In this document: in pieces, positions 1 to 64,000 of the stretch
How positions within the stretch are numbered: position 1 is the first letter of the stretch
How the letters are laid out: every line of letters starts with the position of its first letter
Assembly: GCA_016219925.1 (NCBI GenBank)
Contig: JACRJU010000012.1
Coordinates: 6,723-70,722 of the forward strand
Reading direction: 5' to 3'
Origin: Candidatus Uhrbacteria bacterium
Lineage (GTDB): Bacteria > Patescibacteriota > Patescibacteriia > UBA9934 > GWF2-40-263
Length of the DNA stretch: 64,000 nucleotides
The notes under the pieces: model-generated
The model's input: the letters and a program-made list of their open reading frames with translations, nothing else
What the model was told of the DNA's origin: nothing
Database searches by the model: none
Translations under genes and position numbers: made by a program

Positions 1-1121
1 GCGCCGAGGCCAAGCTTTCGGGCGCGGCAACAGCCGAGCCCTTGATCGCCGAAAGTCTGCGAGCGCCCCAAGATATCCGTTATCACGCCGAAGGGCCATT
101 CGTGCGCGATCACTTGCGTCTTATTCTCATGAGCCTGTATGCGATCGCGGAAGGGAAGCTGCGTCTTCTGGATATTGAAGAATTGGCTCGGCTCAAAGAG
201 TATGCGGGGGAGATTGAGACGTTAGAGGAACTCCTGCGCGAGCACGTGTCGTGGTTTGAGGCGTTTGCCCTTGTGCATGATAGCGCCAAATGGAACACGC
301 TGGTGTTCAAGTCGCCGGAAGGTTCGCGCGGTGCTGAACTTGGATTTAACGCTCCATTGAGCTATGAGCCTGATGTGGATTTACAGACGCGAGCAGAACT
401 GCGTGAACGCTATTTGGAGCTTTACCGAGGGTTTGAAGCACAGCATCCCAACGAGTCGGCTCGGGAGGTTCAGTCGCTGTTTTATCTTACCTACGAGATT
501 GACGTGAAGTATCCTCATCACGATCGTATTCTGCACACGCCCGTTTATTCTCAATTGCTCGAACGTTTTGCGCGCGCGCATGAGCTCACGGATATCCATA
601 CCGCTATGCTGGAAGATGTGGTGACGCAACATCTGGCGTTTAAGCGATTCAATGAGATGCGCACAAGCGACATGAGCCCCTTCTTCCATTTGGCCCGGGT
701 GCGCGGGTATGATCTTGATGCGTTCATGGCGTTTTTGAAGGGGGCTCTATTTCTGGATTTTGTGTGCGGTTCTAAACGACTATCCGACCACGGCTATTGG
801 CATGAGGTCGAGATGTTAGCAAACGCTCTGCGCGCCGAGCACGAGGTGGATCCTGCACGTCGCGCACAGCGGGAGCATCTGCGAGAACAGAGCGAACAGC
901 GTCGACGTCTGCGCGTGTTTCAACAAGTCGGGCTTGATGGGTTATCGCTGATGGAACTGCTTGGCATGGAGCCGGGGCCAGAGTTTGGCCGTACGCTTCG
1001 CGAGGTGCAGGGGGCAATCGTGGGCGAGCGGCCGATGCCGGTGTTTGGCAAAAAAGTGAATGAGGAGATTTCGCGCCGAGCGGGGGAGTATTATCAAAAG
1101 GTGTTTGAGAAAGGAGAGTAG
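1..1121 (+). CDS. 3' part (5'-truncated at window edge) of a tRNA nucleotidyltransferase/poly(A) polymerase-family protein with an HD-like domain (motifs LVHDSAKW and YPHHDRILH). Its C-terminal tail, LGMEPGPEFGRTLREVQGAIVGE, matches the tail of the cca gene at 35447..36769.
   Basis: ORF in frame from the window start; HD-type His/Asp motifs; tail motif shared with the complete class-II CCA enzyme in this window (LSGNDVLNAGVSAGPKVRETLGEL). Confidence 0.45.
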   Translation, partial: AEAKLSGAATAEPLIAESLRAPQDIRYHAEGPFVRDHLRLILMSLYAIAEGKLRLLDIEELARLKEYAGEIETLEELLREHVSWFEAFALVHDSAKWNTLVFKSPEGSRGAELGFNAPLSYEPDVDLQTRAELRERYLELYRGFEAQHPNESAREVQSLFYLTYEIDVKYPHHDRILHTPVYSQLLERFARAHELTDIHTAMLEDVVTQHLAFKRFNEMRTSDMSPFFHLARVRGYDLDAFMAFLKGALFLDFVCGSKRLSDHGYWHEVEMLANALRAEHEVDPARRAQREHLREQSEQRRRLRVFQQVGLDGLSLMELLGMEPGPEFGRTLREVQGAIVGERPMPVFGKKVNEEISRRAGEYYQKVFEKGE

Positions 1122-1129
1122 TCATACGT

Positions 1130-1675
1130 ATGATTGTATCCCTTAAAGGAGTCGTCACGTATCACGGGGTCGGGTTCGTGATTATCGAAAACGCCGGAGT
1201 CGGCTATCGCGTAATCGTGCCGGAAGATCAAGCGCATGCGCTTGCCGGTGAGGTGTTTTTGTATACGCATGAAGTGGTGCGCGAGGATTCGCGCGAGCTG
1301 TTTGGGTTTTTGTCCGTGGAAGCGCTTGAGCTGTTTTGGAAGCTGACGAGCGTTTCTGGGGTCGGTCCCAAGAGCGCGCAGAAGATCGTGTTTGCCGCAC
1401 CAGTTGATCGCGTTAAAGAGCGTGTCATGGCTTCGGACATTTCTTTTTTGACAAACGTTCCCGGCATTGGAAAAAAGACTGCGCAAAAAATCATTTTGGA
1501 ACTCAAAGGCGCGCTTGCCCAGGAGCCGGAGGTTCCGGCTTGTGATCCTGATGCGGTTGATGCGCTTGTGGGGCTCGGCTACACCAAACGTCAAGCCGAA
1601 CAGGTTCTCATTGGACTTCCCGAACAAACAACGGAAGAAAGGATCCGGTCAGCGCTTAAAGTTTTGGGGAGGTGA
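1130..1675 (+). CDS. ruvA: Holliday junction DNA helicase subunit RuvA
   Basis: 181 aa; N-terminal OB domain (MIVSLKGVV...GVGYRV), two HhH motifs (VSGVGPKSAQKIV / VPGIGKKTAQKIILELKG) and the C-terminal RuvB-interaction domain; GGAG-like RBS upstream. Confidence 0.9.
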   Translation: MIVSLKGVVTYHGVGFVIIENAGVGYRVIVPEDQAHALAGEVFLYTHEVVREDSRELFGFLSVEALELFWKLTSVSGVGPKSAQKIVFAAPVDRVKERVMASDISFLTNVPGIGKKTAQKIILELKGALAQEPEVPACDPDAVDALVGLGYTKRQAEQVLIGLPEQTTEERIRSALKVLGR

Positions 1676-2634
1676 ATCGTATGTGGCAACGGTTGGATCA
1701 TGAGTTTACGCCGCAGACATGGGATGCTTTTGTGGCACAGCACAGCCCGCTTTCGGGTCGGTTTTTGCAATCGTGGGAGTGGGGAGAAATTCAGGGGGCG
1801 CACAGATGGGTGCGGACAGAAGGCCAGAAGGGAATTGCCAGCGTGATAATGAAAACGTTCCCTGTTTTTGGTTCTTATGCCTATTGTCCGCGCGGACCGA
1901 TTGTGACGGGATCATACGATGAGGCTTTTAGGGGTCTCTCCGATGCGCTTGGACTAGTGATTTTTTTGCGCGCAGATCTTCCTGTTGCGCCAGAAGAGAA
2001 AATCCATTTGCACAAAACGATTGATCTTCAGCCTGCACACACTTGGGTGACGGATCTCACTTCATCCGAAGAGCTTTTTTTCGCAATGCATTCCAAAACG
2101 CGTTACAACATTCGCACTGCAGAGCGCCATGGGGTTTCGGTTTCGTTTGATGCCCACGCGTTTGATGCGGTCTGGCCGCTTTTTGAACAGACGTCCGGTC
2201 GCGGCAAGTTTCGACTGCATACAAAAACGCACTATGCGCTATTGCTTCAGACTCTGAAGAGTGAAACGTGCAGGGCGCATCTCGCAGTTGCTTCTTTGGA
2301 AGGCAAGCCGGTCGCGGCCAACATCTTGGTTGATTTTGCAGACGTGAGGACTTATCTGCATGGCGCTTCTTCTTATGCGCATCGTTCGCTCATGGCCCCA
2401 CATCTTTTGCACTGGGAATCTCTGAAGGATGCCTGTGCGCGCGGGTTGCAAGTGTATGATTGGTGGGGGGTTGCGCCAGCAAACGGGTCTCATCACCCTT
2501 GGGCGGGCATCAGTCGATTCAAACGTTCATTCCCAGGGCGCGAGCTTTGTTATCCAGGCACTTATGACTTGGTGAAAAAGCCGCTTTGGTATACGTTGTA
2601 CGGGCTTGCTCGTCGTTTGCGTCGCGTGGCATAA
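1672..2634 (+). CDS. FemAB-family peptidoglycan interpeptide-bridge aminoacyltransferase (FemX/MurM-like)
   Basis: 320 aa; start overlaps the ruvA stop by 4 nt; KTRYNIRTAERHGVSVSF-type FemAB motif; size and two-lobe organisation fit the FemABX family. Confidence 0.55.
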   Translation: MNRMWQRLDHEFTPQTWDAFVAQHSPLSGRFLQSWEWGEIQGAHRWVRTEGQKGIASVIMKTFPVFGSYAYCPRGPIVTGSYDEAFRGLSDALGLVIFLRADLPVAPEEKIHLHKTIDLQPAHTWVTDLTSSEELFFAMHSKTRYNIRTAERHGVSVSFDAHAFDAVWPLFEQTSGRGKFRLHTKTHYALLLQTLKSETCRAHLAVASLEGKPVAANILVDFADVRTYLHGASSYAHRSLMAPHLLHWESLKDACARGLQVYDWWGVAPANGSHHPWAGISRFKRSFPGRELCYPGTYDLVKKPLWYTLYGLARRLRRVA

Positions 2635-2709
2635 GCCCCTGTAGTTTAATGGATAGAGCGTGAGCTTCCGGAGCTCGAGATTGTGGTTCGATTCCACGTG
2701 GGGGCACCA
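2635..2709 (+). tRNA. tRNA-Arg (anticodon CCG), CCA encoded
   Basis: Cloverleaf GCCCCTG acceptor / TAGTTTAATGGATAGAGC D-arm / anticodon stem TGAGC-GCTCG with loop TTCCGGA / GGTTCGATTCC T-arm / 3' CACCA. Confidence 0.8.
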
Positions 2710-2840
2710 TTCCTAAAAAATATTTAATCTCTTATCATTTTTAGCGTATGTCCGAACAAACAGGAATGACACCTGACGCGGCTCGTATGGCTTCTGAAGA
2801 GGCCGCAAAGAATTAAGAGCGTGAGCGTGCGGTCGGTGAA

Positions 2841-3458
2841 TTGATAAAAAGTATTGAGGAAGCGAGAAGAGCTGGTCATATCAGCAACGAGTCGGCCAAT
2901 CTGGCTTCGGTAGCGCTTGGGCTCAAGGGGGATGAAGCGCTGTTTGCCAATCGGATTGTTTCGCGCGGTTCGGATCCGGCTTCCCTTGAGCTTGCGCGTT
3001 TTGGAAGTATCAGTGAGCCGGTCATGCGCGCGCATCAGCTCGGTCCTGGGTCGCTCAAAGAAGACGAGCGCGAGCATTGGCTCGTGCTTTCATCTGTGTC
3101 TATGGATGAAAATGCGGCGGCGGATTTGCCGCCTACCGCGAAGTTTAAACAATTTCACGATGCCCTGAAGTGGCTTGAAACCGCGACAGACACAGAAAAA
3201 AGGGCCGCGGCAGATAAAGAAAAGGGTGCCATTTTGGCCTTGCCGTTTGAGCAAAACGAGGTGGGCGGGGTTTCCATGCGTGTTTACGAATCTGATCGCG
3301 GTTTTGCAAGTGCGTATTGGTCCGGGCAGGAGGTTGCGGCTGTCAGAGAGGGGGATCTCACCTTTGTCGGATCACAAAGTCGTCCGTTAGCGGAGTTAGG
3401 CATTACGGTTGATAAGCAATTGTCGCCAACGTTTGGGATCATTTTTCCTAAAGGTTAA
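2841..3458 (+). CDS. hypothetical protein (TTG start per ORF track), preceded in frame by a 22-codon mini-ORF ending in TAA
   Basis: 205-aa ORF; 3' end overlaps the convergent gene 3455..5275 by 4 nt. Confidence 0.4.
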   Translation: MIKSIEEARRAGHISNESANLASVALGLKGDEALFANRIVSRGSDPASLELARFGSISEPVMRAHQLGPGSLKEDEREHWLVLSSVSMDENAAADLPPTAKFKQFHDALKWLETATDTEKRAAADKEKGAILALPFEQNEVGGVSMRVYESDRGFASAYWSGQEVAAVREGDLTFVGSQSRPLAELGITVDKQLSPTFGIIFPKG

Positions 3459-5275
3459 GGCTTTACCGCCCCCTTACCTTGGGCGAATTCATCTTGCGCA
3501 AGCTCCGTGGTTACCAGAGGCACTGTTGCATTAAGCTCCGCTTTTGTCGAAAGATCCAAGGCATGGAAAAGCGTTTGATTTGCAAGCTTCACGAACTTTC
3601 CAACGTCTCCTTTTTTGGGCGTGATGGAAACATTAAACCATGCTTGCGCCGCACGAATGTCGCGTGGAAGCTTTGAGACTTCCCAGCGCACCTGCCGAGT
3701 TGTCGGGTTGTAGGATAATACCCCAATATCTTTTCCAGAAGATTCTTTCCACGTGACATCTTGGGGCAAGGTCGTTGTGACATCGATATTTCCCAGATCG
3801 TGGAGCGCGTTGGATAGATCAAACAGCATACGATAACTTGTGGTTGATCCGACTTTTGGCGGCAAGTCGCCGCCGCCGACAGGCGTTCCATCGTCGGCGA
3901 AGTAGCGGGCTTGCACTGACAACGAAGCGTCTGAATTCATGGACAAGTGGACAGGCGTTGCATCAATCGTATGGGTGCCTGAAAGCGTTCCGATTTTTCC
4001 AACCGCCATGGAGAGCGCGGCATCCATCGCGTCGGCACCTCCCACAATCAGGGGCAGAGTGAAATCAATCACTCCTTCCACGCCCGGATCAAGCCTCGCT
4101 AATTCTTTGTGTTTGGTTTTGTCCCAATGCAGGGTTCCGTCAGAACGCGAAGCGTCGGAGAGATCCGCATGGGCCCAGTCCACAGGAAGTTTTCCTTGCG
4201 ACGACAGTTTAAGAGTGAATTGAACATCTTCCACAGGGTCGGTGCCCGGGTTTTTGAAATCAATGGATCCGCGCAGAGTTTTTCCTGCAGACACATTTTG
4301 ATCTTTATCCGATCCATCCAAAATTAAATGGAAGCTCACCGCACCCCCAAGGACGTCGGTTTGGACGTTTGCACTGGCCTGTTCGTTAAACGTTTCTTCG
4401 TCCATAAAACTGACTTTGGTCTGCATGGGCAGTTCCCCGTTTGCGGTTGACGTGAACGCTCCTTTAATCACAATGTCAGTGATTTTTCCGGGTTCAAGCG
4501 AGACGATGTCCCAAGAAGGGTCATCGGGCTTGATAGGAGGGACAGAAGAATCAATCACGAAGTCCGCAGGGAATACGGGCACGACACGCAAATTGAAAAC
4601 CGGATCTTTTCCTGTTTGTTCTAGATTAAGGGTGTATTCAACCGGATCTCCCGCGAGGGCTTTTTCTGGGCCTGTCATGGTGAGATGAACGCTAGACTCT
4701 TTGAGATCAACACTTTGGCTTTCGATCGTTTGGAATTCCGAGTTGAAGTTTGCCGGCTTGTAGCTGAATAAGGCTTGGATGCGTTGGGTGCTTGGAACAG
4801 GCGAAAGGAAGATGCCTTTGACGTTGATGGCGCCGTCCGAACGTGCGGTTAGGGCTCCGAGCGACCATTGAAGTTCAGCGGCAGGTTCTGGGATCGCACT
4901 CGTAAGATGGAAACTGTTTGGCAGGTTTAACTTGAGGTTCAGTGAAGCGATTGGGACGTCGCCGGTGTTTTCATACCGGATTGTAAACACCGTTTCCTCA
5001 CCGGCGCGCACAGGCTCACTAAGTTCAATGGAAGCCTTAAGTGATTCTCCGTTTTCAAAAAGGCCTCGGGTGAACAAGAAAAATCCTCCCCAAGCCAGAA
5101 GCGAGAGCACAAACAAGATTCCGATGGTTTTGATCAAAAACGCGGTCAGAGGTGACCGTTTGCGCTGGGAAAGTCTGGTGAAGTCCGGGAGTTTGCCATC
5201 ACGGCCGGAATAAATCGCTCGGAGTTCTTGTTTGATTTGTCGAGAAGATCGGCGTTTTTTTCGGCGGGGGATCAT
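3455..5275 (-). CDS. membrane-anchored extracellular repeat protein with DUF11/CARDB-like beta-sandwich repeats
   Basis: 606 aa; Lys/Arg-rich cytoplasmic N-terminus, one TM (IGILFVLSLLAWGGFFLF), then at least 4 repeats of a 'TGxxPxxNLxLxxxLPxxF' pattern (TIRYENTGDVPIASLNLKLNLPNSF; EYTLNLEQTGKDPVFNLRVVPVFPADF; ...). The start codon overlaps the stop of the upstream gene (ATGA). Confidence 0.6.
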   Translation of the reverse strand: MIPRRKKRRSSRQIKQELRAIYSGRDGKLPDFTRLSQRKRSPLTAFLIKTIGILFVLSLLAWGGFFLFTRGLFENGESLKASIELSEPVRAGEETVFTIRYENTGDVPIASLNLKLNLPNSFHLTSAIPEPAAELQWSLGALTARSDGAINVKGIFLSPVPSTQRIQALFSYKPANFNSEFQTIESQSVDLKESSVHLTMTGPEKALAGDPVEYTLNLEQTGKDPVFNLRVVPVFPADFVIDSSVPPIKPDDPSWDIVSLEPGKITDIVIKGAFTSTANGELPMQTKVSFMDEETFNEQASANVQTDVLGGAVSFHLILDGSDKDQNVSAGKTLRGSIDFKNPGTDPVEDVQFTLKLSSQGKLPVDWAHADLSDASRSDGTLHWDKTKHKELARLDPGVEGVIDFTLPLIVGGADAMDAALSMAVGKIGTLSGTHTIDATPVHLSMNSDASLSVQARYFADDGTPVGGGDLPPKVGSTTSYRMLFDLSNALHDLGNIDVTTTLPQDVTWKESSGKDIGVLSYNPTTRQVRWEVSKLPRDIRAAQAWFNVSITPKKGDVGKFVKLANQTLFHALDLSTKAELNATVPLVTTELAQDEFAQGKGAVKP

Positions 5276-7947
5276 AGAGGAGGTTCGATCAGCATGGCGA
5301 AAAATTCATCGGTGGTGTTTTGGAGCGTGGCCCGGGTGTCTCCGGTTGAGCTCCAGATATTTTTGAGTGTTTCTGGGAGCGATACGGAAACCGTTGTCGT
5401 TCGATCAAGAATGCCAGATTGTTTTTGGACGAGCAATGAGTACGGTTTGGCCTGCCCGACACGCATGAGTGAACGCAGTCGTTCTCGGAGGCGTCCATCC
5501 GCATCAAAGATTTTGAAAGGAAGACGATAGATGAAGGTTGCTGTCGTCGTCGCTCCCGGAGGTGTTTGAATCCAGTTGCCAAAAACGGTTTTGCCTTGTT
5601 CTTCATAAATATCCGTTCCGGTTTTTTCATCTCGGCTTTTGGTCGCTTGCGCAAATTGCAGATCCGCATCCATCATCCAGTCAGACTCGGGTGTTTCAAA
5701 TAAAGAACCGTCGGGAATACTAAACCCGCTTGAAGAGATCAGCTCGCTTCCTTTGGGAACATAGACGCGCAGATAATCCACATTGTTGACGCCGGTGAAC
5801 ACGAGGCCGGGGATGCCATGATGCGTTCGTTTGAGGGTGACCGTATCGATGACCGTGCCATCCGTCGCGATCTGAACCTGGACGTCCACATGTTCTTCGA
5901 TCACCGCATCTGTTTTACCGCCTCCCAAATTAGTATCGACCACCATCACATAATCACCTGAAGTCGAAGCTATGGCTCCGCTCCAACCGCGCTCCAGCGC
6001 CGCGCGTTGTAACGTATCGTTACTGAAATAAATTTGAATATCTTTTTGCTGAAGCCCTTTGGAAAATTGGTCGATCGCCCCCAAAAATATTTCCGGGTCA
6101 CCTTGTTCGGTGCGTTCAATGAGTTTTGTCGCGAGATCCCCGATGAATTGTTTGGGTTTATTTTCGGTTCGATCGTATTCGAGCTCGACGATTTTTTGCG
6201 CTTCGAACAAAAAGTTTTCCTGATCGATCGTACGGCCGTAGTCGCTCATCTCCACGGGGCCGAGCAGTCCAATGAGATCAGCCACGGCGGTGGCGTTGAT
6301 TGCAATAACCCCGTCTACGCTTGGACCGCCAGCATCGGTATAGAATTCAATCATCTGGCGCGCGCTGGTAGGGAAGTCTGGAAACCAGTTGGCATCTTGA
6401 AATTCCCAGTTGGCTTTCAGCAGTTGCAAAGGTTCAGGAGCCGCGCGCAAGTGGCGCAATTGCCCTTGCAGATCATAGGTTCCTCCGCCGGGGACATTCA
6501 GCTCTTCGATTTGACCGTTCGAAACTTTTATTTCCGCGTAGCTTCCCATGAATCCACCGGTTGCACGCATCTCTGCGTTATTTTGGAAGATAAGCAAATA
6601 TCGCTTCGTTTGATCTCCTCCCAAAATGGTAATAGCCAGATCACTCAATTCATCAAAATTCGCAAGGGTTTTTGAAAGAGGAATGAGGCGATTTTTGAGC
6701 TCCATGAAGGTCTCTTGTTGATCCGTTGGAATCACAGAAGGATCAACCGTATCGATCGCTTCGACGGCTTGTGTGAGATGTGGCGTGATGGTGCGCAGAT
6801 AAGATTGCAAAATGCGAATGCGCGAGACAGGGGTGGGGGACGGCTCATGCGCAAGGGCATCCATCGCTTCGGCAACGCGGCCACCGGCGATGCTTAAATG
6901 TTCTCCGGCCTTAAGGAGGGCTTTGCCTGTGGAAAGGTTTTTTTGTGCGGCAGGAATAACCGAGAGCAGAAGGGAGGTGGTGGCGCCTAAGTCTTGGATG
7001 CCTTGCTGGGCTTTGGCGAACCGATCACTTGCAAGCGAAAAGGCTTGTCCGGCGTCCGTCGCTTGCTGACCAGCCGTTTTGCTTGCGCCTGTTTTAAGAT
7101 ATGCGAATGCTTCTTCAGAGGCGCTTTGCACATCTGTTTTTGCTTGGCGCAGAGTAGAGACCAGGTTCATGGCGTGCAGAGGTAGGACGAAAATAAACGA
7201 GATGAGCACGAACGCACCGATGGGTCGAAGCAAAGTCGCGTTTTGGAAAAACGCAAATACGGACGGTCGCGTTGGAGCTGGAGTGAAGGTTTCTTGCGTG
7301 AGTTCAACCAGCTCGCTTTCTTCTTCCTCTTCTTCGCTGTGATCCTCTTGGGGCAAATCAAAGTACGCAAAAATATCCTCTGGCGTTTGTTTGGGAAAGA
7401 ATGATTCGATGGAAATACGTGTAAGATCCGGGAACGAATGGAACGAAGCAAAGGAAATGGCCTGGGTGTGGCGCGGCGTTGAATGCAAAATGAAACGTTC
7501 GGCTTTGCCCCTGCGAGTCTCTTCGATAAGTTGAGGAAGAACGTCGCTATGGTTAAGGACGAGGGCGTTTTTTTCGACTGGCCGAAGCGGATTTTCACGT
7601 AAGAGCGAGCCGTCTAGGAGATTGAGTCGAATGCGCGTGCGATCTTCTAAGATTTCCTCCGGCGACGGAAGTTCTTGTTTGAGGTTGAGGACAAAAGGAG
7701 AAAGCGGTTGGGCGTTTAGACGCACACGCACCGGTCCGGAATGATCAGACGATCCATAAGTGCGCAACATTTCTGGCACGGCGATATCGTGTTCGCCCAT
7801 GTCTCGTGCCGCTTGTCGGCGTTTGAGCGTACGAGATAAGGCGGCATCCTCCAGTTTTTTTGTCACCGATGCCAACACCACCGACTTTTTTTTTGTCGGT
7901 TTTTTCTTTTGGATTTTTGAAGGGGTGAGTTTTTTACGTGCGGTCAC
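5272..7947 (-). CDS. large membrane-anchored DUF4012-like protein with an N-terminal Lys-rich/poly-Glu extension
   Basis: 891 aa; N-terminal KKKPTKKK and EEEEEESE stretches, one TM (IGAFVLISFIFVLPL), then a conserved region (KRYLLIFQNNAEMRATGGFMGSYAEIKV...) that I recognise from memory as DUF4012; overlaps the next GT4 gene by 14 nt. Confidence 0.55.
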   Translation of the reverse strand: MTARKKLTPSKIQKKKPTKKKSVVLASVTKKLEDAALSRTLKRRQAARDMGEHDIAVPEMLRTYGSSDHSGPVRVRLNAQPLSPFVLNLKQELPSPEEILEDRTRIRLNLLDGSLLRENPLRPVEKNALVLNHSDVLPQLIEETRRGKAERFILHSTPRHTQAISFASFHSFPDLTRISIESFFPKQTPEDIFAYFDLPQEDHSEEEEEESELVELTQETFTPAPTRPSVFAFFQNATLLRPIGAFVLISFIFVLPLHAMNLVSTLRQAKTDVQSASEEAFAYLKTGASKTAGQQATDAGQAFSLASDRFAKAQQGIQDLGATTSLLLSVIPAAQKNLSTGKALLKAGEHLSIAGGRVAEAMDALAHEPSPTPVSRIRILQSYLRTITPHLTQAVEAIDTVDPSVIPTDQQETFMELKNRLIPLSKTLANFDELSDLAITILGGDQTKRYLLIFQNNAEMRATGGFMGSYAEIKVSNGQIEELNVPGGGTYDLQGQLRHLRAAPEPLQLLKANWEFQDANWFPDFPTSARQMIEFYTDAGGPSVDGVIAINATAVADLIGLLGPVEMSDYGRTIDQENFLFEAQKIVELEYDRTENKPKQFIGDLATKLIERTEQGDPEIFLGAIDQFSKGLQQKDIQIYFSNDTLQRAALERGWSGAIASTSGDYVMVVDTNLGGGKTDAVIEEHVDVQVQIATDGTVIDTVTLKRTHHGIPGLVFTGVNNVDYLRVYVPKGSELISSSGFSIPDGSLFETPESDWMMDADLQFAQATKSRDEKTGTDIYEEQGKTVFGNWIQTPPGATTTATFIYRLPFKIFDADGRLRERLRSLMRVGQAKPYSLLVQKQSGILDRTTTVSVSLPETLKNIWSSTGDTRATLQNTTDEFFAMLIEPPL

Positions 7948-9010
7948 AAGAGGTGTAGACCTGAACGGTTTGGCGGGCCATGGCCGTCCAGGAATATCGT
8001 TTGATGCGTTCGAAGCCTTTTTGGACGAGGGTTTGTTGTTTTTGAGGATCGTTGAGGAGTTGTTCTATCGTCAGAGCCAGTGCAGAGGGATCGTGTACGG
8101 GGAAGAAGAGAGCGCTGTCGCCCAGAATTTCTTTCAAAGCGGGGATGGCCGAGGCAATCACCGGAACACCCGCGGCCATGGCTTCAAGCGCCGGCAAGCC
8201 GAATCCTTCGATGCGCGAGGGGAAGAGGTAAGCTTTGGCGTGATGATACAAACCGCTTAAATCTTCGTCGTTTGGGCTGAAGATAAAGTGGATGTGTGAT
8301 TGGGCCAAAGATTGTTGGGCGCGTTTTTGGAGGGATCGAGAGAACACATCATCCCTTCCAGCAAAGACGAGATGGATCTCGGGCTGACGAACATGGAGCT
8401 GATCGAATGCGCGCAGAAGGACGTCAAGGTTTTTGTGCGGATAGGCATTGCCAACACACAGAAGAAAAGGGTCTGGAACAAGCGGAGCGGATGAGGCGAC
8501 GGGTGGTAAAGGAGAGACCCCTTCGTAGATCACCACGATTTTTTTTTCAGAAACGTTTGGGAAGTGTGTGAGGATACTTCGCTTGGTCGCTTCGGAAACC
8601 GTAATGATTTTTTTTGATGCGGAGACGCTGTGAGCGAGCACGCGCTTAAACCCGGCGTATTTGAGCGCGTAGACGATGGGGTGTCGGGTTGTTGCCCGCG
8701 CGCTTTTGGGTTCCTCAAGCAAGATCAGATCGTGGATGGTGACGACAAATGGCGTTTTGAGAAGGATCGGAACGTTCCAGTGTGGGAAGTGGATCAGATC
8801 GAGGTGCTCTCGGTCGATGATTGCGGGCAAGAGGATCTGTTCTTTGAGCGTGTACCAAGGGATATCAGCCGCTTTTTCCTTTCCAAATAAAACATAGCGG
8901 TTCACACTGTCGACATTGGGCAATTCACAAATCAACTGCTCCACATACCGACCCAGACCGCCACCCCCCACCGTTGGACCACTCATGCGAGCATCAATGC
9001 CGATGTTCAT
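7934..9010 (-). CDS. glycosyltransferase family 4 (GT-B, retaining)
   Basis: 358 aa; C-terminal EGFGLPALEAMAAGVPVIAS motif typical of GT4. Confidence 0.8.
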   Translation of the reverse strand: MNIGIDARMSGPTVGGGGLGRYVEQLICELPNVDSVNRYVLFGKEKAADIPWYTLKEQILLPAIIDREHLDLIHFPHWNVPILLKTPFVVTIHDLILLEEPKSARATTRHPIVYALKYAGFKRVLAHSVSASKKIITVSEATKRSILTHFPNVSEKKIVVIYEGVSPLPPVASSAPLVPDPFLLCVGNAYPHKNLDVLLRAFDQLHVRQPEIHLVFAGRDDVFSRSLQKRAQQSLAQSHIHFIFSPNDEDLSGLYHHAKAYLFPSRIEGFGLPALEAMAAGVPVIASAIPALKEILGDSALFFPVHDPSALALTIEQLLNDPQKQQTLVQKGFERIKRYSWTAMARQTVQVYTSCDRT

Positions 9011-9083
9011 GGAGAAGAGAAGTAAGAAGCTTCCTTATTATACCAAAAAATCCCGAGTTTGTGCCCAGGATGTACACAGGGTT

Positions 9084-10232
9084 TCAGATAATTTTTTCAA
9101 AGAGATTTCGCGTTTGAAGAGCGCTCTTTTCCCAAGAATAGTCTTGGGATTTTTGGAGACCTTTTTGGATCATTTGTTGGCGAAGCGGGGCCGACTGCAC
9201 CAACTCACGGATGGCTTCTGTCAAATCTACGCTGTTGTAGGGATCAATAAGGATCGCCGCGCCTCCCGTAAGCTCTGGAAGGGATGACACCCGGCTGGTG
9301 ATAACCGGCAGGCCGCTCGCCATCGCTTCCAAAATCGGAAGGCCAAAGCCTTCATACAAAGACGGCCATAACAAAACCTGCGCGCTTCGGTATAAGGCCG
9401 GGCGATCTTGCCCGGGCACATAGCCAATCGGGTGAACCCAAGAGCGATAATCCCGCCGCCAGAGCAGGTGTCTGACGTGAGGGGAATTCCATCCCCATTT
9501 GCCACACAAGACGAGATGCAGATCATCTGCGGTCGTTTGTCGGTAGGCGTGTACGGCCTCGATCAGAGCTGGAACATTTTTGCGCGGCTCGATCGTTCCC
9601 ACAAACAACGCGAAGCGTCGGGGAAGTCTGAGCCGTGAACGCACCCCGTGGTCGCGCGCTTCCATCTTTGGAGCGAATGTCGAATCTTTTCCATGGGGGA
9701 TGACCTGCACACGATCAGTCTCAACCTGAAAGGTCTCAACAAGGTCTTGTTTGGTTGAAGCGGAAGGAGTGATGAGATGCGCGCAGGAAGCGATCAGTTT
9801 TTGTGGACGTACCGCCGCGTGCCACAGGCGCATCTTGCGTGAATAGAGTTCCGGAAAAAATTTCCAGGACAAATCATGGACCGTGAGAACTGAAGGGATA
9901 TCCGATGGGAGAGAAACAATGTTGAGGTTGGGGAGAAATAACAAATCAATCGGTTCTGGGACTCGCCAATTTAAAGTGGGGTGTCCAAGTAACAGCGTCC
10001 GCAGATTAAGGAGTTTGTTTGGCGTGTTGACATGAACAAATCTGATGCGGTCATCAGGAGCGTGCTCTAGCATTTCTTGCGGAGGTTTCGGATGGAGACG
10101 CCCGCTTGAAAGAAAAGTATAAGCGTTTGTTTGGTCCATGCGCAAAAGCGCGCGCAACAACTGCGTGGTGTATTCTCCGATGCCACTCGGCTCTGGACTG
10201 GAAAGGTGTCTGATATCAACAAGGATGCGCAT
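9084..10232 (-). CDS. glycosyltransferase family 4
   Basis: 382 aa; EGFGLPILEAMASGLPVITS motif. Confidence 0.8.
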   Translation of the reverse strand: MRILVDIRHLSSPEPSGIGEYTTQLLRALLRMDQTNAYTFLSSGRLHPKPPQEMLEHAPDDRIRFVHVNTPNKLLNLRTLLLGHPTLNWRVPEPIDLLFLPNLNIVSLPSDIPSVLTVHDLSWKFFPELYSRKMRLWHAAVRPQKLIASCAHLITPSASTKQDLVETFQVETDRVQVIPHGKDSTFAPKMEARDHGVRSRLRLPRRFALFVGTIEPRKNVPALIEAVHAYRQTTADDLHLVLCGKWGWNSPHVRHLLWRRDYRSWVHPIGYVPGQDRPALYRSAQVLLWPSLYEGFGLPILEAMASGLPVITSRVSSLPELTGGAAILIDPYNSVDLTEAIRELVQSAPLRQQMIQKGLQKSQDYSWEKSALQTRNLFEKII

Positions 10233-11301
10233 GTTTGACGAGTTCCTTCATCTCCTCCTTGAACCGGTTTTTTCCAAATCGCCCAGCTTGGGTTTTAATG
10301 CGATGCGGGTCGTAGCGCCGTTCATCAAATCGGATGAGGTGATCGGCGAGTTCTTCCCAGGTTTGGGTTTCGATGAATTCTCCGCTGATATCTTCGACGA
10401 CCGTTTCGGTCGCTCCGCCTTTTCGATATGCGATGACCGGTCGGCCTGAAGCCATGGATTCAACGGGGGTGATCCCAAAATCTTCTTCTTGTGGATGAAT
10501 GAAGGCGAGTGCATCGGCGTACAGATCATGAAGCGCCTCGTCGCTCACCTTGCCGAGAAATTCAATGTTTGATTTGGCTTGTCGGCGCAGGCCCCTCTCG
10601 ACCGGTCCGGATCCAAAGATTTTGAGCGGGATTCCGGTTTTATTGCAGGCATCGATGACGAGATCAAAACGCTTATACGCCACCAATCGTCCACCGGTCA
10701 GGAACGCGGTTTTGGGACGCGGAGAAATGTGGAAGCGGTCAGTATCAACCGGCGGGAAGATGATCTGCGCGTCTTTGCGGTAATATTTTTGAATGCGCGC
10801 GCGAACCGTTTGCGAGTTTGCTACAAAATAATCGACACGGCTCGCCGCCTGCTGATCCCATTGTCTAAGTCTGCTCAAGACGGGAGGCAGAATGGCTTTG
10901 ACGAGTCTGGGGACGCGGAGCTCTTCCACGTAGCTGTGCGTATCCGTCCAGAGGTAGCGGGTAGGAGTGTGACAGTAGCAGATATGGACGGCTCCGGGTC
11001 TCGTGATGAGGCCTTTTGCAAACGCACTGGTTGAAGAGATCACCACGTCATAATCGGATAAATCATAATGCTCGGTCGCGGTGGGCATCAGCGTGATGTA
11101 CCACTGATATTTTTTGAGCGCGAGCGGGAGGCGTTGCAAAAAAGACGTGCGGATGTCGCGCGTGGCAAATTGGGGGAGTTTTTTGGGATCAAAAAACAAG
11201 GTATAGGTTGGGGCTTCTGGCCAGATCTCCTGCAGAACTTCAAGCACCTTTTCTGCGCCCCCATCCTGAACCAAGTAATCATGAACCAAAGCGATCTTCA
11301 T
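10216..11301 (-). CDS. glycosyltransferase family 4 (MKIALVHDYL...GGAE type)
   Basis: 361 aa; N-terminal MKIALVHDYLVQDGGAEKV and C-terminal EDFGITPVESMASGRPVIA motifs; overlaps the downstream GT4 by 17 nt. Confidence 0.8.
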   Translation of the reverse strand: MKIALVHDYLVQDGGAEKVLEVLQEIWPEAPTYTLFFDPKKLPQFATRDIRTSFLQRLPLALKKYQWYITLMPTATEHYDLSDYDVVISSTSAFAKGLITRPGAVHICYCHTPTRYLWTDTHSYVEELRVPRLVKAILPPVLSRLRQWDQQAASRVDYFVANSQTVRARIQKYYRKDAQIIFPPVDTDRFHISPRPKTAFLTGGRLVAYKRFDLVIDACNKTGIPLKIFGSGPVERGLRRQAKSNIEFLGKVSDEALHDLYADALAFIHPQEEDFGITPVESMASGRPVIAYRKGGATETVVEDISGEFIETQTWEELADHLIRFDERRYDPHRIKTQAGRFGKNRFKEEMKELVKHAHPC

Positions 11302-11356
11302 AACGCGAACAGGTTACAAGGATCGTCGAGTCTCATCAAGTTTTGTGCAGGCTCTT

Positions 11357-12802
11357 TTAGTAAACTCCCTTTTCTTTGCGGAAGAGGATAACTAAAGGGG
11401 TTTTAAATAAAATGTAGAAATCGAGCCACGGATTCCAATGTTCGATGTAAAAGGTGTCGAGGCGAACTTCGTCTTCAAAATCCAGATCGGCCCGTCCACT
11501 GATTTGGGCCATGCCGGTGATGCCGGGCTTAACGGTATGAACTTTACGATGCTCGGGGCGATATTTTTCGACTTCTTCTGGGAGATGCGGTCGCGGACCC
11601 ACGAGCGACATCCGTCCAGCAAAGACTAAAAAGAATTCAGGCAGTTCATCAATCGAGTAGGTGCGAATAAATCGCCCCACGCGAGTCACGCGCGGGTCGT
11701 TTTTGATTTTGACCATGGGTGTTCCTTTGCGAATGTCTTGGTTTGCGAGTTCTTTATAGCGCATGAAATGGGTGCCGGGAACCATCGAGCGAAATTTGAA
11801 ATAGCGAAAGGCTTTGCCATTTTGACCGATCCGAACGCTCGGCATATTTTTATCAATTTTGGCGAAGAACACCGGTCCGCGCGAATCAAGTTTGATGGCG
11901 ATCGCGGTCAACAGCATGATCGGACTGGTCAGCACGATCAATAGGAGCGAACCGGCAATATCAAACAGACGTTTATAAATAGCCCCCCATCCATCCAATG
12001 GCGTTTTTTGCACTTCGATAACCGGAACGCCCGCATACGTGTGATGAACAGATCGTCCAACCGCGGCGCCGAATAAATCAGCCGTGAACAGAAATCCAAG
12101 ATGTTCACTTTCGGTTAGACTGATAAGAGCCAGACGCGTCTCACCACTTGCTTCGCTATCGGCAAGGATCACCTCGTCGAGTTTATCCTCTCTGGCCATT
12201 TGGGTGAGTCGTTTACTCAACGCTTTATCAAACGAAGCAAAATGGCCGACCACGCGAAATCCGAAGCGTGCTTTTTTTTTGAAGTCTTCGACAAGTGCAT
12301 CCGCGGTTGCATTTTTTCCAATAACGACAAGACGATGGGTGCCGATGCCGAGCCGCAAAAGGGAACGCTGAAGCCCTCGCACCACAAGACGGGCTACGGA
12401 CACGAAGATCACTGAGAGACCCCATGAAGCGAGCGCGATAAAACGCGACTCAAAGAGTTCACGAGAAAAAAACAAAATACCAAACACCAAAGCCATGGAA
12501 GCAGAACACGCCAACACGACACGCGAAAGTTCAGAGGCGATCCGAGTGCGATGGGCGGCGTAAAGGCCCGAGAACGCAAACACCACAATCCAGATCAGAA
12601 CAAGAGGTGTGGCGATTTTTAAATATTGTTCGTAGGTGAGATCGAAAATGACCGGACGAATCGCGGTGAACGCTGGATGGAAGCGAAGAAAGAACGCCGC
12701 CGAGGCCGCCGCAAGCAATGAAAAAAAATCGAGCGGAACGAGCAGGAGCGTGAAGGCAAGTTCGGAGCGTTTCATAAGGTTTGTGGATCCAATAGGACTC
12801 AT
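11357..12802 (-). CDS. polyprenyl-phosphate sugar-1-phosphate transferase (WbaP/exopolysaccharide priming glycosyltransferase family)
   Basis: Multi-TM N-terminus followed by the bacterial sugar transferase domain (FKFRSM...DELPEFFLVFAGRMSLVGPRP). The ORF-track start at 12937 would run into the RNase P RNA gene, so a start at the Met of MSPIGSTNLM (about 12802) is preferred. Confidence 0.75.
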   Translation of the reverse strand: MSPIGSTNLMKRSELAFTLLLVPLDFFSLLAAASAAFFLRFHPAFTAIRPVIFDLTYEQYLKIATPLVLIWIVVFAFSGLYAAHRTRIASELSRVVLACSASMALVFGILFFSRELFESRFIALASWGLSVIFVSVARLVVRGLQRSLLRLGIGTHRLVVIGKNATADALVEDFKKKARFGFRVVGHFASFDKALSKRLTQMAREDKLDEVILADSEASGETRLALISLTESEHLGFLFTADLFGAAVGRSVHHTYAGVPVIEVQKTPLDGWGAIYKRLFDIAGSLLLIVLTSPIMLLTAIAIKLDSRGPVFFAKIDKNMPSVRIGQNGKAFRYFKFRSMVPGTHFMRYKELANQDIRKGTPMVKIKNDPRVTRVGRFIRTYSIDELPEFFLVFAGRMSLVGPRPHLPEEVEKYRPEHRKVHTVKPGITGMAQISGRADLDFEDEVRLDTFYIEHWNPWLDFYILFKTPLVILFRKEKGVY

Positions 12803-12841
12803 GGTATCAAAAAATTCCGCGTGAGCGAAATTTTTTGATGT

Positions 12842-13301
12842 CCTGGGAGAAGTCTGTAAGCCGAATTTTGTCTTCTGTGGGCGCGAGCCCAGAGGAGATG
12901 GCCATCTCTCTAGCCCGATCATTGCTGACCGGATCAAGACCGGCGAAGCCGGTCATAGCGAGCTACCAAACTTGCTCTTTCACCGAAAAGGGTTTGCCAC
13001 GCCATCGTGTCACCACGAGGCGAGATGCGTGGCACACCGGGCAGGGCCCCGTGCACGCCGCATCACTTTTCACCTTTGATCCGGCCGTGAGGCCGGACTC
13101 GTATTGTCTCTGTGGTACTTTCCCTAGGTTTTGAATCCGGGATCAGGGAATATGAATTGCTCCAATTCCGCGAGCCCTGAATCTTATGCCTGGTCGCCGT
13201 TAGCGACTTTTCGTTTCCTGATGCCTTGCGACACCAGGGGTGTTCGGACTTTCCTCTCCATCCTTTTGATGGATGCAGCGGCCATCCGACTTTCCCAGGA
13301 C
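12842..13301 (-). ncRNA. rnpB: RNase P RNA (rnpB), bacterial type
   Basis: Minus-strand read contains P4 5' strand AGGAAAGTCCGAACAC, J11/12 AAAGGTGAAAAGTG and P4 3' strand CACAGAAGACAAAATTCGGCTTACAG (compare E. coli GGAAAGUCCGGGC / AAGGGUGAAA / ACAGAACCCGGCUUA). P1 pairing CCTGGGAAAGTC...GACTTCTCCCAGG; a perfect promoter lies upstream; A/T stem hairpin plus T-run at the 3' end. Confidence 0.75.
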
Positions 13302-13307
13302 GTGGCG

Positions 13308-13336
13308 ATGATAGCAATTTTTTCTTTAGATGTCAA
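13308..13336 (-). promoter_or_regulatory. sigma70-type promoter of rnpB (TTGACA-17 nt-TATCAT, minus strand)
   Basis: Reverse complement reads TTGACATCTAAAGAAAAAATTGCTATCAT, about 7 nt upstream of the P1 5' end. Confidence 0.6.
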
Positions 13337-13347
13337 TAAAAAAACCG

Positions 13348-13971
13348 TCAGGCAGGCCGACGGGCGAGGGCATCGCGCTGGGTGCGCAGATGGACGAAGT
13401 GGAAGTGTGCCATTACAAGCAGACACACCCCTGAAGAGAGGGAGGAGCGCAGGCTGTAGATTCCCGCGAGCGTGTTGCCATGCACGAACGCCGGGATCAT
13501 GCTTACGACTGAGGCCAACAAGGCGATTCCCCAAGCGGAGAACGATTCAGTGTTTCTGCGTTCCCGCACCATGCGTGTAAACAACGGAATGTAGCCGGCG
13601 GTCATGAGCGCCTGGGAGAAGAGGTTGGACTTCCAAGCGTCCGAGAAGACGACACCGTAGAGAACGATCGCTCCAGACGCGATGAGATACTTCTTCTCAA
13701 ACGGCTGAAGAGTGAATCGACGGGGTCCGGTCAGAGCGACAGCCAGAGTGATTGCGAGCGAGACGGCAACGTCGATGGTGTTGAGGATGCCCGAGAGCAG
13801 ATCGAAATGAGCTTCGATCACATAGCTCACAAAACTGATTGTGTCCCCTGTGGCGAACACAACCCACGTCGAGAGCGTTGGCTCGATCGATCGCGCTCGG
13901 ATTTGGCAGATGTAGCGAACGGCCAAGGCGAGCATAAGAGCCGCCGTGACAATGGCACAGACGGTTTTCAT
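13348..13971 (-). CDS. integral membrane protein (6-7 predicted TM; possibly a PnuC-like nucleoside/vitamin transporter, weak)
   Basis: 207 aa, highly hydrophobic, high-GC codon usage; first gene inside the GC-rich island; a weak hairpin plus T7 overlaps the stop codon (CCGTCGGCCTGCCTGACGGTTTTTTT). Confidence 0.5.
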   Translation of the reverse strand: MKTVCAIVTAALMLALAVRYICQIRARSIEPTLSTWVVFATGDTISFVSYVIEAHFDLLSGILNTIDVAVSLAITLAVALTGPRRFTLQPFEKKYLIASGAIVLYGVVFSDAWKSNLFSQALMTAGYIPLFTRMVRERRNTESFSAWGIALLASVVSMIPAFVHGNTLAGIYSLRSSLSSGVCLLVMAHFHFVHLRTQRDALARRPA

Positions 13972-13986
13972 GCAAACCTCCTTCGT

Positions 13987-14082
13987 TCAGGGCATGAGGA
14001 TTTTGACCAATCCGGGGATGGTCGGCAGGTAGGCCAGGACGATCGTAATGATAGCCCACGTACGCATCTCGGCGTTGCTCAT
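13987..14082 (-). CDS. 31-aa hydrophobic micro-ORF (MSNAEMRTWAIITIVLAYLPTIPGLVKILMP)
   Basis: ATG...TGA, 15 nt upstream of the membrane-protein gene whose RBS (GGAGG) follows it; single predicted TM; hand-translated and not in the ORF track. Confidence 0.3.
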   Translation of the reverse strand: MSNAEMRTWAIITIVLAYLPTIPGLVKILMP

Positions 14083-14169
14083 AATAGCTTTCTTTTCTGC
14101 GAGTGAATGTGCAAGACGACGAATGAATAGCTTACGCTTTGTTGGGTGTCTGTCAAGGAAAATTTTGTG

Positions 14170-14199
14170 AAAATAAAAAGGCCGAGTCTGTGGCTCGGC
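14170..14199 (-). terminator. rho-independent terminator after deoB
   Basis: Minus strand GCCGAGccacagaCTCGGC followed by CTTTTTATTTT; the hairpin overlaps the TAG stop. Confidence 0.5.
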
Positions 14200-15428
14200 T
14201 AGGCGGCGATGTGGACGATGGCGTCGCGTTGAGTGTCTGCGCAGTTAAAGTGCTGCGCGACGAGCAGACCCACCTCCGTGAGCCCTTCGCCCGTTCCCGT
14301 CTGGAGGGGAAACTGACGGTTCCCCACAGTGCAAGCCAATAGTGGCACCGGCTCGCGGTTGTGGTAGCCGTAGTCGTCGCGGTGCTCCATGCCGTGATCG
14401 GCTGTGATCAGGAGCAGATCGTCCGTGGCGAGCTCCGCCTCAATCATCGGCAGGACGCGGTCGAACTCTTCGAGACAACGCAGAGCGCCCTCGATGTCGC
14501 GCGTGTGGCCGTAGAGACTGTCGGTGTCGACGCAGTTGGCGAAGATGAAGGTTCCCCGCGCAGATGTGGTGCGCGTGTGGCGGACGGCGCGCACGATGCC
14601 GTCGATTGTGAAGGGGTTGGTGTCCTTCTGCTTGGGATGCACGAAGCGCAGGTCGAGCTTCGGATCCAGCAGGCTCGGATCCGCGAGATGATACTCGAGA
14701 TCGTAGTCGGTGTTGACCAGATCGCTGGGCTTACCGACAGAGATCACATGGATGCCGGCGTGGCGCAGGACGTCCACGAGAGTGGGTCCCGGCAGGGCGA
14801 GCACGGCGTCGTGGCGGTTGGCCGTGCGGATGTATTCGCCTTCAGGCGTCTGCACGAAGGCGCGGGCGATCGCCCGTGTGATCGGGATCCCCATCTCGAT
14901 GGCGACCTGCAGGGCGAGATCCGCGATTCGGTGTTGCTCGTTGATCTGGATCACAGCTTCGTCCATCGCGAACTGGATGAGGGGATCACACTTGCTTGCG
15001 TAGACGATTGGCCGTCCGGTGCGAGCGTGCTCCGCGGCGTTGGTTTCGATTACCTCGACCCCACCGCCCATTTGGTTGAACAGAGTCTCGCGCCCGGTGC
15101 GACGCTCGAGCTCCGCGATGTAGCGAGTGTCGAATCCGTTGGGGAAGAGCTTGTAGGTCCGACCATCCACGATGCCGCACATCTCGCGATGTCCGATGAC
15201 GGAATCGGGGGAGGCCGAGGCTTGGTCGAGGCGTACGGCGTGTGCACCGGGTTGCGGGTCGGGGCCAAGAACGAGGCGCGAATGGACGTTCGGATTCAGC
15301 AGAGTGCGCAGGCCCAGCCGGGTCAGGTTGGGGAGAGCGGTTGGCTTCTTGGAGCGATCGAGCAAGTACTCAAGGGTCGTGACCCCCAAAGCATCCAGGA
15401 CGATGAGTACGGCGATGCGCGCGGACAT
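14199..15428 (-). CDS. deoB: phosphopentomutase
   Basis: 409 aa; alkaline-phosphatase-superfamily motifs including LITADHGM; full-length similarity to DeoB as recalled; GAAAAGGAG RBS; about 65% GC. Confidence 0.85.
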   Translation of the reverse strand: MSARIAVLIVLDALGVTTLEYLLDRSKKPTALPNLTRLGLRTLLNPNVHSRLVLGPDPQPGAHAVRLDQASASPDSVIGHREMCGIVDGRTYKLFPNGFDTRYIAELERRTGRETLFNQMGGGVEVIETNAAEHARTGRPIVYASKCDPLIQFAMDEAVIQINEQHRIADLALQVAIEMGIPITRAIARAFVQTPEGEYIRTANRHDAVLALPGPTLVDVLRHAGIHVISVGKPSDLVNTDYDLEYHLADPSLLDPKLDLRFVHPKQKDTNPFTIDGIVRAVRHTRTTSARGTFIFANCVDTDSLYGHTRDIEGALRCLEEFDRVLPMIEAELATDDLLLITADHGMEHRDDYGYHNREPVPLLACTVGNRQFPLQTGTGEGLTEVGLLVAQHFNCADTQRDAIVHIAA

Positions 15429-15480
15429 GGGACTCCTTTTCTAAGAGCAGAGAACTCTTAGTGACACGGAGCTTACGGGA

Positions 15481-15516
15481 AAAGAAAAATCCCGTCCACT
15501 CTTGCGAGCAGACGGG
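15481..15516 (-). terminator. rho-independent terminator after the aldehyde dehydrogenase gene
   Basis: Minus strand CCCGTCtgctcgcaagagtgGACGGG followed by ATTTTTCTTTT. Confidence 0.45.
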
Positions 15517-15533
15517 TTGGAAGAAGAGGAGCA

Positions 15534-17909
15534 TCAGGCACCGAAGGGCACCCAGATGGCCTTGGGGTGGGTCGCCTCCGCCAGGGCCCGGGCGGAGAGG
15601 ATCGATGGGTCCAGCCAGTTGAGTCGACGGCCGTCTGACACCCACGTGCGCTTGAGGTTGCCGATTGAGACTTCCTCGATGCGCCGACTGGTGTCGGGAT
15701 CGTATCCGAAGTACCAGAACGATCCGACCTCATCGTAATTGCCTGCGAGCATGACCGCGGCCTCGTCGGGCGCTTCGGGCGTGAGGATGTTGACCACGCC
15801 GCCGGGCAGGTCCGAACTCTGCGCGATCGGCACAAGGTCGAGCGCACTGATGGGCCTGGTGCCCGCGAGCATCACGACCGTGTTGCCCTGGGCGATGGCC
15901 TGTGCCATGGGAGCGACCATTCCGAGCAGAGGAAGCTCGTCGGTCGCCCGCACGCCGATCACCCCGATCGGTTCGCTCAAGGTCGTGACCAGCATCGGGC
16001 CGCACACTCGGCTGACCGTGCCGGCGTTGCGATCCGCATAGGCTGCGTTCCAGAACAGCGCCTCGACCGAGGCGTCGAACTCCTGGCGCGCCTGCTCGAA
16101 CGAGATGCCCGTCTGGGCGCGCAGGCGCTCGATGATGTCGAGCCGCTGGTCGGTGAGGTTCTCCGCGAAGAACCGCAGGATCTGCGCCCGGTTGTGGCCG
16201 GTCTTGCCGCGCCAGCCCAGGAAGGCCTTGGCGGCCGCCTCGACCGCACTGCGCAGATCCTTGCGGTTGACGTGTCCCACGTTGCCGAGGAACACCCCGC
16301 CGGGGCCGTTGATGCGGTAGCTGCGGTCTCCGTCGGGGCGCTTGAGCGCGCCGCCGATGAGGTTCCGTCGGGTGCGGTGAAGCGTGAGCCCCACCACGGG
16401 CTCGGGCACACGATCCTCCGGCTCGGGCACACGCGGTTCCACCGGGGGCTGGTCGACCTCTGTGAGGTACGCGAGCATGCCCCGGTCTCCGCCTTCGGAA
16501 CCCCAGCCACTCTCGCGACGGCCTCCGAACTCGACGGCGGCATCGAACTGGTTGGTGCAGTTGATCCACACCGTGCCAGCTTCGATCCGGGAGGCGATGT
16601 CGAAGGCCACGTCCATGGTCTGCGACCACACGCTGGCGGCCAGGCCGTAGCGCGTGTTGTTGGCCAGCTCCACAGCCTCACCGACCTCGCGGAACGTCAT
16701 GATGACGAGCACGGGGCCGAAGATCTCCTCGCGCGCGATCGTGTGCGCGGGCGAGACGTTGGTGAACAGAGTCGGGGGGATGAACAGGCCGCACTGGCAG
16801 GACTCGAGCAGGCACGAATCGGGCTGCCACTTGGTGGCCCCTTCCTGCTCGCCCAGAGCGATCAGGCCCGTGACCTTGTCGAACTGCGCGCGCGAGTTCA
16901 TCGCGCCGATGTCCACGGTTTTGTCGAGCGGATGACCCACTCGCAGACGCGACATCCGCCGCTTGAGCTTCGCGAGGAAGCGTTCGACGACGCTCTCCTG
17001 GACGATCGCGCGCGATCCGGCGCAACACACCTCCCCCTTGTTGAAGAAGATGGCGTCGATGATGCCCTCGACTGCAGCGTCCAGATCGGCATCCTCGCAC
17101 ACGATGAAGGGCGACTTGCCGCCGGCCTCCAGCGTGAGAGCTTTGCCCGATCCGGCCGTGGCCGTTCGGATCTTGCAGGCAACCGCGGTTGAGCCGGTGA
17201 AGGCCACTTTGGCGATGCCCGGGTGGCGCACGAGTGCGTCTCCGGTCGAGCCATCACCGTTGACGATGTTGACGACGCCCTTTGGCAAGCCGATCTCCAT
17301 CAGGATCTCGGCGAACCGCATGGCGGTCAGCGGCGTGGAGTCCGCCGTCTTGATGACGACGGTGTTGCCGGTCGCGAGCGCGACCGCGACCTTCCAGGCG
17401 AGCATCAGGAACGGGAAGTTCCAGGGGATCACCTGGCCGACGACTCCGCGCGGCTTGTGGTTGGGATGGTCCACGCCGAGGGTCTGGGCCCTTCCGGCGT
17501 GGTGTTCGAAGTGTCGGACGACCAGCGGGACGTCCGCGTCGCGGGCTTCCCGGATGGCCTTGCCGTTGTCGAGAGTCTCGAGCACGGCGAAGAGCCGGGC
17601 GTTCTCACGGATCGCGCGGGCGATCGCGTAGAGGTGCAGGGCGCGCTCGAATCCCGAGAGTTGGCTCCAGGTCTTGAACGCCTCGCTGGCGCTCGCGACC
17701 GCGGCGTCGACATCCGCCTGGGTTCCCCGGGGGATGCTCGCCAGCCGTTCGCCCGTGGCCGGGTTGATGACCTCGATCCGATCGGTTGTCCCGGACGGGG
17801 TCTGGAACACTCCGTTGATGAAGTGATCGAAGGTGTCGTTGTGCGAAGCGAGCCAGTGCAGAGCAGACCCTGCGTCCTCGTGATCGCTCGTATAGACAGC
17901 CGTGGTCAT
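15534..17909 (-). CDS. aldehyde dehydrogenase family protein with a second, degenerate ALDH-like C-terminal domain (791 aa)
   Basis: The N-terminal ~480 aa carry canonical ALDH motifs (VIPWNFPFLM, KTADSTPLTA, EAGGKSP, GEVCCAGSR, EEIFGPV). Residues ~500-791 again resemble an ALDH NAD-binding/catalytic region but lack the catalytic Cys context. The start overlaps the deoC stop by 11 nt. Confidence 0.7.
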   Translation of the reverse strand: MTTAVYTSDHEDAGSALHWLASHNDTFDHFINGVFQTPSGTTDRIEVINPATGERLASIPRGTQADVDAAVASASEAFKTWSQLSGFERALHLYAIARAIRENARLFAVLETLDNGKAIREARDADVPLVVRHFEHHAGRAQTLGVDHPNHKPRGVVGQVIPWNFPFLMLAWKVAVALATGNTVVIKTADSTPLTAMRFAEILMEIGLPKGVVNIVNGDGSTGDALVRHPGIAKVAFTGSTAVACKIRTATAGSGKALTLEAGGKSPFIVCEDADLDAAVEGIIDAIFFNKGEVCCAGSRAIVQESVVERFLAKLKRRMSRLRVGHPLDKTVDIGAMNSRAQFDKVTGLIALGEQEGATKWQPDSCLLESCQCGLFIPPTLFTNVSPAHTIAREEIFGPVLVIMTFREVGEAVELANNTRYGLAASVWSQTMDVAFDIASRIEAGTVWINCTNQFDAAVEFGGRRESGWGSEGGDRGMLAYLTEVDQPPVEPRVPEPEDRVPEPVVGLTLHRTRRNLIGGALKRPDGDRSYRINGPGGVFLGNVGHVNRKDLRSAVEAAAKAFLGWRGKTGHNRAQILRFFAENLTDQRLDIIERLRAQTGISFEQARQEFDASVEALFWNAAYADRNAGTVSRVCGPMLVTTLSEPIGVIGVRATDELPLLGMVAPMAQAIAQGNTVVMLAGTRPISALDLVPIAQSSDLPGGVVNILTPEAPDEAAVMLAGNYDEVGSFWYFGYDPDTSRRIEEVSIGNLKRTWVSDGRRLNWLDPSILSARALAEATHPKAIWVPFGA

Positions 17910-17918
17910 GGAATCCTC

Positions 17919-18884
17919 CTAGGCGATCGCCAGGTAGTGGCCGGCCGGGTAGCGCCCGAACGCGGCGTGGTGCAGTTGGCGCTCCAGGTCTCCCAGAAGT
18001 GAGCTGGCTCCGATCCGGAACCGCTCCGGCTTCGTCCAGTCCTCTCCGAGCTGTTCGTGCATGAGCGCCATCCAGGCCTGGGCCTCCTTGGCCGTCTTGA
18101 TGCCGCCGGCGGGCTTGAAGCCCACGGGGTGGCTCGGATCGATCTCGAGGAAGCGCAAGATCTGGTCGGTCATGACCAGACCGATCGGCAAGGTAGCGTT
18201 GGTTGCTTCCTTCCCAGTCGAGGTCTTGATGACATCGGCTCCGGCCAGGATGGCCGTGGCCGAGGCTTTCGCGATCCGTTCGAGCCTGACCAGGTTGCCC
18301 GTTCCCAGGATCACCTTGAGCTTGGCGCGATCGCCACAGGCCCTGCGGAAGCCGGCGATCTGGTCGTAGAGCGCCTTCCAGTTGCTCTGAAGCGCGAGGG
18401 CGCGGCTGATGACCACGTCGATCTCGGCCGCACCGGCGTTGATCGAAGCCTCGATCTCTTGAGGCTTGAGTTCCTCAGGGCCTTGCCCGTCGGGGAAGAA
18501 CGTCGAGACCGCCGCGACCGGGACCCCGGTTTTTTCCAGACAGGCCACGGCCTCGGCGACCTGCGCGTGGTACACGCACACGGCGCCGACGGTGAACGGC
18601 TCGATCCCGAGTTTCTCGAGGATGTCCGGTCGGACCGGACGCTTGGCCTTCTGGCAAAGCCGATCGACTCGTCCGGGAGTGTCACTCCCATCCAGAGTGG
18701 TCAGGTCGATGCACTGGATGGCATCGACGTGGGCGCGCACTTGCGAACCCCTCTTGATTGGCCGGCGCGCGACGAGCGATTGCGCTCGCTGTTCGACGCC
18801 TCTTCGGTTGACGTGGATCGACTCGATCAGGCCCAAGTCGAAGGCCAAAGTCTCACGCATGACTCCTCCGTAGGAAATTCCCAA
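17919..18884 (-). CDS. deoC: deoxyribose-phosphate aldolase (long form)
   Basis: 321 aa; class I aldolase TIM-barrel motifs (AAVSTFFPDGQG, Schiff-base Lys region VIKTSTGK); GGAGG RBS; high GC. Confidence 0.8.
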   Translation of the reverse strand: MGISYGGVMRETLAFDLGLIESIHVNRRGVEQRAQSLVARRPIKRGSQVRAHVDAIQCIDLTTLDGSDTPGRVDRLCQKAKRPVRPDILEKLGIEPFTVGAVCVYHAQVAEAVACLEKTGVPVAAVSTFFPDGQGPEELKPQEIEASINAGAAEIDVVISRALALQSNWKALYDQIAGFRRACGDRAKLKVILGTGNLVRLERIAKASATAILAGADVIKTSTGKEATNATLPIGLVMTDQILRFLEIDPSHPVGFKPAGGIKTAKEAQAWMALMHEQLGEDWTKPERFRIGASSLLGDLERQLHHAAFGRYPAGHYLAIA

Positions 18885-18908
18885 TCCATGGGGGATAGGG
18901 ATGGACTT

Positions 18909-18937
18909 TATATACAGGTGAAGGCGGCAATCGTCAA
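18909..18937 (-). promoter_or_regulatory. sigma70-type promoter upstream of deoC (TTGACG-17-TATATA, minus strand)
   Basis: Reverse complement reads TTGACGATTGCCGCCTTCACCTGTATATA, about 25-30 nt upstream of the deoC RBS. Confidence 0.5.
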
Positions 18938-18943
18938 GATATT

Positions 18944-18980
18944 GACCGAAAAACCAAAAGAGACCTCATGGGTCTCTTTT
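18944..18980 (-). terminator. rho-independent terminator after trpS
   Basis: Perfect 9-bp inverted repeat AAAGAGACC-catga-GGTCTCTTT directly after the trpS TAG stop, followed on the minus strand by TTTTGGTTTTTCGG. Confidence 0.6.
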
Positions 18981-18982
18981 GA

Positions 18983-19972
18983 CTAGGAGAGTTTTACGCC
19001 GATCGCTTCGCGAACTTGTTGCATTTTTTTCTCGGCGATCGCTTGCGCCTTTTGCGCGCCGGCCTCCAGTATTTCGATCAGATTTTTGTGATCTTTCAAG
19101 GAATCGTGAATGCGTTGTTGGAGCGGTTGGAGAAATTGATTGATCTGTTCGATCAGGTCTTGCTTAAACTGCGCATAGCCTTTTCCTTCAAATGCCGCCT
19201 CGATTTGTGCCATGGTTTTCCCGCTGACGAGTTCGTAGATCGTCATCAGGTTTGACACCCCAAGCCGTCCCGGACGATTGACGATCGTGCCTTCGGCATC
19301 TGTCATAGCGGCTTTGATTTTTTTCTCGACTGTTTTTTCGTCATCCATGAGCGAGAGGAAATTTTTATCGCTTGCGGCAGACTTGGACATCTTGCTTGTT
19401 GGATCATCCAGGGCCATCACGCGCGCGCCTTCTTTTCGGATATGCGGTTTTGGAATCACAAACGTTTCTCCAAACCGGTTGTTGAATCGCTCGGCAATAT
19501 CGCGCGCCAGTTCGACGTGCTGTTTTTGATCTTCACCCACCGGCACGATGTTCGTGTCATACAGAAGAATGTCCGCAGCCATGAGCACGGGGTAATCGAA
19601 CAATCCAACCGTGACCGATTCTCCTTTGTTGCGGGTTTTATCTTTGAATTGCGTCATCCGTTCAAGTTCACCCATATGGGTGAGACAATTCAAAATCCAT
19701 GCAAGCTCGGTGTGCGCGCTCACGCGCGACTGTTGGAAGAGAAGCGTTTTGTTTGGATCGACTCCGGCGGCCAGATACGTTGCGGCGGCAAAGAGAATAT
19801 TTTGTCGGAGCTGTTTGGGATCCTGGGGCACGGTGATCGCGTGGTAATCAACAATAAACAAAAAATTGGTGTTGCCGTCATCTTGCAATTTCACAAAGGG
19901 TTCGATCGCTCCAAAGTAGTTGCCGATATGGAGCACGCCGGAGGGTTGCAGAGCGGTGAGGATGTTTGCCAT
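18983..19972 (-). CDS. trpS: tryptophan--tRNA ligase
   Basis: Class I aaRS; start taken at MANILTALQPSGVLHIGNY (HIGH-type motif), KMSKS present (SKMSKSAASD). The ORF-track start at 20071 would overlap the upstream terminator hairpin and is probably too long. Confidence 0.85.
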   Translation of the reverse strand: MANILTALQPSGVLHIGNYFGAIEPFVKLQDDGNTNFLFIVDYHAITVPQDPKQLRQNILFAAATYLAAGVDPNKTLLFQQSRVSAHTELAWILNCLTHMGELERMTQFKDKTRNKGESVTVGLFDYPVLMAADILLYDTNIVPVGEDQKQHVELARDIAERFNNRFGETFVIPKPHIRKEGARVMALDDPTSKMSKSAASDKNFLSLMDDEKTVEKKIKAAMTDAEGTIVNRPGRLGVSNLMTIYELVSGKTMAQIEAAFEGKGYAQFKQDLIEQINQFLQPLQQRIHDSLKDHKNLIEILEAGAQKAQAIAEKKMQQVREAIGVKLS

Positions 19973-19999
19973 ACGGGGGTATGGTAGCAAAGCACACGG

Positions 20000-20038
20000 G
20001 AAATGAAAAATCACCCTTCGACAAGCGTCGGGTGATTT
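20000..20038 (-). terminator. terminator/attenuator-like hairpin between rnj and trpS
   Basis: 8-bp stem AATCACCC / GGGTGATT with a 13-nt loop and a T-run on the minus strand (TTTTTCATTT). It lies 22 nt after the rnj stop and about 28 nt before the trpS start, so it may give only partial termination or act as a leader. Confidence 0.4.
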
Positions 20039-20060
20039 TATCGTTCGAATGGGGCGGCTG

Positions 20061-21848
20061 TTACACTTCAATAATCACGGGAAGAATCATGGGGCGTCGT
20101 TCGATTTTTTTAAACAGGAACGCGCCGATCTTGTCGCGAATTTGTTCGCGGGCGTATTTGGGGTCTGCTTCGGATTTGGGATCGTGATCTTCAAGCACTT
20201 TGCGCACCTCTTGGCGCGTCTGATCGATCAGTTCACGATGCTCTTTCATAAAGATGAAACCGCGGCTGATAATGTCGGGAACGCCGACCAGTTTGCCGGT
20301 TTTCTTTTCAATCTGAACAATGACAACGACCATGCCGTCCTCCGCGAGCACTTTGCGATCGCGCAGAACGACTTGGGAAACATCACCCACCCCGAGTCCA
20401 TCCACGAACACATACTCGGTCGGAACTTTTTCTTTAGTGAGAGCACCATTGTCTTTCCAAAACTCCATGATCTGTCCGTTATCCACGACGAATACCTGTT
20501 CCTCCTGCCATCCCATCGAATAGGCCACGTCTGCGTTTTCGCGCAAAAGAAAATGGTTGCCTTCGATCGGGACGTAGTATTTTGGTTTGAACAAAGCGAG
20601 CATCAACTTGATGTCTTCTTTTTTTCCATGGCCGCCAGCGTGCACATCCATCATCGTATAGTTGATGACCTTACAGCCTTTGCGGTAGAGCGTATCCATC
20701 AGGCGCTGGACCGACGATTCGTTGCCAGGAATGACGGACGAAGAAAAGATCACAGTGTCGGTTTTGCGCACGCGCACACTGCGGTGCTCGTTGTTAGCGA
20801 TGCGATTAAGCGCGGCTTGCTTTTCCCCTTGGGCGCCGGTGCAGATAAGCACGACTTTTTCGTCCGGGTATCCATCCATCTGTTCGGGCTTGATGAGTGT
20901 GGACTGGGAGCATTTGATAAAGCCGATCTCTTTGGCGATCTCGACGTTGGTTTTCATTGAGTAGCCGTCGATCGCGACTTTCTTGCCGAGTTTTTCGGAC
21001 GCCTCGATGATTTGTTTGACGCGAGAGAGCAGGGAAGCGAAAGTGCCGATGATCACACGCCCTTTTGCTTTTTCAATGATATATTCCAGCTCTTCACCGA
21101 TCACCTTTTCTGAAACTTGGTGGCCTTCGCGGTTGGCGTTTGTGGAATCGCCCATGAGGCACAGGACGCCTTTCTTGCCGATCTCGGCGATTTTTTGGAA
21201 GTCCGCGCGCTCTTCACCGGATGGATGAAAGTCAAACTTCCAGTCGCCAGTATGGCAAATGGTTCCCACCGGCGTTTCCACCACGATACCAACCGAATCG
21301 GGAATGTTGTGGTTGATGTGCACGAAAGAAACCGTGAAAGCGCCGAGTTTGAGAATGTCGTCTACCTTTGTGACTTTCACCTCGAGCTTGCGCGTGTGGA
21401 AATCCTCCTGGCGGCGTTTGATGATGGCCGCGGAGACCGGCAGAGCATAAATCGGCGGATTACCAATGAAAGGTACCGTGTGGGGAATCGCGCCGATGTG
21501 ATCGTAGTGGCCGTGGGTGATGATCACCCCGCGAATATCTTTTTCGCGACCTTTGAGATACGACATGTTCGGGATAATGTAATCCACGCCCGGCATGTCT
21601 TCTTCAGGGAACTGGAGCCCCATGTCTATGAGAATGATGTCGTTTTTGTACTCGAGCAGAGTACAGTTGCGGCCAACTTCCTCACATCCACCGAGAACGA
21701 TGATGCGAAGTTTGTCGCCGCTAGGGGCTTTGATGGTCTGGGTCTGCGCCAACGGTTTGGCGCGAAACACGCGACCCTTGAAACGGTTTCCGCCGCGTGA
21801 ATGACGCGCGGAGGAGTTCCGTCCCGTTGCGGGTTGTTTAGGGGACAT
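20061..21848 (-). CDS. rnj: ribonuclease J (metallo-beta-lactamase/beta-CASP RNase)
   Basis: HxHxDH motif (ITHGHYDHIGAIP), beta-CASP and C-terminal domains; start chosen at MSPKQP (the ORF track gives 21890). Confidence 0.8.
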   Translation of the reverse strand: MSPKQPATGRNSSARHSRGGNRFKGRVFRAKPLAQTQTIKAPSGDKLRIIVLGGCEEVGRNCTLLEYKNDIILIDMGLQFPEEDMPGVDYIIPNMSYLKGREKDIRGVIITHGHYDHIGAIPHTVPFIGNPPIYALPVSAAIIKRRQEDFHTRKLEVKVTKVDDILKLGAFTVSFVHINHNIPDSVGIVVETPVGTICHTGDWKFDFHPSGEERADFQKIAEIGKKGVLCLMGDSTNANREGHQVSEKVIGEELEYIIEKAKGRVIIGTFASLLSRVKQIIEASEKLGKKVAIDGYSMKTNVEIAKEIGFIKCSQSTLIKPEQMDGYPDEKVVLICTGAQGEKQAALNRIANNEHRSVRVRKTDTVIFSSSVIPGNESSVQRLMDTLYRKGCKVINYTMMDVHAGGHGKKEDIKLMLALFKPKYYVPIEGNHFLLRENADVAYSMGWQEEQVFVVDNGQIMEFWKDNGALTKEKVPTEYVFVDGLGVGDVSQVVLRDRKVLAEDGMVVVIVQIEKKTGKLVGVPDIISRGFIFMKEHRELIDQTRQEVRKVLEDHDPKSEADPKYAREQIRDKIGAFLFKKIERRPMILPVIIEV

Positions 21849-22071
21849 AAAATAAAAAATGGTTATTAAATTAAGAGAACCGATGTTCAATTGTGAAAGA
21901 ACCTTCTCTCCTTATATTGATGGCGTGATCTTTTTGAGATGCGTGGGGCGCACACAGCCGGAAAAGATCGCGGGATTGTTCAGATCGATACCTGTCTTCG
22001 GGCCAACGGACTCGTCGCGCCGTTGTTCCCTCCGGCAGATGTCGATCTGATATTACTGTATGAAGAGAGAT

Positions 22072-22156
22072 TGGTGGGCGAGGAGGGACTCGAACCCTCA
22101 AGGATTACTCCATACGCTTCTGAGACGTACGCGTATACCAGTTCCGCCACTCGCCC
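22072..22156 (-). tRNA. tRNA-Leu (anticodon CAG), long variable arm, CCA encoded
   Basis: Minus-strand read GGGCGAGTGGCGGAACTGGTA...anticodon loop CTCAGAA...variable arm TGGAGTAATCCTTGA...GGTTCGAGTCC...CTCGCCCACCA. Confidence 0.8.
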
Positions 22157-22166
22157 GCGGCTTCTG

Positions 22167-23939
22167 TTATTTCAAGGCTTTTTTTGTTTTGATGTACCAC
22201 TCGTTGACGCGAGCGAATCTATCGGAAGGAACGCGCAGAGAAGAGAGATTAATCTGATGGATTTTTTTTGATACCGCGTAACCATAACGGGATTGATACA
22301 AGAAGATCGCGGGAATGTCATCCGTGATTTTTTGCGCAAAGGTTTGATAGGCCTTGTTTCGCTCTTCGGTCGTTTTTGCCGCTCGGGCCATTTCCAAAAG
22401 TTTATCAACGTCCGGATTGGCGTAGTCGGTCACATTCAGTCCTGCCTGTTCCTTTGGAGCCGAATGCCAGAACGGATACGGATCAGGGTCTGTGTTGAAT
22501 TGGGCTGTTGTTAACAGCAGTTCGAAATTGCGCGGAGTCACGACGTCTTCAAGGAAGGTTTGTTGTGGGATACTGACGATTGTCATCTGTATTCCGACCG
22601 CTTCCAGTGCGGTTTTGATTTCTTGTGCGACGTTTTGCATTTCTGCAGAATCGCTCGTGGTGAGCGTGAGAGCGATTGGAGCGCTTTGTTCAGCGGGTTG
22701 TAGTCCCGTGGCGTCCTGTAGAAGTTGTTTCGCTTTTTCTGGATCAAATCCACGATCCGTTACGGAATTTTCAAACCCTGGGATACCACTTAGAAGCGGT
22801 CCAGAAAGCACAAGGCCATCTTCAGAAAGCGTTTCGTTGACGAGATGGGTTTTGTCGATTGCGTAAGCGATGGCTTCGCGCACCCCCTTTTTTTTGAGGG
22901 GTTCGCTTGTCTTTTGGTTAAAGGCCAAAAAGGTTTCACGCGATACGAGAGGCGAATATACCATGACGGCTCGATTTTGTCGAGTCTCTTGCCGGTTTTC
23001 AAACGGCACGTAAGAGACCCCCTCAACAAATTTTCCCATCAAGGCTTCCGTGGCCCCTTGGACGTCAGGATAAAATTTGAAAGTCAAACGATCGATGAAC
23101 GCGCGGGTTCCAACATGGTGGTCGAAGGCCTTAAGCGTATAAGAGCGGATTGCGCCTTTTTTGTCTTTCGCAAACGAATCGAACTGATAAAAGCCCGAAC
23201 CGATCGGTTGGAGATTGAGAGCGGCCAGTGCGGCATGTTGGGGGAGAATGTCGGCCCAAGCGCTTGAAGGCAGGATGCCGATCGTCAGTTGGTTCAGAAA
23301 TGAGGGATCAGGTTTTTCCAAGGTGAACGAAACCGTGTGATCATTTTCTTGTACAACTGAAACGGATTTGAAAATCGGAAGCAAAGGACTGCGATAAACG
23401 GGGTTTTGAATCGCATTGATGGTGAAGAGGACGTCGCGCGCCAAAACAGGATCGCCGTTATGGAATTTGGCATCTTCACGGAGAATAAAGGTGAAGGTGG
23501 TTCCCTCTGGATTTACGGTGAATGATTCCGCGAGGTCTGGGATGAGGCCTTGATCAGGATCCCATTTGAGCAGTCCGGAAAACATCAAGGTCACGAGATC
23601 ACGGTCCACGTCATTGATGGTTGGATAGATCGGGTTGATGAGTTGGGGTTCGCCGATCAAGGCTTCGGTGTATTCTCCGCCTCGAGCGGGGATTTCAATG
23701 CGATGAGCCAGAACAAACACGCCAATCAATGTTGCAAGAGAAGCGATCAAAAGGGCGCTTGCGGTTTTGAGGGTGAATTTTTCTGGTCGCGTGAGGATTC
23801 CTGGAAGTTGTTTCCACTGTTTGAAGCTCGGAAATCGGCGCGGCTTGGACACCGAAATGACCTGGCGCATCGTCAGGTCTTTTGTGGGGTTTGATGAAGC
23901 TATAAAACGACCGAAGATCTTTTTGAAAGAGTCAGACAC
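22167..23939 (-). CDS. ABC transporter substrate-binding protein, family 5 (oligopeptide/nickel OppA/DppA-like), N-terminally membrane-anchored
   Basis: 590 aa; N-terminal TM anchor then an SBP_bac_5-like region (LIGEPQLINPIY..., KFHNGDPVLARDV...); true start may be the internal Met (MRQVIS). Confidence 0.7.
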   Translation of the reverse strand: MSDSFKKIFGRFIASSNPTKDLTMRQVISVSKPRRFPSFKQWKQLPGILTRPEKFTLKTASALLIASLATLIGVFVLAHRIEIPARGGEYTEALIGEPQLINPIYPTINDVDRDLVTLMFSGLLKWDPDQGLIPDLAESFTVNPEGTTFTFILREDAKFHNGDPVLARDVLFTINAIQNPVYRSPLLPIFKSVSVVQENDHTVSFTLEKPDPSFLNQLTIGILPSSAWADILPQHAALAALNLQPIGSGFYQFDSFAKDKKGAIRSYTLKAFDHHVGTRAFIDRLTFKFYPDVQGATEALMGKFVEGVSYVPFENRQETRQNRAVMVYSPLVSRETFLAFNQKTSEPLKKKGVREAIAYAIDKTHLVNETLSEDGLVLSGPLLSGIPGFENSVTDRGFDPEKAKQLLQDATGLQPAEQSAPIALTLTTSDSAEMQNVAQEIKTALEAVGIQMTIVSIPQQTFLEDVVTPRNFELLLTTAQFNTDPDPYPFWHSAPKEQAGLNVTDYANPDVDKLLEMARAAKTTEERNKAYQTFAQKITDDIPAIFLYQSRYGYAVSKKIHQINLSSLRVPSDRFARVNEWYIKTKKALK

Positions 23940-23942
23940 AGA

Positions 23943-24164
23943 TTACACAAGAACATTGGCCAAGGCCACGCCGAAAAAGAGTATCGTGATAATAATTGTC
24001 AATTGGAACAATTTTTTTTCTGCACCGCGCTTGGTGCGATAAACATTTCCCCCTCCTCCAAAAGCCGCACCGAGTCCCGTTCCGCGGGATTGCAACAGCA
24101 CGCCAGCGATCAGCAGGACCGCAAGAACAGTTTGGACGATATTAAGGATGTTTTGCAAGTTCAT
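23943..24164 (-). CDS. secG: preprotein translocase subunit SecG
   Basis: About 73 aa from MNLQNILNIVQTVLAVLLIAGVLLQ, with a Gly-rich loop (GAAFGGGGN) and a second TM. The ORF track extends to a TTG at 24215. Confidence 0.7.
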   Translation of the reverse strand: MNLQNILNIVQTVLAVLLIAGVLLQSRGTGLGAAFGGGGNVYRTKRGAEKKLFQLTIIITILFFGVALANVLV

Positions 24165-24338
24165 ACGTCTCATGGATAACGCACCGATTCTAACAAACAA
24201 GACGTTTTCCGTCAACGGGAAAGCTTGCGTTTCATGCCTTTTCCAGACATCCGCATTTTTGGACGCCCCTTCTTTTCTCGTCGTTTAATTCGTCGTTCTT
24301 CTTTATGTTCGGCGATTTCAATCTTCATATTTTTTTCT

Positions 24339-24434
24339 GTCATCCCGAGCGAAGCACTTGTCATCCTGAGCGAAGCGAAGGATCCCGTGCACCTTGGGAT
24401 CCTTCAGTCCATACAAACTCCTTCAGGATGACAT
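24339..24434. repeat. about 95-bp nested-palindromic repeat element (family core TGTCATCCTGAGCG[A/C]AGCGAAGGATC)
   Basis: Outer inverted repeat TGTCATCCTGA...TCAGGATGACA and inner perfect 10-bp inverted repeat GAAGGATCCC-gtgcacctt-GGGATCCTTC, plus an extra direct half-copy (GTCATCCCGAGCGAAGCAC). Same family as 37345-37419 and 37954-38027. The ORF-track ORF 24225..24431 (…VILSEAKDP…) is simply its translation. Confidence 0.55.
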
Positions 24435-24483
24435 AGAGAGAAACACACTAGAGGTTCGCTTTTTCCCATGATATACTTTTCTT

Positions 24484-25224
24484 ATGCCTTCGCCTATTGT
24501 TCCACTTTCTGATGCGCATCTCCACAAACAACGCAACTGGTTTGCGACGATCATCACGTTGGCTGTTATTCTTCTTCTTGGAGCTTTTGTCTGGCGAGTG
24601 CTAACGCTTGCTCAGCAAATCCGTTCCGGAGCTGTTGATCCTTCAACGTTTGATTTCAAGCAGTCTTTTACTTCAAGCTTGCGCCTTTCCGCGATCCCGC
24701 TGACGACGGGAAATGTGAACCTGGTTACAACAGACGATCCGTCTTTAGGCAGAGCAGATGCTCCGCTGACCGTTGTAGAGTTTGCCGATTTCGGCTGCCC
24801 GTTTTCCCGCGAGGCCGGTTTTACTCTGCGCGAACTCTCGCTTCGCTACCCGGAGAAGTTTCGGTATATCTATCGCGATTTTCCCATCGGCGAATTGCAC
24901 CCGATTGCGCAAAAAGCGGCAGAAGCGGCTGAGTGCGCTTCCGAACAAGGACGGTTCTGGGAATATCATGACAAACTGTTTCACAATCAATCAGATCTTT
25001 CTCAAGAGCGTCTGTATGAATTTGCGACAGAGTTGAATCTGAATACGCAGACGTTTCGGGAATGTTTAGATTCGGGACGCAAACGCGAGGAAGTTCTTCA
25101 GGATTATCAGGATGGGATAGACGCGGGGGTGCGCGGGACTCCGACGTTTTTCTTTAACGGGAAAAAAGTCGAAGGGGCTATCCCGAAAAAAACGTTTGAG
25201 GCATTGATTAACGCGGTGCCATAA
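24484..25224 (+). CDS. DsbA-family thioredoxin-fold thiol:disulfide oxidoreductase with a CPFS (CxxS) active-site motif, membrane-anchored
   Basis: 246 aa; N-terminal TM anchor; thioredoxin-fold motif VEFADFGCPFSRE; DsbA-like helical insertion with a second Cys (AAECASEQGRFWEY); a cis-Pro region near the C-terminus (VRGTPTFFFNG). Confidence 0.75.
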   Translation: MPSPIVPLSDAHLHKQRNWFATIITLAVILLLGAFVWRVLTLAQQIRSGAVDPSTFDFKQSFTSSLRLSAIPLTTGNVNLVTTDDPSLGRADAPLTVVEFADFGCPFSREAGFTLRELSLRYPEKFRYIYRDFPIGELHPIAQKAAEAAECASEQGRFWEYHDKLFHNQSDLSQERLYEFATELNLNTQTFRECLDSGRKREEVLQDYQDGIDAGVRGTPTFFFNGKKVEGAIPKKTFEALINAVP

Positions 25225-25230
25225 GAGTCT

Positions 25231-26514
25231 ATGAATTTTTTCGTGCGTATCGGTGCGGTCGGAGTTTTGCTCAGTCTTTTTTTTGCTCCAAGAGTTTTGT
25301 TAGCTGCGGGCGCCGCGGACACCTGTGCGTGTTTTTGCGCGAATGAAAAGTTAGGAGCACAGAAATTGAAAGATGAGGCCGTGACACCAGATCAATGTGA
25401 GACCGGGTGTACAGAAACAGGAAGAAAGGTTGCTGTTTGCGCCAAGAAGCCAAAGAATTTTCCCGGAAATAATCCCCTGTGCTTTGATTCAGCAGCTTGC
25501 GGTAAACAGGAAGGAGTTTTAGATAAAACACAAGCTCCAGAGTGTCCAAACGGATGGTCTTATTGTTATCCGAACATTGAAAAGTCTGCTGCCAAACTGA
25601 ATATCCCTATTGCGGGTTTGGAAACGGTTGGGGATTTGGGAGTGTATGTGTCGGCCATTTACAAATGGATGGTTGGGATTTCGGGATTTTTAGCTATTAC
25701 CATGGTTATGATCGGCGGGATTCAGTATGTGCTTGCCTCGGGGAGTGAGAACGTCACCAAAGCAAAAGAGCGCATGCAGAATGGGGTGATTGGAATGGCG
25801 CTCCTTTTTGGTGTCGTTCTTATTTTACAGACCATTAACCCCCAGCTTCTTAAATTGGAGATCCCTCGACCTTCTTTGATTCGGCGAGTGGATTTTGTCA
25901 AAAATTCGTGTGAGAAATTGGCTGAGCAGGGATATACTCTTGAGCTCACGAAAGATGGAAAAAAGGAATGTGGAAATACTGCGGAAATCAAAAAAGGTCC
26001 AGGGGGGACAACTGTGGCTGAAGGGCTTACGTGTCAATATACCAAGTGTGAAAAAGGGGCCTGTATATCAACCAGCACTGATGGCGAAGGAGTTTGTGTT
26101 GATTGCCGAAATGTTTCAAAAAATAATCCGACAAGTCCTGGCATTCCGTCCAAATCGGTGTGTAAAGGAATGGAGATACAAAAAACCAATGCAAAAGGTG
26201 AACTGCTTTCCGCAAATTATTGTGAATTCCAACCCGGCGGTGTGCTCAATATATATAACCCCAAGCAGACGACAACCGCTGTGGCACTTTCTGCGGATTC
26301 ATGTTTCGAGACAGTGGTCGACTGTAGCACTATCAAGGAATGCGAAAATTACGATAATGCTCCGGTTTATTATTGGGATGGCGGTGTCCTTAAAAAACAG
26401 GATTTAGATAGCATTTTACCCATTACTTTTCAACAGATTTGTATTAATGATCCGTGTGAGGCTGGAAAAAAGGAAGGATCAAAATGCACGTGGTCGATAA
26501 CGGACTGTGATTAG
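25231..26514 (+). CDS. secreted/membrane cysteine-rich protein (26 Cys) with a central VirB2/TrbC-pilin-like two-helix hairpin
   Basis: 427 aa; signal peptide; ectodomain 1 with 10 Cys; TM hairpin (VYVSAIYKWMVGISGFLAITMVMIGGIQYV - short KAKERM loop - IGMALLFGVVLILQTI) resembling TrbC/VirB2-type pilins; ectodomain 2 with 16 Cys; starts 6 nt after the dsbA-like stop. Confidence 0.5.
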   Translation: MNFFVRIGAVGVLLSLFFAPRVLLAAGAADTCACFCANEKLGAQKLKDEAVTPDQCETGCTETGRKVAVCAKKPKNFPGNNPLCFDSAACGKQEGVLDKTQAPECPNGWSYCYPNIEKSAAKLNIPIAGLETVGDLGVYVSAIYKWMVGISGFLAITMVMIGGIQYVLASGSENVTKAKERMQNGVIGMALLFGVVLILQTINPQLLKLEIPRPSLIRRVDFVKNSCEKLAEQGYTLELTKDGKKECGNTAEIKKGPGGTTVAEGLTCQYTKCEKGACISTSTDGEGVCVDCRNVSKNNPTSPGIPSKSVCKGMEIQKTNAKGELLSANYCEFQPGGVLNIYNPKQTTTAVALSADSCFETVVDCSTIKECENYDNAPVYYWDGGVLKKQDLDSILPITFQQICINDPCEAGKKEGSKCTWSITDCD

Positions 26515-26523
26515 GATTTGTTA

Positions 26524-26552
26524 TTGACGCGTGTTTGTGTGCGTGATAGACT
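26524..26552 (+). promoter_or_regulatory. candidate sigma70 promoter for uvrA (TTGACG-17-TAGACT)
   Basis: TTGACGCGTGTTTGTGTGCGTGATAGACT about 28 nt upstream of the uvrA ATG. Confidence 0.4.
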
Positions 26553-26579
26553 GTGGGACGCTATTGGCTATCCCGCTTT

Positions 26580-29450
26580 ATGTCCGATGACATTTTGATT
26601 CGAGGAGCACGCGTTCACAATTTGAAAAATATTAACGTGAAGATTCCCAAGAACAAACTTGTCGTGGTGACAGGGTTGTCTGGCTCGGGAAAATCTTCTC
26701 TTGCCTTTGATACGATTTACGCGGAAGGGCAGAGGCGCTACATGGAATCGCTTTCCAGTTATGCGCGGCAATTTTTAGAACTGCAGGACAAACCGGACGT
26801 CGATGAAATCTTGGGGCTTTCTCCAACGATCGCGATCGATCAAAAATCGTCTTCGCACAATCCGCGCTCAACCGTCGGAACCGTGACGGAAATCTACGAC
26901 TTTTTACGCGTACTATTTGCGCGCGCCGGACGACCCCATTGTCCGAAATGCGCAAAACCCGTGAGCGAACAGACGCTTGATCAGATCGTTCTTCGCATCG
27001 AACAGACGCTCGGCCGTGAAACATTTTTGCTGTTTGCTCCGGTGGTGAAACAAGAAAAGGGTGAACACAAGCACGCTTTGCAAGCGGCTCTCAATTCCGG
27101 TTTTACACGCGTGCGTTTGGATGGACTGGTTATTGATACCGACGAGGCCATCCGGTTGCGGCGCGACAAAAAGAAAGAACACGACTTGGATGTGTTGATA
27201 TTTGCTTTTGGGCCGGACACGACTTATTCCAAAGACTCTATCACCCAGCAAGTCAAGAAAGCTCTTGATTATGGCAATGGATTTATCACTTTGGTCAACG
27301 ATAGCAATGGGGATGAGATCATCTTTTCTCAAAGTTTCATGTGCGCGGAATGCGGAATGAATCTTCCTAAACCCGAACCGCGTCTGTTTTCGTTCAACTC
27401 CCCTTATGGAGCATGCCAGGAATGCACAGGGCTTGGCGAAAAGCTTGTGCTTGAGCCGGATCTCGTCATTCCAAATCGTCGCCTGACTTTTGCAGAAGGC
27501 GCGGTGCGCCCGTGGACGCGTATTGCGGGCAACCAGACGAGTTATTTGCGTCTGCTTCAAATAGTCGGAAAGAAACATCGGATTCCGATGGACACTCCGA
27601 TCGAAAAAATTTCACAAGCGAAACTGGATATCGCTTTGTATGGCACCGGCGAAGAAGTATTTTTGTTTGATGGGCAAGAAGTTACTTATCCGGGAATTTT
27701 GAAACAGCTCGAGCAGAAATATCGTGAGACCGATTCGGAGTATGTCCGTAGCGAGCTTGAGGGCTACATGCGCCGGATGATTTGTCCGTCCTGTGAGGGG
27801 AAGCGTTTACAACCGTTTGTTTTGGCGGTAACGATTTCTGGAAAATCGATTGCGGATGTCGTGAATATGCCCGTTGAGGACGTTGGAGCGTTTTTTTCCT
27901 CCGTCATTGCGAGCGAGACCAAGCTAAAGACGAGTCGAGGAAAGCTTCAACAGACATTCACCAATGGGTTGACCGGTGATGAACGTCTGGTCGTTGAACG
28001 TGTTGCCAAAGAGGTTAATACGCGCATCGGTCAGCTCATTCAAGTTGGTCTTGGGTATCTCACCCTAGATCGCAGTGCCATGACCCTTTCCGGCGGTGAG
28101 TCCCAGCGCGTCCGTTTGGCCACACAACTGGGGACGCAGCTTTCCGGGGTCATCTACATTTTAGATGAACCATCCATTGGCCTTCATCCGCGCGATAATG
28201 ATCAGCTGATCGCGACCATTAAGCGCTTGCGCGACAACGGAAATTCGGTAATTGTCGTTGAACACGACGAGGCCATGATCCGTCAGGCGGATTATGTCTT
28301 TGACGTAGGACCGGGAGCGGGAGAGTATGGCGGAGAGATCGTTGCGGAAGGCACGGCGACTCAAATTCAAAAAAAGAAAGAGTCTCTTACCGGCCAATAT
28401 CTGTCCGGCAAGAAGTCGATTCCGCTTCCGAAAAAATACCGTAAAGGGAGTGGTAAAAAGATCACCATCTGTGGAGCCAAGGCTTTTAACTTGCAGAACA
28501 TCGACGTCGATATTCCGCTTGGCAAGCTGGTGTGCGTCACAGGCGTTTCTGGTTCGGGAAAATCCACATTGATTCTTGATATCTTGGGCAAGGCGCTCTC
28601 GCGTAAGTTTTATCGTTCAAAAGTTTATCCGGGCGAGCACAAAGCGATCAAAGGAATTGAACACATCGACAAAGTGGTTGCGGTTGATCAATCACCGATC
28701 GGGCGTACGCCGCGGTCCAATCCAGCGACGTATACGGGAGTGTTTACAGCAATCCGCGATGTGTATACCGCCGTGCCCGAAGCGAAACTGCGTAATTTTG
28801 ATGCGGGGAAATTTAGCTTCAATGTGAAGGGTGGAGGACGTTGCGAAGTGTGTTCGGGTGACGGCATGCGCCGCATTGAGATGCAATTCATGCCGGATGT
28901 GTATGTCGAGTGTTCTGAATGTCATGGTACGCGTTACAACCCCGAAGTGCTCGAGATTCACTATAAGCAAAAGCACATCGCGGATGTTCTCTCGATGACG
29001 GTTGAAGAAGCTCGGCGATTTTTTGCCGACCAGTCGGCTATTTTCGATAAGCTCGATATCTTGCATGAAGTTGGTTTGGGTTACATTAAACTAGGTCAAC
29101 CCGCGACAACGCTTTCGGGGGGAGAGGCTCAGCGCGTGAAGCTGGCAACCGAACTTTCACGCCGCGCCACGGGCCGCACTCTGTATATTTTGGACGAACC
29201 GACCACGGGGTTGCACTTTGAAGATATCAAACGCCTCTTGGGAGTTTTGCAAATGCTTGTTGATAAAGGCAATACGGTTGTGGTGATCGAGCACAATCTT
29301 GATGTCATCAAAACTTCGGATTGGGTGATTGATATGGGGCCTGATGGAGGCGTTAAAGGAGGGAAGATTGTTGCCGAAGGATCGCCCAAAGATATCGTGA
29401 AAATCAAAGATTCCGTAACGGGAAAATACCTGAAAGCCGTGCTGAAATAA
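26580..29450 (+). CDS. uvrA: excinuclease ABC subunit A
   Basis: Two ABC ATPase modules (GLSGSGKSS ... GVSGSGKST), zinc-finger Cys clusters ([23 protein letters not shown]), LSGGE signatures; start chosen at [15 protein letters not shown] (the track gives 26553). Confidence 0.9.
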
Positions 29451-29459
29451 CCCTAGCTG

Positions 29460-29488
29460 TTGACAAAAGGCCATTTTTTTGGTATATT
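29460..29488 (+). promoter_or_regulatory. near-consensus sigma70 promoter (TTGACA-17-TATATT)
   Basis: TTGACAAAAGGCCATTTTTTTGGTATATT, about 40 nt upstream of the 29527 ORF. Confidence 0.55.
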
Positions 29489-29526
29489 TTGGCGTTCAAA
29501 ATTAAGCCGACTTTTCTCCCTTATTT

Positions 29527-31239
29527 ATGATCAATTTGAAAAAAACCTTAATTGCCGCTCTCTTGGCCGCAACGGCTGTGAGCCCGATCATTCCCTCGGT
29601 AAACGCTGGCGACGGTCAGTGGAATTCTGTCATCGCCGAGGCCGCTTGGGACTATGATTTGTACCGCGTTGAACGCCTTTCCACGGGGAAGAACGTGAGC
29701 GGCCCGTTTGAGTTTAATGACGGAATATTTTTGAGCGAACAGGCCAAGAGCTGTAAATATCCCGATGCGTGTCAGTTGGTTGATTTGACGTTCGTCAAAA
29801 ACGGATCGCTGATGCGCGTGAACGATGTGAATCCTCGCGTCTTGTCTCCTTTTTGGCACAGCGGCCAAGATGGGCGGTTTGTTTATCTGGTGCCTTCTTC
29901 CAGCAAAGACAGCTGGGGAACCGTGTTTGGATACTTACCAGAAAGTGGAGTGATTCAGACATTGAGTTCGATTGTGCGCAAGACTGACGACATCAACTAT
30001 TTAACTTCATCCGTGGATGGCACGCGTGTGTACGCGTCCATCCTTCATAAGGACGCTCAAACCGGTGCGGTTGAAACCAAGCTTTCCGTTGCCGATTACG
30101 CCGAGCGTTTTGAGCGCGATGATTTTACGTGGACGTTGAATGCGCGTTGGCAAGAGATTTTGGATGTTCGCGATCGCCTTGTGCTCGCGAAGTTTCATTT
30201 TGACGGAGGGCACTCACAGCTCATCTTGATCGATGAAGCTCATCGGACGGTTAAGGATATTCCCGGAACTTGGACGACTCCAGACGGAGATATCGTTGCC
30301 GCGCATTTCCTTTCTGACGGCACGGTCCAGTACTTTCAAAACTTCCGCATGTACACTTATAAACCCGGAGATGAAAAAGCTACCGAATCCGGTGGAGCGT
30401 ATCTCAACTGGTTCGCTGATCCCAAAGACAGCATCCAGATTGTCGGAGATCGCATGGCCTATCTTGATCCGGAGAACACGTTATATGTGACGTCTCCTCA
30501 AGGAGCTTCAAGCTTCGGCAAGGTGCTCAATGGCAAGTTTACTCTTGAGGCCGATGCGGTTTACTTCCAGTCTCCAAAAGAATTTAACAGCTATACGTTC
30601 AGCACCAAAACTTGGAAGGCCCGTCATTTTCAAGTGACGGATGCCTATGAAGACATTCTCATTGGAACAGACGCGCAAGGGAATATCTGGTATGAAAATG
30701 AGACCAGCGGAAAGACCGTAAACATTGGTTACGGTTCCGCGCCGGTTTTGACCGATCGCGAGCATGCGATTTGGAAGGGGGCCGATGGCCACATCTATCA
30801 AGTCACGTTTTCCTCGCTTCTTGATCTGGGCAAGTCCCAGGTCCAAGCTTTCAAAGCTTACGGCGAGTCAACGGTTTACTTGCAGGTTGATCAGAAAACA
30901 TGGCGTGTTCCGGATGAGCAGACGTACTTCACCTGGTTTTCCTCATGGGCCAAAGTGACTTCAGTGTCGACTCAAACGGCAAAAGTTTATCTGGATAAGG
31001 CTCCGTTGATGGGAGACGCCCCGTTTGCTCCGGGGACCCGTGTGAAAGCCGCTGGCAATGCCCGCGTGTATGTCTCTGGAACAAATGGGTCACTTCATTG
31101 GATGGTCTCCGAGACGGTTGCGAATCAAATCTACGGTTCGTCTTGGAATAAAGGTATTATTGAAGTTCGCCCTGAACGTTTGTGGAATTATCCCACGGGA
31201 TCTCGTCTGAATTCAAGCACGGATATTCAACAGATTTAA
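29527..31239 (+). CDS. secreted hypothetical protein (signal peptide; beta-rich, possibly beta-propeller-like)
   Basis: 570 aa; N-terminal signal peptide MINLKKTLIAALLAATAVSPIIPSVNA; no recognisable catalytic motifs. Confidence 0.55.
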   Translation: MINLKKTLIAALLAATAVSPIIPSVNAGDGQWNSVIAEAAWDYDLYRVERLSTGKNVSGPFEFNDGIFLSEQAKSCKYPDACQLVDLTFVKNGSLMRVNDVNPRVLSPFWHSGQDGRFVYLVPSSSKDSWGTVFGYLPESGVIQTLSSIVRKTDDINYLTSSVDGTRVYASILHKDAQTGAVETKLSVADYAERFERDDFTWTLNARWQEILDVRDRLVLAKFHFDGGHSQLILIDEAHRTVKDIPGTWTTPDGDIVAAHFLSDGTVQYFQNFRMYTYKPGDEKATESGGAYLNWFADPKDSIQIVGDRMAYLDPENTLYVTSPQGASSFGKVLNGKFTLEADAVYFQSPKEFNSYTFSTKTWKARHFQVTDAYEDILIGTDAQGNIWYENETSGKTVNIGYGSAPVLTDREHAIWKGADGHIYQVTFSSLLDLGKSQVQAFKAYGESTVYLQVDQKTWRVPDEQTYFTWFSSWAKVTSVSTQTAKVYLDKAPLMGDAPFAPGTRVKAAGNARVYVSGTNGSLHWMVSETVANQIYGSSWNKGIIEVRPERLWNYPTGSRLNSSTDIQQI

Positions 31240-31246
31240 TAGATCA

Positions 31247-31283
31247 AAAAAACCGCTCGGTCATTTGACCGGACGGTTTTTAT
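31247..31283. terminator. bidirectional rho-independent terminator between the secreted-protein gene (+) and rplS (-)
   Basis: AAAAAAACCGCTCGGTCAtttGACCGGACGGTTTTTAT: hairpin flanked by an A-run on one side and a T-run on the other. Confidence 0.6.
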
Positions 31284-31284
31284 G

Positions 31285-31689
31285 TTACTTAACGTACGTT
31301 TCTTTCAATTTTCGTTTAAAGCGATTTTTGAGATTGGATACGAAGCTGAGCTTGGCTCGGCGAACGCGAGCGGTTTTGACGAGTTCGATTTTTGCGATGA
31401 CGGGTGATTGGATCGGGAAGATTTTTTCCACGGCCACCGTTCCGCTCATTTTGCGGATCGTGAAGGTGCGGGATACTCCAGCTCCACGTATTCCCAAGAC
31501 CATCCCCTCAAATACCTGGATACGTTGACGTTCCTCTCCTTTTGGAGAGACGTCCACAATGCGTTCATGAACGCGCACCGTCTGTCCGGCCTTGAGTTCA
31601 TCGAAGTTGATGAGTTTGGTGTTGATGATCGCGGATTCTTCCGCGGGGGTCGGCTCCAAAGGAGTCTGGATGGATTGTTCGTCTGACAT
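31285..31689 (-). CDS. rplS: 50S ribosomal protein L19
   Basis: 134 aa; conserved L19 core (FKAGDTVRV-like QTVRVHERIV..., RIQVFEGMVLGIRGAGVSRTFTIRKMSGTVAVEKIFPIQSP); N-terminal acidic extension. Confidence 0.85.
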   Translation of the reverse strand: MSDEQSIQTPLEPTPAEESAIINTKLINFDELKAGQTVRVHERIVDVSPKGEERQRIQVFEGMVLGIRGAGVSRTFTIRKMSGTVAVEKIFPIQSPVIAKIELVKTARVRRAKLSFVSNLKNRFKRKLKETYVK

Positions 31690-31728
31690 AGAAAGGGGTC
31701 ATTCCGGAAAAATTAAAGCGCGGGCATC

Positions 31729-32280
31729 TTACGAAACCGTAGGGATTTTGTCAAGAATCTGGGTGATAATTTGTTCTGGTGAAAGATGCGTGGTATCAAT
31801 GACCAGGTCGTAATTGGCCTGGTTGAGATAATCCAGTCCGTAGTATTTTTGGTATCGGCTTTGGTCGGAAGCCACGCGCGCGCGGACACGTTCTTTCACT
31901 TCTTCTGCGGAGGCATAAGGTCTTTCATCCTTGCGCAGGCCTTTTTTGGAAGCGTCAAAAATGCGTTGCGCCGCTTCATCTTCATCCACGTCTAGAAATA
32001 TTTTGAATGAGTTCGGAATGAAGTGCCAGGAAAGCCGACCGTCCATGATCACATCTTGTTGTTCTTGACCAAGTTTGGTTTGGTAATCGTCGACTTCTGT
32101 GTCGGTAAAATCTTGTGTTTCTCCAAGCGTGTTGAATTCATCAATGGTCATGCCACGTTCATGGGCCATTTTTCCGCGCAGGTCTCCCATGGAATACCAC
32201 GGGATCCCTAGGTTTTCAGAAAGCCTTTTCGCAATAGTTGATTTTCCAGAGCCAGGTCGGCCGGTCAGAGTAATGATCAT
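31729..32280 (-). CDS. (d)CMP kinase / cytidylate kinase-like P-loop NMP kinase
   Basis: 183 aa; P-loop MIITLTGRPGSGKSTIAKRL, short archaeal-type Cmk length. Confidence 0.6.
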   Translation of the reverse strand: MIITLTGRPGSGKSTIAKRLSENLGIPWYSMGDLRGKMAHERGMTIDEFNTLGETQDFTDTEVDDYQTKLGQEQQDVIMDGRLSWHFIPNSFKIFLDVDEDEAAQRIFDASKKGLRKDERPYASAEEVKERVRARVASDQSRYQKYYGLDYLNQANYDLVIDTTHLSPEQIITQILDKIPTVS

Positions 32281-32290
32281 AAAACAGTCC

Positions 32291-33211
32291 TTACTTTAGG
32301 GTTGTCAGGATTTTTTTGAGTTCATTCGGAAGCGGTTCCACGAAAGTTTTTTCTGTTCCGTCCATCAATCGAATCCGCAGTTTGTGCGCATGCAAAAAGA
32401 CACGGTTCATTTCAATGGGACGGATGTGTTTCATGCGCGTTTTTTTGTAGAGGGTATCCCCGACGATGGGGTAATCAATGGCTCGCAGGTGAACGCGAAT
32501 TTGGTGCGTGCGTCCCGTGTGGAGGATGACGCGGATGTAGGTGTGGTTTTTATAGCGCTTCACCACATCGTACTCCGTCAGAGCTTCTTTTCCTTCTTGA
32601 CTTGAAGGTCTGGCGACCATGCGCCCGCGTGCTTTGGAGCGAGCGATTTTTAGGGTGATGACGTCGTGATCTTTTGGAAGGGAACCATACACGAGCGCGA
32701 GATACTCTTTATAGACCGTGCGGTTTTGAAATTGCGCCTTAAGAAATTGATGAGCTTCTTGCGTTTTGGCGATGACCATAAGGCCAGAGACATCTTTATC
32801 CAAACGATGAACAATGCCAGGCCTGATGGGATTTTCCCCAACGTCTGCGATTTCTGGCCGCATTTCAAGCAGAGCATCCACGAGGGTCGGGGTATCGGGG
32901 GCTCCCTCGTAGCCATGGACGATCAAGCCGGCTGGCTTGTTGATGATAAGCACGTCTGGATTTTCGTAAACAATTTGCAGAAGCGGAATATCTCCTTTGC
33001 GTGCGGGGGGTGCGCCAGTTTCCACAGGAGGAACAAAAATTTTTTCTCCGCCCTGTACGCGAGTGTCTCGGTCCGCGGGTTTGCCGTTCACTAAAATGTC
33101 ACGGGTCTTGATGAGCTTTTGGACTTGTCCGCGCGTGAGATCGCACAGAGCCGTCACGGCGACATCGAGGCGTTGTCCACTGTGTGTCTCATCAATGATA
33201 AAAGTGGGCAT
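32291..33211 (-). CDS. rluD: RluA-family 23S rRNA pseudouridine synthase (RluD-like)
   Basis: S4 domain then the catalytic motif HRLDKDVSGLMVIAKT (catalytic Asp); start chosen at MPTFII (the track gives 33244). Confidence 0.8.
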   Translation of the reverse strand: MPTFIIDETHSGQRLDVAVTALCDLTRGQVQKLIKTRDILVNGKPADRDTRVQGGEKIFVPPVETGAPPARKGDIPLLQIVYENPDVLIINKPAGLIVHGYEGAPDTPTLVDALLEMRPEIADVGENPIRPGIVHRLDKDVSGLMVIAKTQEAHQFLKAQFQNRTVYKEYLALVYGSLPKDHDVITLKIARSKARGRMVARPSSQEGKEALTEYDVVKRYKNHTYIRVILHTGRTHQIRVHLRAIDYPIVGDTLYKKTRMKHIRPIEMNRVFLHAHKLRIRLMDGTEKTFVEPLPNELKKILTTLK

Positions 33212-33212
33212 A

Positions 33213-33383
33213 TCAAGCGAACAGCGCACGGTAGAATAACCCAAAGAAGAGAATCAAAAAAAGCGCGGCGATGATAATGGCCACCATGCCGATCATGCCT
33301 TCTTTATCTTTTTCTTTGAGCGTGATACGCAGAAAAAAAATTCCAAAGGCTAAAATGACGAGTCCGAGAAAGAAAAATGGCAT
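33213..33383 (-). CDS. small membrane protein (about 56 aa, two TM), hypothetical
   Basis: MPFFFLGLVILAFGIFFLRITLKEKDKEGMIGMVAIIIAALFLILFFGLFYRALFA; the longer track ORF (to 33416) would overlap the tRNA. Confidence 0.35.
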   Translation of the reverse strand: MPFFFLGLVILAFGIFFLRITLKEKDKEGMIGMVAIIIAALFLILFFGLFYRALFA

Positions 33384-33389
33384 ACGCAC

Positions 33390-33466
33390 TGGTAGGGGCG
33401 GATGGATTCGAACCATCGGCCATCGAGGTATAAGCTCGACGCTCTAACCAACTGAGCTACGCCCCT
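33390..33466 (-). tRNA. tRNA-Ile with anticodon UAU (AUA-decoding type), CCA encoded
   Basis: Minus-strand read AGGGGCGTAGCTCAGTTGGTTAGAGCG-TCGAG-CTTATAC-CTCGA-TGGCC-GATGGTTCGAATCCATC-CGCCCCTACCA; perfect 5-bp anticodon stem; loop CTTATAC gives U33 and anticodon TAT. Confidence 0.7.
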
Positions 33467-33543
33467 GTGAGCGTCTGTGCGATAGTCAGTCGCGGCTTTG
33501 CGCGAGGGCTTTTATAGTATATCATCGGTATGAGATTGACCAT

Positions 33544-33990
33544 ATGTCCGCCTTTGATTTTTCCTCCTTTGGGTCGTTTTTGTCTGTGATCTGGTTTTTT
33601 ATTTATTGGATTTTGGGAGGGGTTTTCTTTGCGGTCATTGCGCTCTTACGGCTTGGGCGCGTGAGAAAAGTTCGGTTCAGTTGTCTGTTTACGATTTGGG
33701 TCGGGGTCATTTCCGTTCTTGTTTCGTCTAAGGGATTGGCGTGGAGCCATGAGGCGATCACCCGTTGTGTGGAAGGGGCGACCTCGCGAGTTCAGATAAT
33801 TGTAGCGGTATTTACTTGCGGATTTTCCGGAGTCCTTGGAGCGTTTTTGATTGGCGCCTTTGCGGTGACTGCTGGCGGATTTTTGATTTTTGCAATTTCT
33901 CGGACGAAGATGAAACCTTGGATTGTTCTTGAGGAGGAAGAGGTCGCGCCAATAAAGCAAGACGACTCGACCAAGTTTTTTAAAGGTTGA
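33544..33990 (+). CDS. integral membrane protein, hypothetical (4 TM, acidic C-terminus)
   Basis: 148 aa hydrophobic ORF with an EEEEVAPIKQDD tail. Confidence 0.45.
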   Translation: MSAFDFSSFGSFLSVIWFFIYWILGGVFFAVIALLRLGRVRKVRFSCLFTIWVGVISVLVSSKGLAWSHEAITRCVEGATSRVQIIVAVFTCGFSGVLGAFLIGAFAVTAGGFLIFAISRTKMKPWIVLEEEEVAPIKQDDSTKFFKG

Positions 33991-34029
33991 CGCGTTTTTT
34001 AACATTGACTACAATTCGCACGCTTCTAG

Positions 34030-34106
34030 GGGCGCATAGCTCAGTTGGTTAGAGCGTCACATTGACATTGTGAAGGTCAGAGGTTCGACTCCTCTTGCGC
34101 CCACCA
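34030..34106 (+). tRNA. tRNA-Val (anticodon GAC), CCA encoded
   Basis: GGGCGCATAGCTCAGTTGGTTAGAGCG-TCACA-TTGACAT-TGTGA-AGGTC-AGAGGTTCGACTCCTCT-TGCGCCCACCA. Confidence 0.8.
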
Positions 34107-34136
34107 GTTCGCTCACAGGCAGAATGCGGAGAATCT

Positions 34137-35441
34137 ATGGACTTGCAGTACAGGAAAATCCTATTGCTGATAGGGGATGTGATCCTTTTGTTCGCGTCTC
34201 TTTTTTTAACGGTGCGTTTTCGATTGTTCGATCATTGGGACCCTGAATTATTTTGGACGCATGCGCGCGCTTTCGTTTTTCTTTACCCGTTTTGGTTGAT
34301 CGTTCTTTATACCTTCGATCAGTATGATGTCGTATCAGCGAGAGTCACGAGAAATCGGAAGATGTTCATTGTTGCTTTGGGCGTCAGTTTTTTGATTGGT
34401 CTGGCTTATTTTTACGTTCTTCCTCAACCGGCCATCACGCCAAAGACAAATTTATTTATTCACGTCATCCTTTTTGGGCTGTTCGCATTTTTTTGGCGAA
34501 TCCTCTATAAACGATTTTCTGTTTCCGGGTCATCCGTGCCGATTGGTTTATTTAAGGACGATACTCAGACGTCCGTTCTAGTTGATCTTCTTACTTCGCA
34601 CGCCCATTTGGGGTACGTCCCGGTGCTTCTGGACGCCCAAAAGAGTTTGGAGCCTCAAATCACCGCTCATCGACTGATGTTTTTGATCGTTCCGTCCGCT
34701 TTATATTATTCCGTCGATACGATCAAGCGTATGTATGATTGTATTGGTTTGGGAGTGACGTTTCTTGAGCCTGTCCAGATGTATGAATTTCTTGAGAGGA
34801 AGATTCCGCTCTCTGTCGTCGATCAGTCATGGTTTGTCAAAAATTTACAAGAGAGAGAATCGGATTGGTATCGCGTGGCCAAACGTGTTGTTGATCTTTT
34901 TGCGGCCAGTCTGGTTTTGATTTTCAGTTTTCCTTTGTGGATTATTATTTCAATAGCCATCAAATTGGAAGATCATGGACCATTGTTTTATCACCAAGTG
35001 CGTGTGGGAAAATATGGGAAACCATTCGCCATTTGGAAATTTCGATCCATGAAGGTGAATGCGGAGGCGCAGGGAATGCAGTGGGCAGAAAAACAAGACC
35101 CTCGGGTGACACGCGTGGGAAAGTGGCTACGTTACACTCATCTTGATGAGCTTCCGCAGGCGTTGAATATCATACACGGGGATATCAGTTTTGTCGGACC
35201 AAGACCTGAACGTCCGGAATTTGTTTTGCAATTGGAGAAAGAACTTCCGCACTACCGATTGCGTCACGTAATACAACCTGGGTTTACCGGTTGGGCGCAA
35301 GTGCGTTTTCGCTATGCGCGTTCGGTCGCTGATTCGCGCGAGAAATTTGAATACGATTTGTACTATATCAAAAACCGCTCCCTGTTGTTTGACGGACTCA
35401 TTTTGTTAAAAACCGCCAGGCTTTTATTCCGGGGGGAGTGA
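34137..35441 (+). CDS. polyprenyl-phosphate sugar-1-phosphate transferase (bacterial sugar transferase family), second priming-enzyme paralog
   Basis: 5 TM N-terminus then the C-terminal domain WKFRSM...DELPQALNIIHGDISFVGPRPERPEFV; start at MDLQYRK with a GGAG RBS (the track start at 34095 overlaps the tRNA). Confidence 0.8.
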   Translation: MDLQYRKILLLIGDVILLFASLFLTVRFRLFDHWDPELFWTHARAFVFLYPFWLIVLYTFDQYDVVSARVTRNRKMFIVALGVSFLIGLAYFYVLPQPAITPKTNLFIHVILFGLFAFFWRILYKRFSVSGSSVPIGLFKDDTQTSVLVDLLTSHAHLGYVPVLLDAQKSLEPQITAHRLMFLIVPSALYYSVDTIKRMYDCIGLGVTFLEPVQMYEFLERKIPLSVVDQSWFVKNLQERESDWYRVAKRVVDLFAASLVLIFSFPLWIIISIAIKLEDHGPLFYHQVRVGKYGKPFAIWKFRSMKVNAEAQGMQWAEKQDPRVTRVGKWLRYTHLDELPQALNIIHGDISFVGPRPERPEFVLQLEKELPHYRLRHVIQPGFTGWAQVRFRYARSVADSREKFEYDLYYIKNRSLLFDGLILLKTARLLFRGE

Positions 35442-35446
35442 TTTGA

Positions 35447-36769
35447 TCAGGCTCTTTTTTTGAGCCAGTTTTTTGCCTGTTCACGAGTCAGGATGCGCCC
35501 TTCAAGTTGTTCATCGCGTAGCTCCCCGAGGGTTTCACGCACTTTGGGGCCAGCGGAGACGCCGGCATTTAAAACATCGTTTCCAGAAAGAAGCGGAGGG
35601 ATGGTTTCATCCTCTCGGACGGACCAGCACTCACGGATGGCTTGTATTCTTTGCGTGGCTATGCTCACTCCCGTTGTGTTTCCTTTTAGTCGCAGAGCAT
35701 TTAGCAGGAGAGGAGAATGTTCAGCCATGAATATTTTTTCAAAAATTGATGCGCGCAATTTTTTTATGACGTCGGAGTTGATGAATTGTTGAAGTGAGGA
35801 AATCGCCCAGACGATTTGTTTGGGTTCAATGCGCAAAGGACTGTTGTGGGGAAGAGTATCCAATCCAGTCTGCGACAGGAGGGGAGGAACGTTTTGAGAA
35901 GGGATGGATGACAACAGAAGAGTGATCGCGAGAGCTGGATTACTAGATGGGGCTTTTTGCAATAGGTCCGGGTCGATTGTTTTTCCAAACAGAATTTCAA
36001 GCGCACCAGCTTTTTTGAGCCATTGTTCGGCAAGAGTCGGACTTGCGAAAAATGCTTTGGCAAGTTCCTCGCCGATGGTTTCGCGTGGGACGATAAAATC
36101 GCCACGGTCTTTGCGGTCGTGAAGTCGAGCGATGTTTCGCGTTATCGCTTCAAGTGTTGCGGGTTCGATCGTGAAGCCGAGTTGCGCGGCAAAATGTATG
36201 GCACGCAGCATGCGCGAAAGGTCTTCATCAAATCGTATTTGTGCTTCACCAACCGTCCGAATGAGGTGCGCTTCCAGATCGTTGACGCCACCGAACGGGT
36301 CGATGAGATCAAATGTTCGCAGATCAATCGCCATCGCATTGATCGTAAAGTCGCGACGCGAGAGGTCATCTTCGATGGCAAGAGTGGCATCTGTTTGAAC
36401 ATCGAAATCTTTGTAGCCACCCTGACTTTCGGCGGATGATTGTTCACGGCGCGGCAAGGCAATGTCGATATAAGAGGACTGTGCGGGATTCAGGCCTTGT
36501 GGCATAAACTTAAACACCCCGAACGTTTTTCCAACCAGATTAATTTCTCCGCGCTTTGCAAACCAGGCCTCGATTATTTCGGCGGAGACTCCTCGCACAA
36601 CAAAATCAAAATCTTTTGTAGTCTGCGCGCGTTGTAAAAGGATATCTCGCACCGCCCCGCCGACGAGGTATAATCCCGCATCGCCGTGGTCGGTTAAAAA
36701 ATCCGGCACGAACGCGAGCTGGATATTGGATGCCAAAATTCGTTTGGTTTCCTCCTTTGGTAGAATCAT
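35447..36769 (-). CDS. cca: class II tRNA nucleotidyltransferase (CCA- or CC/A-adding enzyme)
   Basis: 440 aa; head-domain motifs GGAVRD, DFDFVV, RRDFTINAMA; C-terminal tail LSGNDVLNAGVSAGPKVRETLGEL. Confidence 0.8.
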   Translation of the reverse strand: MILPKEETKRILASNIQLAFVPDFLTDHGDAGLYLVGGAVRDILLQRAQTTKDFDFVVRGVSAEIIEAWFAKRGEINLVGKTFGVFKFMPQGLNPAQSSYIDIALPRREQSSAESQGGYKDFDVQTDATLAIEDDLSRRDFTINAMAIDLRTFDLIDPFGGVNDLEAHLIRTVGEAQIRFDEDLSRMLRAIHFAAQLGFTIEPATLEAITRNIARLHDRKDRGDFIVPRETIGEELAKAFFASPTLAEQWLKKAGALEILFGKTIDPDLLQKAPSSNPALAITLLLSSIPSQNVPPLLSQTGLDTLPHNSPLRIEPKQIVWAISSLQQFINSDVIKKLRASIFEKIFMAEHSPLLLNALRLKGNTTGVSIATQRIQAIRECWSVREDETIPPLLSGNDVLNAGVSAGPKVRETLGELRDEQLEGRILTREQAKNWLKKRA

Positions 36770-36803
36770 AAGTCCCTATCGTGCCATGAGCTGGTTGACT
36801 TCA

Positions 36804-37946
36804 TTATAGCATTGAACGATAAATTTCTCGTGTGCGTTCGCACATGGTCTGAACGTTGAATCGTGATACAACCCTCTCTTGCCCGACTCGACCCATGTGC
36901 GCGCATAGCTTGGGTTCAACAGCGAGCCGTTCAATAGCATCCCGAAGAGCCAGGGGATCATTTGGAGGCACCATAATCCCCGCGTCTGATCCGACAGCCT
37001 CTTTGATTCCTCCGACGTTGCTTGCAATGACGGGAAGGCCTTGGGCCATGGCTTCAAGAATGGAATAGGGCAATCCTTCATAGCGAGTTGGGAGAACGAA
37101 GATATCAGCCATTTTAAGCCTCTCAAGAACTTGCCTGCGAGTGAGGGCCCCTGTCAGTTCAACCTGTTGGTCGAGGCTGAATTCGCGGATGGCTTTTTGG
37201 AGTTCGGGTTTCTGCGGACCATCGCCAATAAAGGTTATTTGGATGCGCTGGCGTATAGAAGGCGGTAAAAACGAGATAGATTTTAAAAGAAGAAACGGAT
37301 CTTTTGGTGGCGCGAGCCGACCGATAAACAAGATATGGCTTTGTGATCCTTCGTCGGCCTGCGGTCTTCTCTGGATGACAGACTGGTTTTTGTCATCCTG
37401 AGCGCTAGCGAAGGATTCCGAGGTTTCGACTCCGTTGTAAACGACAGTCAGTTTTTCTTTTGGCGCGATTCGGTGTGTGCGGGCTAATTGTAAATCATTT
37501 TTTGAAACGCAGATGATCATTGAACAGAAGTGAGCTGTGAGTCTTTCGAGCCATGGAAGTATGACCCGTCGAGAGCGCTTTGTTCCTTGTGTGAAGCTCC
37601 ATCCATGAGCCGTAAAGATCGTTGGAATACGGTTGTTGATGACAAAGCGTCCCAGAAGTCCGGTCATAGTGCTATGACAGGCGACGAGATCAGGCTGATT
37701 GTTTTTAACAGCGGCGAGGAGCAGGCGGGACGCTTTCCATAACCGAAGCGGATTCACGCTATTTGCAAGCCAAGCATTTGGATAAAAAGTTGCTCCAAGC
37801 CGTTTCGTTTCTTCCTCAAGCCAACCACCGGGCGCACTCATGACAGCGACTTGATCACCCTGCGACAGAAAAAACTTTGTGAGTTGAGCCACGTGTGTCT
37901 GGGCTCCTCCTTGTTCGGATTTGGTGATGAAGAAAAAAATTTTCAT
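36804..37946 (-). CDS. glycosyltransferase family 4, with an in-frame insertion of the dispersed repeat in the inter-domain linker
   Basis: 380 aa; MKIFFFITKSEQGGAQTHV N-terminus and EGLPYSILEAMAQGLPVIAS motif; the linker segment ...ESFASAQDDKNQSVIQRRPQADEGS... is encoded by repeat copy 37345-37419. Confidence 0.75.
   Translation of the reverse strand: MKIFFFITKSEQGGAQTHVAQLTKFFLSQGDQVAVMSAPGGWLEEETKRLGATFYPNAWLANSVNPLRLWKASRLLLAAVKNNQPDLVACHSTMTGLLGRFVINNRIPTIFTAHGWSFTQGTKRSRRVILPWLERLTAHFCSMIICVSKNDLQLARTHRIAPKEKLTVVYNGVETSESFASAQDDKNQSVIQRRPQADEGSQSHILFIGRLAPPKDPFLLLKSISFLPPSIRQRIQITFIGDGPQKPELQKAIREFSLDQQVELTGALTRRQVLERLKMADIFVLPTRYEGLPYSILEAMAQGLPVIASNVGGIKEAVGSDAGIMVPPNDPLALRDAIERLAVEPKLCAHMGRVGQERVVSRFNVQTMCERTREIYRSML
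37345..37419. repeat. intragenic copy of the nested-palindromic repeat (outer GATCCTTCG...CGAAGGATC, inner GGATGACA...TGTCATCC)
   Basis: GATCCTTCGtcggcctgcggtcttctctGGATGACAgactggtttttTGTCATCCTGAGCGCTAGCGAAGGATTCC. Confidence 0.5.
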
Positions 37947-37953
37947 ATATCTC

Positions 37954-38027
37954 TGTCATCCTGAGCGCCAGCGAAATATTATAAATACTTCTGTCATCTG
38001 TCATCCTGAGCGCCAGCGAAGGATCAC
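37954..38027. repeat. intergenic tandem half-copies of the same repeat family (TGTCATCCTGAGCGCCAGCGAAA ... TGTCATC-TGTCATCCTGAGCGCCAGCGAAGGATCAC)
   Basis: Direct sequence match to the repeat core; lies between the GT4 start (37946) and the GT2 stop (38031). Confidence 0.5.
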
Positions 38028-38030
38028 GAA

Positions 38031-38855
38031 TTATTGCATGCTCGGATGCTTGTACACGATTTGTCCAAACACGTGCACTCGCGCCCATCGTACGATGCAG
38101 ATCGGTAGGATGATCGCCAAAAATGGCTTGATGAGATGAATCGCGCACCAAAGAGGGTAGTCACCTCTTTTAAGAGCGCGCCAACGCGCTCTGAGGGCAA
38201 AGCGGATTTGTTCCTGCTCGTTTTTGAAAGAGATCATGTGTGTGGTCATCCGTTTTTGCATGAGGATGTCCGGGAGGTTTGCAAAGTGTGCCGTAGATGA
38301 GAGGCGGAGCCACAAATCGTAGTCCTGGGCTTTTTTGAACGTCTCGTCATAGCCGCCTGCACGGTCTAATGTTTTTTTTCGGATCATGATGGAACCGTGC
38401 AAGAACGGATTCGTGCGAATGAGGGTTTTGTGGAGCGTCTGAGAATCAGTTATCACCTGAGGTCTGCCGATGATGCGTCCTTCTGCATCGATCCATTCAA
38501 ATGCCGTGCCGACCATATCGATGTCTGGATGCGTATCAAGAAAGGCGATTTGGTTTGCGAGACGTTCTGGGAGCGCGATATCATCCGCATCCATACGGGC
38601 GACATAGTTACCTGTTGCTTGAGTAAGGGCGCGGTTGAGCGACTTAGTGAGCCCAAGGTTTGTGGAGTTGGTGAGCACGCGGATGCGGTCATCTTGTGCG
38701 GCAAGCTCACGCAGGATTTGAGAGGTCGTATCGGTTGAGCCATCGTCGACGATCAAGAGTTCGAAATCGCGAAAGCTCTGCCTAAGCAAACTCAACACCG
38801 CCTCGCGGATAAAGCGATCGCCGTTGAAGACGCAACAGACAAGAGAAACGCGCAT
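38031..38855 (-). CDS. glycosyltransferase family 2 (GT-A)
   Basis: 274 aa; VSLVCCVFNGDRFIREAV...LLIVDDGSTD...ARMDADD (DxD) motifs. Confidence 0.75.
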   Translation of the reverse strand: MRVSLVCCVFNGDRFIREAVLSLLRQSFRDFELLIVDDGSTDTTSQILRELAAQDDRIRVLTNSTNLGLTKSLNRALTQATGNYVARMDADDIALPERLANQIAFLDTHPDIDMVGTAFEWIDAEGRIIGRPQVITDSQTLHKTLIRTNPFLHGSIMIRKKTLDRAGGYDETFKKAQDYDLWLRLSSTAHFANLPDILMQKRMTTHMISFKNEQEQIRFALRARWRALKRGDYPLWCAIHLIKPFLAIILPICIVRWARVHVFGQIVYKHPSMQ

Positions 38856-38890
38856 GTGGGTAAGATACTTTTTTTAAAAAGATGCACATG

Positions 38891-39772
38891 TCAGTTTCTG
38901 GATTTGAAAAGCCGAAACAGTCGAAGAAGTCTATTTTGCAAGAGATACCACTGATGCTTGAACGCGTGCTGTTTCAGGACACGGAGGATTTTTTTGTTGT
39001 TTTCCTTTTCGAATGTCGTCTGTGTTCCAGGAATCGCAAGAACACTGATTCCACGATCTGTGATAGTTAATGTCGTAACGACAAAATGGGCCTTGCCTAG
39101 GAGTCCAACGATAGTTTTCGGGGTAAACATCATCAAATGGATGCTGGAAAAATAATCCGTGACGGCTCTATCTGCACGCATACCGAAAATATTTGGAACC
39201 TCCAGGAACAAGACCCCTTTTTTGTTCAACCGTGCATGGATGTTTTGTAAAAAGTTTAGCGGATCAGGTACATGCTCCAATATGTGGAGCGCAACAATCA
39301 AATCAAATTTTTCATGATGAAAGGTTCGCTCGCTGAAAAATCCAGTTTGTATATTTAATCCAAAGTAGTCGCGGCTATATTTGGAAAATGGAACAGAAGG
39401 TTCGATACCGAAAACATTCCATCCACATTTTTTGAGTTCATTGAGAAAAATTCCGGATGAGCTTCCTATTTCGAGAGCGTTTTCCCCCTCACCTTCTCCG
39501 TAATTTTTTTTTAGCCAAACGATTTTCGATTGTGCGTCCTCTCTTGATACTCTGAAATACTTTTCTGATGTACTAGTTTCAAATTCGCCTTCAACATAGA
39601 AGCGTTTTAATGCTTCACCATCGGGTTGAGGATTTTGAAACGTAAATCCGCATTCTCTGCAAAGGACATATTGAATTTTTGGGCAAGATAATTTTTTGAT
39701 ATATCGGTCTTTTCCATGTCTCAGGAGTACTTGATAGTTTCCAGAATCACAGATGGGACAATTCATATACAT
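38891..39772 (-). CDS. N-terminal zinc-ribbon + class I SAM-dependent methyltransferase (TylC3-like architecture: putative sugar C-/O-methyltransferase), paralog C
   Basis: CPICDSG...CRECGF zinc ribbon then the SAM motif LEIGSSSGIFL and acidic motif II. Confidence 0.65.
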   Translation of the reverse strand: MYMNCPICDSGNYQVLLRHGKDRYIKKLSCPKIQYVLCRECGFTFQNPQPDGEALKRFYVEGEFETSTSEKYFRVSREDAQSKIVWLKKNYGEGEGENALEIGSSSGIFLNELKKCGWNVFGIEPSVPFSKYSRDYFGLNIQTGFFSERTFHHEKFDLIVALHILEHVPDPLNFLQNIHARLNKKGVLFLEVPNIFGMRADRAVTDYFSSIHLMMFTPKTIVGLLGKAHFVVTTLTITDRGISVLAIPGTQTTFEKENNKKILRVLKQHAFKHQWYLLQNRLLRLFRLFKSRN

Positions 39773-39837
39773 GTTTGGAAATTAGGCACGGATTTGGGAT
39801 TTAGTTTGGAACCTATTCGTCTGGAGTTAAATGGTCA

Positions 39838-40808
39838 TTAAATGATCTTATTTACACGAACACGTTCTCGAAATTGTGCGAGTGCTCGACTGATCCAAGG
39901 CAATCGAGATTTTATCAAGATTTTGGCGGGGATGCTGTTGGCGATGTATCGATAGAGAAAGGTGTCTCGGTCATGCCGTCGTTTATACGAATCGATAAGT
40001 GAGTGAATTGCTTCTGGATCATCTCTGTGTTCTAGAGCGATGGTCTCGCCCGGCTTCGCAAGCACACAGATTCCCCGAGGCACATTGCCGGCCGCGATCA
40101 CCTGGAACCCGTGCTGGGCAAGCAGTCGCTCGAGTGTTCGTACAGAGAATACATAGAGATGAGGCATGGCGAAGAAAGAAGTGTAAAAGCTACTTTTTGG
40201 GTGATAGATGTCTGGGACTTCAATATAAAGCAGGCCCCCAGGTTTCAGAACGTCGGAGATATCATTGAGGATGGTTTCTGGCCGTTCGAGGTGTTCAAGT
40301 GTGTGTGAGAGAATAACAAAGTCGAAAGAGTGCTGTGGAAACATTTCGGTCTGAAAGAGCTTCGTTTGAATATTTTTGAGTCCGTATATATCGCGTGCAG
40401 TCCGAGTCATGTTTTTTGACGCCTCCACCCCGTGACACTCCCAACCCTTGGCTTTGAACCGGGAAAGAAAGGCTCCCGTGTTACAGCCGATGTCCAAGAT
40501 GCTTGCGCCAGGAGTATATATAGGCATGTGCTTCGCAATCCAGTCAAACGAATGGTCGGCGTATTCTTCTTTTTTCTTTTGTATCCATCTGAAACAGCTT
40601 GATCTTCTTTGTCGTAGTAGTCATGTGAGTACAGCGCCTCAATTTCGTGCGCTACAAGCGTCGGATTTTGATAGACAAACCCACACTCAGTACAGATGAC
40701 ATATCGCGTCTCTGTCGTGCCGACATTTTTTCCAAATGGGTCTTGTTTGTTTATGAGCAAGGTTTCGCTGGTTGGGTTCTGACAGATGAGACAAGAAGTG
40801 TATTTCAT
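39838..40808 (-). pseudogene. zinc-ribbon + SAM methyltransferase paralog B, interrupted by a frameshift in an A-run between the Zn-ribbon and MTase domains (or a sequencing error / programmed shift)
   Basis: The Zn-ribbon (MKYTSCLICQ...CTECGFVYQNP) sits at the tail of ORF 40407..41810; the MTase domain (…EEYADHSFDWIAKHMPIYTPGASILDIGCNTGAFL…) continues in the -1/+2 frame; the two frames are reconciled by a 1-nt indel within GGATACAAAAGAAAAAAGAAGAATAC (about 40590-40620). Confidence 0.45.
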
Positions 40809-41810
40809 AGCGTTCGTTTTTTTTGCGATGACGTGCAAGTTGTCTCCCAATCCAACCAAATCGCACAGACGCACAAGAGGAAGCAAGAGGCGGTTCACGG
40901 GCCAATTATTTCGAATGGCTCCTGTGGAAAGAGGAATATGCCAGGCGTCACGTACCCAATATTCGATCGAACCAGACCACCCCTTGGTACTTGAGACCGT
41001 GGAGAGATCAAGGACTTCGTAGCCTTCTTGCTCGAGGAGTGTTCGAAGAACACGTGGAGAGAAAAGCAGGTTGTGTCGTGGGGCATCGAGATTAAACCAA
41101 TAGCTTCGAAATATCTGCGCCGCGAGACTCCAGACATTGGGCATATTCATGTACAGGATACCATCCTTTTTTAGGGCCTGACGGACATGAACGAGAAGGG
41201 TGTGCAGATTGTCGAGGTGTTCGAATACTTGGTTGAGAACAACAGCGTCGAATGTTGGTTCAGACCAATGTTCCTCGATAGAGAAGCCTTGTTGCACATC
41301 CAGTCCAAGAACTCGACTTTGTTGGACCATCTGCGGGGCTGGCTCCAGACCATGCACGTGCCATCCAAGATGCCTTTGTATCAGGAGGAAAGTTCCGGCA
41401 CCACTGCCGACATCCAAAAGTTCCTTCCCCTCTCCTGGGTATTTAAGCGGGGTGGCGCGAAAGAGTTTTGTGTAACGCAGGAGGTTATGAATCCAGCGTG
41501 AGAATATTCCTGCGGCAGGAAGGCCCGCAGGGAGACAAAAAACCTCTTGCCAAATTCGGCGACGAATCTGCATCAGCCATTGAGCGCGAGGAGAGAAAGA
41601 AGGGGATTTTATTGGTGCTTCTGTGTGAGAGATGTAGTGGTCATCGTAGTGTTCCTCGTAGGTGTGAGAGGTCGTTTGAGGATGGAGGAAGATCAAACCA
41701 CACGAGAGACAGCGATAGTATCCAGAGTTGACGAGCGGCTTGTTTCTCAAACGGTCTTGGCCGCGGGTCCAGATCCTCGCATTTTGGTCACGACAGGAAG
41801 GGCACGTCAT
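40407..41810 (-). CDS. zinc-ribbon + class I SAM methyltransferase paralog A, reading without a stop into the Zn-ribbon of paralog B (fusion/stop loss)
   Basis: CPSCRDQ...CLSCGLIF zinc ribbon, LLDVGSGAGTFL SAM motif, then ...HVIAKKTNA directly followed in frame by MKYTSCLICQ (paralog B N-terminus). Confidence 0.55.
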   Translation of the reverse strand: MTCPSCRDQNARIWTRGQDRLRNKPLVNSGYYRCLSCGLIFLHPQTTSHTYEEHYDDHYISHTEAPIKSPSFSPRAQWLMQIRRRIWQEVFCLPAGLPAAGIFSRWIHNLLRYTKLFRATPLKYPGEGKELLDVGSGAGTFLLIQRHLGWHVHGLEPAPQMVQQSRVLGLDVQQGFSIEEHWSEPTFDAVVLNQVFEHLDNLHTLLVHVRQALKKDGILYMNMPNVWSLAAQIFRSYWFNLDAPRHNLLFSPRVLRTLLEQEGYEVLDLSTVSSTKGWSGSIEYWVRDAWHIPLSTGAIRNNWPVNRLLLPLVRLCDLVGLGDNLHVIAKKTNAMKYTSCLICQNPTSETLLINKQDPFGKNVGTTETRYVICTECGFVYQNPTLVAHEIEALYSHDYYDKEDQAVSDGYKRKKKNTPTIRLTGLRSTCLYILLAQASWTSAVTREPFFPGSKPRVGSVTGWRRQKT

Positions 41811-41814
41811 ACAA

Positions 41815-43347
41815 TTATTTTGTGTTCAAGCGTAGCAGACGATCTGTGATACATCCTACAGCATCTTCAGGATAGTTGACGTAGGTTTTAAGAAAAGTGG
41901 GTATGTGTGACCGTATGAGGGTCTGCGTATGTGGGTCGGTCTGCGATTCCAAAGCGAGAGCGAGCTCTTGTGCGTTATGAGCGCTCCACGCGGCTTGTAA
42001 CGTCACCATGTCCATGTCCGCGACTTCGTCGATATTGAGCAAAATGACGGGGATACCCTGAAGAGCCGCTTCCACGTGTAGGGTTGAGGAGGAAGTGATG
42101 AGTACTTCTGGAAGCTCCAAGAGATCATTGATATTCGACGTAGCTGATCGGATGAAGACATCGTGCTCCAGTTTAAGGCCATGATCACGCACAAGGTTCT
42201 CAAAGAAATTTTTGGCGTCGTAGGGACTTTTAGCTGGATGCGGTGTGATGAGGAGTTTCCAGGTCGTAGAGGTACGTGAAGTGAACTGACGATGGGCGTT
42301 GAGCACGAGCATGCATAGCGCCGCATTCTTTGTGAGATCAAAATGTTGACCTGAAAAGAGAATGAAATGTTGATCTGGCAGAGAGAACTGGGCAAGTCGC
42401 TGTTCTCGGTCTCCTTTTTTTGGAGCAGAAAACAGAGGAGTGAGCGCTGGCGATCCCGTGATGGTGATCCTATTTTCGTCCACGCCGTGATTCACAAAGT
42501 ACTGTTTTGCGCACGATCCCCAGACAAACAGCGAGGAGACAATCGAAGGGGTGTTCACAACTAGATTTTTTGTGGTTTCGTTGGTCACGCCATGTTGGAT
42601 CAAGATTGTGCGGAGATGTTGTTGTTTCGCGCGGGTCAGTATCAGACGTTCGAATGGATGCATTTCTGTCGCTGAAATAACCACCATATCTTCATGGAGT
42701 TCAGTTTTGAGAGCGGCCTCTATTTGGAGGAACCGAGGGGCGTGAAAGAGTAGTTGGCAGAGTGGTTCAAGCATCTGGATTCGTTTTTTCGATGAGAGAA
42801 GCTTGATGGTAGTTTGCCCGAGCATACACAATAGCGACCAAACTTGTTTGAGTGGAACGGATCCTTTTGTAAGATTCACGCAAGGAAGTTTTGGATACCG
42901 GCTCTGCAGGGCTCTGCATTGTCCTGCATCAAAGGTAAATACGCAGACCTTCTCTCCCCGCTCGCTGAGTGATTGGACGACTGGATCGAGTGTTTTCGCG
43001 ATCGCTCCATAGGGAGCATGTTTGGCCAAGAGGAAGGCAAACGTGCGACCTCGAGGATGGTTCAACGGTTCTGCATTTTCTGTGCGTACGCACAGATGTG
43101 CACACTTCCAGAGAGCCGCAACGAGAGATCGAATCAATCGACACCAGGGTCCTCGTTCATTTCCAGACTCGCGACCTTCGCACATCGATAAAAAAACAGG
43201 CAACCGAAGTAGCCCACCATAAGAAATTCCGTTGTGAAGCGTGAGGTCTTTTCCATCCTCGAGGAACCAGTGGTCGGCGAATTCTAGACTCCAGGAGGCG
43301 GTCGCCTGTCGTGTTGATGCATCAAAAGTGGGGATTCTAGGCGTCAT
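41815..43347 (-). CDS. hypothetical GT-B-like capsule/teichoic-type polysaccharide biosynthesis protein (possible CDP-glycerol glycerophosphotransferase-, KpsC- or sialyltransferase-like transferase)
   Basis: 510 aa; C-terminal half with a Rossmann-like pattern (HGVTNET...ITGSP...LITPHP...) reminiscent of the TagF/capsule-biosynthesis families; assignment is weak. Confidence 0.35.
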   Translation of the reverse strand: MTPRIPTFDASTRQATASWSLEFADHWFLEDGKDLTLHNGISYGGLLRLPVFLSMCEGRESGNERGPWCRLIRSLVAALWKCAHLCVRTENAEPLNHPRGRTFAFLLAKHAPYGAIAKTLDPVVQSLSERGEKVCVFTFDAGQCRALQSRYPKLPCVNLTKGSVPLKQVWSLLCMLGQTTIKLLSSKKRIQMLEPLCQLLFHAPRFLQIEAALKTELHEDMVVISATEMHPFERLILTRAKQQHLRTILIQHGVTNETTKNLVVNTPSIVSSLFVWGSCAKQYFVNHGVDENRITITGSPALTPLFSAPKKGDREQRLAQFSLPDQHFILFSGQHFDLTKNAALCMLVLNAHRQFTSRTSTTWKLLITPHPAKSPYDAKNFFENLVRDHGLKLEHDVFIRSATSNINDLLELPEVLITSSSTLHVEAALQGIPVILLNIDEVADMDMVTLQAAWSAHNAQELALALESQTDPHTQTLIRSHIPTFLKTYVNYPEDAVGCITDRLLRLNTK

Positions 43348-43351
43348 AGGA

Positions 43352-44053
43352 CTAAAGTGTCACGTATCGGTCGTTCCACTCTGCCAAGATGAGCTCCGCT
43401 AAGCGAAGTTCGTCCTGTGTATGGATGTCCACGGTCATATTGAGATCATCAAATTCGTGAATGCACACATGGGGACCCAGTCGTTCGCCTTGGGCCATGT
43501 AGGTGGCTTTCGTACAGGTGATGAGTCCACTATAACAGATGTAGATTTGATCGGGCTTGAGTTGGCGTACGGTGAATCCACTGTCCAGACGTTGGAGACC
43601 TTCCATCGTTCGTCTCCAAACGGACTTATGTTCACGCACGCCACTGATGACTGAATCGAATCCACCTAAGAGCATCGCATCAATGGCTTCGTCCAAAAAA
43701 GCAGGTGGTCGCACAGGCCGTGTCGGATCGACAAAACAGATGTACTCGATGGAGGGGTCTTGTTCTAGGAGGATATTGGTCATATAGGCGAATGTATCCT
43801 CAAGGCGAATGTGATCCTGTGTGAGGGTTTCCGGAAGCAAACAAGGAATTTCGGCTCCATACGAAGCAGCGATATCCGCAATTTGTGAGTCATCCGTGGC
43901 GACAATAATACGCCCAATCCGATTGGATCTTTTTGCAGCAGCGATCGCGTACGCAATGAGAGGATGACCATGAAGGGATTGAAGGTTCTTTTTCATCAGA
44001 CCTTTTGAACCACCTCGGGCCGGGACGATCGCAACAATATTTGGAGTCTTCAT
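43352..44053 (-). CDS. acylneuraminate (nonulosonate/CMP-Kdo-type) cytidylyltransferase
   Basis: 233 aa; N-terminal IVAIVPARGGSKGLMKKN motif and the C-terminal dimerisation region typical of NeuA/KdsB-family CMP-sugar synthetases. Confidence 0.75.
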   Translation of the reverse strand: MKTPNIVAIVPARGGSKGLMKKNLQSLHGHPLIAYAIAAAKRSNRIGRIIVATDDSQIADIAASYGAEIPCLLPETLTQDHIRLEDTFAYMTNILLEQDPSIEYICFVDPTRPVRPPAFLDEAIDAMLLGGFDSVISGVREHKSVWRRTMEGLQRLDSGFTVRQLKPDQIYICYSGLITCTKATYMAQGERLGPHVCIHEFDDLNMTVDIHTQDELRLAELILAEWNDRYVTL

Positions 44054-45459
44054 AGACCGATCTCATGACGTTTGAAGAATAGATGTTTTGCCATTTCCCG
44101 TTGGGTATCTTCTTGAATATCCAAAAGGGAGAGTGCATGGTCAAGTTGAACAACGGCAACGGATTCACCGAGTCGAGCGCCGGCATGAATGAAGGTGGTT
44201 TTCGTGATGCAACCCAGACCCGTGTATCCCATCCAAAGCGGATCTTTCTGTGCGTGTTTCACAAAGCCACTATCCTTGCGAGCGAAGATTCCATCTTCCA
44301 ATGCCCATACAGCTCGGTACTCTTTTTTGGCGACAAAGACCGAATCTTCCTTTTCAATCAAAGATTTTTTGATGAGAGCATCTATTAGTTCAGCGGTCCG
44401 GAACACGTGGGTTCCCTTAAAAAAGAGTACATGAGAAGGGGTAAATCCGCAGGACACTTCCTCTTGTGCGAGCGTGGTCTGTAAGACTTCTTCTAAGGAA
44501 GCCGTTGGGCCATTAAACATTGGGGTCAAATAAAAGAACGTTTTGAATCCGTGCAGACGTGCCCGTTCAAGGGCTACTGGATGTTTGCTTGCCACAACGA
44601 CTCGACGGACGAGAGTGGCACGCGCAATCTCACCAAGGACGTGATCTAAGAACGACTGGTCTGACCCGTAGGGAGTTTCGAGTAAAAGCTCGGTATCTTC
44701 GTCACTCAACGGCAGGATGGTGAGGATCTGTTGTGCGCCATCCCAAGCAAGTTGTCGATCTACTTCTTGAGAGGAGACGGAAGAGGGTTCCAGTTGTTCT
44801 AAAATTCTGACGGTTGTTTCACATCGACCAACGTTCCCATATTGGTGAATACCATGATGATGGTAAACACAGGCCTCCGGTTCGTACACGACGGCGAACC
44901 CGCGTTCTTGTACAGCCTTCGTCCATAGCCGGTCTTCAATATTGGTTGCGGTCTCGTCAAACGGGGTGTGTTCCCAGACACCGCGGCGAATGATGGAGTT
45001 TGCATTATGGAAAAAGTTATCCTTCCGCTGGATTTTCTTCTCTGGCCCGAACGTAATGAGGAGGTCGCGTTTATCAAACGGAGAAGATTCTGGAAGAGGA
45101 AGTTGACGCCCATAGACCCCGGCGATCTGGTTGTCCTGTGAAAGGGTGGTGACAAGTTGTTCGAGCCATGTGGAATCCGCTGGGACAGCATGGGCAGACA
45201 AGAGAACCAAAAAAGACCCTTGTGAAGCACGGATGCCAGCGTTGAGGGCTTGCCCGGGGCGATACGGGGAGACTTCATGGGAGATCATTTGGCAGGGAAA
45301 TTTCTTTGCAATTTCAAGCGTGCGATCCGTCGACCCCGTGTCAACCACAATCACTTCACGATTCTGATAGGTCTGGGTTTCGATGGCGCTGAGTGTACGT
45401 CCGATCCAGGCCTCCTCGTTCTTGGTTCGGATGATGATGGAGACGAGCGATTGGGTCAT
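44050..45459 (-). CDS. bifunctional protein: N-terminal GT2 glycosyltransferase fused to a C-terminal NeuA/KdsB-like cytidylyltransferase domain
   Basis: N-terminus [10 protein letters not shown]...VVDTGSTD (GT2). The C-terminal ~230 aa align by eye with the neighbouring NeuA-like protein (…[49 protein letters not shown] versus …KPDQIYICYSGLITCTKATYMAQGERLGPHVCIHEFDDLNMTVDIHTQDE). Confidence 0.6.
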
Positions 45460-46382
45460 AGCGTCCTGCCAACGGCTGGTGCGATAGATCGTACATCCTT
45501 CATGAGTGTGTTGAATGCTTCAAAATTTAGGGCCTGGAGCGGATCTACCCACGCCACTTCGGGGGTAGGATGAACGTCGATCAGAAGTCCATCAGCACCC
45601 CCAGCAATCGCCGCGCGGCTCATGGCGCACACATACGATCGTTTGAAGGTTGAATGACTTGGGTCGGCGATGACTGGAATCGTTGGAGCGTATTCGTTCA
45701 GAGCGACGATGGCTTGGATATCCAAGATGGCTCGTGAGGCCGTGTTGTGTGTATGAGGGACGGCCACCCCGCGTTCACACACGACGATATTGGTTTTTCC
45801 TCGAGCGTAAAAATGTTCCACCACCCCCAAGAGACTTCGAATGGATTCACCGGCATGGCGCTTTAAGAGCACGGGTTTGGAGGTGTGACACAGACGGTAG
45901 AGCAAGTCCATGTTAAACATCGATCGATAGCCAACTTGGTACATGTCGACATACGGCTCCATCAAGTCGATCGCGTCGGCAAAGGTGGGTTCTGAAACGA
46001 TCGGGAGCCCCACGGATTTTCCTGCCTCCGCAAAATAGACAAATCGTGATTCTGCGCGTTCGAGGACTTCTTTTTTTGAAAGAATGTGGGTGCGTGGCAG
46101 ATCTTCTCCGTCACTTCCCGCGTCCGCAAGCAGCAAAGGATCTCCATACGGAAAGGTGAGAGGTTTGAATACGCCACCTCGTAAGATTGTCGCCCCCGCA
46201 TCTTTTACTGCCTTGGCGATGGCGAACACCTGTTCGCGACTTTCGACCGTGCACGGTCCGGCCATAATCGTGAGGGTCTCTCCGCCGACTTGTGTATTCC
46301 CAACAATCACAGGACGTTTGGATCCCTGAACATTCGAGAGAGGGAGGTTATTTTGAAGATCTGTTTCGCTGATGTCCTTCAT
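45456..46382 (-). CDS. 3-deoxy-7-phosphoheptulonate (DAHP) synthase, type I-beta / KDO8P-synthase family
   Basis: 308 aa; motifs [19 protein letters not shown](L)T(F)PY, CERGV and ADPSHS match I-beta DAHPS better than KdsA; start overlaps the upstream stop. Confidence 0.6.
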
Positions 46383-46391
46383 AGCATGTGG

Positions 46392-47306
46392 TTAGACAGA
46401 TGACATGATAGTTTTTACGGAGGTCTGTGGAACTGGGTTCCTCATCCCCGAGGCCGCTTTTTCAAAGGCGATAACGGCTTGTTTGAGATTCATCTCTTTT
46501 CCGTTGAGTGTGTGTGCTCCGTGTTCACGGGCGAAGCGCAAGAGAGGAGTTTCCAGAGGCTGGTAGATGACATCAAAGACGAAATTGGTCGGGCGCAGGG
46601 ATGCCAGGGCCTCAACATCGATCGGCGACTGATTTTCTTGTCCAGATCCGTTGAAACCCAGCGTGGTAGCATTCACGATGATATCAGCATGGGCAACGAC
46701 TTCCGAAGAGATCGGCCAGGCAACGACTGCTGTTGGACAGATAGACTCCACTTTTTGTTGGAACGCCCTGGCGGTATCCAACGTCCGATTGGCGATAAGA
46801 AGTTTTCCTTGTGAGCCGATTGCTCGCGCGAGATATACCCCGACGGCTTGCCCAGCCCCGCCGAGTCCCATGAGCAGAACGGTTTTTCCTGCGATCGGTC
46901 CGGCGTGGAATTCGAGACTCTCTCGTGCAGCCGCTCCATCCGTATTTGCGCCCACAAGCCTTCCGTCTCGACGGTAGAGGGCATTGACGGCACCAATCAA
47001 CCGAGCTTCTTTTTCAACCTCGTCCAAAAAAGCACTTATCGTCTGTTTGTGTGGTGTGGTCACGGCTCCTCCGACAAATCGTAGGTCGTTTTTGAGTTCC
47101 TTAACGACCTCGTGGAGATATTCAGGGGCAACATCCATTGCGTGCATCTTGGCCGAGATCCCCAGGCCTGCGAATGCGGCATTCCACAGAAGGGGAGAGC
47201 GAGCGCCTTTGGAAGGGTGTGCCCCCAAGATGGCCGCATAGGAAGTTGTGGCATCAAGGTCGAGCGTCTCTCGGTTCTCTACATGCGTGAGTATAACCTG
47301 CGCCAT
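46392..47306 (-). CDS. aroE: shikimate/quinate dehydrogenase family (AroE-like)
   Basis: 304 aa; SKSP-type substrate motif (HPSKGARSPLLWNAAF), VTTPHK, GAVNAL, GANTDG and the GAGG NADP-binding motif. Confidence 0.7.
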   Translation of the reverse strand: MAQVILTHVENRETLDLDATTSYAAILGAHPSKGARSPLLWNAAFAGLGISAKMHAMDVAPEYLHEVVKELKNDLRFVGGAVTTPHKQTISAFLDEVEKEARLIGAVNALYRRDGRLVGANTDGAAARESLEFHAGPIAGKTVLLMGLGGAGQAVGVYLARAIGSQGKLLIANRTLDTARAFQQKVESICPTAVVAWPISSEVVAHADIIVNATTLGFNGSGQENQSPIDVEALASLRPTNFVFDVIYQPLETPLLRFAREHGAHTLNGKEMNLKQAVIAFEKAASGMRNPVPQTSVKTIMSSV

Positions 47307-47309
47307 AGG

Positions 47310-48380
47310 TTAGGTTGAGGGATTCCCCAAGCGAGCCGAACGAACTTGTTCATTCACAGGTACCCACGCGTGGTCTTCCGCACTTTTATACAAGGCGTGG
47401 ACGATGCGAACACTTGCAAGCGCGTCCGCGGGAGTGACAGGGGGATCGATGCGTCCAGCATTGAGTCGGTCAAATGTTTCCTGGAGCAAAGGGCCATGCG
47501 AGAGACCATATCCATTCGGAACGGCTTGCGAGTAGGTGCTGGGAGTTTCTTCATCCCCAGCCTGCTTGTGTGTGAACACCCATCCAACGATGGTGTTAAG
47601 TGCGACGCCGCTAATCTGGGCGGACCCGTGTTCCCCCACAATAGAGAGAGAGGCCTCTTTGTCTTCCGGCCGAGCGGCGGTTGTGACTTCAATCGTGCCA
47701 AGTCCGCCGTGTTCAAATCGGACAAGGGCAACGGTCGTGTCTTCAGCTTCAAGTCGGTTGAGGGCATTTTGTTGTGCGCTTACCACCTCCTTGATCGGGC
47801 CACAGATCCATTGCAGGGCATCGATGTGGTGGATAGCTTGTTGGCTGATGACCCCACCGTCCATCTTCCACGTCCCATGCCATCCATCCTCATAGTAATC
47901 TTGATAGCGGCACCAAATCACACGAGCGCTTCCTAAAACTTGTTTTCCAAAACGACCAGAATCCACGGTCTGTTTAAGATGGGCGATTGCGGGGTTGAAT
48001 CGGTTCTGTTTAATCGCGGCGTACATCAGTTTTTTTTGTGCGGCCAAGGCGATGTTCTCTTTGACCTCCTGAGGAAGCAGGCCAATGGGTTTTTCCACGA
48101 TCACGTGTTTCCCGGCGTTCAGAGCCTCACGCGCATGTACACCATGTTTTCCTGATTCTGTGAGAACGAGCATCACGTCGACATTAGGGTTTTGGAGTAT
48201 TTCGTTGAGGTCGTACACAGCGGTAGCTCCAAGGCGTTGAGCCATCGCATCCGCCTTTTCTTTTACGAGGTCACAGGTGGAAACAACCTGTACCCCATGT
48301 ATTCCTTTTTCGAGAAATTGAGCAATGTGGCTGGCGACCCGACCACATCCAAGAAGGGCCAAACGTTGCATAGTTTTCAA
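47310..48380 (-). CDS. Gfo/Idh/MocA-family NAD(P)-dependent oxidoreductase
   Basis: 356 aa; N-terminal Rossmann LALLGCGRVASHIAQ, EKP motif (HVIVEKPIGL) and the C-terminal alpha/beta domain. Confidence 0.75.
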   Translation of the reverse strand: MKTMQRLALLGCGRVASHIAQFLEKGIHGVQVVSTCDLVKEKADAMAQRLGATAVYDLNEILQNPNVDVMLVLTESGKHGVHAREALNAGKHVIVEKPIGLLPQEVKENIALAAQKKLMYAAIKQNRFNPAIAHLKQTVDSGRFGKQVLGSARVIWCRYQDYYEDGWHGTWKMDGGVISQQAIHHIDALQWICGPIKEVVSAQQNALNRLEAEDTTVALVRFEHGGLGTIEVTTAARPEDKEASLSIVGEHGSAQISGVALNTIVGWVFTHKQAGDEETPSTYSQAVPNGYGLSHGPLLQETFDRLNAGRIDPPVTPADALASVRIVHALYKSAEDHAWVPVNEQVRSARLGNPST

Positions 48381-48437
48381 TTAAAAAGCAGGATCATCTT
48401 GCCATAATGTCCTGCTACGGTCAAAGAGTTCTCAGGA

Positions 48438-50216
48438 TCATTCTAAGACGCTCATGCGGGAAAAATAAGAGTTTGAATTCTGAAGGAGCTCCTGTGGAGT
48501 TCCTTCTTCTCCTATACATCCATCTGTCATGGCCAAGACTCGATCCGCCGTGCTTAAAAGGGAAAGACGATGCGTCACCATGATGATAGTGACCGTCCCC
48601 TTGAGTGAGCGAATAGTTTCATGGATTCGTTTTTCGGAATCGTTATCAAGGGCGCTCGTTGCTTCGTCGAGAATCAGGAGCTCTGGTCGGCACGCGAGCG
48701 CGCGAGCCAAGACGACTCGTTGTCGCTGTCCCGTTGAGAGACCAGCACCGAATTCACCAATCTCTGTATCCAAACCGTCTTTCAGCGTCTGGACGAACTC
48801 ATCGACGTGGGCCAGGCTTACCGCCCACGCCACGTCTTCGTCACTGACGGTTTCGTCATAAAAGCGAATGTTTTGTCGGATGGTTCCACGAACAAGAAAC
48901 AGATCCTGGGGGACATAGGCGACTTTTTTTCTCCATTGGTTCACGTCGATTTCCTGAATGGGTTGTTGATCTATCGTGATCTCGCCGGCTTGTGGGGTGA
49001 TGAGTCGTAGCAGGAGGTCTACGAGAGTGGTCTTCCCGGACCCGGACGGTCCAATGATGCCAACTGCTTCTCCTTTTTTGACCCGGAAGGTAATTTCAGA
49101 CAGAGTTTGTTTTTCTTCCGAGTAGTTGAAACGAATATGTTGACAGATAAGTTCCTTCTGGAAGAGAAATGGGTTTTGGCCAGACGGATATTCTTTGTGT
49201 GTTTCGGCGAGACTTCGGTAGTGCAGATTGCTCTCAAGGTGGGGAATTTGGTCGCTGATTTTTTGAACCTTGTCTTGTATGGCCTCGATATTTTTGAAAA
49301 TTTGGTGAACCAGATACATCGTGACGGCGAATGCGCTGAATTGAAAGTTCGATAATTTGTAGACGAGGGCAAATATGATCAGAACAAAGATGACAATGGC
49401 CGGCTGAGAAAAGATCGTCCCCAGTCCCGAGTAGACGAACAACTTGATGCGAGCCATTTTAAGTGCGCGAAAAATGTCGTCCGAGGAATCGATGACGAGG
49501 GAGGGGGTGGCACGTGTTTTGAATGATTTGATGCCGATGAGAGTCTGGTTGATCATGTGGGCAATCCGCTTGTTGTTTTCCGTGAATGTTCGGGAGATGG
49601 AGGCTGTTTTTCGATAGATCGGTTTGAACGCGAAGAAGAAGACGGCGCCTCCAGTCAGGGCGGTCAGTGTCACGGACCAGGAGATGCTCAGTGCAATGAG
49701 TGAGTAGATGATGAGGTTTGTTATAGCCAAGATGGCATTGCTAGAGTTTTTCAGAAGAGCGGTCGACGTGGCGATGTCCGAGGTCATGACTTGATCTAGG
49801 TATCCAATTTTTTGGTGGGTAAGGAAGAGCCAATCGGCTTGAAGGAGCTTTTTAAAGAGCGCGGAACGCTCGGTATATTCATACGCCGCGGTTATTCTGG
49901 CATTGATATAATGAAACAGAAAGAGCAAACCTGCTTTGAGGACGAAGAGCGTCGAAATAAAGAGGAAGAGATTTTTGACGGTAAGGGCGATATGGAGGAA
50001 CGAAAAAAAGTCGGTAATGTTTTCTGTGATGAAGTTTGCTTGGATGGAGGCATCCTGGAGGACAATCCCCAAGAGGGGGATCAGGGCGTTAATCCCGACT
50101 CCTTCCAGAAGGGCTCCGAAAATTCCCAGGAGGACCAGGACAGCCAGTTTTTTTTTGTAGCGCTTAAATCCACTTAGGATTACGCGGATAAGGTGGGGGA
50201 GAGCAGATGATTTCAT
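48438..50216 (-). CDS. ABC exporter, fused permease + ATPase (MsbA/PglK-like lipid or lipid-linked-glycan flippase type)
   Basis: 592 aa; 6 TM then Walker A GPSGSGKTT, LSTGQRQR signature, Walker B ILILDEATSALD. Confidence 0.8.
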   Translation of the reverse strand: MKSSALPHLIRVILSGFKRYKKKLAVLVLLGIFGALLEGVGINALIPLLGIVLQDASIQANFITENITDFFSFLHIALTVKNLFLFISTLFVLKAGLLFLFHYINARITAAYEYTERSALFKKLLQADWLFLTHQKIGYLDQVMTSDIATSTALLKNSSNAILAITNLIIYSLIALSISWSVTLTALTGGAVFFFAFKPIYRKTASISRTFTENNKRIAHMINQTLIGIKSFKTRATPSLVIDSSDDIFRALKMARIKLFVYSGLGTIFSQPAIVIFVLIIFALVYKLSNFQFSAFAVTMYLVHQIFKNIEAIQDKVQKISDQIPHLESNLHYRSLAETHKEYPSGQNPFLFQKELICQHIRFNYSEEKQTLSEITFRVKKGEAVGIIGPSGSGKTTLVDLLLRLITPQAGEITIDQQPIQEIDVNQWRKKVAYVPQDLFLVRGTIRQNIRFYDETVSDEDVAWAVSLAHVDEFVQTLKDGLDTEIGEFGAGLSTGQRQRVVLARALACRPELLILDEATSALDNDSEKRIHETIRSLKGTVTIIMVTHRLSLLSTADRVLAMTDGCIGEEGTPQELLQNSNSYFSRMSVLE

Positions 50217-50220
50217 AGGG

Positions 50221-51297
50221 TCAAGCGGGGATTTCTTTGAGGGGCTGTAGAGCTTGTATTGGAAGTAGATGCTTGAGCATACTCAATCCCCAGACAAACA
50301 TCACGGTACCATGAATATCTGGTTCGTTCAGACCGAGGCTTACCTTTGCGCTGTAATAGCGTTCATTTGCCCGACCTTGATGAAATGAGAAGCCACCAAG
50401 TTCAGAATAAAAATAGGCTCGCCATTGGTCGAGTGCTTCCAGGCAGAACGACTGGAGATCTTCCTGTCGGTAGCGGCCGTCGAGGAGTTGGTTGCTGTGA
50501 CGTAGAACGAAGACTTGATTTATTTGGTCACAGGCGTCGTCCGTGTTGTAAGTATGTTTGGTCAGACACAGGTCGATGAGACGATCGGGGTGATCAAAGG
50601 GGAGGGGGTCAACCATAAGTCCCGAGATCACCTTCATAGCCCCATTGATTTTTTGGCGGTGCGATGGATTCCCCACGTACCACGCGCCGTCCTTATGCTG
50701 GAGAGAGGCGATAAACGTGACGGCGGTATCTCGTGCTTGTCGGTACGTTGCTTCGTCGATTCGATTCGCCTTTCGCATCAGCGTAAGAAAAAACATCAGA
50801 TGGCTAAAATGACTTCCCGCGCCCCAAGGGTGAGACCAATCCAGACGGGAGAGGAATCGGTGAATGTCTGCAGGAGTCGTTGGGACATCGGTGAGGATGT
50901 GTTTTGGAATGACATCGTAAAGAAGCAGGGCACAGTAGGCTTGTCTGGTTTCCGCGCGAATGTATCCAGCGTTCCCTAAATTATGAAGGTCCCCTCGTTT
51001 CAAGTTCGATAAGACATGGCGCACGAGCCTTCTTCTTGCGACGAATGGATCAGAGAAGGTTCCATCAGATTGTTGAAAGGAAAGAATTCGATCGATCGTG
51101 GGTTGGATCTTGGACGGATCTGTTTCTCCAAACATCGCAAAGAGTTTGAGCGCGAAGACGCTTCCGGCCAGATTTGATCTGGCGTAATTCGTGAACACAT
51201 CACTTGTCAGTGAGTAACGATAGTATCCATCCGTTTCGTGGAGCTTCTCAAGGAAGGATAGTGTTTTTGGTTTAAGCATGCTCAGCCAGTCTGTCAT
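50221..51297 (-). CDS. alpha/alpha-toroid protein with QxxDG(x)W-type repeats (prenyltransferase/terpene-cyclase-like or glycoside-hydrolase-like fold), hypothetical
   Basis: 358 aa; FQQSDGTF and LQHKDGAWY motifs; no signal peptide. Confidence 0.35.
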   Translation of the reverse strand: MTDWLSMLKPKTLSFLEKLHETDGYYRYSLTSDVFTNYARSNLAGSVFALKLFAMFGETDPSKIQPTIDRILSFQQSDGTFSDPFVARRRLVRHVLSNLKRGDLHNLGNAGYIRAETRQAYCALLLYDVIPKHILTDVPTTPADIHRFLSRLDWSHPWGAGSHFSHLMFFLTLMRKANRIDEATYRQARDTAVTFIASLQHKDGAWYVGNPSHRQKINGAMKVISGLMVDPLPFDHPDRLIDLCLTKHTYNTDDACDQINQVFVLRHSNQLLDGRYRQEDLQSFCLEALDQWRAYFYSELGGFSFHQGRANERYYSAKVSLGLNEPDIHGTVMFVWGLSMLKHLLPIQALQPLKEIPA

Positions 51298-52430
51298 AGA
51301 GTTGTTCCTTTCGTGTTGAGATGAGAAACAATCGCAAACAGATTGTTTACATACCGATTCCAGGTAAGGTGCATGAGGGCAGTCCGTCGTGCATAGATCC
51401 CAACTTCAGCTCTTCGTTCTGGGTGCTCGATCAGAAAGAGCATCGCCGTAAGGAGTTCGAGTTCATCTTCGGGTTTCACCAAAAAACAATTTATCCCGTT
51501 TTGTAAGTGGTAGCCATTTTTTATGGCCCCTGTTTGGCTCACAAGAACTGACTTACCCATTGCCATACCTTGAAGAAGAGTTGTGGTTCCGCCAGAGTAA
51601 GAGTTTTCCTTCAATGGAATAACGACAAAGAGTGCTTGTGCGATGAGGGTCTTTACTTCTGGAAAAGGAATATCCGTCATGGTTCGGATATTTTTTGGGA
51701 GAGTTCTCCAGGTTTGCTTCAGTTGGGCTAATCGTCGTGCGGTCGTCACAATGAGGATATCGCTGGGGATTTTATTGGCGATTTTGACGAGGAGATCAAA
51801 GTCCCTATTTGGATCTGCTCCGATGCAAAGGATAAACGTATCGGATGCTTTTGTGGGTGTAGGTTTGAAGTAGTTTGTATCTACCCCAAATGGGATAAAG
51901 GTAATCGCTGAAGCCATGGAAGGAAGGAGCTGTTGTAATTTTTCTTTTTCTTCAAACCCGTAACAGATGATTTTGTTTACGCATCTTTTGAAGGCGGCTC
52001 TGTACAATTTTGGCATGCCGTATCGGAGTTGTTGGAGTCGTTCCAGTAACCCGATGCTGATATAGATAATAGGTCGTCTTGGGATAACTCGAGCGTAAGT
52101 CAAAAGGACAAGAGGGAGTCCGACCCGGTCAGCCGTCGAGAGGACAACATCAGAGTTCGCGATACGCCTTCGAAGCTTGATCACTTTGTACCAAGACCCT
52201 CCGACTCCCCCCAAGACAGACCAGCAGATGTTTATAAATCGGTCTGTAATCCTCCCGAAGATTCCTTTCTCAATTTTTTCGCAGATGTCGAAATCGTTTA
52301 CCGTCTCATGGCCATAATTTGACGCGACATCCATTCCATAATGATCATAAAATTGTCCGACAAATCGACCATCGTTTCTTCGCGTTGGTTTTCGTAAGGT
52401 GGAATTTGGAAACAGATAGAAAATTTTCAT
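51294..52430 (-). CDS. glycosyltransferase, GT-B fold (family-1/4-like)
   Basis: 378 aa; C-terminal GGTTTLLQGMAMGKSVLVSQ donor-binding-type motif; overlaps neighbours by 4 nt. Confidence 0.55.
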   Translation of the reverse strand: MKIFYLFPNSTLRKPTRRNDGRFVGQFYDHYGMDVASNYGHETVNDFDICEKIEKGIFGRITDRFINICWSVLGGVGGSWYKVIKLRRRIANSDVVLSTADRVGLPLVLLTYARVIPRRPIIYISIGLLERLQQLRYGMPKLYRAAFKRCVNKIICYGFEEKEKLQQLLPSMASAITFIPFGVDTNYFKPTPTKASDTFILCIGADPNRDFDLLVKIANKIPSDILIVTTARRLAQLKQTWRTLPKNIRTMTDIPFPEVKTLIAQALFVVIPLKENSYSGGTTTLLQGMAMGKSVLVSQTGAIKNGYHLQNGINCFLVKPEDELELLTAMLFLIEHPERRAEVGIYARRTALMHLTWNRYVNNLFAIVSHLNTKGTTL

Positions 52431-53038
52431 ACTTTCTCCGCCACGATCTTCATCATCATCGTTTTATCATGGTGCGGAAAGTCATACTCCTGTTCCAGGA
52501 TATGAGTGAACCCTACATCCTGTAGAAGTAATTTGTATCTTTCAAAATCAACAATGCACAAGTGTATATCATATTCATCCTTGAGTGCGCCATGGAGATA
52601 CCGAAGAACCATATCGTCACAGCCGTTGATGTGGTAGTAGGAAACTATTTTTTTAAGTGACGGGATTCCTAGTTCAACTATTCCATGTGTTTTTAACACG
52701 CGATTGAACTCCCCTAATATTTTTTTTGAATCGACGATATTAAAATGCTCTAAGGTTGCAATAGAGACGATGTTATCGATTGATTCTGTTTCAAAAGGAA
52801 GGGGGTTGTGAAGATTGGTTACAACATCAACGGTTGGATAGTCCAGGATATCGACATTGAGATATTTCGGATTCAGGGGATGTTTTCCCCCACAAATTTC
52901 AAGAACTTTTTTTTCTTCATTTTGAAACATCCTAAGTTTATAGGTACGTTTCAAGCGAACAACGTTTCGGCTAATTGGATTCTTGGAGGCAAGGATAGAG
53001 AGAAGACTCTTTTTTAGGACTGTGAAGAATTTTTTCAT
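52427..53038 (-). CDS. class I SAM-dependent methyltransferase (Methyltransf_11/23-like)
   Basis: 203 aa; VLEICGG SAM motif, acidic motif II, VSIATLEH motif. Confidence 0.6.
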   Translation of the reverse strand: MKKFFTVLKKSLLSILASKNPISRNVVRLKRTYKLRMFQNEEKKVLEICGGKHPLNPKYLNVDILDYPTVDVVTNLHNPLPFETESIDNIVSIATLEHFNIVDSKKILGEFNRVLKTHGIVELGIPSLKKIVSYYHINGCDDMVLRYLHGALKDEYDIHLCIVDFERYKLLLQDVGFTHILEQEYDFPHHDKTMMMKIVAEKV

Positions 53039-53781
53039 ACGGCAAGATGCGCGACGACAACATAATATCTTGGTTCATATCCTGCCCCAAAGGGGATAAC
53101 TTCCGCACTCTGTGTTCGGTCATAGATCGCAAAACGATGTCCCCTAAGTCGTTCCAGAAAAGAGATCGATTTTCTTACAAGAACATTGGATAAAATCTTT
53201 CTTCTCACTCTTTGTCCACGAATAGCAGTCGCCTGAAACCCATGCTGATGTAACAGATCAATGAGCTCGTTCAGACGATACTCTCTAAAGTGATGGGTAT
53301 TTTTAGGAGTGATCGACCCTGGAGAGGTGATGCGTTTATTGGGGGTCGAAATAATCAGTGTGCCGGACGGTTTTAGTAGGCGGTACAATTCTTTTAGATA
53401 GAGATCTCTTTCATGATCATTCAGATGCTCAATAGTCTCGAAAGATACGATTACATCAAAAAATTTTTCTTCAAAGTTTAGGTTGGTCGCATTCCCGCAT
53501 CGGTACTCAAGCCTTTGGCCCGAGTAGTGTTGTTTTGCATAGTTGATAACATCCTGAGACAAGTCGACTCCGTAGACAAAAAAAGCTCCAACCTCTCCCA
53601 TCATTTTTGTTCCATAACCGACCCCACAAGCTACATCTAGAACCGTTTTTCCTTTAACAAAATCTTTCGCGAATTGATATCGAGCCAGATGTTCTTCTTC
53701 GGTTTTTTCAGGGGACTTTCCGGGGATCATTTGTTCACCGGAAAAAAGAATGTTTTGAGGTGAGGGCATAGGTGAGATCAA
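53035..53781 (-). CDS. class I SAM-dependent methyltransferase
   Basis: 248 aa; VLDVACGVGYGT, DLSQDV, VVSFETIEHL motifs. Confidence 0.75.
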   Translation of the reverse strand: MISPMPSPQNILFSGEQMIPGKSPEKTEEEHLARYQFAKDFVKGKTVLDVACGVGYGTKMMGEVGAFFVYGVDLSQDVINYAKQHYSGQRLEYRCGNATNLNFEEKFFDVIVSFETIEHLNDHERDLYLKELYRLLKPSGTLIISTPNKRITSPGSITPKNTHHFREYRLNELIDLLHQHGFQATAIRGQRVRRKILSNVLVRKSISFLERLRGHRFAIYDRTQSAEVIPFGAGYEPRYYVVVAHLAV

Positions 53782-54808
53782 ACAGGTCCTTTGTGACCTT
53801 TTTTGGAGTGAGATTTTTTTGAAAAAATAGGTATCCAGCTTCGGAAATTTTTTCTAGAAGTTCTGGAGCCTCTGTGAGTTCCAAAATTTTTTCTGCAAGA
53901 GCTTTTGGATCCGCCATATTGACCAGAAATATTTCCTGATTGTCTGTAAGGAGCTCTCGTATTGCCGGGGAGTCACCTGTGATGCACGGACACTTTGAAG
54001 CAAGGGCCTCATAAACTTTGTTTGGGATGACGCGTTTCGCTTTTTGTGTGTTTCCGAATATACCCAAACAGACGTTGGCGTGACTCATTAAGGTCCCCAA
54101 GTCTCTGTATGGCACGTTGTCGGTGAATGTGACATTTGTGACTTGAAGCTGTTCCGCCATATACCGAATAGATGCATACGTTTGTCCTTGCCCTATAATA
54201 TTGAAGCGAATGTTTTTTTGTTCAAGCATTTTAGCTGCTTGGATAATGTATTCAATTCCTTGAAGTGGAATAAATGTCCCATGAAAGTGGATAGTGAATA
54301 CCGTATCTCTTATTTGTTTCTTTTTAGGGAATATCATTCGGTCGTCCGAGCCGACGAGGACTCGTTGAAATTTTTCTCGTTCAATTCTGAATGTTTTTAC
54401 GAAATAGTCGATGTGTGTTTTCGTGTCTAATAGTACCTTATCAGCTAATCGACACGAGAAGTAATCTTGAAGCCAGTAGTAAATACTTCTTAGGCTTCTT
54501 GGTTTTGCATAGGTTCTATCAAAAATACGCGAGTCATATACTGAGATGAACGCATCAAAAATAAGAGGCTTTCGAGATAAGATCCAAGCGAGAAAAATGA
54601 CCCGTTGTCCTGGGTAACCGACGAGCATGATGTCATACTGATTTCTGAGTACCCAGTACTTCTTGAGTAAATCGACATATTTCCTTAGGCCAGTTTGTTT
54701 TGAATGACACCGAATAATCTTCGCTCCATTTTCTTCAAGTCCTCGAATGAGGATTCTACTTCGAGAATACTCAGGGTCGTAAATCCCAAAGTAACAAATA
54801 GTCATCAT
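53735..54808 (-). CDS. glycosyltransferase, GT-B fold (GT4-like)
   Basis: 357 aa; MTICYFGIYDPEYSRSR N-terminus and C-terminal VYEALASKCPCITGD motif. Confidence 0.5.
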   Translation of the reverse strand: MMTICYFGIYDPEYSRSRILIRGLEENGAKIIRCHSKQTGLRKYVDLLKKYWVLRNQYDIMLVGYPGQRVIFLAWILSRKPLIFDAFISVYDSRIFDRTYAKPRSLRSIYYWLQDYFSCRLADKVLLDTKTHIDYFVKTFRIEREKFQRVLVGSDDRMIFPKKKQIRDTVFTIHFHGTFIPLQGIEYIIQAAKMLEQKNIRFNIIGQGQTYASIRYMAEQLQVTNVTFTDNVPYRDLGTLMSHANVCLGIFGNTQKAKRVIPNKVYEALASKCPCITGDSPAIRELLTDNQEIFLVNMADPKALAEKILELTEAPELLEKISEAGYLFFQKNLTPKKVTKDLFDLTYALTSKHSFFR

Positions 54809-54814
54809 ACATCC

Positions 54815-55864
54815 CTAGTTAAACCAAGAAAGCCATGTGAGTTTCAGTCGCATGTTGAATTGTCGGGAAGTAAGAAAGAGCCGGTGAGATCGTTGGGGGA
54901 GGAGGTCTGTTTTTTGAGAAATGAGTTGTTCGAACAGGTGTATATAGTCATGACACATCGCTTCGCTTGAAAAAGGATATCGTTCAAGTTGTTGTGTATA
55001 GAAGTCGTAGTTGTTGAGAAGGTTTGTAAGGCTTACTTCGACATCTTTTGGTCCCTCAAAGCCAACCCCATAGTCCTGGCAGTACTCTGGTAGGGCGCCG
55101 CTTATACGGAATAAGATCGGCAAACCGCACAATGTGGCTTCGATGTGGTGCATCCCCGCCGGCTCGTTAAGAGAGGCAGAGATATACACGTCATGTCGGT
55201 GGAGCTCTTGTGCAAGCTCGGCTCCCGACAGGGGAGGAATGACATGGATGGCCTTGAGGGGGGTCTTCGCGGGGACATTTCCGATATACGTGAATTCGAG
55301 TTGTTCGCCGAGGTTGGTTGTGGCGAGCAAGTGGTCAAGGTGCATGTAGACATCCCATCCCTTGTTCCAGTTCGCGCTCCAGTGGTGTGTGACCAGTCGA
55401 ATTTTTCGGTCCATTGGGAGGTGTTTTTTTTGATAGGTAAAGATCGAACGATCGCCTCCATTTTTTATCACAGAGATGTTCTTTGTGAAGGGATTTTGTT
55501 TTCGGTGTAGCTGTTCAAGCCAGGCAGAGATAAAGATGGTGTGGTCCATGATTTCGTTCGCGGCAGAGAGCAGTCGATTAAGACGGTGGGTTCCTTTGCG
55601 TTCATCACATTCGTTTACTCGCTGGACGAGCAGAACCGATGGGTTGATGTCGTGGACATAACGCATGATCTGGAGCGGACCGAAAGCAACGGACGACAGG
55701 GATGTCCGCGGATCCGTCATGAGAATAAGATCAAGGTCCGGTTGATGCAGGTCAAAGAACACCTCATGGCCATGCTCGCGCAGGTATTGGGTGAGGAGTT
55801 TACCGAACTGGTTTCCCCCTCCAAACGCTCCTTCTTGGATGTGCATGCCGATAGCAATCTTCAT
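54815..55864 (-). CDS. glycosyltransferase family 4-like
   Basis: 349 aa; MKIAIGMH... N-terminus, NEPAGMHHIEATLCGLPIL motif. Confidence 0.6.
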   Translation of the reverse strand: MKIAIGMHIQEGAFGGGNQFGKLLTQYLREHGHEVFFDLHQPDLDLILMTDPRTSLSSVAFGPLQIMRYVHDINPSVLLVQRVNECDERKGTHRLNRLLSAANEIMDHTIFISAWLEQLHRKQNPFTKNISVIKNGGDRSIFTYQKKHLPMDRKIRLVTHHWSANWNKGWDVYMHLDHLLATTNLGEQLEFTYIGNVPAKTPLKAIHVIPPLSGAELAQELHRHDVYISASLNEPAGMHHIEATLCGLPILFRISGALPEYCQDYGVGFEGPKDVEVSLTNLLNNYDFYTQQLERYPFSSEAMCHDYIHLFEQLISQKTDLLPQRSHRLFLTSRQFNMRLKLTWLSWFN

Positions 55865-56916
55865 ACGTATAAAGATTCAGAATATCGTCGGGCGATTTTT
55901 TTCCAATCAAAGGAGGGGATACCCGCTAAGGCATGCGAGACCAGTCGATTGCGTAGACCCGCATCTTTCAGGAGATGCTGCACGACTTGTGATAGTCCAA
56001 GGCTATCCGTTGCGGCCAGGAGAACGGTTTCCATATTGACCGCGATATCTGACACCATTCCCACACGCGTGGATACGACCGGCACACCACTGGCCCAAGC
56101 TTCAAGCAAGGATTTTGGACCACCCTCCAGACGCGACGTAATGAGGTAGAGATCCAGCGTATGATACATCATCGGTAACTGTGTTGTGTCTTGCAGATAG
56201 GTATGGATGTAGTCAATCTCGAGCTCGTCGAGTCGGTGTTTCACATATCCACGTGCTGGACCTGTGAGGAGAATGAGTGGACGGCGGTCTTTCAGTCGAG
56301 CGATCGTTTCAACCAGGACGTCAGGGCCTTTGATGAGTTTGGGTTCAAGCCCCTCGCCCCACCCCACTCCATCTTTTTGAAATGATCCAATAACGAGACG
56401 ATCAGGATCAATTCCGAGACGTTTACGTATTTCGCGTTTTTGTTCCTGGATTACAGGAGTAAACAATGTTGTATCGACTCCCAGAGGAATGACGACGACT
56501 TTGTGCTCGTCAATTCCCGCCGCCACGAGCGTTTGTTTCGTGGATTCGCAGGAGGTGTGGATGACGTCGACTTCTTGTTGCACTTGGGCGAGTCGCTCCA
56601 GTCGTGGGTCTCCCTCTTCTACGTGGAACCAGGTGAGGACGATGCGATTAGATGGATGGGGACGGTTCCAGCCAGTCTTGGTGAAGAACGTGTTGATAGA
56701 GCCAAAGTGTACGATCTGGTTTTCAATGAGACACGGGCAATAGGTGATACGCGCGCGGATGAGACCTTGTTGATTTAGAGCGTGCGTGATCGATTCACCA
56801 TCATGTTTGATCGACCAATCGTATGTCTCAACGATGTAGGCCAACGTGAATCCGCGCCATCCTGAAGTCAGATTGCCGATGATGCCTGTTAGTCGAAGGA
56901 GAATACGTTTGATCAT
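55861..56916 (-). CDS. glycosyltransferase family 4
   Basis: 351 aa; EGGPKSLLEAWASGVPVVSTRVG motif. Confidence 0.75.
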   Translation of the reverse strand: MIKRILLRLTGIIGNLTSGWRGFTLAYIVETYDWSIKHDGESITHALNQQGLIRARITYCPCLIENQIVHFGSINTFFTKTGWNRPHPSNRIVLTWFHVEEGDPRLERLAQVQQEVDVIHTSCESTKQTLVAAGIDEHKVVVIPLGVDTTLFTPVIQEQKREIRKRLGIDPDRLVIGSFQKDGVGWGEGLEPKLIKGPDVLVETIARLKDRRPLILLTGPARGYVKHRLDELEIDYIHTYLQDTTQLPMMYHTLDLYLITSRLEGGPKSLLEAWASGVPVVSTRVGMVSDIAVNMETVLLAATDSLGLSQVVQHLLKDAGLRNRLVSHALAGIPSFDWKKIARRYSESLYV

Positions 56917-57569
56917 GTGTTGGTTGTGACCACGACCGCCCAGATTTCGCCAAACTGAATCGAGGAAGACGCTACGGCGAATCCCGCTTCCTGAAGTTCG
57001 ACCATGAAGCCCGAAAATATGTACTCGGTGAAGTGAGTCGTGTCTAGCCGATATTCGATCCCCAGTTCTTTTTTGTAGAGCGTGATCCAGTCGCGGTCGA
57101 TCATGGGAACGCGAATAAGGAAGAGGGGGGCGAGGTGTTTGATTTTCGACAGAAACTCGACGCGATGTTCGATGTGTTCCAACACGTTTGAGAGGACAAC
57201 GACATCAAATTGTTCGTGGGGCGAAAAGGTCGTCGCATCTTCCACGCGATATGTGAGGTTCTCACGGGCGAACCGATTTGTCCACGCCTCTTGGTTTTTT
57301 GCGTTTAGGTCGATCCCAACGACATGACTCGCTTTGCCTGCTAGGTCATAGGCGAGCGCTCCGTTCCCGCACCCGATATCCAGAACGCGGTCGCTTGAAC
57401 GAACGTGATCGAGGAAAAACTGGTGGTAATTCATCAGCCGATGTTTGGGATGCAAGCCCCCCTCGGTCTTGATGGCGAGGTGGCTTGCAAGTCGGTAACT
57501 GAAGCTGTGGAACCTCAGGGCGAGACGGACGAGGATTTTTTGCATACGAGAAGCAACATATGGCCACAA
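56913..57569 (-). CDS. class I SAM-dependent methyltransferase
   Basis: 218 aa; VLDIGCGNGALAYDLAG, GIDLN, VVLSNVLEHI motifs. Confidence 0.75.
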   Translation of the reverse strand: MWPYVASRMQKILVRLALRFHSFSYRLASHLAIKTEGGLHPKHRLMNYHQFFLDHVRSSDRVLDIGCGNGALAYDLAGKASHVVGIDLNAKNQEAWTNRFARENLTYRVEDATTFSPHEQFDVVVLSNVLEHIEHRVEFLSKIKHLAPLFLIRVPMIDRDWITLYKKELGIEYRLDTTHFTEYIFSGFMVELQEAGFAVASSSIQFGEIWAVVVTTNT

Positions 57570-58321
57570 AGACGAGAGAAGAAAATGGTGAACAGATATC
57601 GGATGGCACGGGCGGATGCTGAACGGCTGTTGTACAGTTTTTGGAGCGGGAGATGGAGGAACGCGATTTCATCCTTGATTCCTTTAAGAGCATCGTAGGG
57701 GTAAGACTCCGCACATGCAAATCCTTGCGTTTCCAGCTCACGAACGACTCGCTCCTTGTCCAGCATAAACTCGTAGAAGGTTGTGGGGTCAGTGGAAGAG
57801 TCAAAGCGTGGGTACAATCCGAAGTGTGCCTTCATTCGACGCAGAGGAGACATCCAGGGGAATGTGAGAAAGAGCGTGCCGGCAGGCTTTAAGACACGGT
57901 GGGCCTCCTTCGTAATCGGAGCGAATCCGTCCCAAAAGTGTTCGATGACGCCCAAGGACCAGTATCCATCAAAAAAGGCGTTGGGAAATGTTGTTGCCCG
58001 AACATCTTGGGCGGAGACTTGGAGAGAGGGGACCAACGCATTGGTTGTTGCAATGGCCTGTTGTGCGTAGTCGACTCCGCATGCGTCGTAGCCCCAGGAT
58101 CTCATCGCGAAGACGACCTGTCCGGTTCCACACCCACCTTCAAGAATGCGCCCACCGGAAGAGAGGTATTTTTTGGTGAAGCGCTCGATGAAGTGGTGTG
58201 TCTTTCCAGAAGAGATATTTTTTTTAAGATCCTTTTGGTTCCATTGTTCATCCCAAGATTCAGGCGTCGCTTCCCGCTGGAATAAAGCAAGTCGTTTGTT
58301 GGTTGGGTCGTAGGCGATCAT
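57515..58321 (-). CDS. class I SAM-dependent methyltransferase
   Basis: 268 aa; ILEGGCGTGQVVFAM, GVDYAQ, LGVIEHF motifs. Confidence 0.75.
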   Translation of the reverse strand: MIAYDPTNKRLALFQREATPESWDEQWNQKDLKKNISSGKTHHFIERFTKKYLSSGGRILEGGCGTGQVVFAMRSWGYDACGVDYAQQAIATTNALVPSLQVSAQDVRATTFPNAFFDGYWSLGVIEHFWDGFAPITKEAHRVLKPAGTLFLTFPWMSPLRRMKAHFGLYPRFDSSTDPTTFYEFMLDKERVVRELETQGFACAESYPYDALKGIKDEIAFLHLPLQKLYNSRSASARAIRYLFTIFFSRLCGHMLLLVCKKSSSVSP

Positions 58322-59448
58322 ATATCATAAAGGGAGACTTCCGTTTGAATGGCTCGTTCAAGTGAGGCGTAGCCAACGATGAATTCATGCGCCGTCATCC
58401 CAAGCTTGGCTCGTTGAGCCGGATCAGCAAGAAGACTTGTGATCGCCTGTCGGATGGACGAGGAATTCGTCTCGCATAACACACCGGTTTTCCCATCCTC
58501 AATGAGAGAGGCAATCCCCTCGACGTTCGTACCGATTACAGGGAGTCCACAAGCCATCGCCTCTAAGAGGGCTTTGGGGTTGCCCTCGTGAAGAGAGGGG
58601 AGGACAAAGAGTTCACACGTATTGAGTGCCTCAGGAAGCTGTTCGTTTGGGATATTCCCGCGGAAGCTCGCGTGGACCCCGAGTCGTTGTGCTTGTTGTT
58701 CGAGCGTCATTCGTAAAGGGCCGTCGCCATACAGTACTAAGTGGATGTTCGTTCCCTGGAGTGACTCGATAAGGTTCGTGAGGTTTTTTTCAGGTGAGAG
58801 CCTTCCCACGAAGCACACACGGTCGTTTTCTTTTTTGATGTCCGTGAAGGGGCGGAAGTGTTCTGAATCGACGTAGTTTGGGATCACATGGACCTTTTGC
58901 CCAGGGATTTGGTACCGGCGGACGATGTAGTCTGCCGCCGCTCGTGTCGTTACAATGACGATCCGTGCCGCGCGGTAGACCCAAGCCTCGATCCATTCGA
59001 TCATCAGTCGTTTAGAATAACGGGAGTATTTTTGCTTATGGAATAACGACCACTGATATCCCGCACGGACGATGAGGGGTTTGCGGAAAAACCAATGTGT
59101 GAGAAGGGCAGGGATGGCGCCAGCGACTTGATGGATGCGGATGACGTCGGCATGTTTCAGAGTGCGCCAGTAAACGAAGGGGAGAAGTGTGCCGTAGAGA
59201 AGATTTGGAACGGGGAATTGTTTGGGAAAAATTTTTATGTGACCACGAAGTCGGTCGACGTAGCGATGATCGTTGCGTCCGTAAGTAAAGAACCAAACTT
59301 CGCCAACGCGAGCGGCGAGCTCCTCATAAAATCGGACCTCACGCGAAAACATTCCGCGCTTCTCCCAAAGCTCGAGAGAAACGCCGTGCGTGAAAAAGAC
59401 TGCGAGCGTGCGTTTAGGTGTGTGTGTCATGTGGGGCTGGGGCGTCAC
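58318..59448 (-). CDS. glycosyltransferase family 4
   Basis: 376 aa; EGNPKALLEAMACGLPVIGTNVEG motif. Confidence 0.8.
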   Translation of the reverse strand: MTPQPHMTHTPKRTLAVFFTHGVSLELWEKRGMFSREVRFYEELAARVGEVWFFTYGRNDHRYVDRLRGHIKIFPKQFPVPNLLYGTLLPFVYWRTLKHADVIRIHQVAGAIPALLTHWFFRKPLIVRAGYQWSLFHKQKYSRYSKRLMIEWIEAWVYRAARIVIVTTRAAADYIVRRYQIPGQKVHVIPNYVDSEHFRPFTDIKKENDRVCFVGRLSPEKNLTNLIESLQGTNIHLVLYGDGPLRMTLEQQAQRLGVHASFRGNIPNEQLPEALNTCELFVLPSLHEGNPKALLEAMACGLPVIGTNVEGIASLIEDGKTGVLCETNSSSIRQAITSLLADPAQRAKLGMTAHEFIVGYASLERAIQTEVSLYDI

Positions 59449-60268
59449 GGTGTTCCATCTCTACCAAACTTGAGTTGTTTTCAATTATCTCCTGAAGGAA
59501 TCGTGGGTTGTAGCCCTTGCTTTTGGCCGCCTGCACGAGGGCCAGAATGTCCTTAGGCAGGCATTTTCCTTTGAATCCCCGGTCGCTTGGGAACACGGCC
59601 GTATGCATCCGCTCGACGCGTGGATCCAGGAGCCAACCCTCTCGCACCGCGTACCAGTCCGCCCCGAGAGCCTGGCAGATGTTGTACATCTCGTTGATAA
59701 AGGTGAGCTTGATCGCGAAGTAGGTGTTCTCCATGTACTTGATGACTTCTGCGGAGAGGCTTGTTGTTTTGAAGTAGGTTTTGGTCGGCCCAAGGATTGG
59801 GATGAGCAAATCGAAGTAGTCATTGCAATCTTGGTCGCTTCCACCCGCGATCACAAACGGCACCTCCTTCATGTTATTGTTGAAGAACGGATTGTAGTAC
59901 TTGCTCTCCCCCACGTATTCGGGTGAGAACACAAGCCGCTTCCCGCTCTTCGTGCGCAGTTCATCGGTGGTGCCGGGTGTCACCGTTGATTTTATGACGA
60001 TAAGCTGACTATTCAAGTTTTCCAATGTCCTTTCGACGAGTGAGACATCACAACTTCCATCTTCCGCTTGTGGTGTTGGGACGCAAATTGCGCTCAGGCA
60101 GCAATCTTCAAATCCATTTAGTGAGTTTGTAAAGGTGATGTTCCCTTGATTGTGTTCTGGTGTGTAGGCAGGATCATAGATCATCACGTCATAGTGATTT
60201 TTCACCATATTGACGAAAGCCTTTCCGACGTAGCCGTAACCAATCACGGCGATTTTTTTCTGTGGCAT
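59414..60268 (-). CDS. UDP-glucose/GDP-mannose dehydrogenase-family protein, short form lacking the canonical C-terminal UDP-binding domain
   Basis: 284 aa; N-terminal Rossmann KIAVIGYGYVGKAF, catalytic GKCLPKD (Cys) in the central domain, then the protein ends; overlaps the next gene by 35 nt. Confidence 0.65.
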   Translation of the reverse strand: MPQKKIAVIGYGYVGKAFVNMVKNHYDVMIYDPAYTPEHNQGNITFTNSLNGFEDCCLSAICVPTPQAEDGSCDVSLVERTLENLNSQLIVIKSTVTPGTTDELRTKSGKRLVFSPEYVGESKYYNPFFNNNMKEVPFVIAGGSDQDCNDYFDLLIPILGPTKTYFKTTSLSAEVIKYMENTYFAIKLTFINEMYNICQALGADWYAVREGWLLDPRVERMHTAVFPSDRGFKGKCLPKDILALVQAAKSKGYNPRFLQEIIENNSSLVEMEHRDAPAPHDTHT

Positions 60269-60269
60269 A

Positions 60270-61232
60270 TTATATTTTGTAGTATTCTTTATACCACTTT
60301 ACAAACCGTTCGATCCCTTCTTTAAGTCCTACGCGTGGTTCCCACCCAAGCAGCGCGCGAGCACGAGAATTGTCAGCATAGGTTCGTATGACGTCGCCCG
60401 GCTGCATCGGCAGGAATTTTTTTTGTGCTTCTTTCTGACAGCATTGTTCGATGAATTCGATACATTCCATGAGAGCATTTGGATTGCCTTGGCCCAGATT
60501 GATAATTTCCCACGGCAAGTTTTTTTCGAATGCTTTGACCGTTCCGTCTACGATGTCATCGATATAAGTGAAATCACGTTCCGTTTGTCCGTGGCCATAA
60601 ATATCAATGGTTTCCCCATTCAGGACTTGATGCGTGAATTTGAAAATGGCCATATCAGGCCGACCCCACGGACCGTACACTGTGAAGTAGCGCAGACAAG
60701 TGATCGGGATGTTGTAGAGGTGGTGATACGAGTGTGCAATCGCTTCGAGGCTTTTTTTAGTCGCTCCGTAAAGAGAGATCGGCATGTCGGTCGAGTCTTC
60801 TTCACTCACGGGGTAGCGTTTTGCATTCCCATAGACCGACGAGCTCGATGCGACGGTCATGCCTTTGACACCAAATTTTTTGGCGAGTTCAAAAAGATTG
60901 ATCGATCCGACCAGATTTGAATCGGAGTAGAGAAACGGATTTTCCATGGAATAACGCACTCCGGCTTGGGCCGCCAGATGGATGATATGATCTATGCGAT
61001 GCTCTTGGAAGATATCACCGAGAGCGTCATAATTTTTGATATCAAGGCGGTAGACTCGGTAGTCTCCTTCAAGCAAGCGATTGATTCTCGCTTCTTTTAA
61101 AGAGGGTTCGTAGTAATCATTGAAATTATCGACAATAATGACTCTATGTCCGGCCTCTAGGAGTTTTTTTGCGGTATGAACACCAATAAAACCAGCTCCT
61201 CCAGTTACAAGAATCGTTTTGGTTTCGGGCAT
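60270..61232 (-). CDS. NAD-dependent NDP-sugar epimerase (UDP-glucuronate/UDP-glucose 4-epimerase family, SDR extended)
   Basis: 320 aa; TGGAGFIG, the YxxxK region (YGATKKSLE) and the C-terminal substrate domain. Confidence 0.85.
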   Translation of the reverse strand: MPETKTILVTGGAGFIGVHTAKKLLEAGHRVIIVDNFNDYYEPSLKEARINRLLEGDYRVYRLDIKNYDALGDIFQEHRIDHIIHLAAQAGVRYSMENPFLYSDSNLVGSINLFELAKKFGVKGMTVASSSSVYGNAKRYPVSEEDSTDMPISLYGATKKSLEAIAHSYHHLYNIPITCLRYFTVYGPWGRPDMAIFKFTHQVLNGETIDIYGHGQTERDFTYIDDIVDGTVKAFEKNLPWEIINLGQGNPNALMECIEFIEQCCQKEAQKKFLPMQPGDVIRTYADNSRARALLGWEPRVGLKEGIERFVKWYKEYYKI

Positions 61233-61297
61233 AGCGGCTGTATTTTACACAGAATTTTAAATAGAGCACAATGTGAGACATATCGCAAAATGCCTGT

Positions 61298-63325
61298 ATG
61301 AAACAGAGTATCCTTTTGACATGGATGAAGATTGGCCTCTACGCGCTTCCATTCACTTCTCTCATCTTTTGGAAACGACTGGATTATTTTTTTGATTCCA
61401 CGAAAAGTTTTTTTGTCATGGGACTTAGTGAACTTCTGTTTGTTGGATTTTTCTGGCTCATCCACGCTCATCCGCAATTTCGACCCAGATGGAATGCTGT
61501 TTCCATAGCCTTCGTACTTTATCTTGCGGTTGTCGTCTTTGTTTCACTTATCGGGGTTGATCCATTTTTGAGTTTTTGGGCAAGTACAGATCGTATCAAC
61601 GGTGTTTTGTTTTTGCTTCATTTAGGAGGGATTTTTTTCGTCCTTTCATCGGTATTACGTACGCAGGAAGATTGGAATATCTTTTTTTTGGTCAACAGCA
61701 TGATCGCTCTATTGGTTTGTTTTGTATTTTTTCTTTCATTTCTTGATCCCTCTTTTTTTTCATATTCCAAAGCAGGATCGACACTCGGCAACTCGACGTA
61801 TCTTGGGGCTTACCTGCTCTTTAGTATCTTTTTCAGCGCACTTTTAGCCGTGACCGGACGATCGAGTAATGTCCGAAAATACGGATTTATCACAGCCATT
61901 TTTTTTGCTTTAACAATTTTTTTTACTTCCGCACTCGCGGCTAAAGGAGCTCTGATGGGTGGGGCTGTGCTTGCGCTCGGGTTATTTCTTATTTCTTCAC
62001 CCAAAAGGACGAAGAAAAAACGGAATATTGGTTGGGCAATTTTACTTGTTCTTGTTGCCTTGTTCATATTTGTTTCTATTTCTGTATTTTTTCCTGACTC
62101 GTTTGTCCAAAAAGCATTTATAAAAGCCTCATCCGCCGCACGTTTGGTTGTTTGGCAGATCGCCTGGCGTGCGTTTTTAGACCGTCCCATATTTGGATGG
62201 GGACTTGAAAATTTTCAAACAGCATTTGCCAATCATTTTATCCCTTGCTTTGGCTCCAAGGTATGTGGAACAGAAGTGTGGTATGACAGAGCTCACAACA
62301 ACGTATTGGATTTGCTGGTTGATGGCGGAGTCATTTTATTATTTGCATATTTAAGTCTTTTATATGCTGGGGTGTGGCAGATTTGGAAAACACAGATGAG
62401 CAAATATACCGCACCTGTTGTTGCCGTTTTGTTTACGACATTTATTACCGCACTGTTTGTTCATAATTTGGTCGAATTTGATGTTACTATTACATTATTA
62501 TTCTTTGTTGTTGTTCTTTCATTTGCCAGTGCAAGTGTGTCATTTGTTCATAAGGATCAAGTTGAGCCGGTATCCATTGGTCCGACTCACAAGCAAAAGT
62601 TCTATCTGTTCATAGCTGTGATTATTACCCTCTTGTCTCCACTTGTTTTTTATTACGCGGTTGTCTCTCCTTGGCTGACAAACCAAACGATACGAGTCGT
62701 GCAAGCAAAAACAATGATAGAGAGATCACCTGAGTATGAAAAAATGATTGATGGTTCACCTGTCGGGATTGATTTTCGTCGCGTTTTTCTTGCTGGCGAA
62801 ACAGCGAAGTTGGTTTTTGGTGGGAATATGGCGCGGCGTGAGAAGTTGTCCGAACCGATACGAAGAGAAATCGATCTAGCTATCAATGGTCTTGAACAGA
62901 CGATTAATCGCGCACCAAACTATGTACGTGGGTTTGATTTAGCGACGTTGCTCTATCAGATGAAGGCGCGTTACTACAACGATCCAGACGCGCTTGTTCG
63001 TGCCGAGACGATTGCGCGGCGTTCACTCGCTCTCAACTCTCGGAATCAACAGGCGTATTGGGCGTTGTCGGCGATTTTGATCGAGCAAAACAGAGAAGAA
63101 GAGGCATTTGCACTTTTGGAGACGGCTATTCGTTTGGATCCTGATGTTCCGGATTCATATATTAAAAAATTAGCCGCATTTAAATTAATAGGAAGAGAGG
63201 AAGAATTTAGTGCGCTGGAAGCGGAGGTTGTCAGGCGATTTCCCTTGCGAAAAGCTCAAATAAGCGATCTCGCGTCAGTCAAACCCACTGATGGAAAAGA
63301 TTGGTTGTATACGGTTTTCTATTAA
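61298..63325 (+). CDS. Wzy_C-family O-antigen ligase/polymerase-like membrane protein with C-terminal TPR repeats
   Basis: 675 aa; about 12 TM including the Wzy_C periplasmic loop region (…WYDRAHNNVLDLLVDGG…) then a TPR-like helical tail (…NQQAYWALSAILIEQNREEEAFALLETAIRLDPD…). Confidence 0.7.
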   Translation: MKQSILLTWMKIGLYALPFTSLIFWKRLDYFFDSTKSFFVMGLSELLFVGFFWLIHAHPQFRPRWNAVSIAFVLYLAVVVFVSLIGVDPFLSFWASTDRINGVLFLLHLGGIFFVLSSVLRTQEDWNIFFLVNSMIALLVCFVFFLSFLDPSFFSYSKAGSTLGNSTYLGAYLLFSIFFSALLAVTGRSSNVRKYGFITAIFFALTIFFTSALAAKGALMGGAVLALGLFLISSPKRTKKKRNIGWAILLVLVALFIFVSISVFFPDSFVQKAFIKASSAARLVVWQIAWRAFLDRPIFGWGLENFQTAFANHFIPCFGSKVCGTEVWYDRAHNNVLDLLVDGGVILLFAYLSLLYAGVWQIWKTQMSKYTAPVVAVLFTTFITALFVHNLVEFDVTITLLFFVVVLSFASASVSFVHKDQVEPVSIGPTHKQKFYLFIAVIITLLSPLVFYYAVVSPWLTNQTIRVVQAKTMIERSPEYEKMIDGSPVGIDFRRVFLAGETAKLVFGGNMARREKLSEPIRREIDLAINGLEQTINRAPNYVRGFDLATLLYQMKARYYNDPDALVRAETIARRSLALNSRNQQAYWALSAILIEQNREEEAFALLETAIRLDPDVPDSYIKKLAAFKLIGREEEFSALEAEVVRRFPLRKAQISDLASVKPTDGKDWLYTVFY

Positions 63326-63332
63326 ACGAATT

Positions 63333-64000
63333 ATGTCACAATCGCTTAAGTTGTGGATCAGTTTGATATTAACGAAAGAAAGTACTCGATTTTTAAAGAA
63401 TTCTATGCGGAATAATAAAATCGATTCCTTGCTGTTATGGGGTTCAAAAATTGGTATTTTTACCTTGCTTTTTGTTCCTCTCGTTTTTTGGTATCCCATT
63501 CTTTTCCCTCTTGTTTCTACAAAAGTTTTTTTTGTCTTTGTTTTGTCGCAGATGGTAAGTCTGTTATTCGTTTGGCTTTTATGGCGCCTGCCATCTTTGC
63601 ATCCCCCGGCGGATCATCCTCTTGTGAAAGCTGTCGTTGTATACGTTGCCGTAATCCTTCTTTCTACAATTTTTAGTGTTTACCCGTCGCAAAGTTTTTG
63701 GGGAACTTATGAGCGCAGTGAGAGCGTTTTGGTTTGGATTCATTTACTGGCAATTTTTTTGATCGTGATATCGCTGTTTCGCACCAAAAAAGATTGGCTT
63801 CAGATCGCAGGAATTTCGACCGTCGTGGGAATTATCGTCAGTGCCGTTTTCTTGCTTAATGCTGGAGGGCTCTTTCCATTTTTTTCTTATTTGAACAGCG
63901 GTTCGACATTTGGAAATTCGAGTTTTCTTGGGACGTACCTTATTTTCGCCATTTTTTTCTCCCTCTTTCTTTTTTTCCAAAGTGAAAGCAAGAAGGGAAG
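63333..64000 (+). CDS. second Wzy_C-family ligase/polymerase paralog (3'-truncated by the window edge)
   Basis: Hand translation from ATG 63333 stays open to the window end (MSQSLKLWISLILTKES...LVWIHLLAIFLIVISLF...GNSSFLGTYLIF) and parallels the N-terminus of the preceding gene (…GNSTYLGAYLLF…). Confidence 0.55.
   Translation, partial: MSQSLKLWISLILTKESTRFLKNSMRNNKIDSLLLWGSKIGIFTLLFVPLVFWYPILFPLVSTKVFFVFVLSQMVSLLFVWLLWRLPSLHPPADHPLVKAVVVYVAVILLSTIFSVYPSQSFWGTYERSESVLVWIHLLAIFLIVISLFRTKKDWLQIAGISTVVGIIVSAVFLLNAGGLFPFFSYLNSGSTFGNSSFLGTYLIFAIFFSLFLFFQSESKKG

Follow-up and report, generated by a model that had tools for sequence, protein, structure and literature searches.

A conserved, putative cell-envelope glycan gene cluster of Candidatus Uhrbacteria and related CPR bacteria whose DUF4012 protein has a predicted LCP-like core

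A Candidatus Uhrbacteria bacterium, one of the ultra-small CPR bacteria, carries on the minus strand a gene cluster for six proteins: a large phosphoglycosyltransferase (PGT), three glycosyltransferases of the GT4 family, a DUF4012 protein of 891 aa and a DUF11/CLIPPER protein of 606 aa that crosses the membrane once. The best reading of the cluster is a conserved core-genome pathway for a cell-envelope glycan in Uhrbacteria and related CPR bacteria. The new point, suggested by structure prediction, is a likeness of the DUF4012 core to the LytR-CpsA-Psr (LCP) glycopolymer transferases, which join sugar polymers to the walls of Gram-positive cells. With about even confidence, we propose that the PGT and the GT4s build an undecaprenyl-PP-linked oligosaccharide and that DUF4012 transfers this glycan to an envelope acceptor, most likely peptidoglycan. 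A testable job is thereby suggested for a large uncharacterised protein family.

The locus and its organization

The window analysed here is the whole stretch of 64,000 nucleotides in which the cluster lies. Domains were assigned by Pfam and NCBIfam profile searches. The first-pass annotation of this DNA had claimed a six-gene set on the minus strand, and all six ORFs are present at the positions given there:

11357-12802, minus strand: large polytopic PGT of the Bac_transf / EPS_sugtrans type (Pfam Bac_transf, 1.5e-60, and CoA_binding_3)
10216-11301, minus strand: glycosyltransferase GT4a (Pfam Glycos_transf_1, 1.3e-24, and Glyco_transf_4)
9084-10232, minus strand: glycosyltransferase GT4b (Pfam Glycos_transf_1 and Glyco_transf_4), its start overlapping the GT4a stop
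9011-9083, minus strand: module-boundary gap of 73 nt, with a hairpin (9071-9050), then T6, then TGgTATAAT (about 9046-9038), upstream of the ATG at 9010
7934-9010, minus strand: glycosyltransferase GT4c (Pfam Glycos_transf_1, 2.7e-37, and Glyco_transf_4)
5272-7947, minus strand: DUF4012 protein, 891 aa, GTG start overlapping the GT4c stop (PF13196, 1.9e-30)
3455-5275, minus strand: 606-aa type II membrane protein with Ig-like ectodomains (DUF11/CLIPPER and NPCBM_assoc/CARDB-like), its ATG overlapping the DUF4012 stop

Translational coupling had been claimed throughout. The three overlaps are real (10216-10232, 17 nt; 7934-7947, 14 nt; 5272-5275, ATGA), but the chain is interrupted by two intergenic gaps, one of 55 nt (11302-11356) and the other the 73-nt gap ahead of GT4c. 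Rather than a single unbroken chain, the genes probably form two transcription units or modules. The split coincides with the 73-nt gap; elsewhere, the corresponding site is filled by variable genes (1-6 kb), or else PGT-GT4a-GT4b is found downstream in inverted orientation. The hairpin in the gap is weak (-9.7 kcal/mol, z -0.75). This terminator-like site between the modules counts against one shared pathway. Uncoupling of the DUF4012 gene from the GT genes, which the earlier annotation had considered, does not apply to GT4c, DUF4012 and the 606-aa gene: no terminator or promoter lies between them.

By Pfam domains and neighbouring genes, there is no flippase or polymerase gene within the cluster. 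A FemAB gene lies nearby in the window. Neither the window nor related loci totalling about 1.4 Mb yielded a canonical LCP gene.

Conservation across CPR and beyond

About 80 CPR genomes carry these genes, with 35-59% identity, in the order PGT-GT4a-GT4b-(variable slot)-GT4c-DUF4012-DUF11, and loci L001, L002 and L087 keep it as well. Since the identical order recurs in independent CPR genomes, the cluster is more than chance. In 63 of 69 loci a GT4 gene immediately precedes DUF4012, the junction being almost always an overlap or a short gap, and in 63 of 76 a DUF11-type partner immediately follows it. The GT4a orthologue comes after the PGT gene in related loci. A PGT gene lies within 10 kb of DUF4012 in 25 of 38 loci, whereas chance alone, by our own estimate, would give a few percent for a genome of about 1 Mb. 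Its linkage is not universal, the other 13 loci having none within that distance. One CPR sub-lineage retains the PGT, the GT4s and DUF4012 without the DUF11-type partner. MurJ or GlmS adjoin the cluster in other lineages. As cell-wall genes, these and the FemAB gene near the present cluster fit the proposed envelope pathway.

Outside CPR, the DUF4012 genes of Rhodococcus and Streptomyces are located in polysaccharide clusters. The R. qingshengii gene has a sugar transferase gene and ABC exporter genes as neighbours, in a layout like that of wall teichoic acid loci. In the EPS/CPS cluster of B. longum 105-A, the DUF4012 gene BL105A_0406 has the priming transferase gene on one side and wzz on the other (PMC5412050). 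The recurrent linkage of DUF4012 to PGT and GT4 genes in CPR, Rhodococcus/Streptomyces and B. longum thus bears out the earlier suspicion of a tie to glycan pathways. The family (fam000574) is enriched in CPR and Gram-positive bacteria (PMC6744442), and no fold or mechanism is assigned to it in either paper. The B. longum and CPR proteins belong to one Pfam family and differ in length: about 890 aa in CPR, about 575 aa in B. longum (calculated from a 1730-bp gene) and 606-621 aa in Actinomycetota and Lachnospira. Unlike the B. longum gene, those of CPR have a fixed six-gene order and a DUF11 partner.

Architecture of the DUF4012 protein

Originally called DUF4012-like, the protein proves to be a true PF13196 member (106.7 bits vs. 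a cutoff of 28), and a protein annotated in Candidatus Uhrbacteria matches it at 100% identity. The GTG start is supported because homologue alignments begin at residues 4-28. Hydropathy and a full-length AF2 model (mean pLDDT 73.9) divide the protein as follows:

7234-7947, minus strand: aa 1-238, predicted disordered cytoplasmic region, K/R-rich and acidic
7177-7233, minus strand: aa 239-257, single TM helix (hydropathy scan), starting model helix 240-292
6625-7161, minus strand: aa 263-441, extracytoplasmic helical bundle in the accessory-domain position between TM helix and core
5983-6615, minus strand: aa 445-655, alpha/beta core with a predicted LCP-like fold (trimmed model and Foldseek)
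5275-5970, minus strand: aa 660-891, C-terminal beta-rich domain(s), with an NLGGGKTD motif at the start

The pLDDT is <50 over most of aa 1-237, and the disordered region holds short conserved motifs (e.g., SPF, NLL and PEDIFAYFDLPEEE). Outside the group of nearest relatives, at identities of about 40% or below, alignments mostly begin only around residue 240. The model helices (240-292, 296-319, 332-366, 373-399 and 408-441) have pLDDT of about 75-93. The C-terminal domain(s) gave weak, low-TM matches to beta-sandwich domains (e.g., 4g2a, M1 peptidase N-domain).

Conservation is highest in the alpha/beta core, not in the helices. Invariant across the family are Q455, E459, R461, T463, G464, G465, D545, G546 and N578; the polar invariants common to CPR, Actinomycetota and Bacillota are Q455, E459, R461, T/S463, D545 and N578. 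Such invariance of polar residues across phyla points to a site of ligand binding or catalysis.

The predicted core resembles LCP enzymes

Structure prediction of the ectodomain, called for in the first-pass annotation, gave an LCP-like core. When the AlphaFold model of aa 436-680 (pLDDT 76.4, pTM 0.77) was compared with the PDB by Foldseek, the top 32 matches were all LCP enzymes (E 9.5e-6 to 0.09), including Cps2A, TagT, TagU, TagV, S. aureus LcpA, A. oris LcpA (5v8c), MsrR and BrpA. The first non-LCP folds came after these, with probability <0.1. The full-length model also matched an LCP structure (3nxh). It should be noted that the TM-scores are 0.35-0.52, thus only about 0.5 at best, with an rmsd of 7-10 A, and that the link depends on a structural model whose confidence is moderate (pLDDT 76).

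Homology is not supported by sequence profiles: the Pfam LCP model has no match to DUF4012 even at E<=10, and hhalign gives P of 0.03-0.3, with column-shuffled controls reaching equal scores. There is no evident conservation of the LCP arginine cluster, R461 being the only invariant Arg, and in our tentative alignment the LCP 'PRD' position reads 'PGGG'.

The layout of LCP enzymes is similar: an N-terminal TM anchor, an optional accessory domain, an extracytoplasmic core and a C-terminal domain (PMC7831098). Both kinds of gene also lie beside the glycan pathway that each would finish, priming phosphotransferase included. The likeness of predicted core fold extends over Cps2A, TagT/U/V, S. aureus LcpA-C and A. 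oris LcpA. DUF4012 differs from LCP enzymes, apart from sequence, in the invariant motifs FQNxxExRxTGG and VDG, in its accessory domain, which is long and helical, in the large size of its C-terminal beta domain, in the 238-aa tail (Uhrbacteria) and in the pairing with a dedicated Ig-repeat membrane protein (CPR).

The 606-aa partner

The Ig-repeat protein has one TM helix, N-terminal, preceded by a conserved cytoplasmic motif, ELRxIYxxxDGxxPDLTxL:

5093-5149, minus strand: aa 43-61, sole TM helix (hydropathy)
4364-4669, minus strand: aa 203-304, DUF11/CLIPPER domain (PF01345, 48.8 bits vs. a cutoff of 24.6, 1e-12), also matched by the TIGR01451 repeat model (NCBIfam, 1e-9)

Pfam also finds NPCBM_assoc, and weakly DUF7619 (aa 86-134). 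Orthologues measure 600-620 aa at 33-68% identity, the upper value exceeding that of DUF4012 (59%). The protein resembles the CLIPPER (DUF11) stalks of fibrillar adhesins (PMC12617251) in having one clear DUF11/CLIPPER domain, related Ig-like segments and a place at the cell surface. Unlike them, it is short, of fixed length and N-terminally anchored, lacks a long tandem-repeat stalk and is conserved more than adhesins usually are. Because of this constant length and high conservation, its sequence looks more like that of a dedicated partner than of a variable adhesin or S-layer protein.

A proposed pathway and its alternatives

Module 1 (PGT, GT4a and GT4b) would work at the cytoplasmic face, where it would prime undecaprenyl phosphate and lengthen the sugar chain, and GT4c, the first gene of module 2, would contribute one more sugar; these roles follow from what is established for the Bac_transf and GT4 families. 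A transporter encoded outside the cluster would flip the lipid-linked glycan. DUF4012, anchored through its single TM helix so that the conserved core lies on the outer side, would act as an LCP-like terminal transferase: it would take the undecaprenyl-PP-linked glycan, cleave the PGT-made bond and join the glycan to an envelope acceptor. Since LCP enzymes hydrolyse the linkage made by the priming phosphotransferase (PMC7831098), a PGT and an LCP-like enzyme would form a logical start/end pair. Peptidoglycan is the likeliest acceptor and the co-translated 606-aa protein the alternative; if not the acceptor, the latter may be a fixed partner or scaffold of DUF4012.

Wall-teichoic-acid-type pathways (TagO, cytoplasmic GTs, exporter, LCP ligase) follow the same logic of undecaprenyl phosphate priming, a few cytoplasmic GTs and an extracytoplasmic ligase acting last. 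The R. qingshengii locus shares with them an ABC exporter pair adjoining the PGT gene. The present cluster differs in having a Bac_transf-type rather than a TagO/WecA-type primer, and neither polyol-phosphate polymerase genes nor an exporter.

Protein glycosylation, the first option of the earlier annotation, would differ from the pathway above in the acceptor alone, DUF4012 moving the lipid-linked glycan onto its 606-aa neighbour as A. oris LcpA does for GspA (PMC6381275). LCP-mediated protein glycosylation is documented (PMC6381275, PMC7831098), A. oris LcpA is among the fold matches, and the ATGA overlap and the regular downstream position of the partner tie the two genes tightly. Some DUF4012 loci, however, have no such gene, namely those of the CPR sub-lineage noted above and those of Actinomycetota and Bacillota, so the 606-aa protein cannot be the general acceptor. 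On inspection, its sequence has neither an obvious Ser/Thr-rich linker nor a sorting signal, and constant length with high conservation suits a component of the machine. We therefore hold this variant to be somewhat unlikely. A non-catalytic DUF4012 (a pseudoenzyme, a lipid-carrier sensor or an envelope scaffold with the LCP fold), or modules that are neighbours without a shared pathway, would account for the unrecognisable LCP arginine motifs, the disordered tail whose conserved motifs suggest signalling or recruitment, the modules found inverted or apart and the terminator-like and promoter-like signals in the 73-nt gap. We consider it improbable, given the strict invariance of charged and polar residues across phyla, the near-constant joining of GT4 to DUF4012 and the PGT linkage well above chance.

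The earlier annotation had also raised a polymerase, co-polymerase or export role for DUF4012, to which chain-length regulation may be added. The long helical bundle after the TM helix, the B. longum gene adjoining wzz and the lack of a polymerase or flippase gene in the cluster are in its favour. Co-polymerases have two TM helices, and polymerases or flippases many; DUF4012 has only one. Moreover, Wzz, Wzy and transporter structures are absent among the matches listed, and conservation peaks in the core rather than in the helices. Nor does DUF4012 stand in for Wzz, tyrosine-kinase or O-antigen-ligase-family genes, since the clusters of B. longum and Streptomyces have these beside it. Such a role appears distinctly improbable, and terminal transfer (ligation), judged from the modelled fold, fits better.

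The start of the PGT gene and its upstream neighbour

The PGT scores 378.7 bits with TIGR03025 EPS_sugtrans (NCBIfam; cutoff 295.55) and under the cutoffs of both the WbaP and the WcaJ equivalogs. Its TM pattern by hydropathy is 4+1. The longest ORF (11357-12937) has its first start codon, 12937, within an RNA gene. The start claimed earlier, 12802, is clear of that gene, but the ATG at 12775 is more likely the true one, because homologues measure 472 aa, the length it would give, and open with MKRSxLxFT (here MKRSELAF).

12840-13297, minus strand: RNase P RNA gene, rnpB (Rfam RF00010, 149.6 bits)
12805-12840, minus strand: strong hairpin of 15 bp, one arm carrying an A-run and the opposite arm a U-run, in the interval from the 3' end of rnpB to the start of the PGT gene

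rnpB is a conserved neighbour immediately upstream of the PGT gene, which it adjoins in 6 of 6 related loci tested; it is context, outside the pathway. It has a sigma-70-like promoter site (13336-13308) matching at 11 of 12 positions, plus TG. The hairpin (-18.3 kcal/mol, z -6.7, with 0 of 200 shuffles folding equally well) probably serves to terminate rnpB transcription or as a structure for processing.

The six-gene cluster and its junctions

Six long ORFs on the minus strand span 3455-12937. In order of transcription they encode a phosphoglycosyltransferase (PGT), three GT4 glycosyltransferases, a DUF4012 protein of 891 aa and a protein of 606 aa, here called the partner.

Genes of the cluster and their profile matches
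11357-12937 (ORF), minus strand: PGT, large; Pfam Bac_transf (1.5e-60) and CoA_binding_3; TIGR03025, 378.7 bits
10216-11301, minus strand: GT4 glycosyltransferase GT4a; Glycos_transf_1 and Glyco_transf_4
9084-10232, minus strand: GT4 glycosyltransferase GT4b; same two domains
7934-9010, minus strand: GT4 glycosyltransferase GT4c; same two domains
5272-7947, minus strand: true DUF4012 protein; PF13196, 106.7 bits (cutoff 28), aa 445-579
3455-5275, minus strand: 606-aa DUF11/CLIPPER protein; DUF11 at aa 203-304 (1e-12), weaker Ig-like matches at aa 86-134

Among the NCBIfam models, the PGT passes the cutoff for EPS_sugtrans (TIGR03025; 378.7 bits against 295.55) and falls below the equivalog cutoffs for WcaJ (327.3 against 410.75) and WbaP (283.9 against 403). 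Because both equivalog scores miss their cutoffs, the protein is kept at the subfamily level, as an EPS_sugtrans-type member by sequence, and no sugar is assigned to it. Hydropathy gives a 4+1 pattern of TM helices, and the Bac_transf domain, the CoA_binding_3-like domain and the N-terminal TM bundle are all present. None of the three GT4 proteins reaches an NCBIfam equivalog cutoff.

The RNase P RNA gene (rnpB) occupies 12840-13297 on the same strand and so rules out 12937 as the PGT start. An ATG at 12775 is favored over the one at 12802, since the homologues begin with MKRSxLxFT and are 472 aa long. In the window, rnpB is preceded by a strong sigma-70-like promoter, and a very stable hairpin with an A-run and a U-run (12805-12840; -18.3 kcal/mol, z -6.7) occupies the 38 nt from rnpB to the ATG at 12802. 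rnpB also lies directly beside the PGT gene, in either orientation, in all six homologous loci tested from other genomes (L001, L005, L011, L015, L016 and L036).

The first-pass annotation had read translational coupling through to the two large envelope proteins. The three start/stop overlaps on which this rested are real on the ORF coordinates, but the chain is interrupted by a gap of 55 nt and by another of 73 nt (9011-9083), and coupling is therefore not unbroken. The 73-nt gap contains a hairpin followed by T6 and then TGgTATAAT ahead of the GT4c start. This hairpin is the sole candidate for an internal terminator that could cut the DUF4012 gene off from the glycosyltransferase genes, and it is weak (-9.7 kcal/mol, z -0.75). 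At the other end of the cluster, a putative ORF of 205 aa with no Pfam match (2841-3458, plus strand) runs toward the partner gene and overlaps the stop codon of that gene by 4 nt.

Conservation of the gene order in CPR

Annotated proteins of a Candidatus Uhrbacteria MAG match the DUF4012 and 606-aa proteins at 100% identity. Homologues at 44-52% identity are found in contexts that read PGT, GT4, GT4, (variable genes), GT4, DUF4012 and a DUF11 protein of ~610 aa, with recurrent housekeeping flanks: RNase J and a tRNA synthetase upstream, FemAB and RuvA downstream. A scan of species-representative genomes gave >590 matching stretches. The best 80 loci all come from CPR lineages (Uhr-, Magasanik-, Falkow-, Kerfeldbacteria and others), and were queried with the six proteins of the window and with an HMM for the 606-aa family. 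The gene immediately before DUF4012 encodes a GT4 in 63 of 69 loci, and the one immediately after it a DUF11-type partner in 63 of 76; of the 38 loci that have enough flank, 25 carry a PGT within 10 kb. The six-gene cluster noticed on first reading is thus confirmed, its order recurring across CPR loci far beyond chance.

The cluster consists of two modules, because PGT-GT4a-GT4b can be inverted or set apart from GT4c. These three genes are inverted and downstream in L017, L020, L022, L026 and L027, and elsewhere 1-6 kb of unrelated genes separate them from GT4c. The module boundary coincides exactly with the 73-nt gap of the window. In one sub-lineage (e.g., L034, L042, L047 and L064), the PGT and three GT4s are accompanied by a shorter DUF4012 protein and the partner is absent; MurJ stands downstream in its place in L034, L042 and L047, the three loci checked.

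The slot between GT4b and GT4c was considered as a constant home of the missing flippase or polymerase. This was rejected, the contents being mixed and the slot empty in the window. Where it is filled (e.g., L087 4515-8745, L008 4632-5813, L031 5732-7540, L030 6265-8103), the cargo is unrelated: L087 has three paralogues of ~410 aa, each with two TM helices and none with a Pfam match, and the other examples are an MFS transporter, GlmS and a polytopic DUF4153 protein. It should be noted that 'uncultured Gammaproteobacteria bacterium' is the title of many ENA MAG records with a cluster of the CPR type (L003, L005, L009 and others), and that single records stand under Lysobacteraceae and Kapaibacterium; such records are probably mislabelled or mis-binned.

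Predicted fold of the DUF4012 protein

Hydropathy gives the DUF4012 protein a single TM helix (aa 239-257), with a K/R-rich N-terminal region before it and the core after it. The protein thus has an N-terminal membrane anchor and an extracytoplasmic core, as expected of the LytR-CpsA-Psr (LCP) glycopolymer transferases. In the full-length AlphaFold2 model (49 homologues, mean pLDDT 73.9), aa 1-237 are disordered, and are followed by the TM helix and a helical bundle (aa 240-441), an alpha/beta core (aa 445-655) and a beta-rich C-terminal part (aa 660-891). The homologue alignment shows short conserved motifs within the disordered region; those of aa 1-238 (7234-7947) include SPF, NLL and PEDIFAYFDLPEEE.

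Against the PDB, the full-length model gave mostly weak matches of low TM-score, with one LCP structure, 3nxh, among them. Matches to 4g2a, to the N-domains of M1 peptidases and to OST and GPI-transamidase subunits were taken as generic beta-sandwich likeness of the C-terminal domain. A clear LCP signal emerged only after trimming to the core (aa 436-680; pLDDT 76.4, pTM 0.77). With this model the top 32 Foldseek matches are all LCP proteins (E 9.5e-6 to 0.09, TM 0.35-0.52, probability 0.66-1.00), including 3pe5, Cps2A with octaprenyl pyrophosphate, TagT, TagU, TagV, S. aureus LcpA, A. oris LcpA, MsrR and BrpA; the matches that follow are to other folds, with probability <0.1. The DUF4012 core as modelled has the LCP alpha/beta/alpha fold. 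Its elements run strand, loop, hairpin, helix, strand, helix, strand, which we take to be the order of the LCP core as well. The overall layout of TM anchor, accessory domain, core and C-terminal domain is also that of LCP proteins (PMC7831098).

Sequence comparison gives no sign of this likeness. The Pfam family PF03816 (LytR_cpsA_psr) does not match DUF4012 even at E<=10, and a DUF4012 profile search of PDB sequences found no LCP chain. Alignments by hhalign, of 5 and then 110 LCP sequences with 85 and then ~230 DUF4012 cores, are colinear with P of 0.03-0.3, and column-shuffled controls score equally high. The residues appear to differ too: whereas LCP enzymes bind the lipid pyrophosphate through clustered conserved arginines and an Asp/Mg2+ site, DUF4012 has another invariant set, comprising G443, Y450, Q455, E459, R461, T/S463, G464, G465, G468, D545, G546, G563 and N578 in members from CPR, Rhodococcus, Streptomyces and Lachnospira. 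In this residue comparison R461 is the sole invariant arginine, and E459 and D545 are the invariant acidic residues. LCP enzymes further have a hydrophobic tunnel that takes up the polyprenyl chain, and they act as pyrophosphatases/phosphotransferases. Because sequence methods are blind to the likeness and the motif set appears to differ, we describe the core, on its predicted structure, as LCP-like in fold but not as a member of the LCP family. A canonical LCP HMM, run on the window and on ~1.4 Mb of CPR loci, finds no gene. In the literature we found DUF4012 named in only three papers, no paper connecting it with LCP enzymes, no mention of PF13196 and none tying LCP enzymes to CPR.

What DUF4012 does in a glycan pathway can be read in more than one way. 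The first-pass annotation had offered, as one of two options, a polymerase, co-polymerase or export component. That it belongs to such a pathway is upheld by the gene linkage, and the core fold makes a terminal LCP-like transferase the more likely role on the model, ahead of a polymerase or exporter. A Wzz- or polymerase-like ectodomain, raised there as a question, is disfavored by the LCP-like predicted fold; the protein has one TM helix rather than the two that flank the periplasmic helical domain of a polysaccharide co-polymerase, and no Wzz Pfam match, and no Wzz structure is among the listed fold matches.

The 606-aa partner

The partner orthologues have a near-constant length of 600-620 aa at 33-68% identity, and the closest of them show higher identity than the closest DUF4012 orthologues. 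The DUF11 match is firm (PF01345, 48.8 bits against a cutoff of 24.6). Many DUF11 domains are without the residues of the Lys-Asn/Asp isopeptide triad (PMC12617251). Hydropathy places one TM helix at aa 43-61, and ahead of it aa 1-42 (5150-5275) carry a conserved cytoplasmic motif, ELRxIYxxxDGxxPDLTxL. Many ectodomain residues are invariant in the family. A profile of the family found nothing among PDB sequences. The cytoplasmic motifs of the partner and of DUF4012 are strongly conserved within otherwise disordered or basic sequence, and may be where the cytoplasmic enzymes, or the two proteins themselves, dock.

The protein might be a variable adhesin or S-layer protein, or a scaffold working with DUF4012. 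A dedicated partner or scaffold fits better, because length is constant, conservation is high, and the sequence as read by eye shows neither a C-terminal sorting signal nor an evident Ser/Thr-rich stretch. It could also be the glycan acceptor, by analogy with GspA of A. oris, which is glycosylated by an LCP enzyme (PMC6381275). It cannot be the acceptor family-wide, as many DUF4012 loci lack it.

DUF4012 beyond CPR and a proposed pathway

The DUF4012 core has 10,476 representatives at E<=1e-3 (clusters at 50% identity). Plasmid-borne copies, located by tblastn, occur in Rhodococcus, Streptomyces and Lachnospira. In R. qingshengii the order is ABC exporter permease and ATPase, sugar transferase, DUF4012, with GTs and dTDP-rhamnose genes close by; in Rhodococcus sp. 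YL-1 its neighbors are an O-antigen-ligase-family protein and GTs, and in Streptomyces a tyrosine autokinase, an O-antigen-ligase-family protein and a GT4. In Lachnospira the linkage to glycan genes is weak. In B. longum 105-A, the DUF4012 gene lies between a priming transferase and wzz (PMC5412050). Recurrent linkage of DUF4012 with glycan genes, by which the early functional reading could be judged, is thus found with PGT and GT4 genes in the CPR loci, in Rhodococcus and Streptomyces, and in B. longum. Méheust et al. listed DUF4012 among CPR-enriched families that are also enriched in Gram-positives, and guessed at an envelope role (PMC6744442). Earlier publications had already tied DUF4012 to EPS genes. 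What appears to be new is the LCP-like fold, together with the fixed six-gene cluster of CPR, its division into two modules and its dedicated DUF11 partner.

From family knowledge, the PGT, GT4a, GT4b and GT4c would assemble an oligosaccharide linked to undecaprenyl-PP. A flippase or exporter encoded outside the cluster would carry it outward, and DUF4012, to judge by fold, topology and context, would then hand the glycan to peptidoglycan or to the partner. A wall-linked product is consistent with the cell-wall neighbors: FemAB in the window, MurJ and GlmS elsewhere. More broadly, DUF4012 may represent the LCP fold in a second branch (~10,000 sequence clusters) that is highly diverged, has another active-site motif (FQNxxExRxTGG ... 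VDG) and ligates glycopolymers or glycans in CPR and in many polysaccharide loci of Actinomycetota and Bacillota. In CPR it would be in a fixed pairing with the Ig-repeat membrane protein, which would serve as its acceptor or as a partner spanning the cell wall. We offer this joint reading tentatively, its likelihood as a whole being clearly short of even.

Envelope biogenesis in CPR is largely obscure because few of these organisms have been cultured. If true, the joint reading names the missing attachment step of an envelope glycan across much of the uncultivated bacterial tree, and the link to the LCP fold makes an 'unknown envelope protein' experimentally addressable. LCP enzymes are considered as antibiotic targets (PMC7831098), and an LCP relative invisible to sequence searches therefore matters for annotation. 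The fixed order of six genes beside cell-wall genes in ~1-Mb genomes suggests an important, possibly essential, envelope component.

Other features of the window

A second, larger glycan cluster occupies 36804-63325. Besides GT2 and GT4 enzymes and several methyltransferases, it encodes a fused ABC exporter (48438-50216) and a Wzy_C/O-antigen-ligase-like protein of 675 aa (61298-63325). The exporter could serve the DUF4012 cluster too. A CTP_transf_3 cytidylyltransferase adjoins a DAHP_synth_1-type synthase in this cluster, a pair that suggests a CMP-activated keto-sugar. A second Bac_transf PGT is at 34095-35441, and a tRNA-Ile with TAT (UAU), an uncommon anticodon among bacteria, is at 33390-33466 on the minus strand.

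The region 14000-18000 is a high-GC island (0.62-0.67 against ~0.50) with genes for a metalloenzyme-superfamily protein and a 791-aa aldehyde dehydrogenase, and a DeoC-type aldolase just beyond. It looks like a horizontally acquired insert. In the window the island separates rnpB from the genes for the tRNA synthetase and RNase J, both of which L001 has directly beside rnpB and the PGT gene. Finally, a 427-aa protein with a T4SS_pilin domain (25231-26514, plus strand) adjoins a DsbA-like thioredoxin (24484-25224), a pair that recalls the pilin-oxidoreductase association described for CPR bacteria.

Follow-up and report, generated by a model that had tools for sequence, protein, structure and literature searches.

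The closest described counterparts of the locus reported here are the genomic islands and horizontally transferred regions of Patescibacteria (Gios et al. 2025, PMC12455944), the bacterial aldehyde dehydrogenase (ALDH) ALDH16 of Loktanella sp. (LsALDH16, PDB 6MVR), the deo regulon of E. coli and Bacillus (deoC, deoA/pdp, deoB/drm, and deoD), and, for an adjoining membrane gene, the SWEET, PQ-loop, and KDEL-receptor transporters. The triad of LsALDH16 is given as Asn165/Glu261/Cys295 (PMC12041015), and the enzyme has been assayed with hexanal (Liu and Tanner 2019, as cited in PMC8160307 and PMC12041015).

The locus lies in a 64-kb window (the whole stretch of DNA that was analyzed, from Candidatus Uhrbacteria, a very small bacterium of groundwater). 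Like the islands of Gios et al., in whose report deoC, aldehyde dehydrogenase, and phosphopentomutase are not mentioned, it is a metabolic block of atypical composition that is absent from a related genome; unlike them, it lacks an integrase, att sites, and phage genes, has become fixed in a single position shared by several diverged lineages, and has not ameliorated in composition. Its ALDH has the two-part architecture and Asn/Glu/Cys triad of LsALDH16, but is ~50% identical to it and falls on a Patescibacteria branch. As in the deo regulon, a DERA with the catalytic Lys/Asp motifs is accompanied by a phosphopentomutase-like enzyme, with the same pathway logic; here, however, ALDH16 is placed between deoC and deoB, DeoC is of the long form (313 aa), and the mutase belongs to a divergent subfamily under the DeoB equivalog cut-offs. 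No nucleoside phosphorylase is encoded in the cluster or elsewhere in the 64-kb window, which leaves the pathway without a visible entry step. The membrane protein is confidently modeled as 3+1+3 helices and resembles cystinosin, AtSWEET13, and the KDEL receptor in structure, but it is 12 to 14% identical to such transporters, has no Pfam match, and represents a family that is so far confined to Patescibacteria-like contigs and tied to deo genes in this clade only.

Composition and extent of the module

In 200-nt windows, GC content forms a sharp-edged plateau of 60 to 72% from ~14200 to ~18890, against a mean of 50.3% for the whole window and 49 to 53% in the 1-kb flanks of the plateau; GC is 0.651 in the module and 0.490 in the remainder. 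The earlier note had given 62 to 73% GC for 13348 to 18884, which does not hold for the left 850 bp (13348 to 14199), where a membrane ORF has 55 to 58% GC and a spacer (14000 to 14199) 48%; the flanks, which it had put at 45 to 48%, measure ~50%. Because a relative with an empty site has the order trpS-membrane gene-rnpB, we place the true insert at approximately 14160 to 18948 (~4.8 kb, no strand assigned; GC profile, empty site L178-L180, and sequence reading), between limits immediately before the promoter that belongs to the membrane gene (on its upstream side) and immediately downstream of the trpS terminator. Genome GC within the Uhrbacteria family ranges from 47 to 50% up to 57%.

The deoB-like, ALDH, and deoC genes have GC3 values of 0.80, 0.87, and 0.83, respectively, compared with 0.537 ± 0.048 for the host (40 window ORFs), a difference of z = 5.5 to 7.0 that, with the plateau, bears out the GC jump noted earlier. 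The G/C-rich codon usage was likewise recovered, as G/C-ending codons are preferred in every codon family of the module genes (AAG, 0.87 versus 0.26 in the host; ATC, 0.99 versus 0.58; TTC, 0.96 versus 0.44). This shift goes against AAA, GAA, and CAA, the codons that the host itself prefers, and it is lacking in ribosomal protein L19 (GC3 of 0.58) and in S2, S15, and EF-Ts in L009; codon selection tied to expression is therefore an unlikely cause.

Genes and transcription signals

All genes and signals described below are on the minus strand. The identities proposed earlier for the three module genes, including the long form of DeoC, were upheld. deoC (17919 to 18860) encodes a deoxyribose-phosphate aldolase of 313 aa (TIGR00126, 134 bits against a cut-off of 117) that aligns with E. 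coli DERA 1JCL (E = 3e-39) and keeps the DVV, IKTSTGK, and GFKPAGG motifs. Its start is most likely ATG 18860, which has a GGAGG 5 nt upstream and gives the length seen in relatives; TTG at 18884 is the less likely candidate. The next gene (15534 to 17909) encodes an ALDH16-type aldehyde dehydrogenase of 791 aa with two PF00171 stretches, arranged as a catalytic ALDH domain followed by a C-terminal pseudo-Rossmann domain; it matches 6MVR over its full length (767 aa, E = 3.8e-211), and N164, E261, and C295 are invariant in the ALDH alignment. The third gene (14199 to 15428; PF01676) encodes a phosphopentomutase-like metalloenzyme of a divergent subfamily, which matches PDB phosphopentomutases (E = 1.8e-47) in an alignment that pairs the DS..GH.E and TADHG...H.RE.VPLL motifs. 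It scores 229 bits with NCBIfam PRK05362 (cut-off, 256), and because this lies under the equivalog cut-offs, we infer its substrate.

The promoter, the internal terminators, and the trpS terminator that the earlier note placed at or within the island are all readable. The trpS terminator hairpin (18949 to 18981; AAAAGAGACC...GGTCTCTTTT plus a T run) was read directly in the sequence, as was a putative sigma-70-like promoter upstream of deoC (TTGACG-17-TATATA, 18909 to 18937), which falls below the stringency of the promoter scan and was read by eye. A strong terminator-like hairpin after the ALDH gene (15491 to 15516; 11-bp stem plus a T run) parts deoC-ALDH from deoB, and similar hairpins lie at the deoB-like stop codon (14181 to 14199) and over the stop codon of the membrane gene (13345 to 13363). 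Both junctions thus carry coherent signals: at one, the deoC promoter comes after the trpS terminator, and at the other, the promoter of the membrane gene comes after the deoB terminator. Read in this way, deoC-ALDH is predicted to be a single promoter-to-terminator unit, and deoB and the membrane gene each have a predicted terminator of their own.

Flanking genes and synteny

The gene at 13348 to 13971 (GC3 of 0.71) encodes a predicted seven-helix membrane protein of 207 aa with a SWEET/PQ-loop-type fold. A Pfam search with this protein gave no match; its AlphaFold model has a pLDDT of 95.9, and the best Foldseek matches are cystinosin, SWEET, and the KDEL receptor (probability of 1.0, TM of 0.55 to 0.63). 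It had been counted as a transporter within the island. Its family, however, has 23 members, every one without a name and one labeled Patescibacteria; a homologue sits at the empty site L178, and others are found in housekeeping contexts (L094, L096). The membrane protein is the product of a native Patescibacteria flank gene, not island cargo. GC3 of this gene stays raised (0.69 to 0.82) in every lineage, the empty-site one included.

rnpB (12840 to 13297; bacterial type A RNase P RNA, Rfam RF00010, 149.6 bits) keeps its position both in L178, the relative with the empty site, and in relatives L001, L002, L003, and L006, and its promoter (TTGACA-17-TATCAT with an extended -10 TG, 11/12 matches, 13308 to 13336) lies beside the claimed island, as had been described. 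rnpB is a native neighbor and not the insertion target: the suggestion that it served as an integration hot spot does not fit an insertion point on its 5' side, bounded by the trpS terminator and the native membrane gene's promoter, and a search for att repeats and an integrase found neither. On the other side, trpS (18983 to 20071; TIGR00233, 342 bits; true start probably ATG at 19975) is a native flank gene that is 71 to 76% identical in relatives, the empty-site genome included.

The gene content of the remaining window is typical of CPR, and the order RNase J-trpS-deoC-ALDH-(deoB)-membrane gene-rnpB-Bac_transf (sugar transferase) recurs in three or more other diverged lineages known from independent assemblies. 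The ALDH homologues nearest to that of the window (74%, 74%, and 66% identity) all lie in RNase J-trpS-...-rnpB-Bac_transf synteny (Hainich groundwater ERZ12926xx; SRR25508628 / GCA_040960175.1; SRR22388139), and these syntenic relatives repeat the GC step (flanks, 0.45 to 0.50; module, 0.58 to 0.69). The comparison with a related genome lacking the island, proposed earlier, was provided by L178-L180, where trpS-membrane gene-PIN-rnpB-Bac_transf-GT4x3-DUF4012 runs without deo genes. The compositional island is therefore real, and its deoxyribose-phosphate catabolic module is an insertion relative to the empty-site genome.

Origin, age, and apparently maintained GC content

When 57 ALDH16 sequences are arranged in a neighbor-joining tree, the window clade joins two other Patescibacteria in one clade (95% bootstrap), although on corrected p-distances fast-evolving CPR sequences may group artefactually. 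DeoC is 49 to 56% identical to proteins of Gemmatimonadota, Acidobacteriota, Alphaproteobacteria, and Chloroflexota. Outside the clade, the deoB-like protein has its nearest named relatives in Elusimicrobia (52 to 61% identity; deoB tree bootstraps of 2 to 26%), and one Elusimicrobia-type gene stands alone in a 68% GC genome. The searches gave no donor closer than ~55% identity, and the case for a foreign origin of deoC-ALDH16 therefore depends on composition and the empty site. Magasanikbacteria and other Patescibacteria carry the module in different genomic contexts, and it is therefore mobile over a longer timescale.

The acquisition does not look recent, as had been supposed. Island genes are 66 to 77% identical to the window at the amino acid level and flank genes 72 to 89% (trpS, 73 to 76%; Bac_transf, 72%; RNase J, 86 to 89%), that is, about equally diverged, and where residues are conserved, their 4-fold sites show a GC/AT state that is nearly uncorrelated between lineages (phi of 0.06 to 0.20, by simple two-state reasoning on a few hundred sites under an assumed homogeneous process). 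With synonymous sites almost fully turned over, the insertion must be old, yet GC4 holds at 0.76 to 0.86 in the island versus 0.53 to 0.75 in the flanks. Since high GC has outlasted a synonymous divergence close to saturation, it appears to be sustained by some force: the high GC3 looks maintained, not left over. The deoC-ALDH16 pair differs from its flanks by -0.03 to +0.08 GC at ~95 loci of other phyla, whereas in this clade it exceeds them by +0.09 to +0.15 and in a Magasanikbacteria genome, where it has another context, by +0.13.

We consider it probable that the locus is an old, non-actinobacterial 4.8-kb insertion of deoC, ALDH16, and the deoB-like gene, fixed between trpS and the membrane gene, with its GC content maintained. 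It would predate the split of at least four sampled lineages, now at ~66 to 77% protein identity, and it has neither mobility genes nor att sites. The deoC-ALDH16 pair would be the Patescibacteria branch of a two-gene cassette spread over many phyla, joined within Patescibacteria by a deoB-like gene from a separate subfamily common to high-GC Elusimicrobia. Candidate forces that could sustain the composition are selection, acting on GC or on codons, and GC-biased gene conversion if the locus is a recombining accessory one. The insertion is of an ordinary kind, with one unexplained property: its GC-richness has been kept far longer than a foreign gene should keep it.

A chimeric assembly or mis-binned join, placing a high-GC organism's fragment inside a 50% GC contig, was raised earlier; the GC steps are abrupt at both module ends and the source is a metagenome-assembled genome. 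Since six or more contigs, drawn from no fewer than three unrelated sample sets and built by different assemblers, show both junctions with this gene order and GC step, and the junctions carry coherent terminator-promoter signals, this is almost certainly not the case. It is very improbable that the module was recently acquired from an actinobacterium of high GC and entered at rnpB in the manner of a classical genomic island. Such a transfer would fit the high GC and GC-rich codon usage, and Actinobacteria do carry deoC beside an ALDH16-like gene (L071-L085), but the top matches expected in Actinomycetota did not appear: DeoC is 35 to 45% identical to homologues from Streptomyces, Kitasatospora, Nonomuraea, and Acidimicrobiia, against 50 to 56% for Gemmatimonadota, Acidobacteriota, and Alphaproteobacteria, and the ALDH, whose C-terminal domain is ~26 to 40% identical versus 42% in other phyla, groups with other Patescibacteria. 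No match above 74% lies outside the syntenic clade among 5.8 billion proteins; the flank-like divergence, the insertion point, and the lack of att repeats and integrase also speak against such a transfer.

Vertical descent of a module ancestral in the Uhrbacteria family, lost in the L178 lineage and with high GC3 as a gene-specific equilibrium set by selection, seems unlikely. The empty site could equally reflect loss, and because the window, L178, and (L005, L007) radiate star-like in the tree from trpS distances, gain and loss are not polarized. The similar island and flank divergences, the monophyly of the Patescibacteria ALDH16 sequences, the stationary GC3 despite synonymous turnover, the raised GC3 of the native membrane gene, and the varying genome GC of the family (47 to 50% to 57%) agree with it; the other contexts in Magasanikbacteria and other Patescibacteria, the Elusimicrobia-type relatives of the deoB-like gene, and a codon shift that runs against host preference and spares L19, S2, S15, and EF-Ts do not. 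Somewhat more doubtful is repeated re-introduction or exchange of the module between related Uhrbacteria, with the conserved flanks serving for homologous recombination and high GC kept by influx from higher-GC relatives and/or GC-biased gene conversion. Patescibacteria are reported to undergo HGT with one another commonly (PMC12455944), one relative has 57% GC, and the adjoining native membrane gene is also GC enriched. L005 and L007 have 85% identical trpS but island genes of only 66 to 73% identity, no closer than other pairs; this conflict, however, rests on one flank gene, and no near-identical island copies were seen between lineages. The effects known to be attributed to biased gene conversion in bacteria are much smaller than the GC3 excess of ~+0.3 observed here.

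Predicted function

On the conserved DERA, ALDH16, and phosphopentomutase motifs, the preferred insertion would encode a short catabolic route. Deoxyribose-1-phosphate, from scavenged deoxynucleosides and a phosphorylase encoded elsewhere, would be converted by the mutase to deoxyribose-5-phosphate, which DeoC would cleave to glyceraldehyde-3-phosphate, entering lower glycolysis, and acetaldehyde; ALDH16 would then oxidize acetaldehyde to acetate, yielding NAD(P)H. The ALDH16 gene directly follows deoC here and in most of ~100 loci, a gene order that points to acetaldehyde as its natural substrate.

Composition and layout of the GC-rich locus

The window, from an Uhrbacteria lineage, contains an inserted module for deoxyribose-phosphate catabolism; the insertion is real, old, and syntenic. 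GC content is 40 to 55% across the window except at 13 to 19 kb, where a 1-kb profile gives 56 to 68%; at 200-nt resolution, there is a plateau of 60 to 72% GC from approximately 14200 to approximately 18890, with 49% at 18800-18999, 48% at 14000-14199, and 55 to 58% at 13300-13999. The sharp GC step described in an earlier note on this sequence is real, but the 200-nt profile shifts its left boundary by about 850 bp, and the flanks, placed there at 45 to 48% GC, are at about 50%. Taken together, the module has a GC content of 0.651 versus 0.490 elsewhere in the window.

The locus reads, entirely on the minus strand, RNase J (20061-21890), trpS (18983-20071), deoC (17919-18884 as listed; the likeliest start is ATG 18860, which has GGAGG upstream and gives 313 aa, as in relatives), a 791-aa aldehyde dehydrogenase (ALDH) gene (15534-17909), a phosphopentomutase-like (deoB-like) gene (14199-15428), a gene for a 207-aa membrane protein (13348-13971), rnpB (12840-13297), and a sugar transferase gene (Bac_transf; 11357-12937); the deoC, ALDH, and deoB calls made previously were broadly right. 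The rnpB promoter is TTGACA-17-TATCAT (13336-13308, minus strand), and direct reading of the sequence yielded a putative promoter, TTGACG-17-TATATA (18937-18909, minus strand), as well as a legible trpS terminator. Terminator-like hairpins lie directly 3' of the ALDH, deoB-like, and membrane-gene stops. A 31-codon hydrophobic open reading frame (ORF) upstream of the membrane gene (14081-13986, minus strand) had no counterpart in the relatives searched and is probably spurious.

Third-codon-position GC (GC3) is 0.80, 0.87, and 0.83 in deoB-like, ALDH, and deoC, respectively (z = 5.5 to 7.0 against the 40 other window ORFs, GC3 0.537 ± 0.048, range 0.41 to 0.64), and intermediate in the membrane gene (0.71; z = 3.6). 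The shift toward G- or C-ending codons is global in the three enzyme genes (module versus host fractions: AAG, 0.87 versus 0.26; GAG, 0.75 versus 0.34; TTC, 0.96 versus 0.44; ATC, 0.99 versus 0.58), and Ala, Gly, and Arg are enriched in their products. The remaining window is CPR-like, with RuvA, FemAB, DUF4012, many GT4 glycosyltransferases, a T4SS-pilin-like protein, UvrA, L19, and Cmk, and it includes a large glycan cluster.

Synteny and age of the insertion

The contigs that carry the three ALDH homologues nearest to that of the window (74%, 74%, and 66% identity) come from Hainich groundwater (L001 to L004), SRR25508628/GCA_040960175.1 (L005 and L006), and SRR22388139 (L007). RNase J-trpS-deoC-ALDH-(deoB)-small membrane gene is the order in all of these contigs. 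Four of them go on to rnpB and then the sugar transferase gene, and the synteny of L001 reaches further, through tRNA-Leu, SBP_bac_5, and DsbA, matching the window. The GC step is present in every one of them, with flanks at 0.45 to 0.50 and the module at 0.58 to 0.69 (GC3, 0.47 to 0.59 versus 0.70 to 0.89). Since identical junctions, together with the step, recur in independent samples and assemblers, the chimeric join that had been offered as an alternative to horizontal acquisition is ruled out for practical purposes. Recent acquisition is not supported either, because the module is as diverged as its flanks and synonymous sites are near saturation. Between the window and its syntenic relatives, amino acid identity is 74 to 77% for deoC, 66 to 75% for ALDH, and 66 to 70% for deoB, compared with 73 to 76% for trpS, 72% for Bac_transf, and 86 to 89% for RNase J; having diverged alongside its flanks, the module is older than the separation of these lineages. 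Comparison of 4-fold degenerate sites at conserved residues gives an identity of 0.36 to 0.55 versus 0.31 to 0.41 expected from composition alone, and of 0.62 to 0.69 versus 0.51 expected where both lineages have G or C; the GC/AT state is barely correlated between lineages (phi of 0.06 to 0.20, and 0.03 against the Magasanikbacteria copy).

Several of these contigs have peculiarities of their own. The trpS genes of L005 and L007 are 85% identical, whereas their deoC, ALDH, and deoB genes are only 66 to 73% identical; this mismatch between flank and module histories hints at recombination in the region. The ALDH of L001 to L003 (P0002) is labelled "Planctomycetota bacterium" at NCBI, but the contigs show Uhrbacteria-type synteny (RNase J-trpS-...-rnpB-Bac_transf), and the label probably reflects a mis-binned contig. 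In these same three contigs, the membrane gene directly follows deoC-ALDH and the phosphopentomutase-like gene is absent. The trpS beside the module in L001 (6181-7367) matches in two pieces, at 80% (residues 25 to 193) and 63% (residues 177 to 361), with only a 157-aa gene called, which may be due to a frameshift, a pseudogene, or a junction rearrangement. Finally, a 259-aa ORF with a GC3 of 0.91 adjoins the sugar transferase gene of L002 (7164-7943), in a genome of about 48% GC; it has no Pfam match on record and no tblastn counterpart at the corresponding window position, and the lineage may have gained a further GC-rich insertion here.

An empty site and the extent of the block

A homologue of the membrane protein (59% identity) occurs in contigs of a relative (L178 to L180) with the order HicA-trpS-membrane gene-PIN-rnpB-Bac_transf-GT4-GT4-GT4-DUF4012, which, the extra PIN gene aside, matches the window from trpS to DUF4012 and lacks deoC, ALDH, and deoB. 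The comparison with genomes lacking the island that had been recommended therefore exists, and this empty site sets the variable block at approximately 14160-18948. The left end lies upstream of a TTGACA promoter that belongs to the membrane gene, and the right end a short way beyond the trpS terminator. The membrane gene, counted earlier as a transporter belonging to the island, is native flank, as is rnpB. L178 is about as distant from the window as the other relatives are (trpS, 69 to 71% identity; Bac_transf, 74%), and trpS distances give a star-like tree, which fits both possible histories of this lineage; it may never have had the module or may have lost it. Over 1-12086, L178 is 57% GC (gene GC3 mostly 0.50 to 0.82) versus 47 to 50% in island-bearing relatives; its PIN-domain gene lies between the membrane gene and rnpB, and its HicA toxin gene lies upstream of trpS.

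The block shares a deviant composition and an empty-site relative with classical integrase-mediated islands at stable-RNA genes, but it differs from them in mobility genes, att repeats, and target. Gene and domain annotation found only the three metabolic genes in the block and no integrase, recombinase, or other mobility gene, and a repeat search around it found no bracketing direct repeats (att), only short, imperfect repeats at chance level. Use of rnpB as an integration hot spot, suggested by its proximity, is not what the insertion point indicates: the block sits between the trpS terminator and the membrane-gene promoter rather than in a stable-RNA gene, and rnpB, whose 5' side is toward the block, is separated from it by 0.85 kb and a native gene. 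Because genomic islands and horizontal gene transfer are documented as common in Patescibacteria (PMC12455944), the feature is of a known kind; that paper makes no mention of deoC, aldehyde dehydrogenase, or phosphopentomutase.

The 207-aa membrane protein has a family of 23 matches, none of them named or in Pfam and one labelled Patescibacteria; no member matches MtN3_slv or PQ-loop at an E value of ≤1 among the best 25 Pfam families listed. Distant members sit among housekeeping genes at ordinary GC (PPDK/sigma-70/DnaG in locus L094 and ThrRS/GyrB/DnaE in locus L096), and the gene is linked to deo genes only in the window's clade. The predicted structure is a seven-helix 3+1+3 fold (pLDDT of 95.9), for which Foldseek returned cystinosin, SWEET, and the KDEL receptor (probability, 1.0; TM, 0.55 to 0.63). 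The protein thus shares a predicted fold with the SWEET/PQ-loop superfamily but not sequence-profile membership, and a transporter role is plausible on this model.

Origin of the module

Loci from other phyla, collected as matches to generic ALDH motifs (IPWNFP... and PWNFPFLM), served as a control for gene order and GC contrast. Among the matches listed, 160 cross-phylum loci were examined, and in nearly every case deoC directly precedes the two-domain ALDH; they come from Alphaproteobacteria, Gammaproteobacteria, Acidobacteriota, Gemmatimonadota, Chloroflexota, Bacteroidota, Verrucomicrobiota, Myxococcota, Actinomycetota, and one Poseidoniales archaeal bin. A neighbor-joining tree of 57 sequences of ALDH16, the two-domain type, computed with a vectorised distance, placed the four syntenic lineages in one clade (100% bootstrap) that joins L008, a Hainich Patescibacteria contig, and L009, a Magasanikbacteria genome (95% bootstrap). 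In this tree, the sister of the Patescibacteria group is the main other-phylum cluster, and the deepest branch outside consists of two Bacteroidota and one Verrucomicrobiota (Akkermansiaceae) sequence.

An actinobacterial donor had been proposed, with the expectation that searches of the island proteins would return Actinomycetota as best matches. The ALDH groups instead with other Patescibacteria, and, among the matches listed, the window deoC is 49 to 56% identical to most other-phylum copies versus 35 to 45% to those of Actinomycetota, whose ALDH C-terminal domain is also more distant. A foreign origin remains broadly right, but a recent actinobacterial donor is not supported; comparisons of deoC, ALDH, and the deoB-like gene name no specific donor. 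deoC-ALDH(-deoB) also occurs in other Patescibacteria in unrelated contexts, and, among the matches listed, a deoB-like gene adjoins the deoC-ALDH pair only in Patescibacteria. The named deoB-like relatives at 52 to 61% identity are almost all Elusimicrobia, one of them a solo gene (GC3 of 0.95) in a 68% GC genome. Because the deoB-like gene has relatives of its own apart from the deoC-ALDH pair, the module is composite. Bootstraps for the placement of Patescibacteria relative to Elusimicrobia in the deoB-like tree are 2 to 26%, and no transfer direction is read from it. As this example shows, an abrupt change in GC within a CPR genome assembled from a metagenome may be genuine, ancient, and part of a conserved gene order, without any binning error or recent transfer, and GC alone misleads as to the donor.

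In Magasanikbacteria GCA_016207245.1 (L009, 8986-13839), a deoC-ALDH16-deoB-like module forms a GC island of +0.13 in another context, with a CYTH gene on one side and an AI-2E transporter gene on the other, near rpsB-tsf; its deoB-like product is 289 aa as called, versus the full 399 aa in locus L010.

Predicted functions of the enzymes

The window deoC product passes its equivalog model (TIGR00126, 134.3 bits versus a cut-off of 117.3), and alignment to E. coli DERA (1JCL) showed EIDVV, IKTSTGK, and GFKPAGG to be conserved; we take the Schiff-base lysine and its partners in the E. coli enzyme to be D102, K167, and K201. The deoB-like product falls below its equivalog cut-offs (PRK05362, 229 versus 256; TIGR01696, 200.5 versus 341), and its family stands apart from two canonical DeoB sequences with 100% bootstrap. 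Aligned to Bacillus cereus phosphopentomutase (PPM; E = 1.8e-47), it keeps D-[S/T]-x-x-G-H-x-E and TADHG...H-x-RE-VPLL, candidate counterparts of the alkaline-phosphatase-type metal site and nucleophile motif; Ser occupies the position of the PPM nucleophile, presumably Thr.

The ALDH contains two PF00171 stretches by profile search and matches PDB 6MVR end to end (E = 3.8e-211; query 6 to 791, chain 13 to 767). With a catalytic core, an extra C-terminal Rossmann-like domain, and a length of 791 aa (about 770 to 800 aa for the type), it belongs with ALDH16, and N164, E261, and C295 are invariant in the ALDH alignment used for catalytic residues. PMC12041015 and PMC8160307 describe 6MVR as a Loktanella ALDH16 that is active as a dimer; its triad is given as Asn165/Glu261/Cys295, and its additional Rossmann-like domain, at the C terminus, is said to bind no nucleotide. 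Judged by its Asn/Glu/Cys triad, the window ALDH would be of the active bacterial type, unlike the vertebrate pseudoenzyme.

In the route that we propose, the mutase-like protein would convert deoxyribose-1-phosphate to deoxyribose-5-phosphate, DeoC would cleave this to glyceraldehyde-3-phosphate and acetaldehyde, and ALDH16 would oxidize acetaldehyde to acetate, yielding NAD(P)H. Annotation of the whole window found no nucleoside phosphorylase. Such a compact route would add to CPR biology by offering some Uhrbacteria and Magasanikbacteria a possible supply of glycolytic carbon and reducing power in the deoxyribose of scavenged DNA. Among the matches listed (window, 15534-18860; other loci, L011 to L177), a long-form deoC is directly upstream of an ALDH16 gene of about 790 codons in approximately 85 to 90% of about 100 loci with enough flank, a pairing seen in over 10 phyla as well as one archaeal bin. 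This near-universal adjacency suggests that DERA-derived acetaldehyde is a natural substrate of bacterial ALDH16. The function of vertebrate ALDH16 is described as unknown in PMC12041015, and within the library searched no paper linked ALDH16 with deoC, the three co-mentions being, by title and abstract, unrelated proteomics or vector-purification studies.

Proposed maintenance of the GC contrast

The GC contrast, which has survived saturating synonymous divergence, is the one unexplained feature of the locus. Were it a relic of a GC-rich source, it should have faded: in a two-state model, in which GC/AT correlation between lineages decays at twice the rate of compositional relaxation, a phi of approximately 0.1 to 0.2 means that any compositional excess dating from the split should have shrunk to about 0.3 to 0.45 of its original size. 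The excess at 4-fold sites is 0.10 to 0.16 in the window, 0.26 in L007, and 0.18 to 0.25 in L005, and under this simple model most of these values would require an ancestral 4-fold GC above 1. As a control, deoC-ALDH16 GC minus that of the flanks is -0.03 to +0.08 in approximately 95 other-phylum loci among the matches listed, versus +0.09 to +0.15 in the syntenic clade, +0.13 in Magasanikbacteria, and approximately +0.05 in two other Patescibacteria. GC3 of the membrane gene is raised too (0.69 to 0.82) in all lineages, including the one with the empty site. We therefore conclude, with moderate confidence, that the composition of the module is maintained and is not a relic; selection, biased gene conversion, or repeated influx may be responsible. 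Translational (expression-linked) codon selection was considered as a cause of the high GC3 and judged unlikely, since the module uses AAG, GAG, and CAG whereas the host favors AAA, GAA, and CAA, and since ribosomal and related genes are not GC3-rich (L19 in the window, 0.58; S2, S15, and EF-Ts in L009, 0.50 to 0.57).

Going further, we suggest tentatively, as a possibility that falls a little short of an even call, that the module is non-ameliorating, its GC3 staying about 0.2 to 0.35 above that of the surrounding genome in at least four Uhrbacteria lineages and, at another site, in a Magasanikbacteria genome, despite almost complete turnover of the GC/AT state of single synonymous sites between lineages; this would imply a locus-specific force. 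Such a force would give one operon of a streamlined CPR genome a compositional equilibrium of its own, perhaps through selection on GC or mRNA properties or through GC-biased gene conversion, if this accessory locus recombines. If the GC is indeed maintained, the locus would be a clean natural experiment on whether selection or biased gene conversion can keep a single operon at its own composition.

Other features of the window

GC content alone does not account for the codon usage of the host: the 40 host ORFs favor A-ending codons for Lys, Glu, and Gln (0.64 to 0.74), C is the commonest ending in most four-fold families, and at conserved residues the 4-fold sites have a GC of 0.69 to 0.75. 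The RNase P RNA spans 458 nt in the window (430 to 500 nt in relatives; L178, 3853-4352) against 367 positions in the Rfam model, indicating sizeable insertions. Within the polysaccharide cluster, stretches at 38891-39772, 51294-54808, and 61298-64000 are of low GC (38 to 45%; GC3, 0.38 to 0.45) and encode methyltransferases, GT4 glycosyltransferases, and a Wzy-type O-antigen ligase; they may be separately exchanged glycan-cluster cassettes.

Follow-up and report, generated by a model that had tools for sequence, protein, structure and literature searches.

The three repeat loci in the 64-kb stretch of DNA analyzed here (the window) are probably complete, degenerate, and truncated copies of a TGTC-tagged repeat of the CGTC-REP/SRM kind, that is, ssDNA hairpin sites of the Ssn type. 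The repeats add a new sequence type to a known system; the element itself is not of a new kind. An earlier note on this DNA had called the family novel, a label that fails because the units belong to a documented REP/SRM kind (PMC3733652, PMC11893778).

In the proposed mechanism, a unit exposed during replication, repair, or DNA uptake would fold, as ssDNA, into a hairpin with a 5-bp stem starting with AT, two G.A mismatches, and a GC-G(N1-2)A-GC tip, while the (T/C)GTC tag on the 5' side and the C on the 3' side would stay unpaired. In other bacteria a gene encoding a ~95-aa Ssn-family nuclease, with GIY-YIG as its single domain, is bracketed by such units, and we infer that the units in the window are present or past ssDNA recognition sites of Ssn. 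The units may have spread as inverted doublets with the tags facing outward, as REPs have around RAYT genes, and one copy, now part of the reading frame of a GT4 glycosyltransferase, appears to have been fixed in its linker, with loss of the critical 3' C.

Repeat units in the window

A unit of ~25 nt is found at 24339-24433 (locus 1), 37345-37417 (locus 2), and 37955-38025 (locus 3). Its consensus is TGTC-ATCCT-GA-GC-G(N1-2)A-GC-GA-AGGAT-C, with T or C as the first base of the tag. The loci described in the earlier note are real. The sequences are at the positions given there, and GTCATCCTGAGCG, with up to 2 mismatches, had 8 matches in the window versus 1.56 expected, a count that was reached in 0 of 100 shuffles. 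A scan of the window based only on structure recovered exactly 3 complete units and none in 10 shuffles. The tag is TGTC in all three complete units, and the 3' C is present at 24384 and 38025. Loci 1 and 3 are intergenic; locus 2 is intragenic and in frame. The proposal of one 27-mer core with a choice between A and C was not sustained, as loci 2 and 3 have 2 nt (CT and CC) where locus 1 has one (A). Because loci 2 and 3 are one base longer, only locus 1 matches that core with 3 or fewer mismatches.

Locus 1 begins on the plus strand with a partial 5' copy, GTCATCCCGAGCGAAGC (24339 to 24355; 1 mismatch to GTCATCCTGAGCG), which ends inside the hairpin tip and is followed by 4 nt and then by the complete unit (24359 to 24384, plus strand), which reads TGTCATCCTGAGCGAAGCGAAGGATC. 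The complete unit, composed of a T-GTC tag, an ATCCT/AGGAT stem, the tandem G.A, a GC-GAA-GC mini-hairpin, and the 3' C, was identified by an exact match to the core (0 expected), by the structural scan, and in both DNA and RNA folds. Together with a degenerate partner on the minus strand (24397 to 24433), which reads TGTCATCCTGA-17 nt-GAAGGATCCC, it forms an inverted doublet with the tags outward. The two nested inverted repeats reported for this locus were both found as described: an outer one of 11 nt (TGTCATCCTGA at 24359-24369 and TCAGGATGACA at 24423-24433) and a perfect inner one of 10 bp spanning 24377 to 24406 (GAAGGATCCC at 24377-24386 and GGGATCCTTC at 24397-24406). In the MFE and centroid structures, the doublet has the inner repeat as its central stem. 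The idea that the repeat seeds spurious ORFs was also borne out, in that VILSEAKDP is in frame with a 68-aa ORF (24225..24431) without a Pfam match.

At locus 3 all pieces are on the plus strand. A truncated unit, GTCATCCTGAGCGCCAGCGAA (37955 to 37975; family D3), begins 8 nt from the start codon of the GT4 gene and stops after 21 nt, without the 3' half of the stem. A 7-nt head fragment, TGTCATC (37992 to 37998), abuts a complete unit (37999 to 38025) that has the loop GCG-CC-AGC and the 3' C. The upstream GT2 gene (38031..38855, minus strand) has its stop codon 5 nt from the end of this unit.

Locus 2 is not intergenic and lies in frame inside the minus-strand ORF of a GT4 glycosyltransferase (36804..37946, 380 aa), in the inter-domain linker. 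It consists of a degenerate long-loop unit on the minus strand (37345 to 37380; TGTCATCCAGA...CGAAGGATC, encoding ...SVIQRRPQADEGS...) and a complete unit on the plus strand (37391 to 37417) with the 2-nt loop variant GCG-CT-AGC. The two units stand tag to tag, and the complete unit has T at 37417 where the conserved 3' C would be expected. In an alignment of the protein with 19 homologues (46 to 59% identity; those with organism names are from Candidatus Uhrbacteria or Patescibacteria), the locus lies in a linker of variable length between two Rossmann-like halves (…YNGVE / FVGRLAPPK…), and the linker in the window protein is ~15 to 17 aa longer than in the shortest homologues. The stretch ESFASAQDDK…SVIQRRPQADEGS is the minus-strand translation of the two units. 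Three of the homologues have other insertions at the same spot in the linker, with repeat-like peptides (…SLRS…GMT…). Solved structures were too distant from the GT4 protein to reveal the insertion. The T in place of the 3' C is consistent with decay of the unit after its fixation.

It is possible, although doubtful, that the copies in the window are inert relics, orphan hairpins without a working nuclease that persist as neutral sequence or tolerated linker code. No ssn or other GIY-YIG gene was found in the 64-kb window, the locus 2 unit has lost its 3' C, the partner units at loci 1 and 2 are degenerate, copies at locus 3 are truncated, and other decayed repeat-like insertions are found at the same linker in homologous GT4 genes. 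However, no defect in tag, stem, tip, or 3' C is seen in the units at 24359-24384 and 37999-38025, suggesting that these were recently active or have been under selection. Furthermore, a public 9.7-kb Logan contig that is identical to the window breaks off precisely at the locus 1 unit, as a multicopy repeat would cause in an assembly. If the loci are copies of an Ssn-type repeat, as we favor, then some of them are probably inert, given the missing 3' C in the locus 2 unit and the truncated copies at locus 3.

Hairpin structure, arrangement, and distribution of the units

A collection of 150 distinct 25-mers, gathered by sequence similarity alone from 1.8 Mb of loci (shuffled DNA gave 1 match), was evaluated for conservation of the hairpin. 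Among these copies, 87% of the cells at the 7 Watson-Crick pairs were paired. Double-sided changes numbered 101, compared with 24.8 +/- 4.2 in shuffled data, and the observed value was reached in 0 of 500 shuffles. Covariation was found in all 7 stem pairs, with a score of 0.33 versus 0.10 or less for slid controls. Swaps in the outer stem included ATCCT/AGGAT, ATTCT/AGAAT, ATGCT/AGCAT, and ATCCC/GGGAT, and the 2-bp stem of the tip also covaried (GC/GC, AC/GT, GT/AC). All units have a tip of exactly GCGNAGC or GCGNNAGC, in which N is unconstrained. The stem consists of 5 plus 2 Watson-Crick pairs around the tandem G.A, with a loop of 3 to 4 nt, and the predicted fold of the locus 1 unit was (((((..((...))..))))) with DNA and RNA parameters alike.

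Positions outside the stem are also conserved. At position -1, 84% of the units have T and 11% have C, and at position +1, 377 of 384 (98%) have C; in the wider family the 3' tail is C(T/C)C. When GIY-YIG loci were scanned with no requirement for GTC, 59 of the 62 matches nevertheless had it. The conserved tag and the +1 C coincide with positions found to be critical in mutagenesis of a published Ssn target (PMC11893778).

The units are typically arranged in doublets. A partner arm was present within 120 nt of 94 of 149 units, compared with 16 in an upstream control, and doublets with tags outward dominate: the orientation of adjacent pairs (n=85) was +- in 57, -+ in 11, -- in 9, and ++ in 8. 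The locus 1 doublet (24336-24436) had folding z scores of -3.4 to -4.2 on either strand with DNA and RNA parameters, and those of the locus 2 doublet (37343-37420) were -3.7 to -4.6. A single unit had no significant nearest-neighbor folding energy (z of -0.6 as DNA and -1.1 as RNA). In hybrid doublets, such as one with an ATCCT/AGGAT arm and an ATTCT/AGAAT arm, pairing is retained within each arm and broken between the arms, indicating that the single hairpin is the selected unit.

The description of a dispersed, nested-palindromic family resembling REP/BIME elements holds, and the copies extend well beyond the window. In a collection of species-representative genomes, at least 120 stretches had the exact 24-nt core, with at least a dozen phyla represented. 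Among the matches listed were Acidobacteriota, Chloroflexota, Patescibacteria, Omnitrophota, Bacillota, Planctomycetota, Bacteroidota, Verrucomicrobiota, Proteobacteria, Cyanobacteria, and others, and the carriers among these matches included four Patescibacteria genomes as well as cultured isolates. The window itself is also Patescibacteria-like, on the evidence of the organism names of its GT4 homologues and of a T4SS-pilin-like gene. The exact core was also present in 71 IMG/VR viral contigs. Dissemination by phage is unsupported, because no GIY-YIG relative was confirmed in the viral contigs that carry the core.

Duplications of the unit head, as seen with the partial copies in the window, were also found upstream of units elsewhere (40 of 369, compared with 11 and 5 in two controls). 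They are tandem duplications of 7 to 12 nt of flank plus the first 11 to 17 nt of the unit, with a period of ~21 nt, and affect 11% of units. One possibility is that the unit with G.A mismatches and a GCGNAGC tip is a distinct, and perhaps the most widespread, Ssn target, and that head duplications are footprints of Ssn cleavage and faulty repair. This broader proposal is tentative and we consider it rather unlikely as a whole. Under it, the unit class and an Ssn subgroup of its own would have spread together through most bacterial phyla, the reduced genomes of Patescibacteria among them, and the head duplications would have arisen from Ssn cleavage that is followed by faulty repair or template switching.

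Association with GIY-YIG genes and relation to known repeat systems

While the flanks of units were being read, the start of a GIY-YIG protein (…FYVYIMTN…LYTGITNN…) was seen adjoining a unit. In a forward test, in which 0.9 Mb of loci selected by the core was searched with an HMM, all five GIY-YIG ORFs were 0 to 41 nt from a unit; the hosts were Hymenobacter glaciei, a Chloroflexota MAG, an alphaproteobacterium, and two other genomes. In a reverse test, 80 metagenome loci were chosen only by homology to the unit-flanked GIY-YIG proteins, and a strict unit was present within 200 nt in 31 of them. Within 100 nt, 14 units were upstream on the strand of the gene and 13 were downstream on the opposite strand. 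This layout, unit(+)-gene-unit(-), demonstrates that inverted units bracket the GIY-YIG gene. Most of the remaining loci in the reverse test had variant GTC-tagged hairpins.

The unit-flanked proteins are ~92 to 100 aa long, with GIY-YIG as the sole Pfam domain. The one from Chloroflexota had 46% identity (E of 2e-16, tblastn) to a 94-aa ORF of N. gonorrhoeae that sits between canonical NTS repeats, and a profile of four unit-flanked proteins aligned with the same ORF over 90 columns (hhalign 99.6%, E of 1.6e-24). Judged by these sequence comparisons, the unit-flanked proteins are homologues of Neisseria SsnA. In a protein search, more than 7,990 relatives matched the GIY-YIG profile; those listed were from Hymenobacter, Pedobacter, Chloroflexia, and similar hosts, with no ssn from Patescibacteria among them.

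The Ssn family of GIY-YIG ssDNA endonucleases and its NTS/SRM targets were described by Chenal et al. (2025, Nat Commun 16:2388; PMC11893778). In Neisseria, the NTS (CGTCATTCCCGCGMAVGCGGGAATCYRG) and related SRM bracket ssnA, whose product is a GIY-YIG protein of 94 aa with this single domain (cd10448). The hairpin is bound by SsnA only when single stranded, and there is no binding to dsDNA, to RNA, or to the reverse strand; binding depends on the C that follows the palindrome and cutting on the three bases that precede it, and the cut falls a few nucleotides 5' of the tag (PMC11893778). SsnA reduces transformation by NTS-bearing DNA, a role shown only for N. meningitidis. Published cases of binding and cleavage are limited to Neisseria and Wolbachia pairs, and Ssn has been proposed to have arisen by domestication from an IS-like source (PMC11893778). 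The suggestion in the earlier note of a recombination site stands in part, in that it is close to this published role in Neisseria. Binding and cleavage of window-type units as ssDNA would follow by analogy with the Neisseria and Wolbachia literature, and by the same analogy a cognate Ssn may act on the copies in this Patescibacteria-like genome.

The likeness of the units to SRM is extensive. Both have an HGTC tag on the 5' side, a palindrome that starts with AT, a C right after the palindrome, and a hairpin of 20 to 50 nt. In other genomes, although not in the window, the units bracket a single-domain GIY-YIG gene of ~94 aa; many further copies are dispersed within a genome, and many phyla have the system; and the proteins flanked by window-type units are full-length homologues of the NTS-flanked Neisseria protein. 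The differences are the two G.A mismatches in the stem and the GCG-N(1-2)-AGC tip of the window units, as well as the Patescibacteria-like (Uhrbacteria-like) host and the absence of an ssn gene from the window. The published SRM pattern, HGTCWYN(0-2)YYVSBRHN(0-5)WNVSBRGN(0-2)RNCYNB, matches the canonical Neisseria NTS but had 0 matches in the window, its three units included, and 0 matches in 80 GIY-YIG loci of the window-type protein subgroup. The window units fail the pattern because of the tandem G.A positions. Membership in the SRM kind therefore rests on architecture and protein homology.

CGTC-tagged REPs were defined by Di Nocera, De Gregorio, and Rocco (2013, BMC Genomics 14:522; PMC3733652). 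In these repeats the tag is often TGTC (also CCTC), the stem starts with AT, inverted dimers are formed, and several phyla are represented; Neisseria dRS3 and Rickettsia RPE-4 and RPE-6 are members, and in-frame intragenic copies add 20 to 30 residues (PMC3733652). RAYT or other transposase genes flanked by CGTC repeats were sought in that study, and none was found (PMC3733652). The window type shares the unpaired TGTC tag, a stem of ~9 positions starting with A/T, a 3' tail starting with C, a predominance of inverted dimers, occurrence in several phyla, in-frame intragenic copies, and the lack of association with RAYT. It differs in having 5+2 pairs with tandem G.A, a loop of 3 to 4 nt, and a C(T/C)C tail, in contrast to the 8 to 9 Watson-Crick pairs, 4- to 5-nt loops, and CCA-like tail of the published repeats. 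This comparison is with the published description of the families CGTC-1 to CGTC-4; the core strings were absent from the text and supplements of PMC3733652. In the full-text literature, the core strings were matched only in one unrelated cell-biology paper, which contains the two 13-mers.

Other known elements have some of these features. Like REP, BIME, and REPIN elements (Nunvar 2010; Bertels & Rainey 2011), the units are short tagged hairpins whose inverted doublets can form a larger hairpin, they lack target-site duplications, they bracket the gene for a cognate single-strand-specific enzyme, and they combine vertical persistence with many nonautonomous copies. However, a REPIN has a GTAG tag and a Y1 HUH transposase, whereas the window type has (T/C)GTC and a GIY-YIG nuclease, and REP sequences are species specific, whereas the window-type core is identical over 24 nt across phyla. 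The tip in every unit is identical to the mini-hairpin d(GCGNAGC)/d(GCGNNAGC) of Hirao and co-workers. According to a review on this mini-hairpin (PMC13037366), GCGNAGC is ultrastable as DNA, much less so as RNA, and poorly bound by SSB; it is treated as a curiosity of physical chemistry, with phage ssDNA priming sites and the N4 promoter as examples, and the passages searched mention no dispersed family of genomic repeats. Locus 2 also resembles the RPE, as a palindromic insertion in frame within a surface-exposed, length-variable linker of a conserved enzyme. Host phylum and sequence differ, and the ~100- to 150-bp RPE-1 is unrelated in sequence; the CGTC type is limited to RPE-4 and RPE-6.

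Several candidates were rejected. GTAG REP/REPIN-RAYT systems do not fit a TGTC tag and a bracketed GIY-YIG gene, and a DDE-derived MITE does not fit units that lack target-site duplications and long terminal inverted repeats. Integron attC sites, dif/Xer sites, Tn7-like ends, DnaA boxes, and sequencing adapters were rejected by comparison with their consensus sequences, as was a promoter role for locus 3.

Function of the units and consequences

An unlikely alternative to Ssn-type ssDNA sites is that the units act mainly as RNA, as mRNA stabilizers, attenuators or terminators, or targets of RNase III/E, with the link to Ssn being secondary. Doublets fold equally well as RNA, and DNA-level and RNA-level functions are therefore inseparable by folding alone; RNA folding of loci 1 and 2 is significant for either strand (z of -3.7 to -4.2). 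The placement of locus 3, between codirectional genes with 5 nt to the stop codon of one and 8 nt to the start codon of the other, is typical of REPs, many of which have been argued to be transcribed and to act as RNA (PMC3733652). However, no T run follows the hairpins, and the tag is on the antisense strand with respect to the mRNA at loci 2 and 3. The conserved extrahelical 5' GTC and 3' C are what an ssDNA nuclease reads out and would be needless for an RNA stabilizer. SsnA does not bind RNA (PMC11893778), and a tip of the GCGNAGC kind loses much of its stability in RNA (PMC13037366). The Rfam check named in the earlier note yielded no relevant family: at gathering thresholds there was no match in the window, locus 1 had none at E of 10 or less, and permissive searches around loci 2 and 3 gave only chance-level matches to snoRNAs and sRNAs (E of 2.4 to 7.4). 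An RNase target or attenuator, as had been suggested, thus has no specific support, and the characterized enzyme acts on ssDNA and not on RNA.

That the units are classical REPs or REPINs moved by a RAYT (IS200/IS605-type Y1 HUH), or MITEs moved by a DDE transposase, is highly improbable. Short hairpins with an unpaired 5' tetranucleotide in inverted doublets without target-site duplication are the anatomy of a REPIN, but the tag is (T/C)GTC and not GTAG, GIY-YIG was the only gene found bracketed in the core-selected loci, searched with a GIY-YIG HMM, and in the protein-selected ones, no RAYT or transposase gene flanked by CGTC repeats was found in the published search (PMC3733652), and the MITE-like character once proposed, in the DDE sense, is countered by the lack of long terminal inverted repeats and of target-site duplications, no 2- to 6-nt direct repeat having exceeded the permutation expectation in 56 doublets at offsets of 0 to 2.

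Recognition of the repeats as Ssn-type sites has several consequences. The units explain assembly breaks and short spurious ORFs with peptides of the VILSEAKDP or DPSLRSG* type, as well as the length-variable, repeat-derived linker in a Patescibacteria glycosyltransferase. They also represent a very widespread type of motif that is invisible to the published SRM search sequence although it is tied to a protein family of thousands. Because that pattern misses the G.A type, published counts of SRM-bearing genomes, and of ssn genes 'without SRM', may be too low. The conserved tag, 3' C, and mini-hairpin tip would make the units ready substrates for the study of new Ssn specificities.

If a cognate Ssn is present, restriction of incoming DNA at the ssDNA level would extend to the Candidate Phyla Radiation, whose hosts of this kind scavenge DNA and are probably competent. 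If the proposed origin of the head duplications is true, they would be the first sequence-level trace of how nonautonomous hairpins are copied.

Head duplications upstream of the units

Tandem copies of the unit's own head preceded 40 of the 369 units, compared with 11 in the far-upstream controls and 5 in the downstream controls. Before complete units, the duplicated block consisted of 7 to 12 nt of flank followed by the first 11 to 17 nt of the unit, was present in one to three tandem copies, and had a period of ~21 nt. Examples were found in the window at 24339-24359 (locus 1) and 37955-37999 (locus 3) and, outside it, at loci L029, L172, L203, L236, and L272, among others. The place at which Ssn, a single-domain GIY-YIG nuclease family acting on single-stranded DNA, has been reported to cut falls inside this block of flank and head. 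The head duplications may be a footprint of Ssn cleavage and repair or, alternatively, of slippage.

Insertions in the GT4 linker

Three GT4 glycosyltransferase homologues from Patescibacteria (P0003, P0004, and P0006) have differing insertions in the inter-domain linker that locus 2 also occupies (columns about 190-225 of the GT4 alignment, A2), and these insertions contain peptides (…SLRS…, …GMT…) of the kind that translation of the units typically gives. This pattern suggests that the linker is one tolerant site at which insertion was either repeated or ancient.

Unit arrays and GIY-YIG genes outside the window

Units also occurred in larger arrangements. At the end of an IMG/VR contig classified as viral (L239, 8596-8969), five units run in the same direction at a regular spacing of ~87 nt, which is a tandem array rather than a set of doublets. 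In L109 (4575-5600), a GIY-YIG gene is flanked on both sides by a doublet of ~140 nt (GTCATTCTGAACGGAGTGAAGAATC … GATCCTTCGCTGCGCTCAGGATGAC) that is repeated several times in tandem; these doublets are heterodimers, with arms that differ in the stem and in the tip variant. In the Planktothrix agardhii plasmid NZ_LR882964.1 (L203, 18250-19722), units flank an Ssn-like GIY-YIG gene that has an MmeI-type type IIL restriction-modification gene on one side and drmA, which encodes the DISARM helicase, on the other, a defence-island setting.

Locus 1 neighbours and RNA genes of the window

The only public contig encoding the DsbA-like protein of the window (L001, from Logan SRR12113407) has its end (position 1) precisely where the locus 1 unit starts; the assembly breaks here at the repeat. 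The DsbA-like gene is adjoined by a 427-aa ORF (25231-26514, plus strand) that matches T4SS_pilin (PF18895, E = 8e-8), a match that may have a bearing on DNA uptake in the lineage.

ARAGORN predicted a tRNA-Ile with anticodon TAT (33390-33466, minus strand), an uncommon bacterial means of reading AUA. A tRNA-Val(GAC) is located on the opposite strand at a distance of 565 nt, and inverted repeat I2 reflects nothing more than the resemblance of these two tRNAs. Class A RNase P RNA was found at 12840-13297 (minus strand); the match spans 458 nt against a model of 367 positions and therefore includes sizeable insertions.
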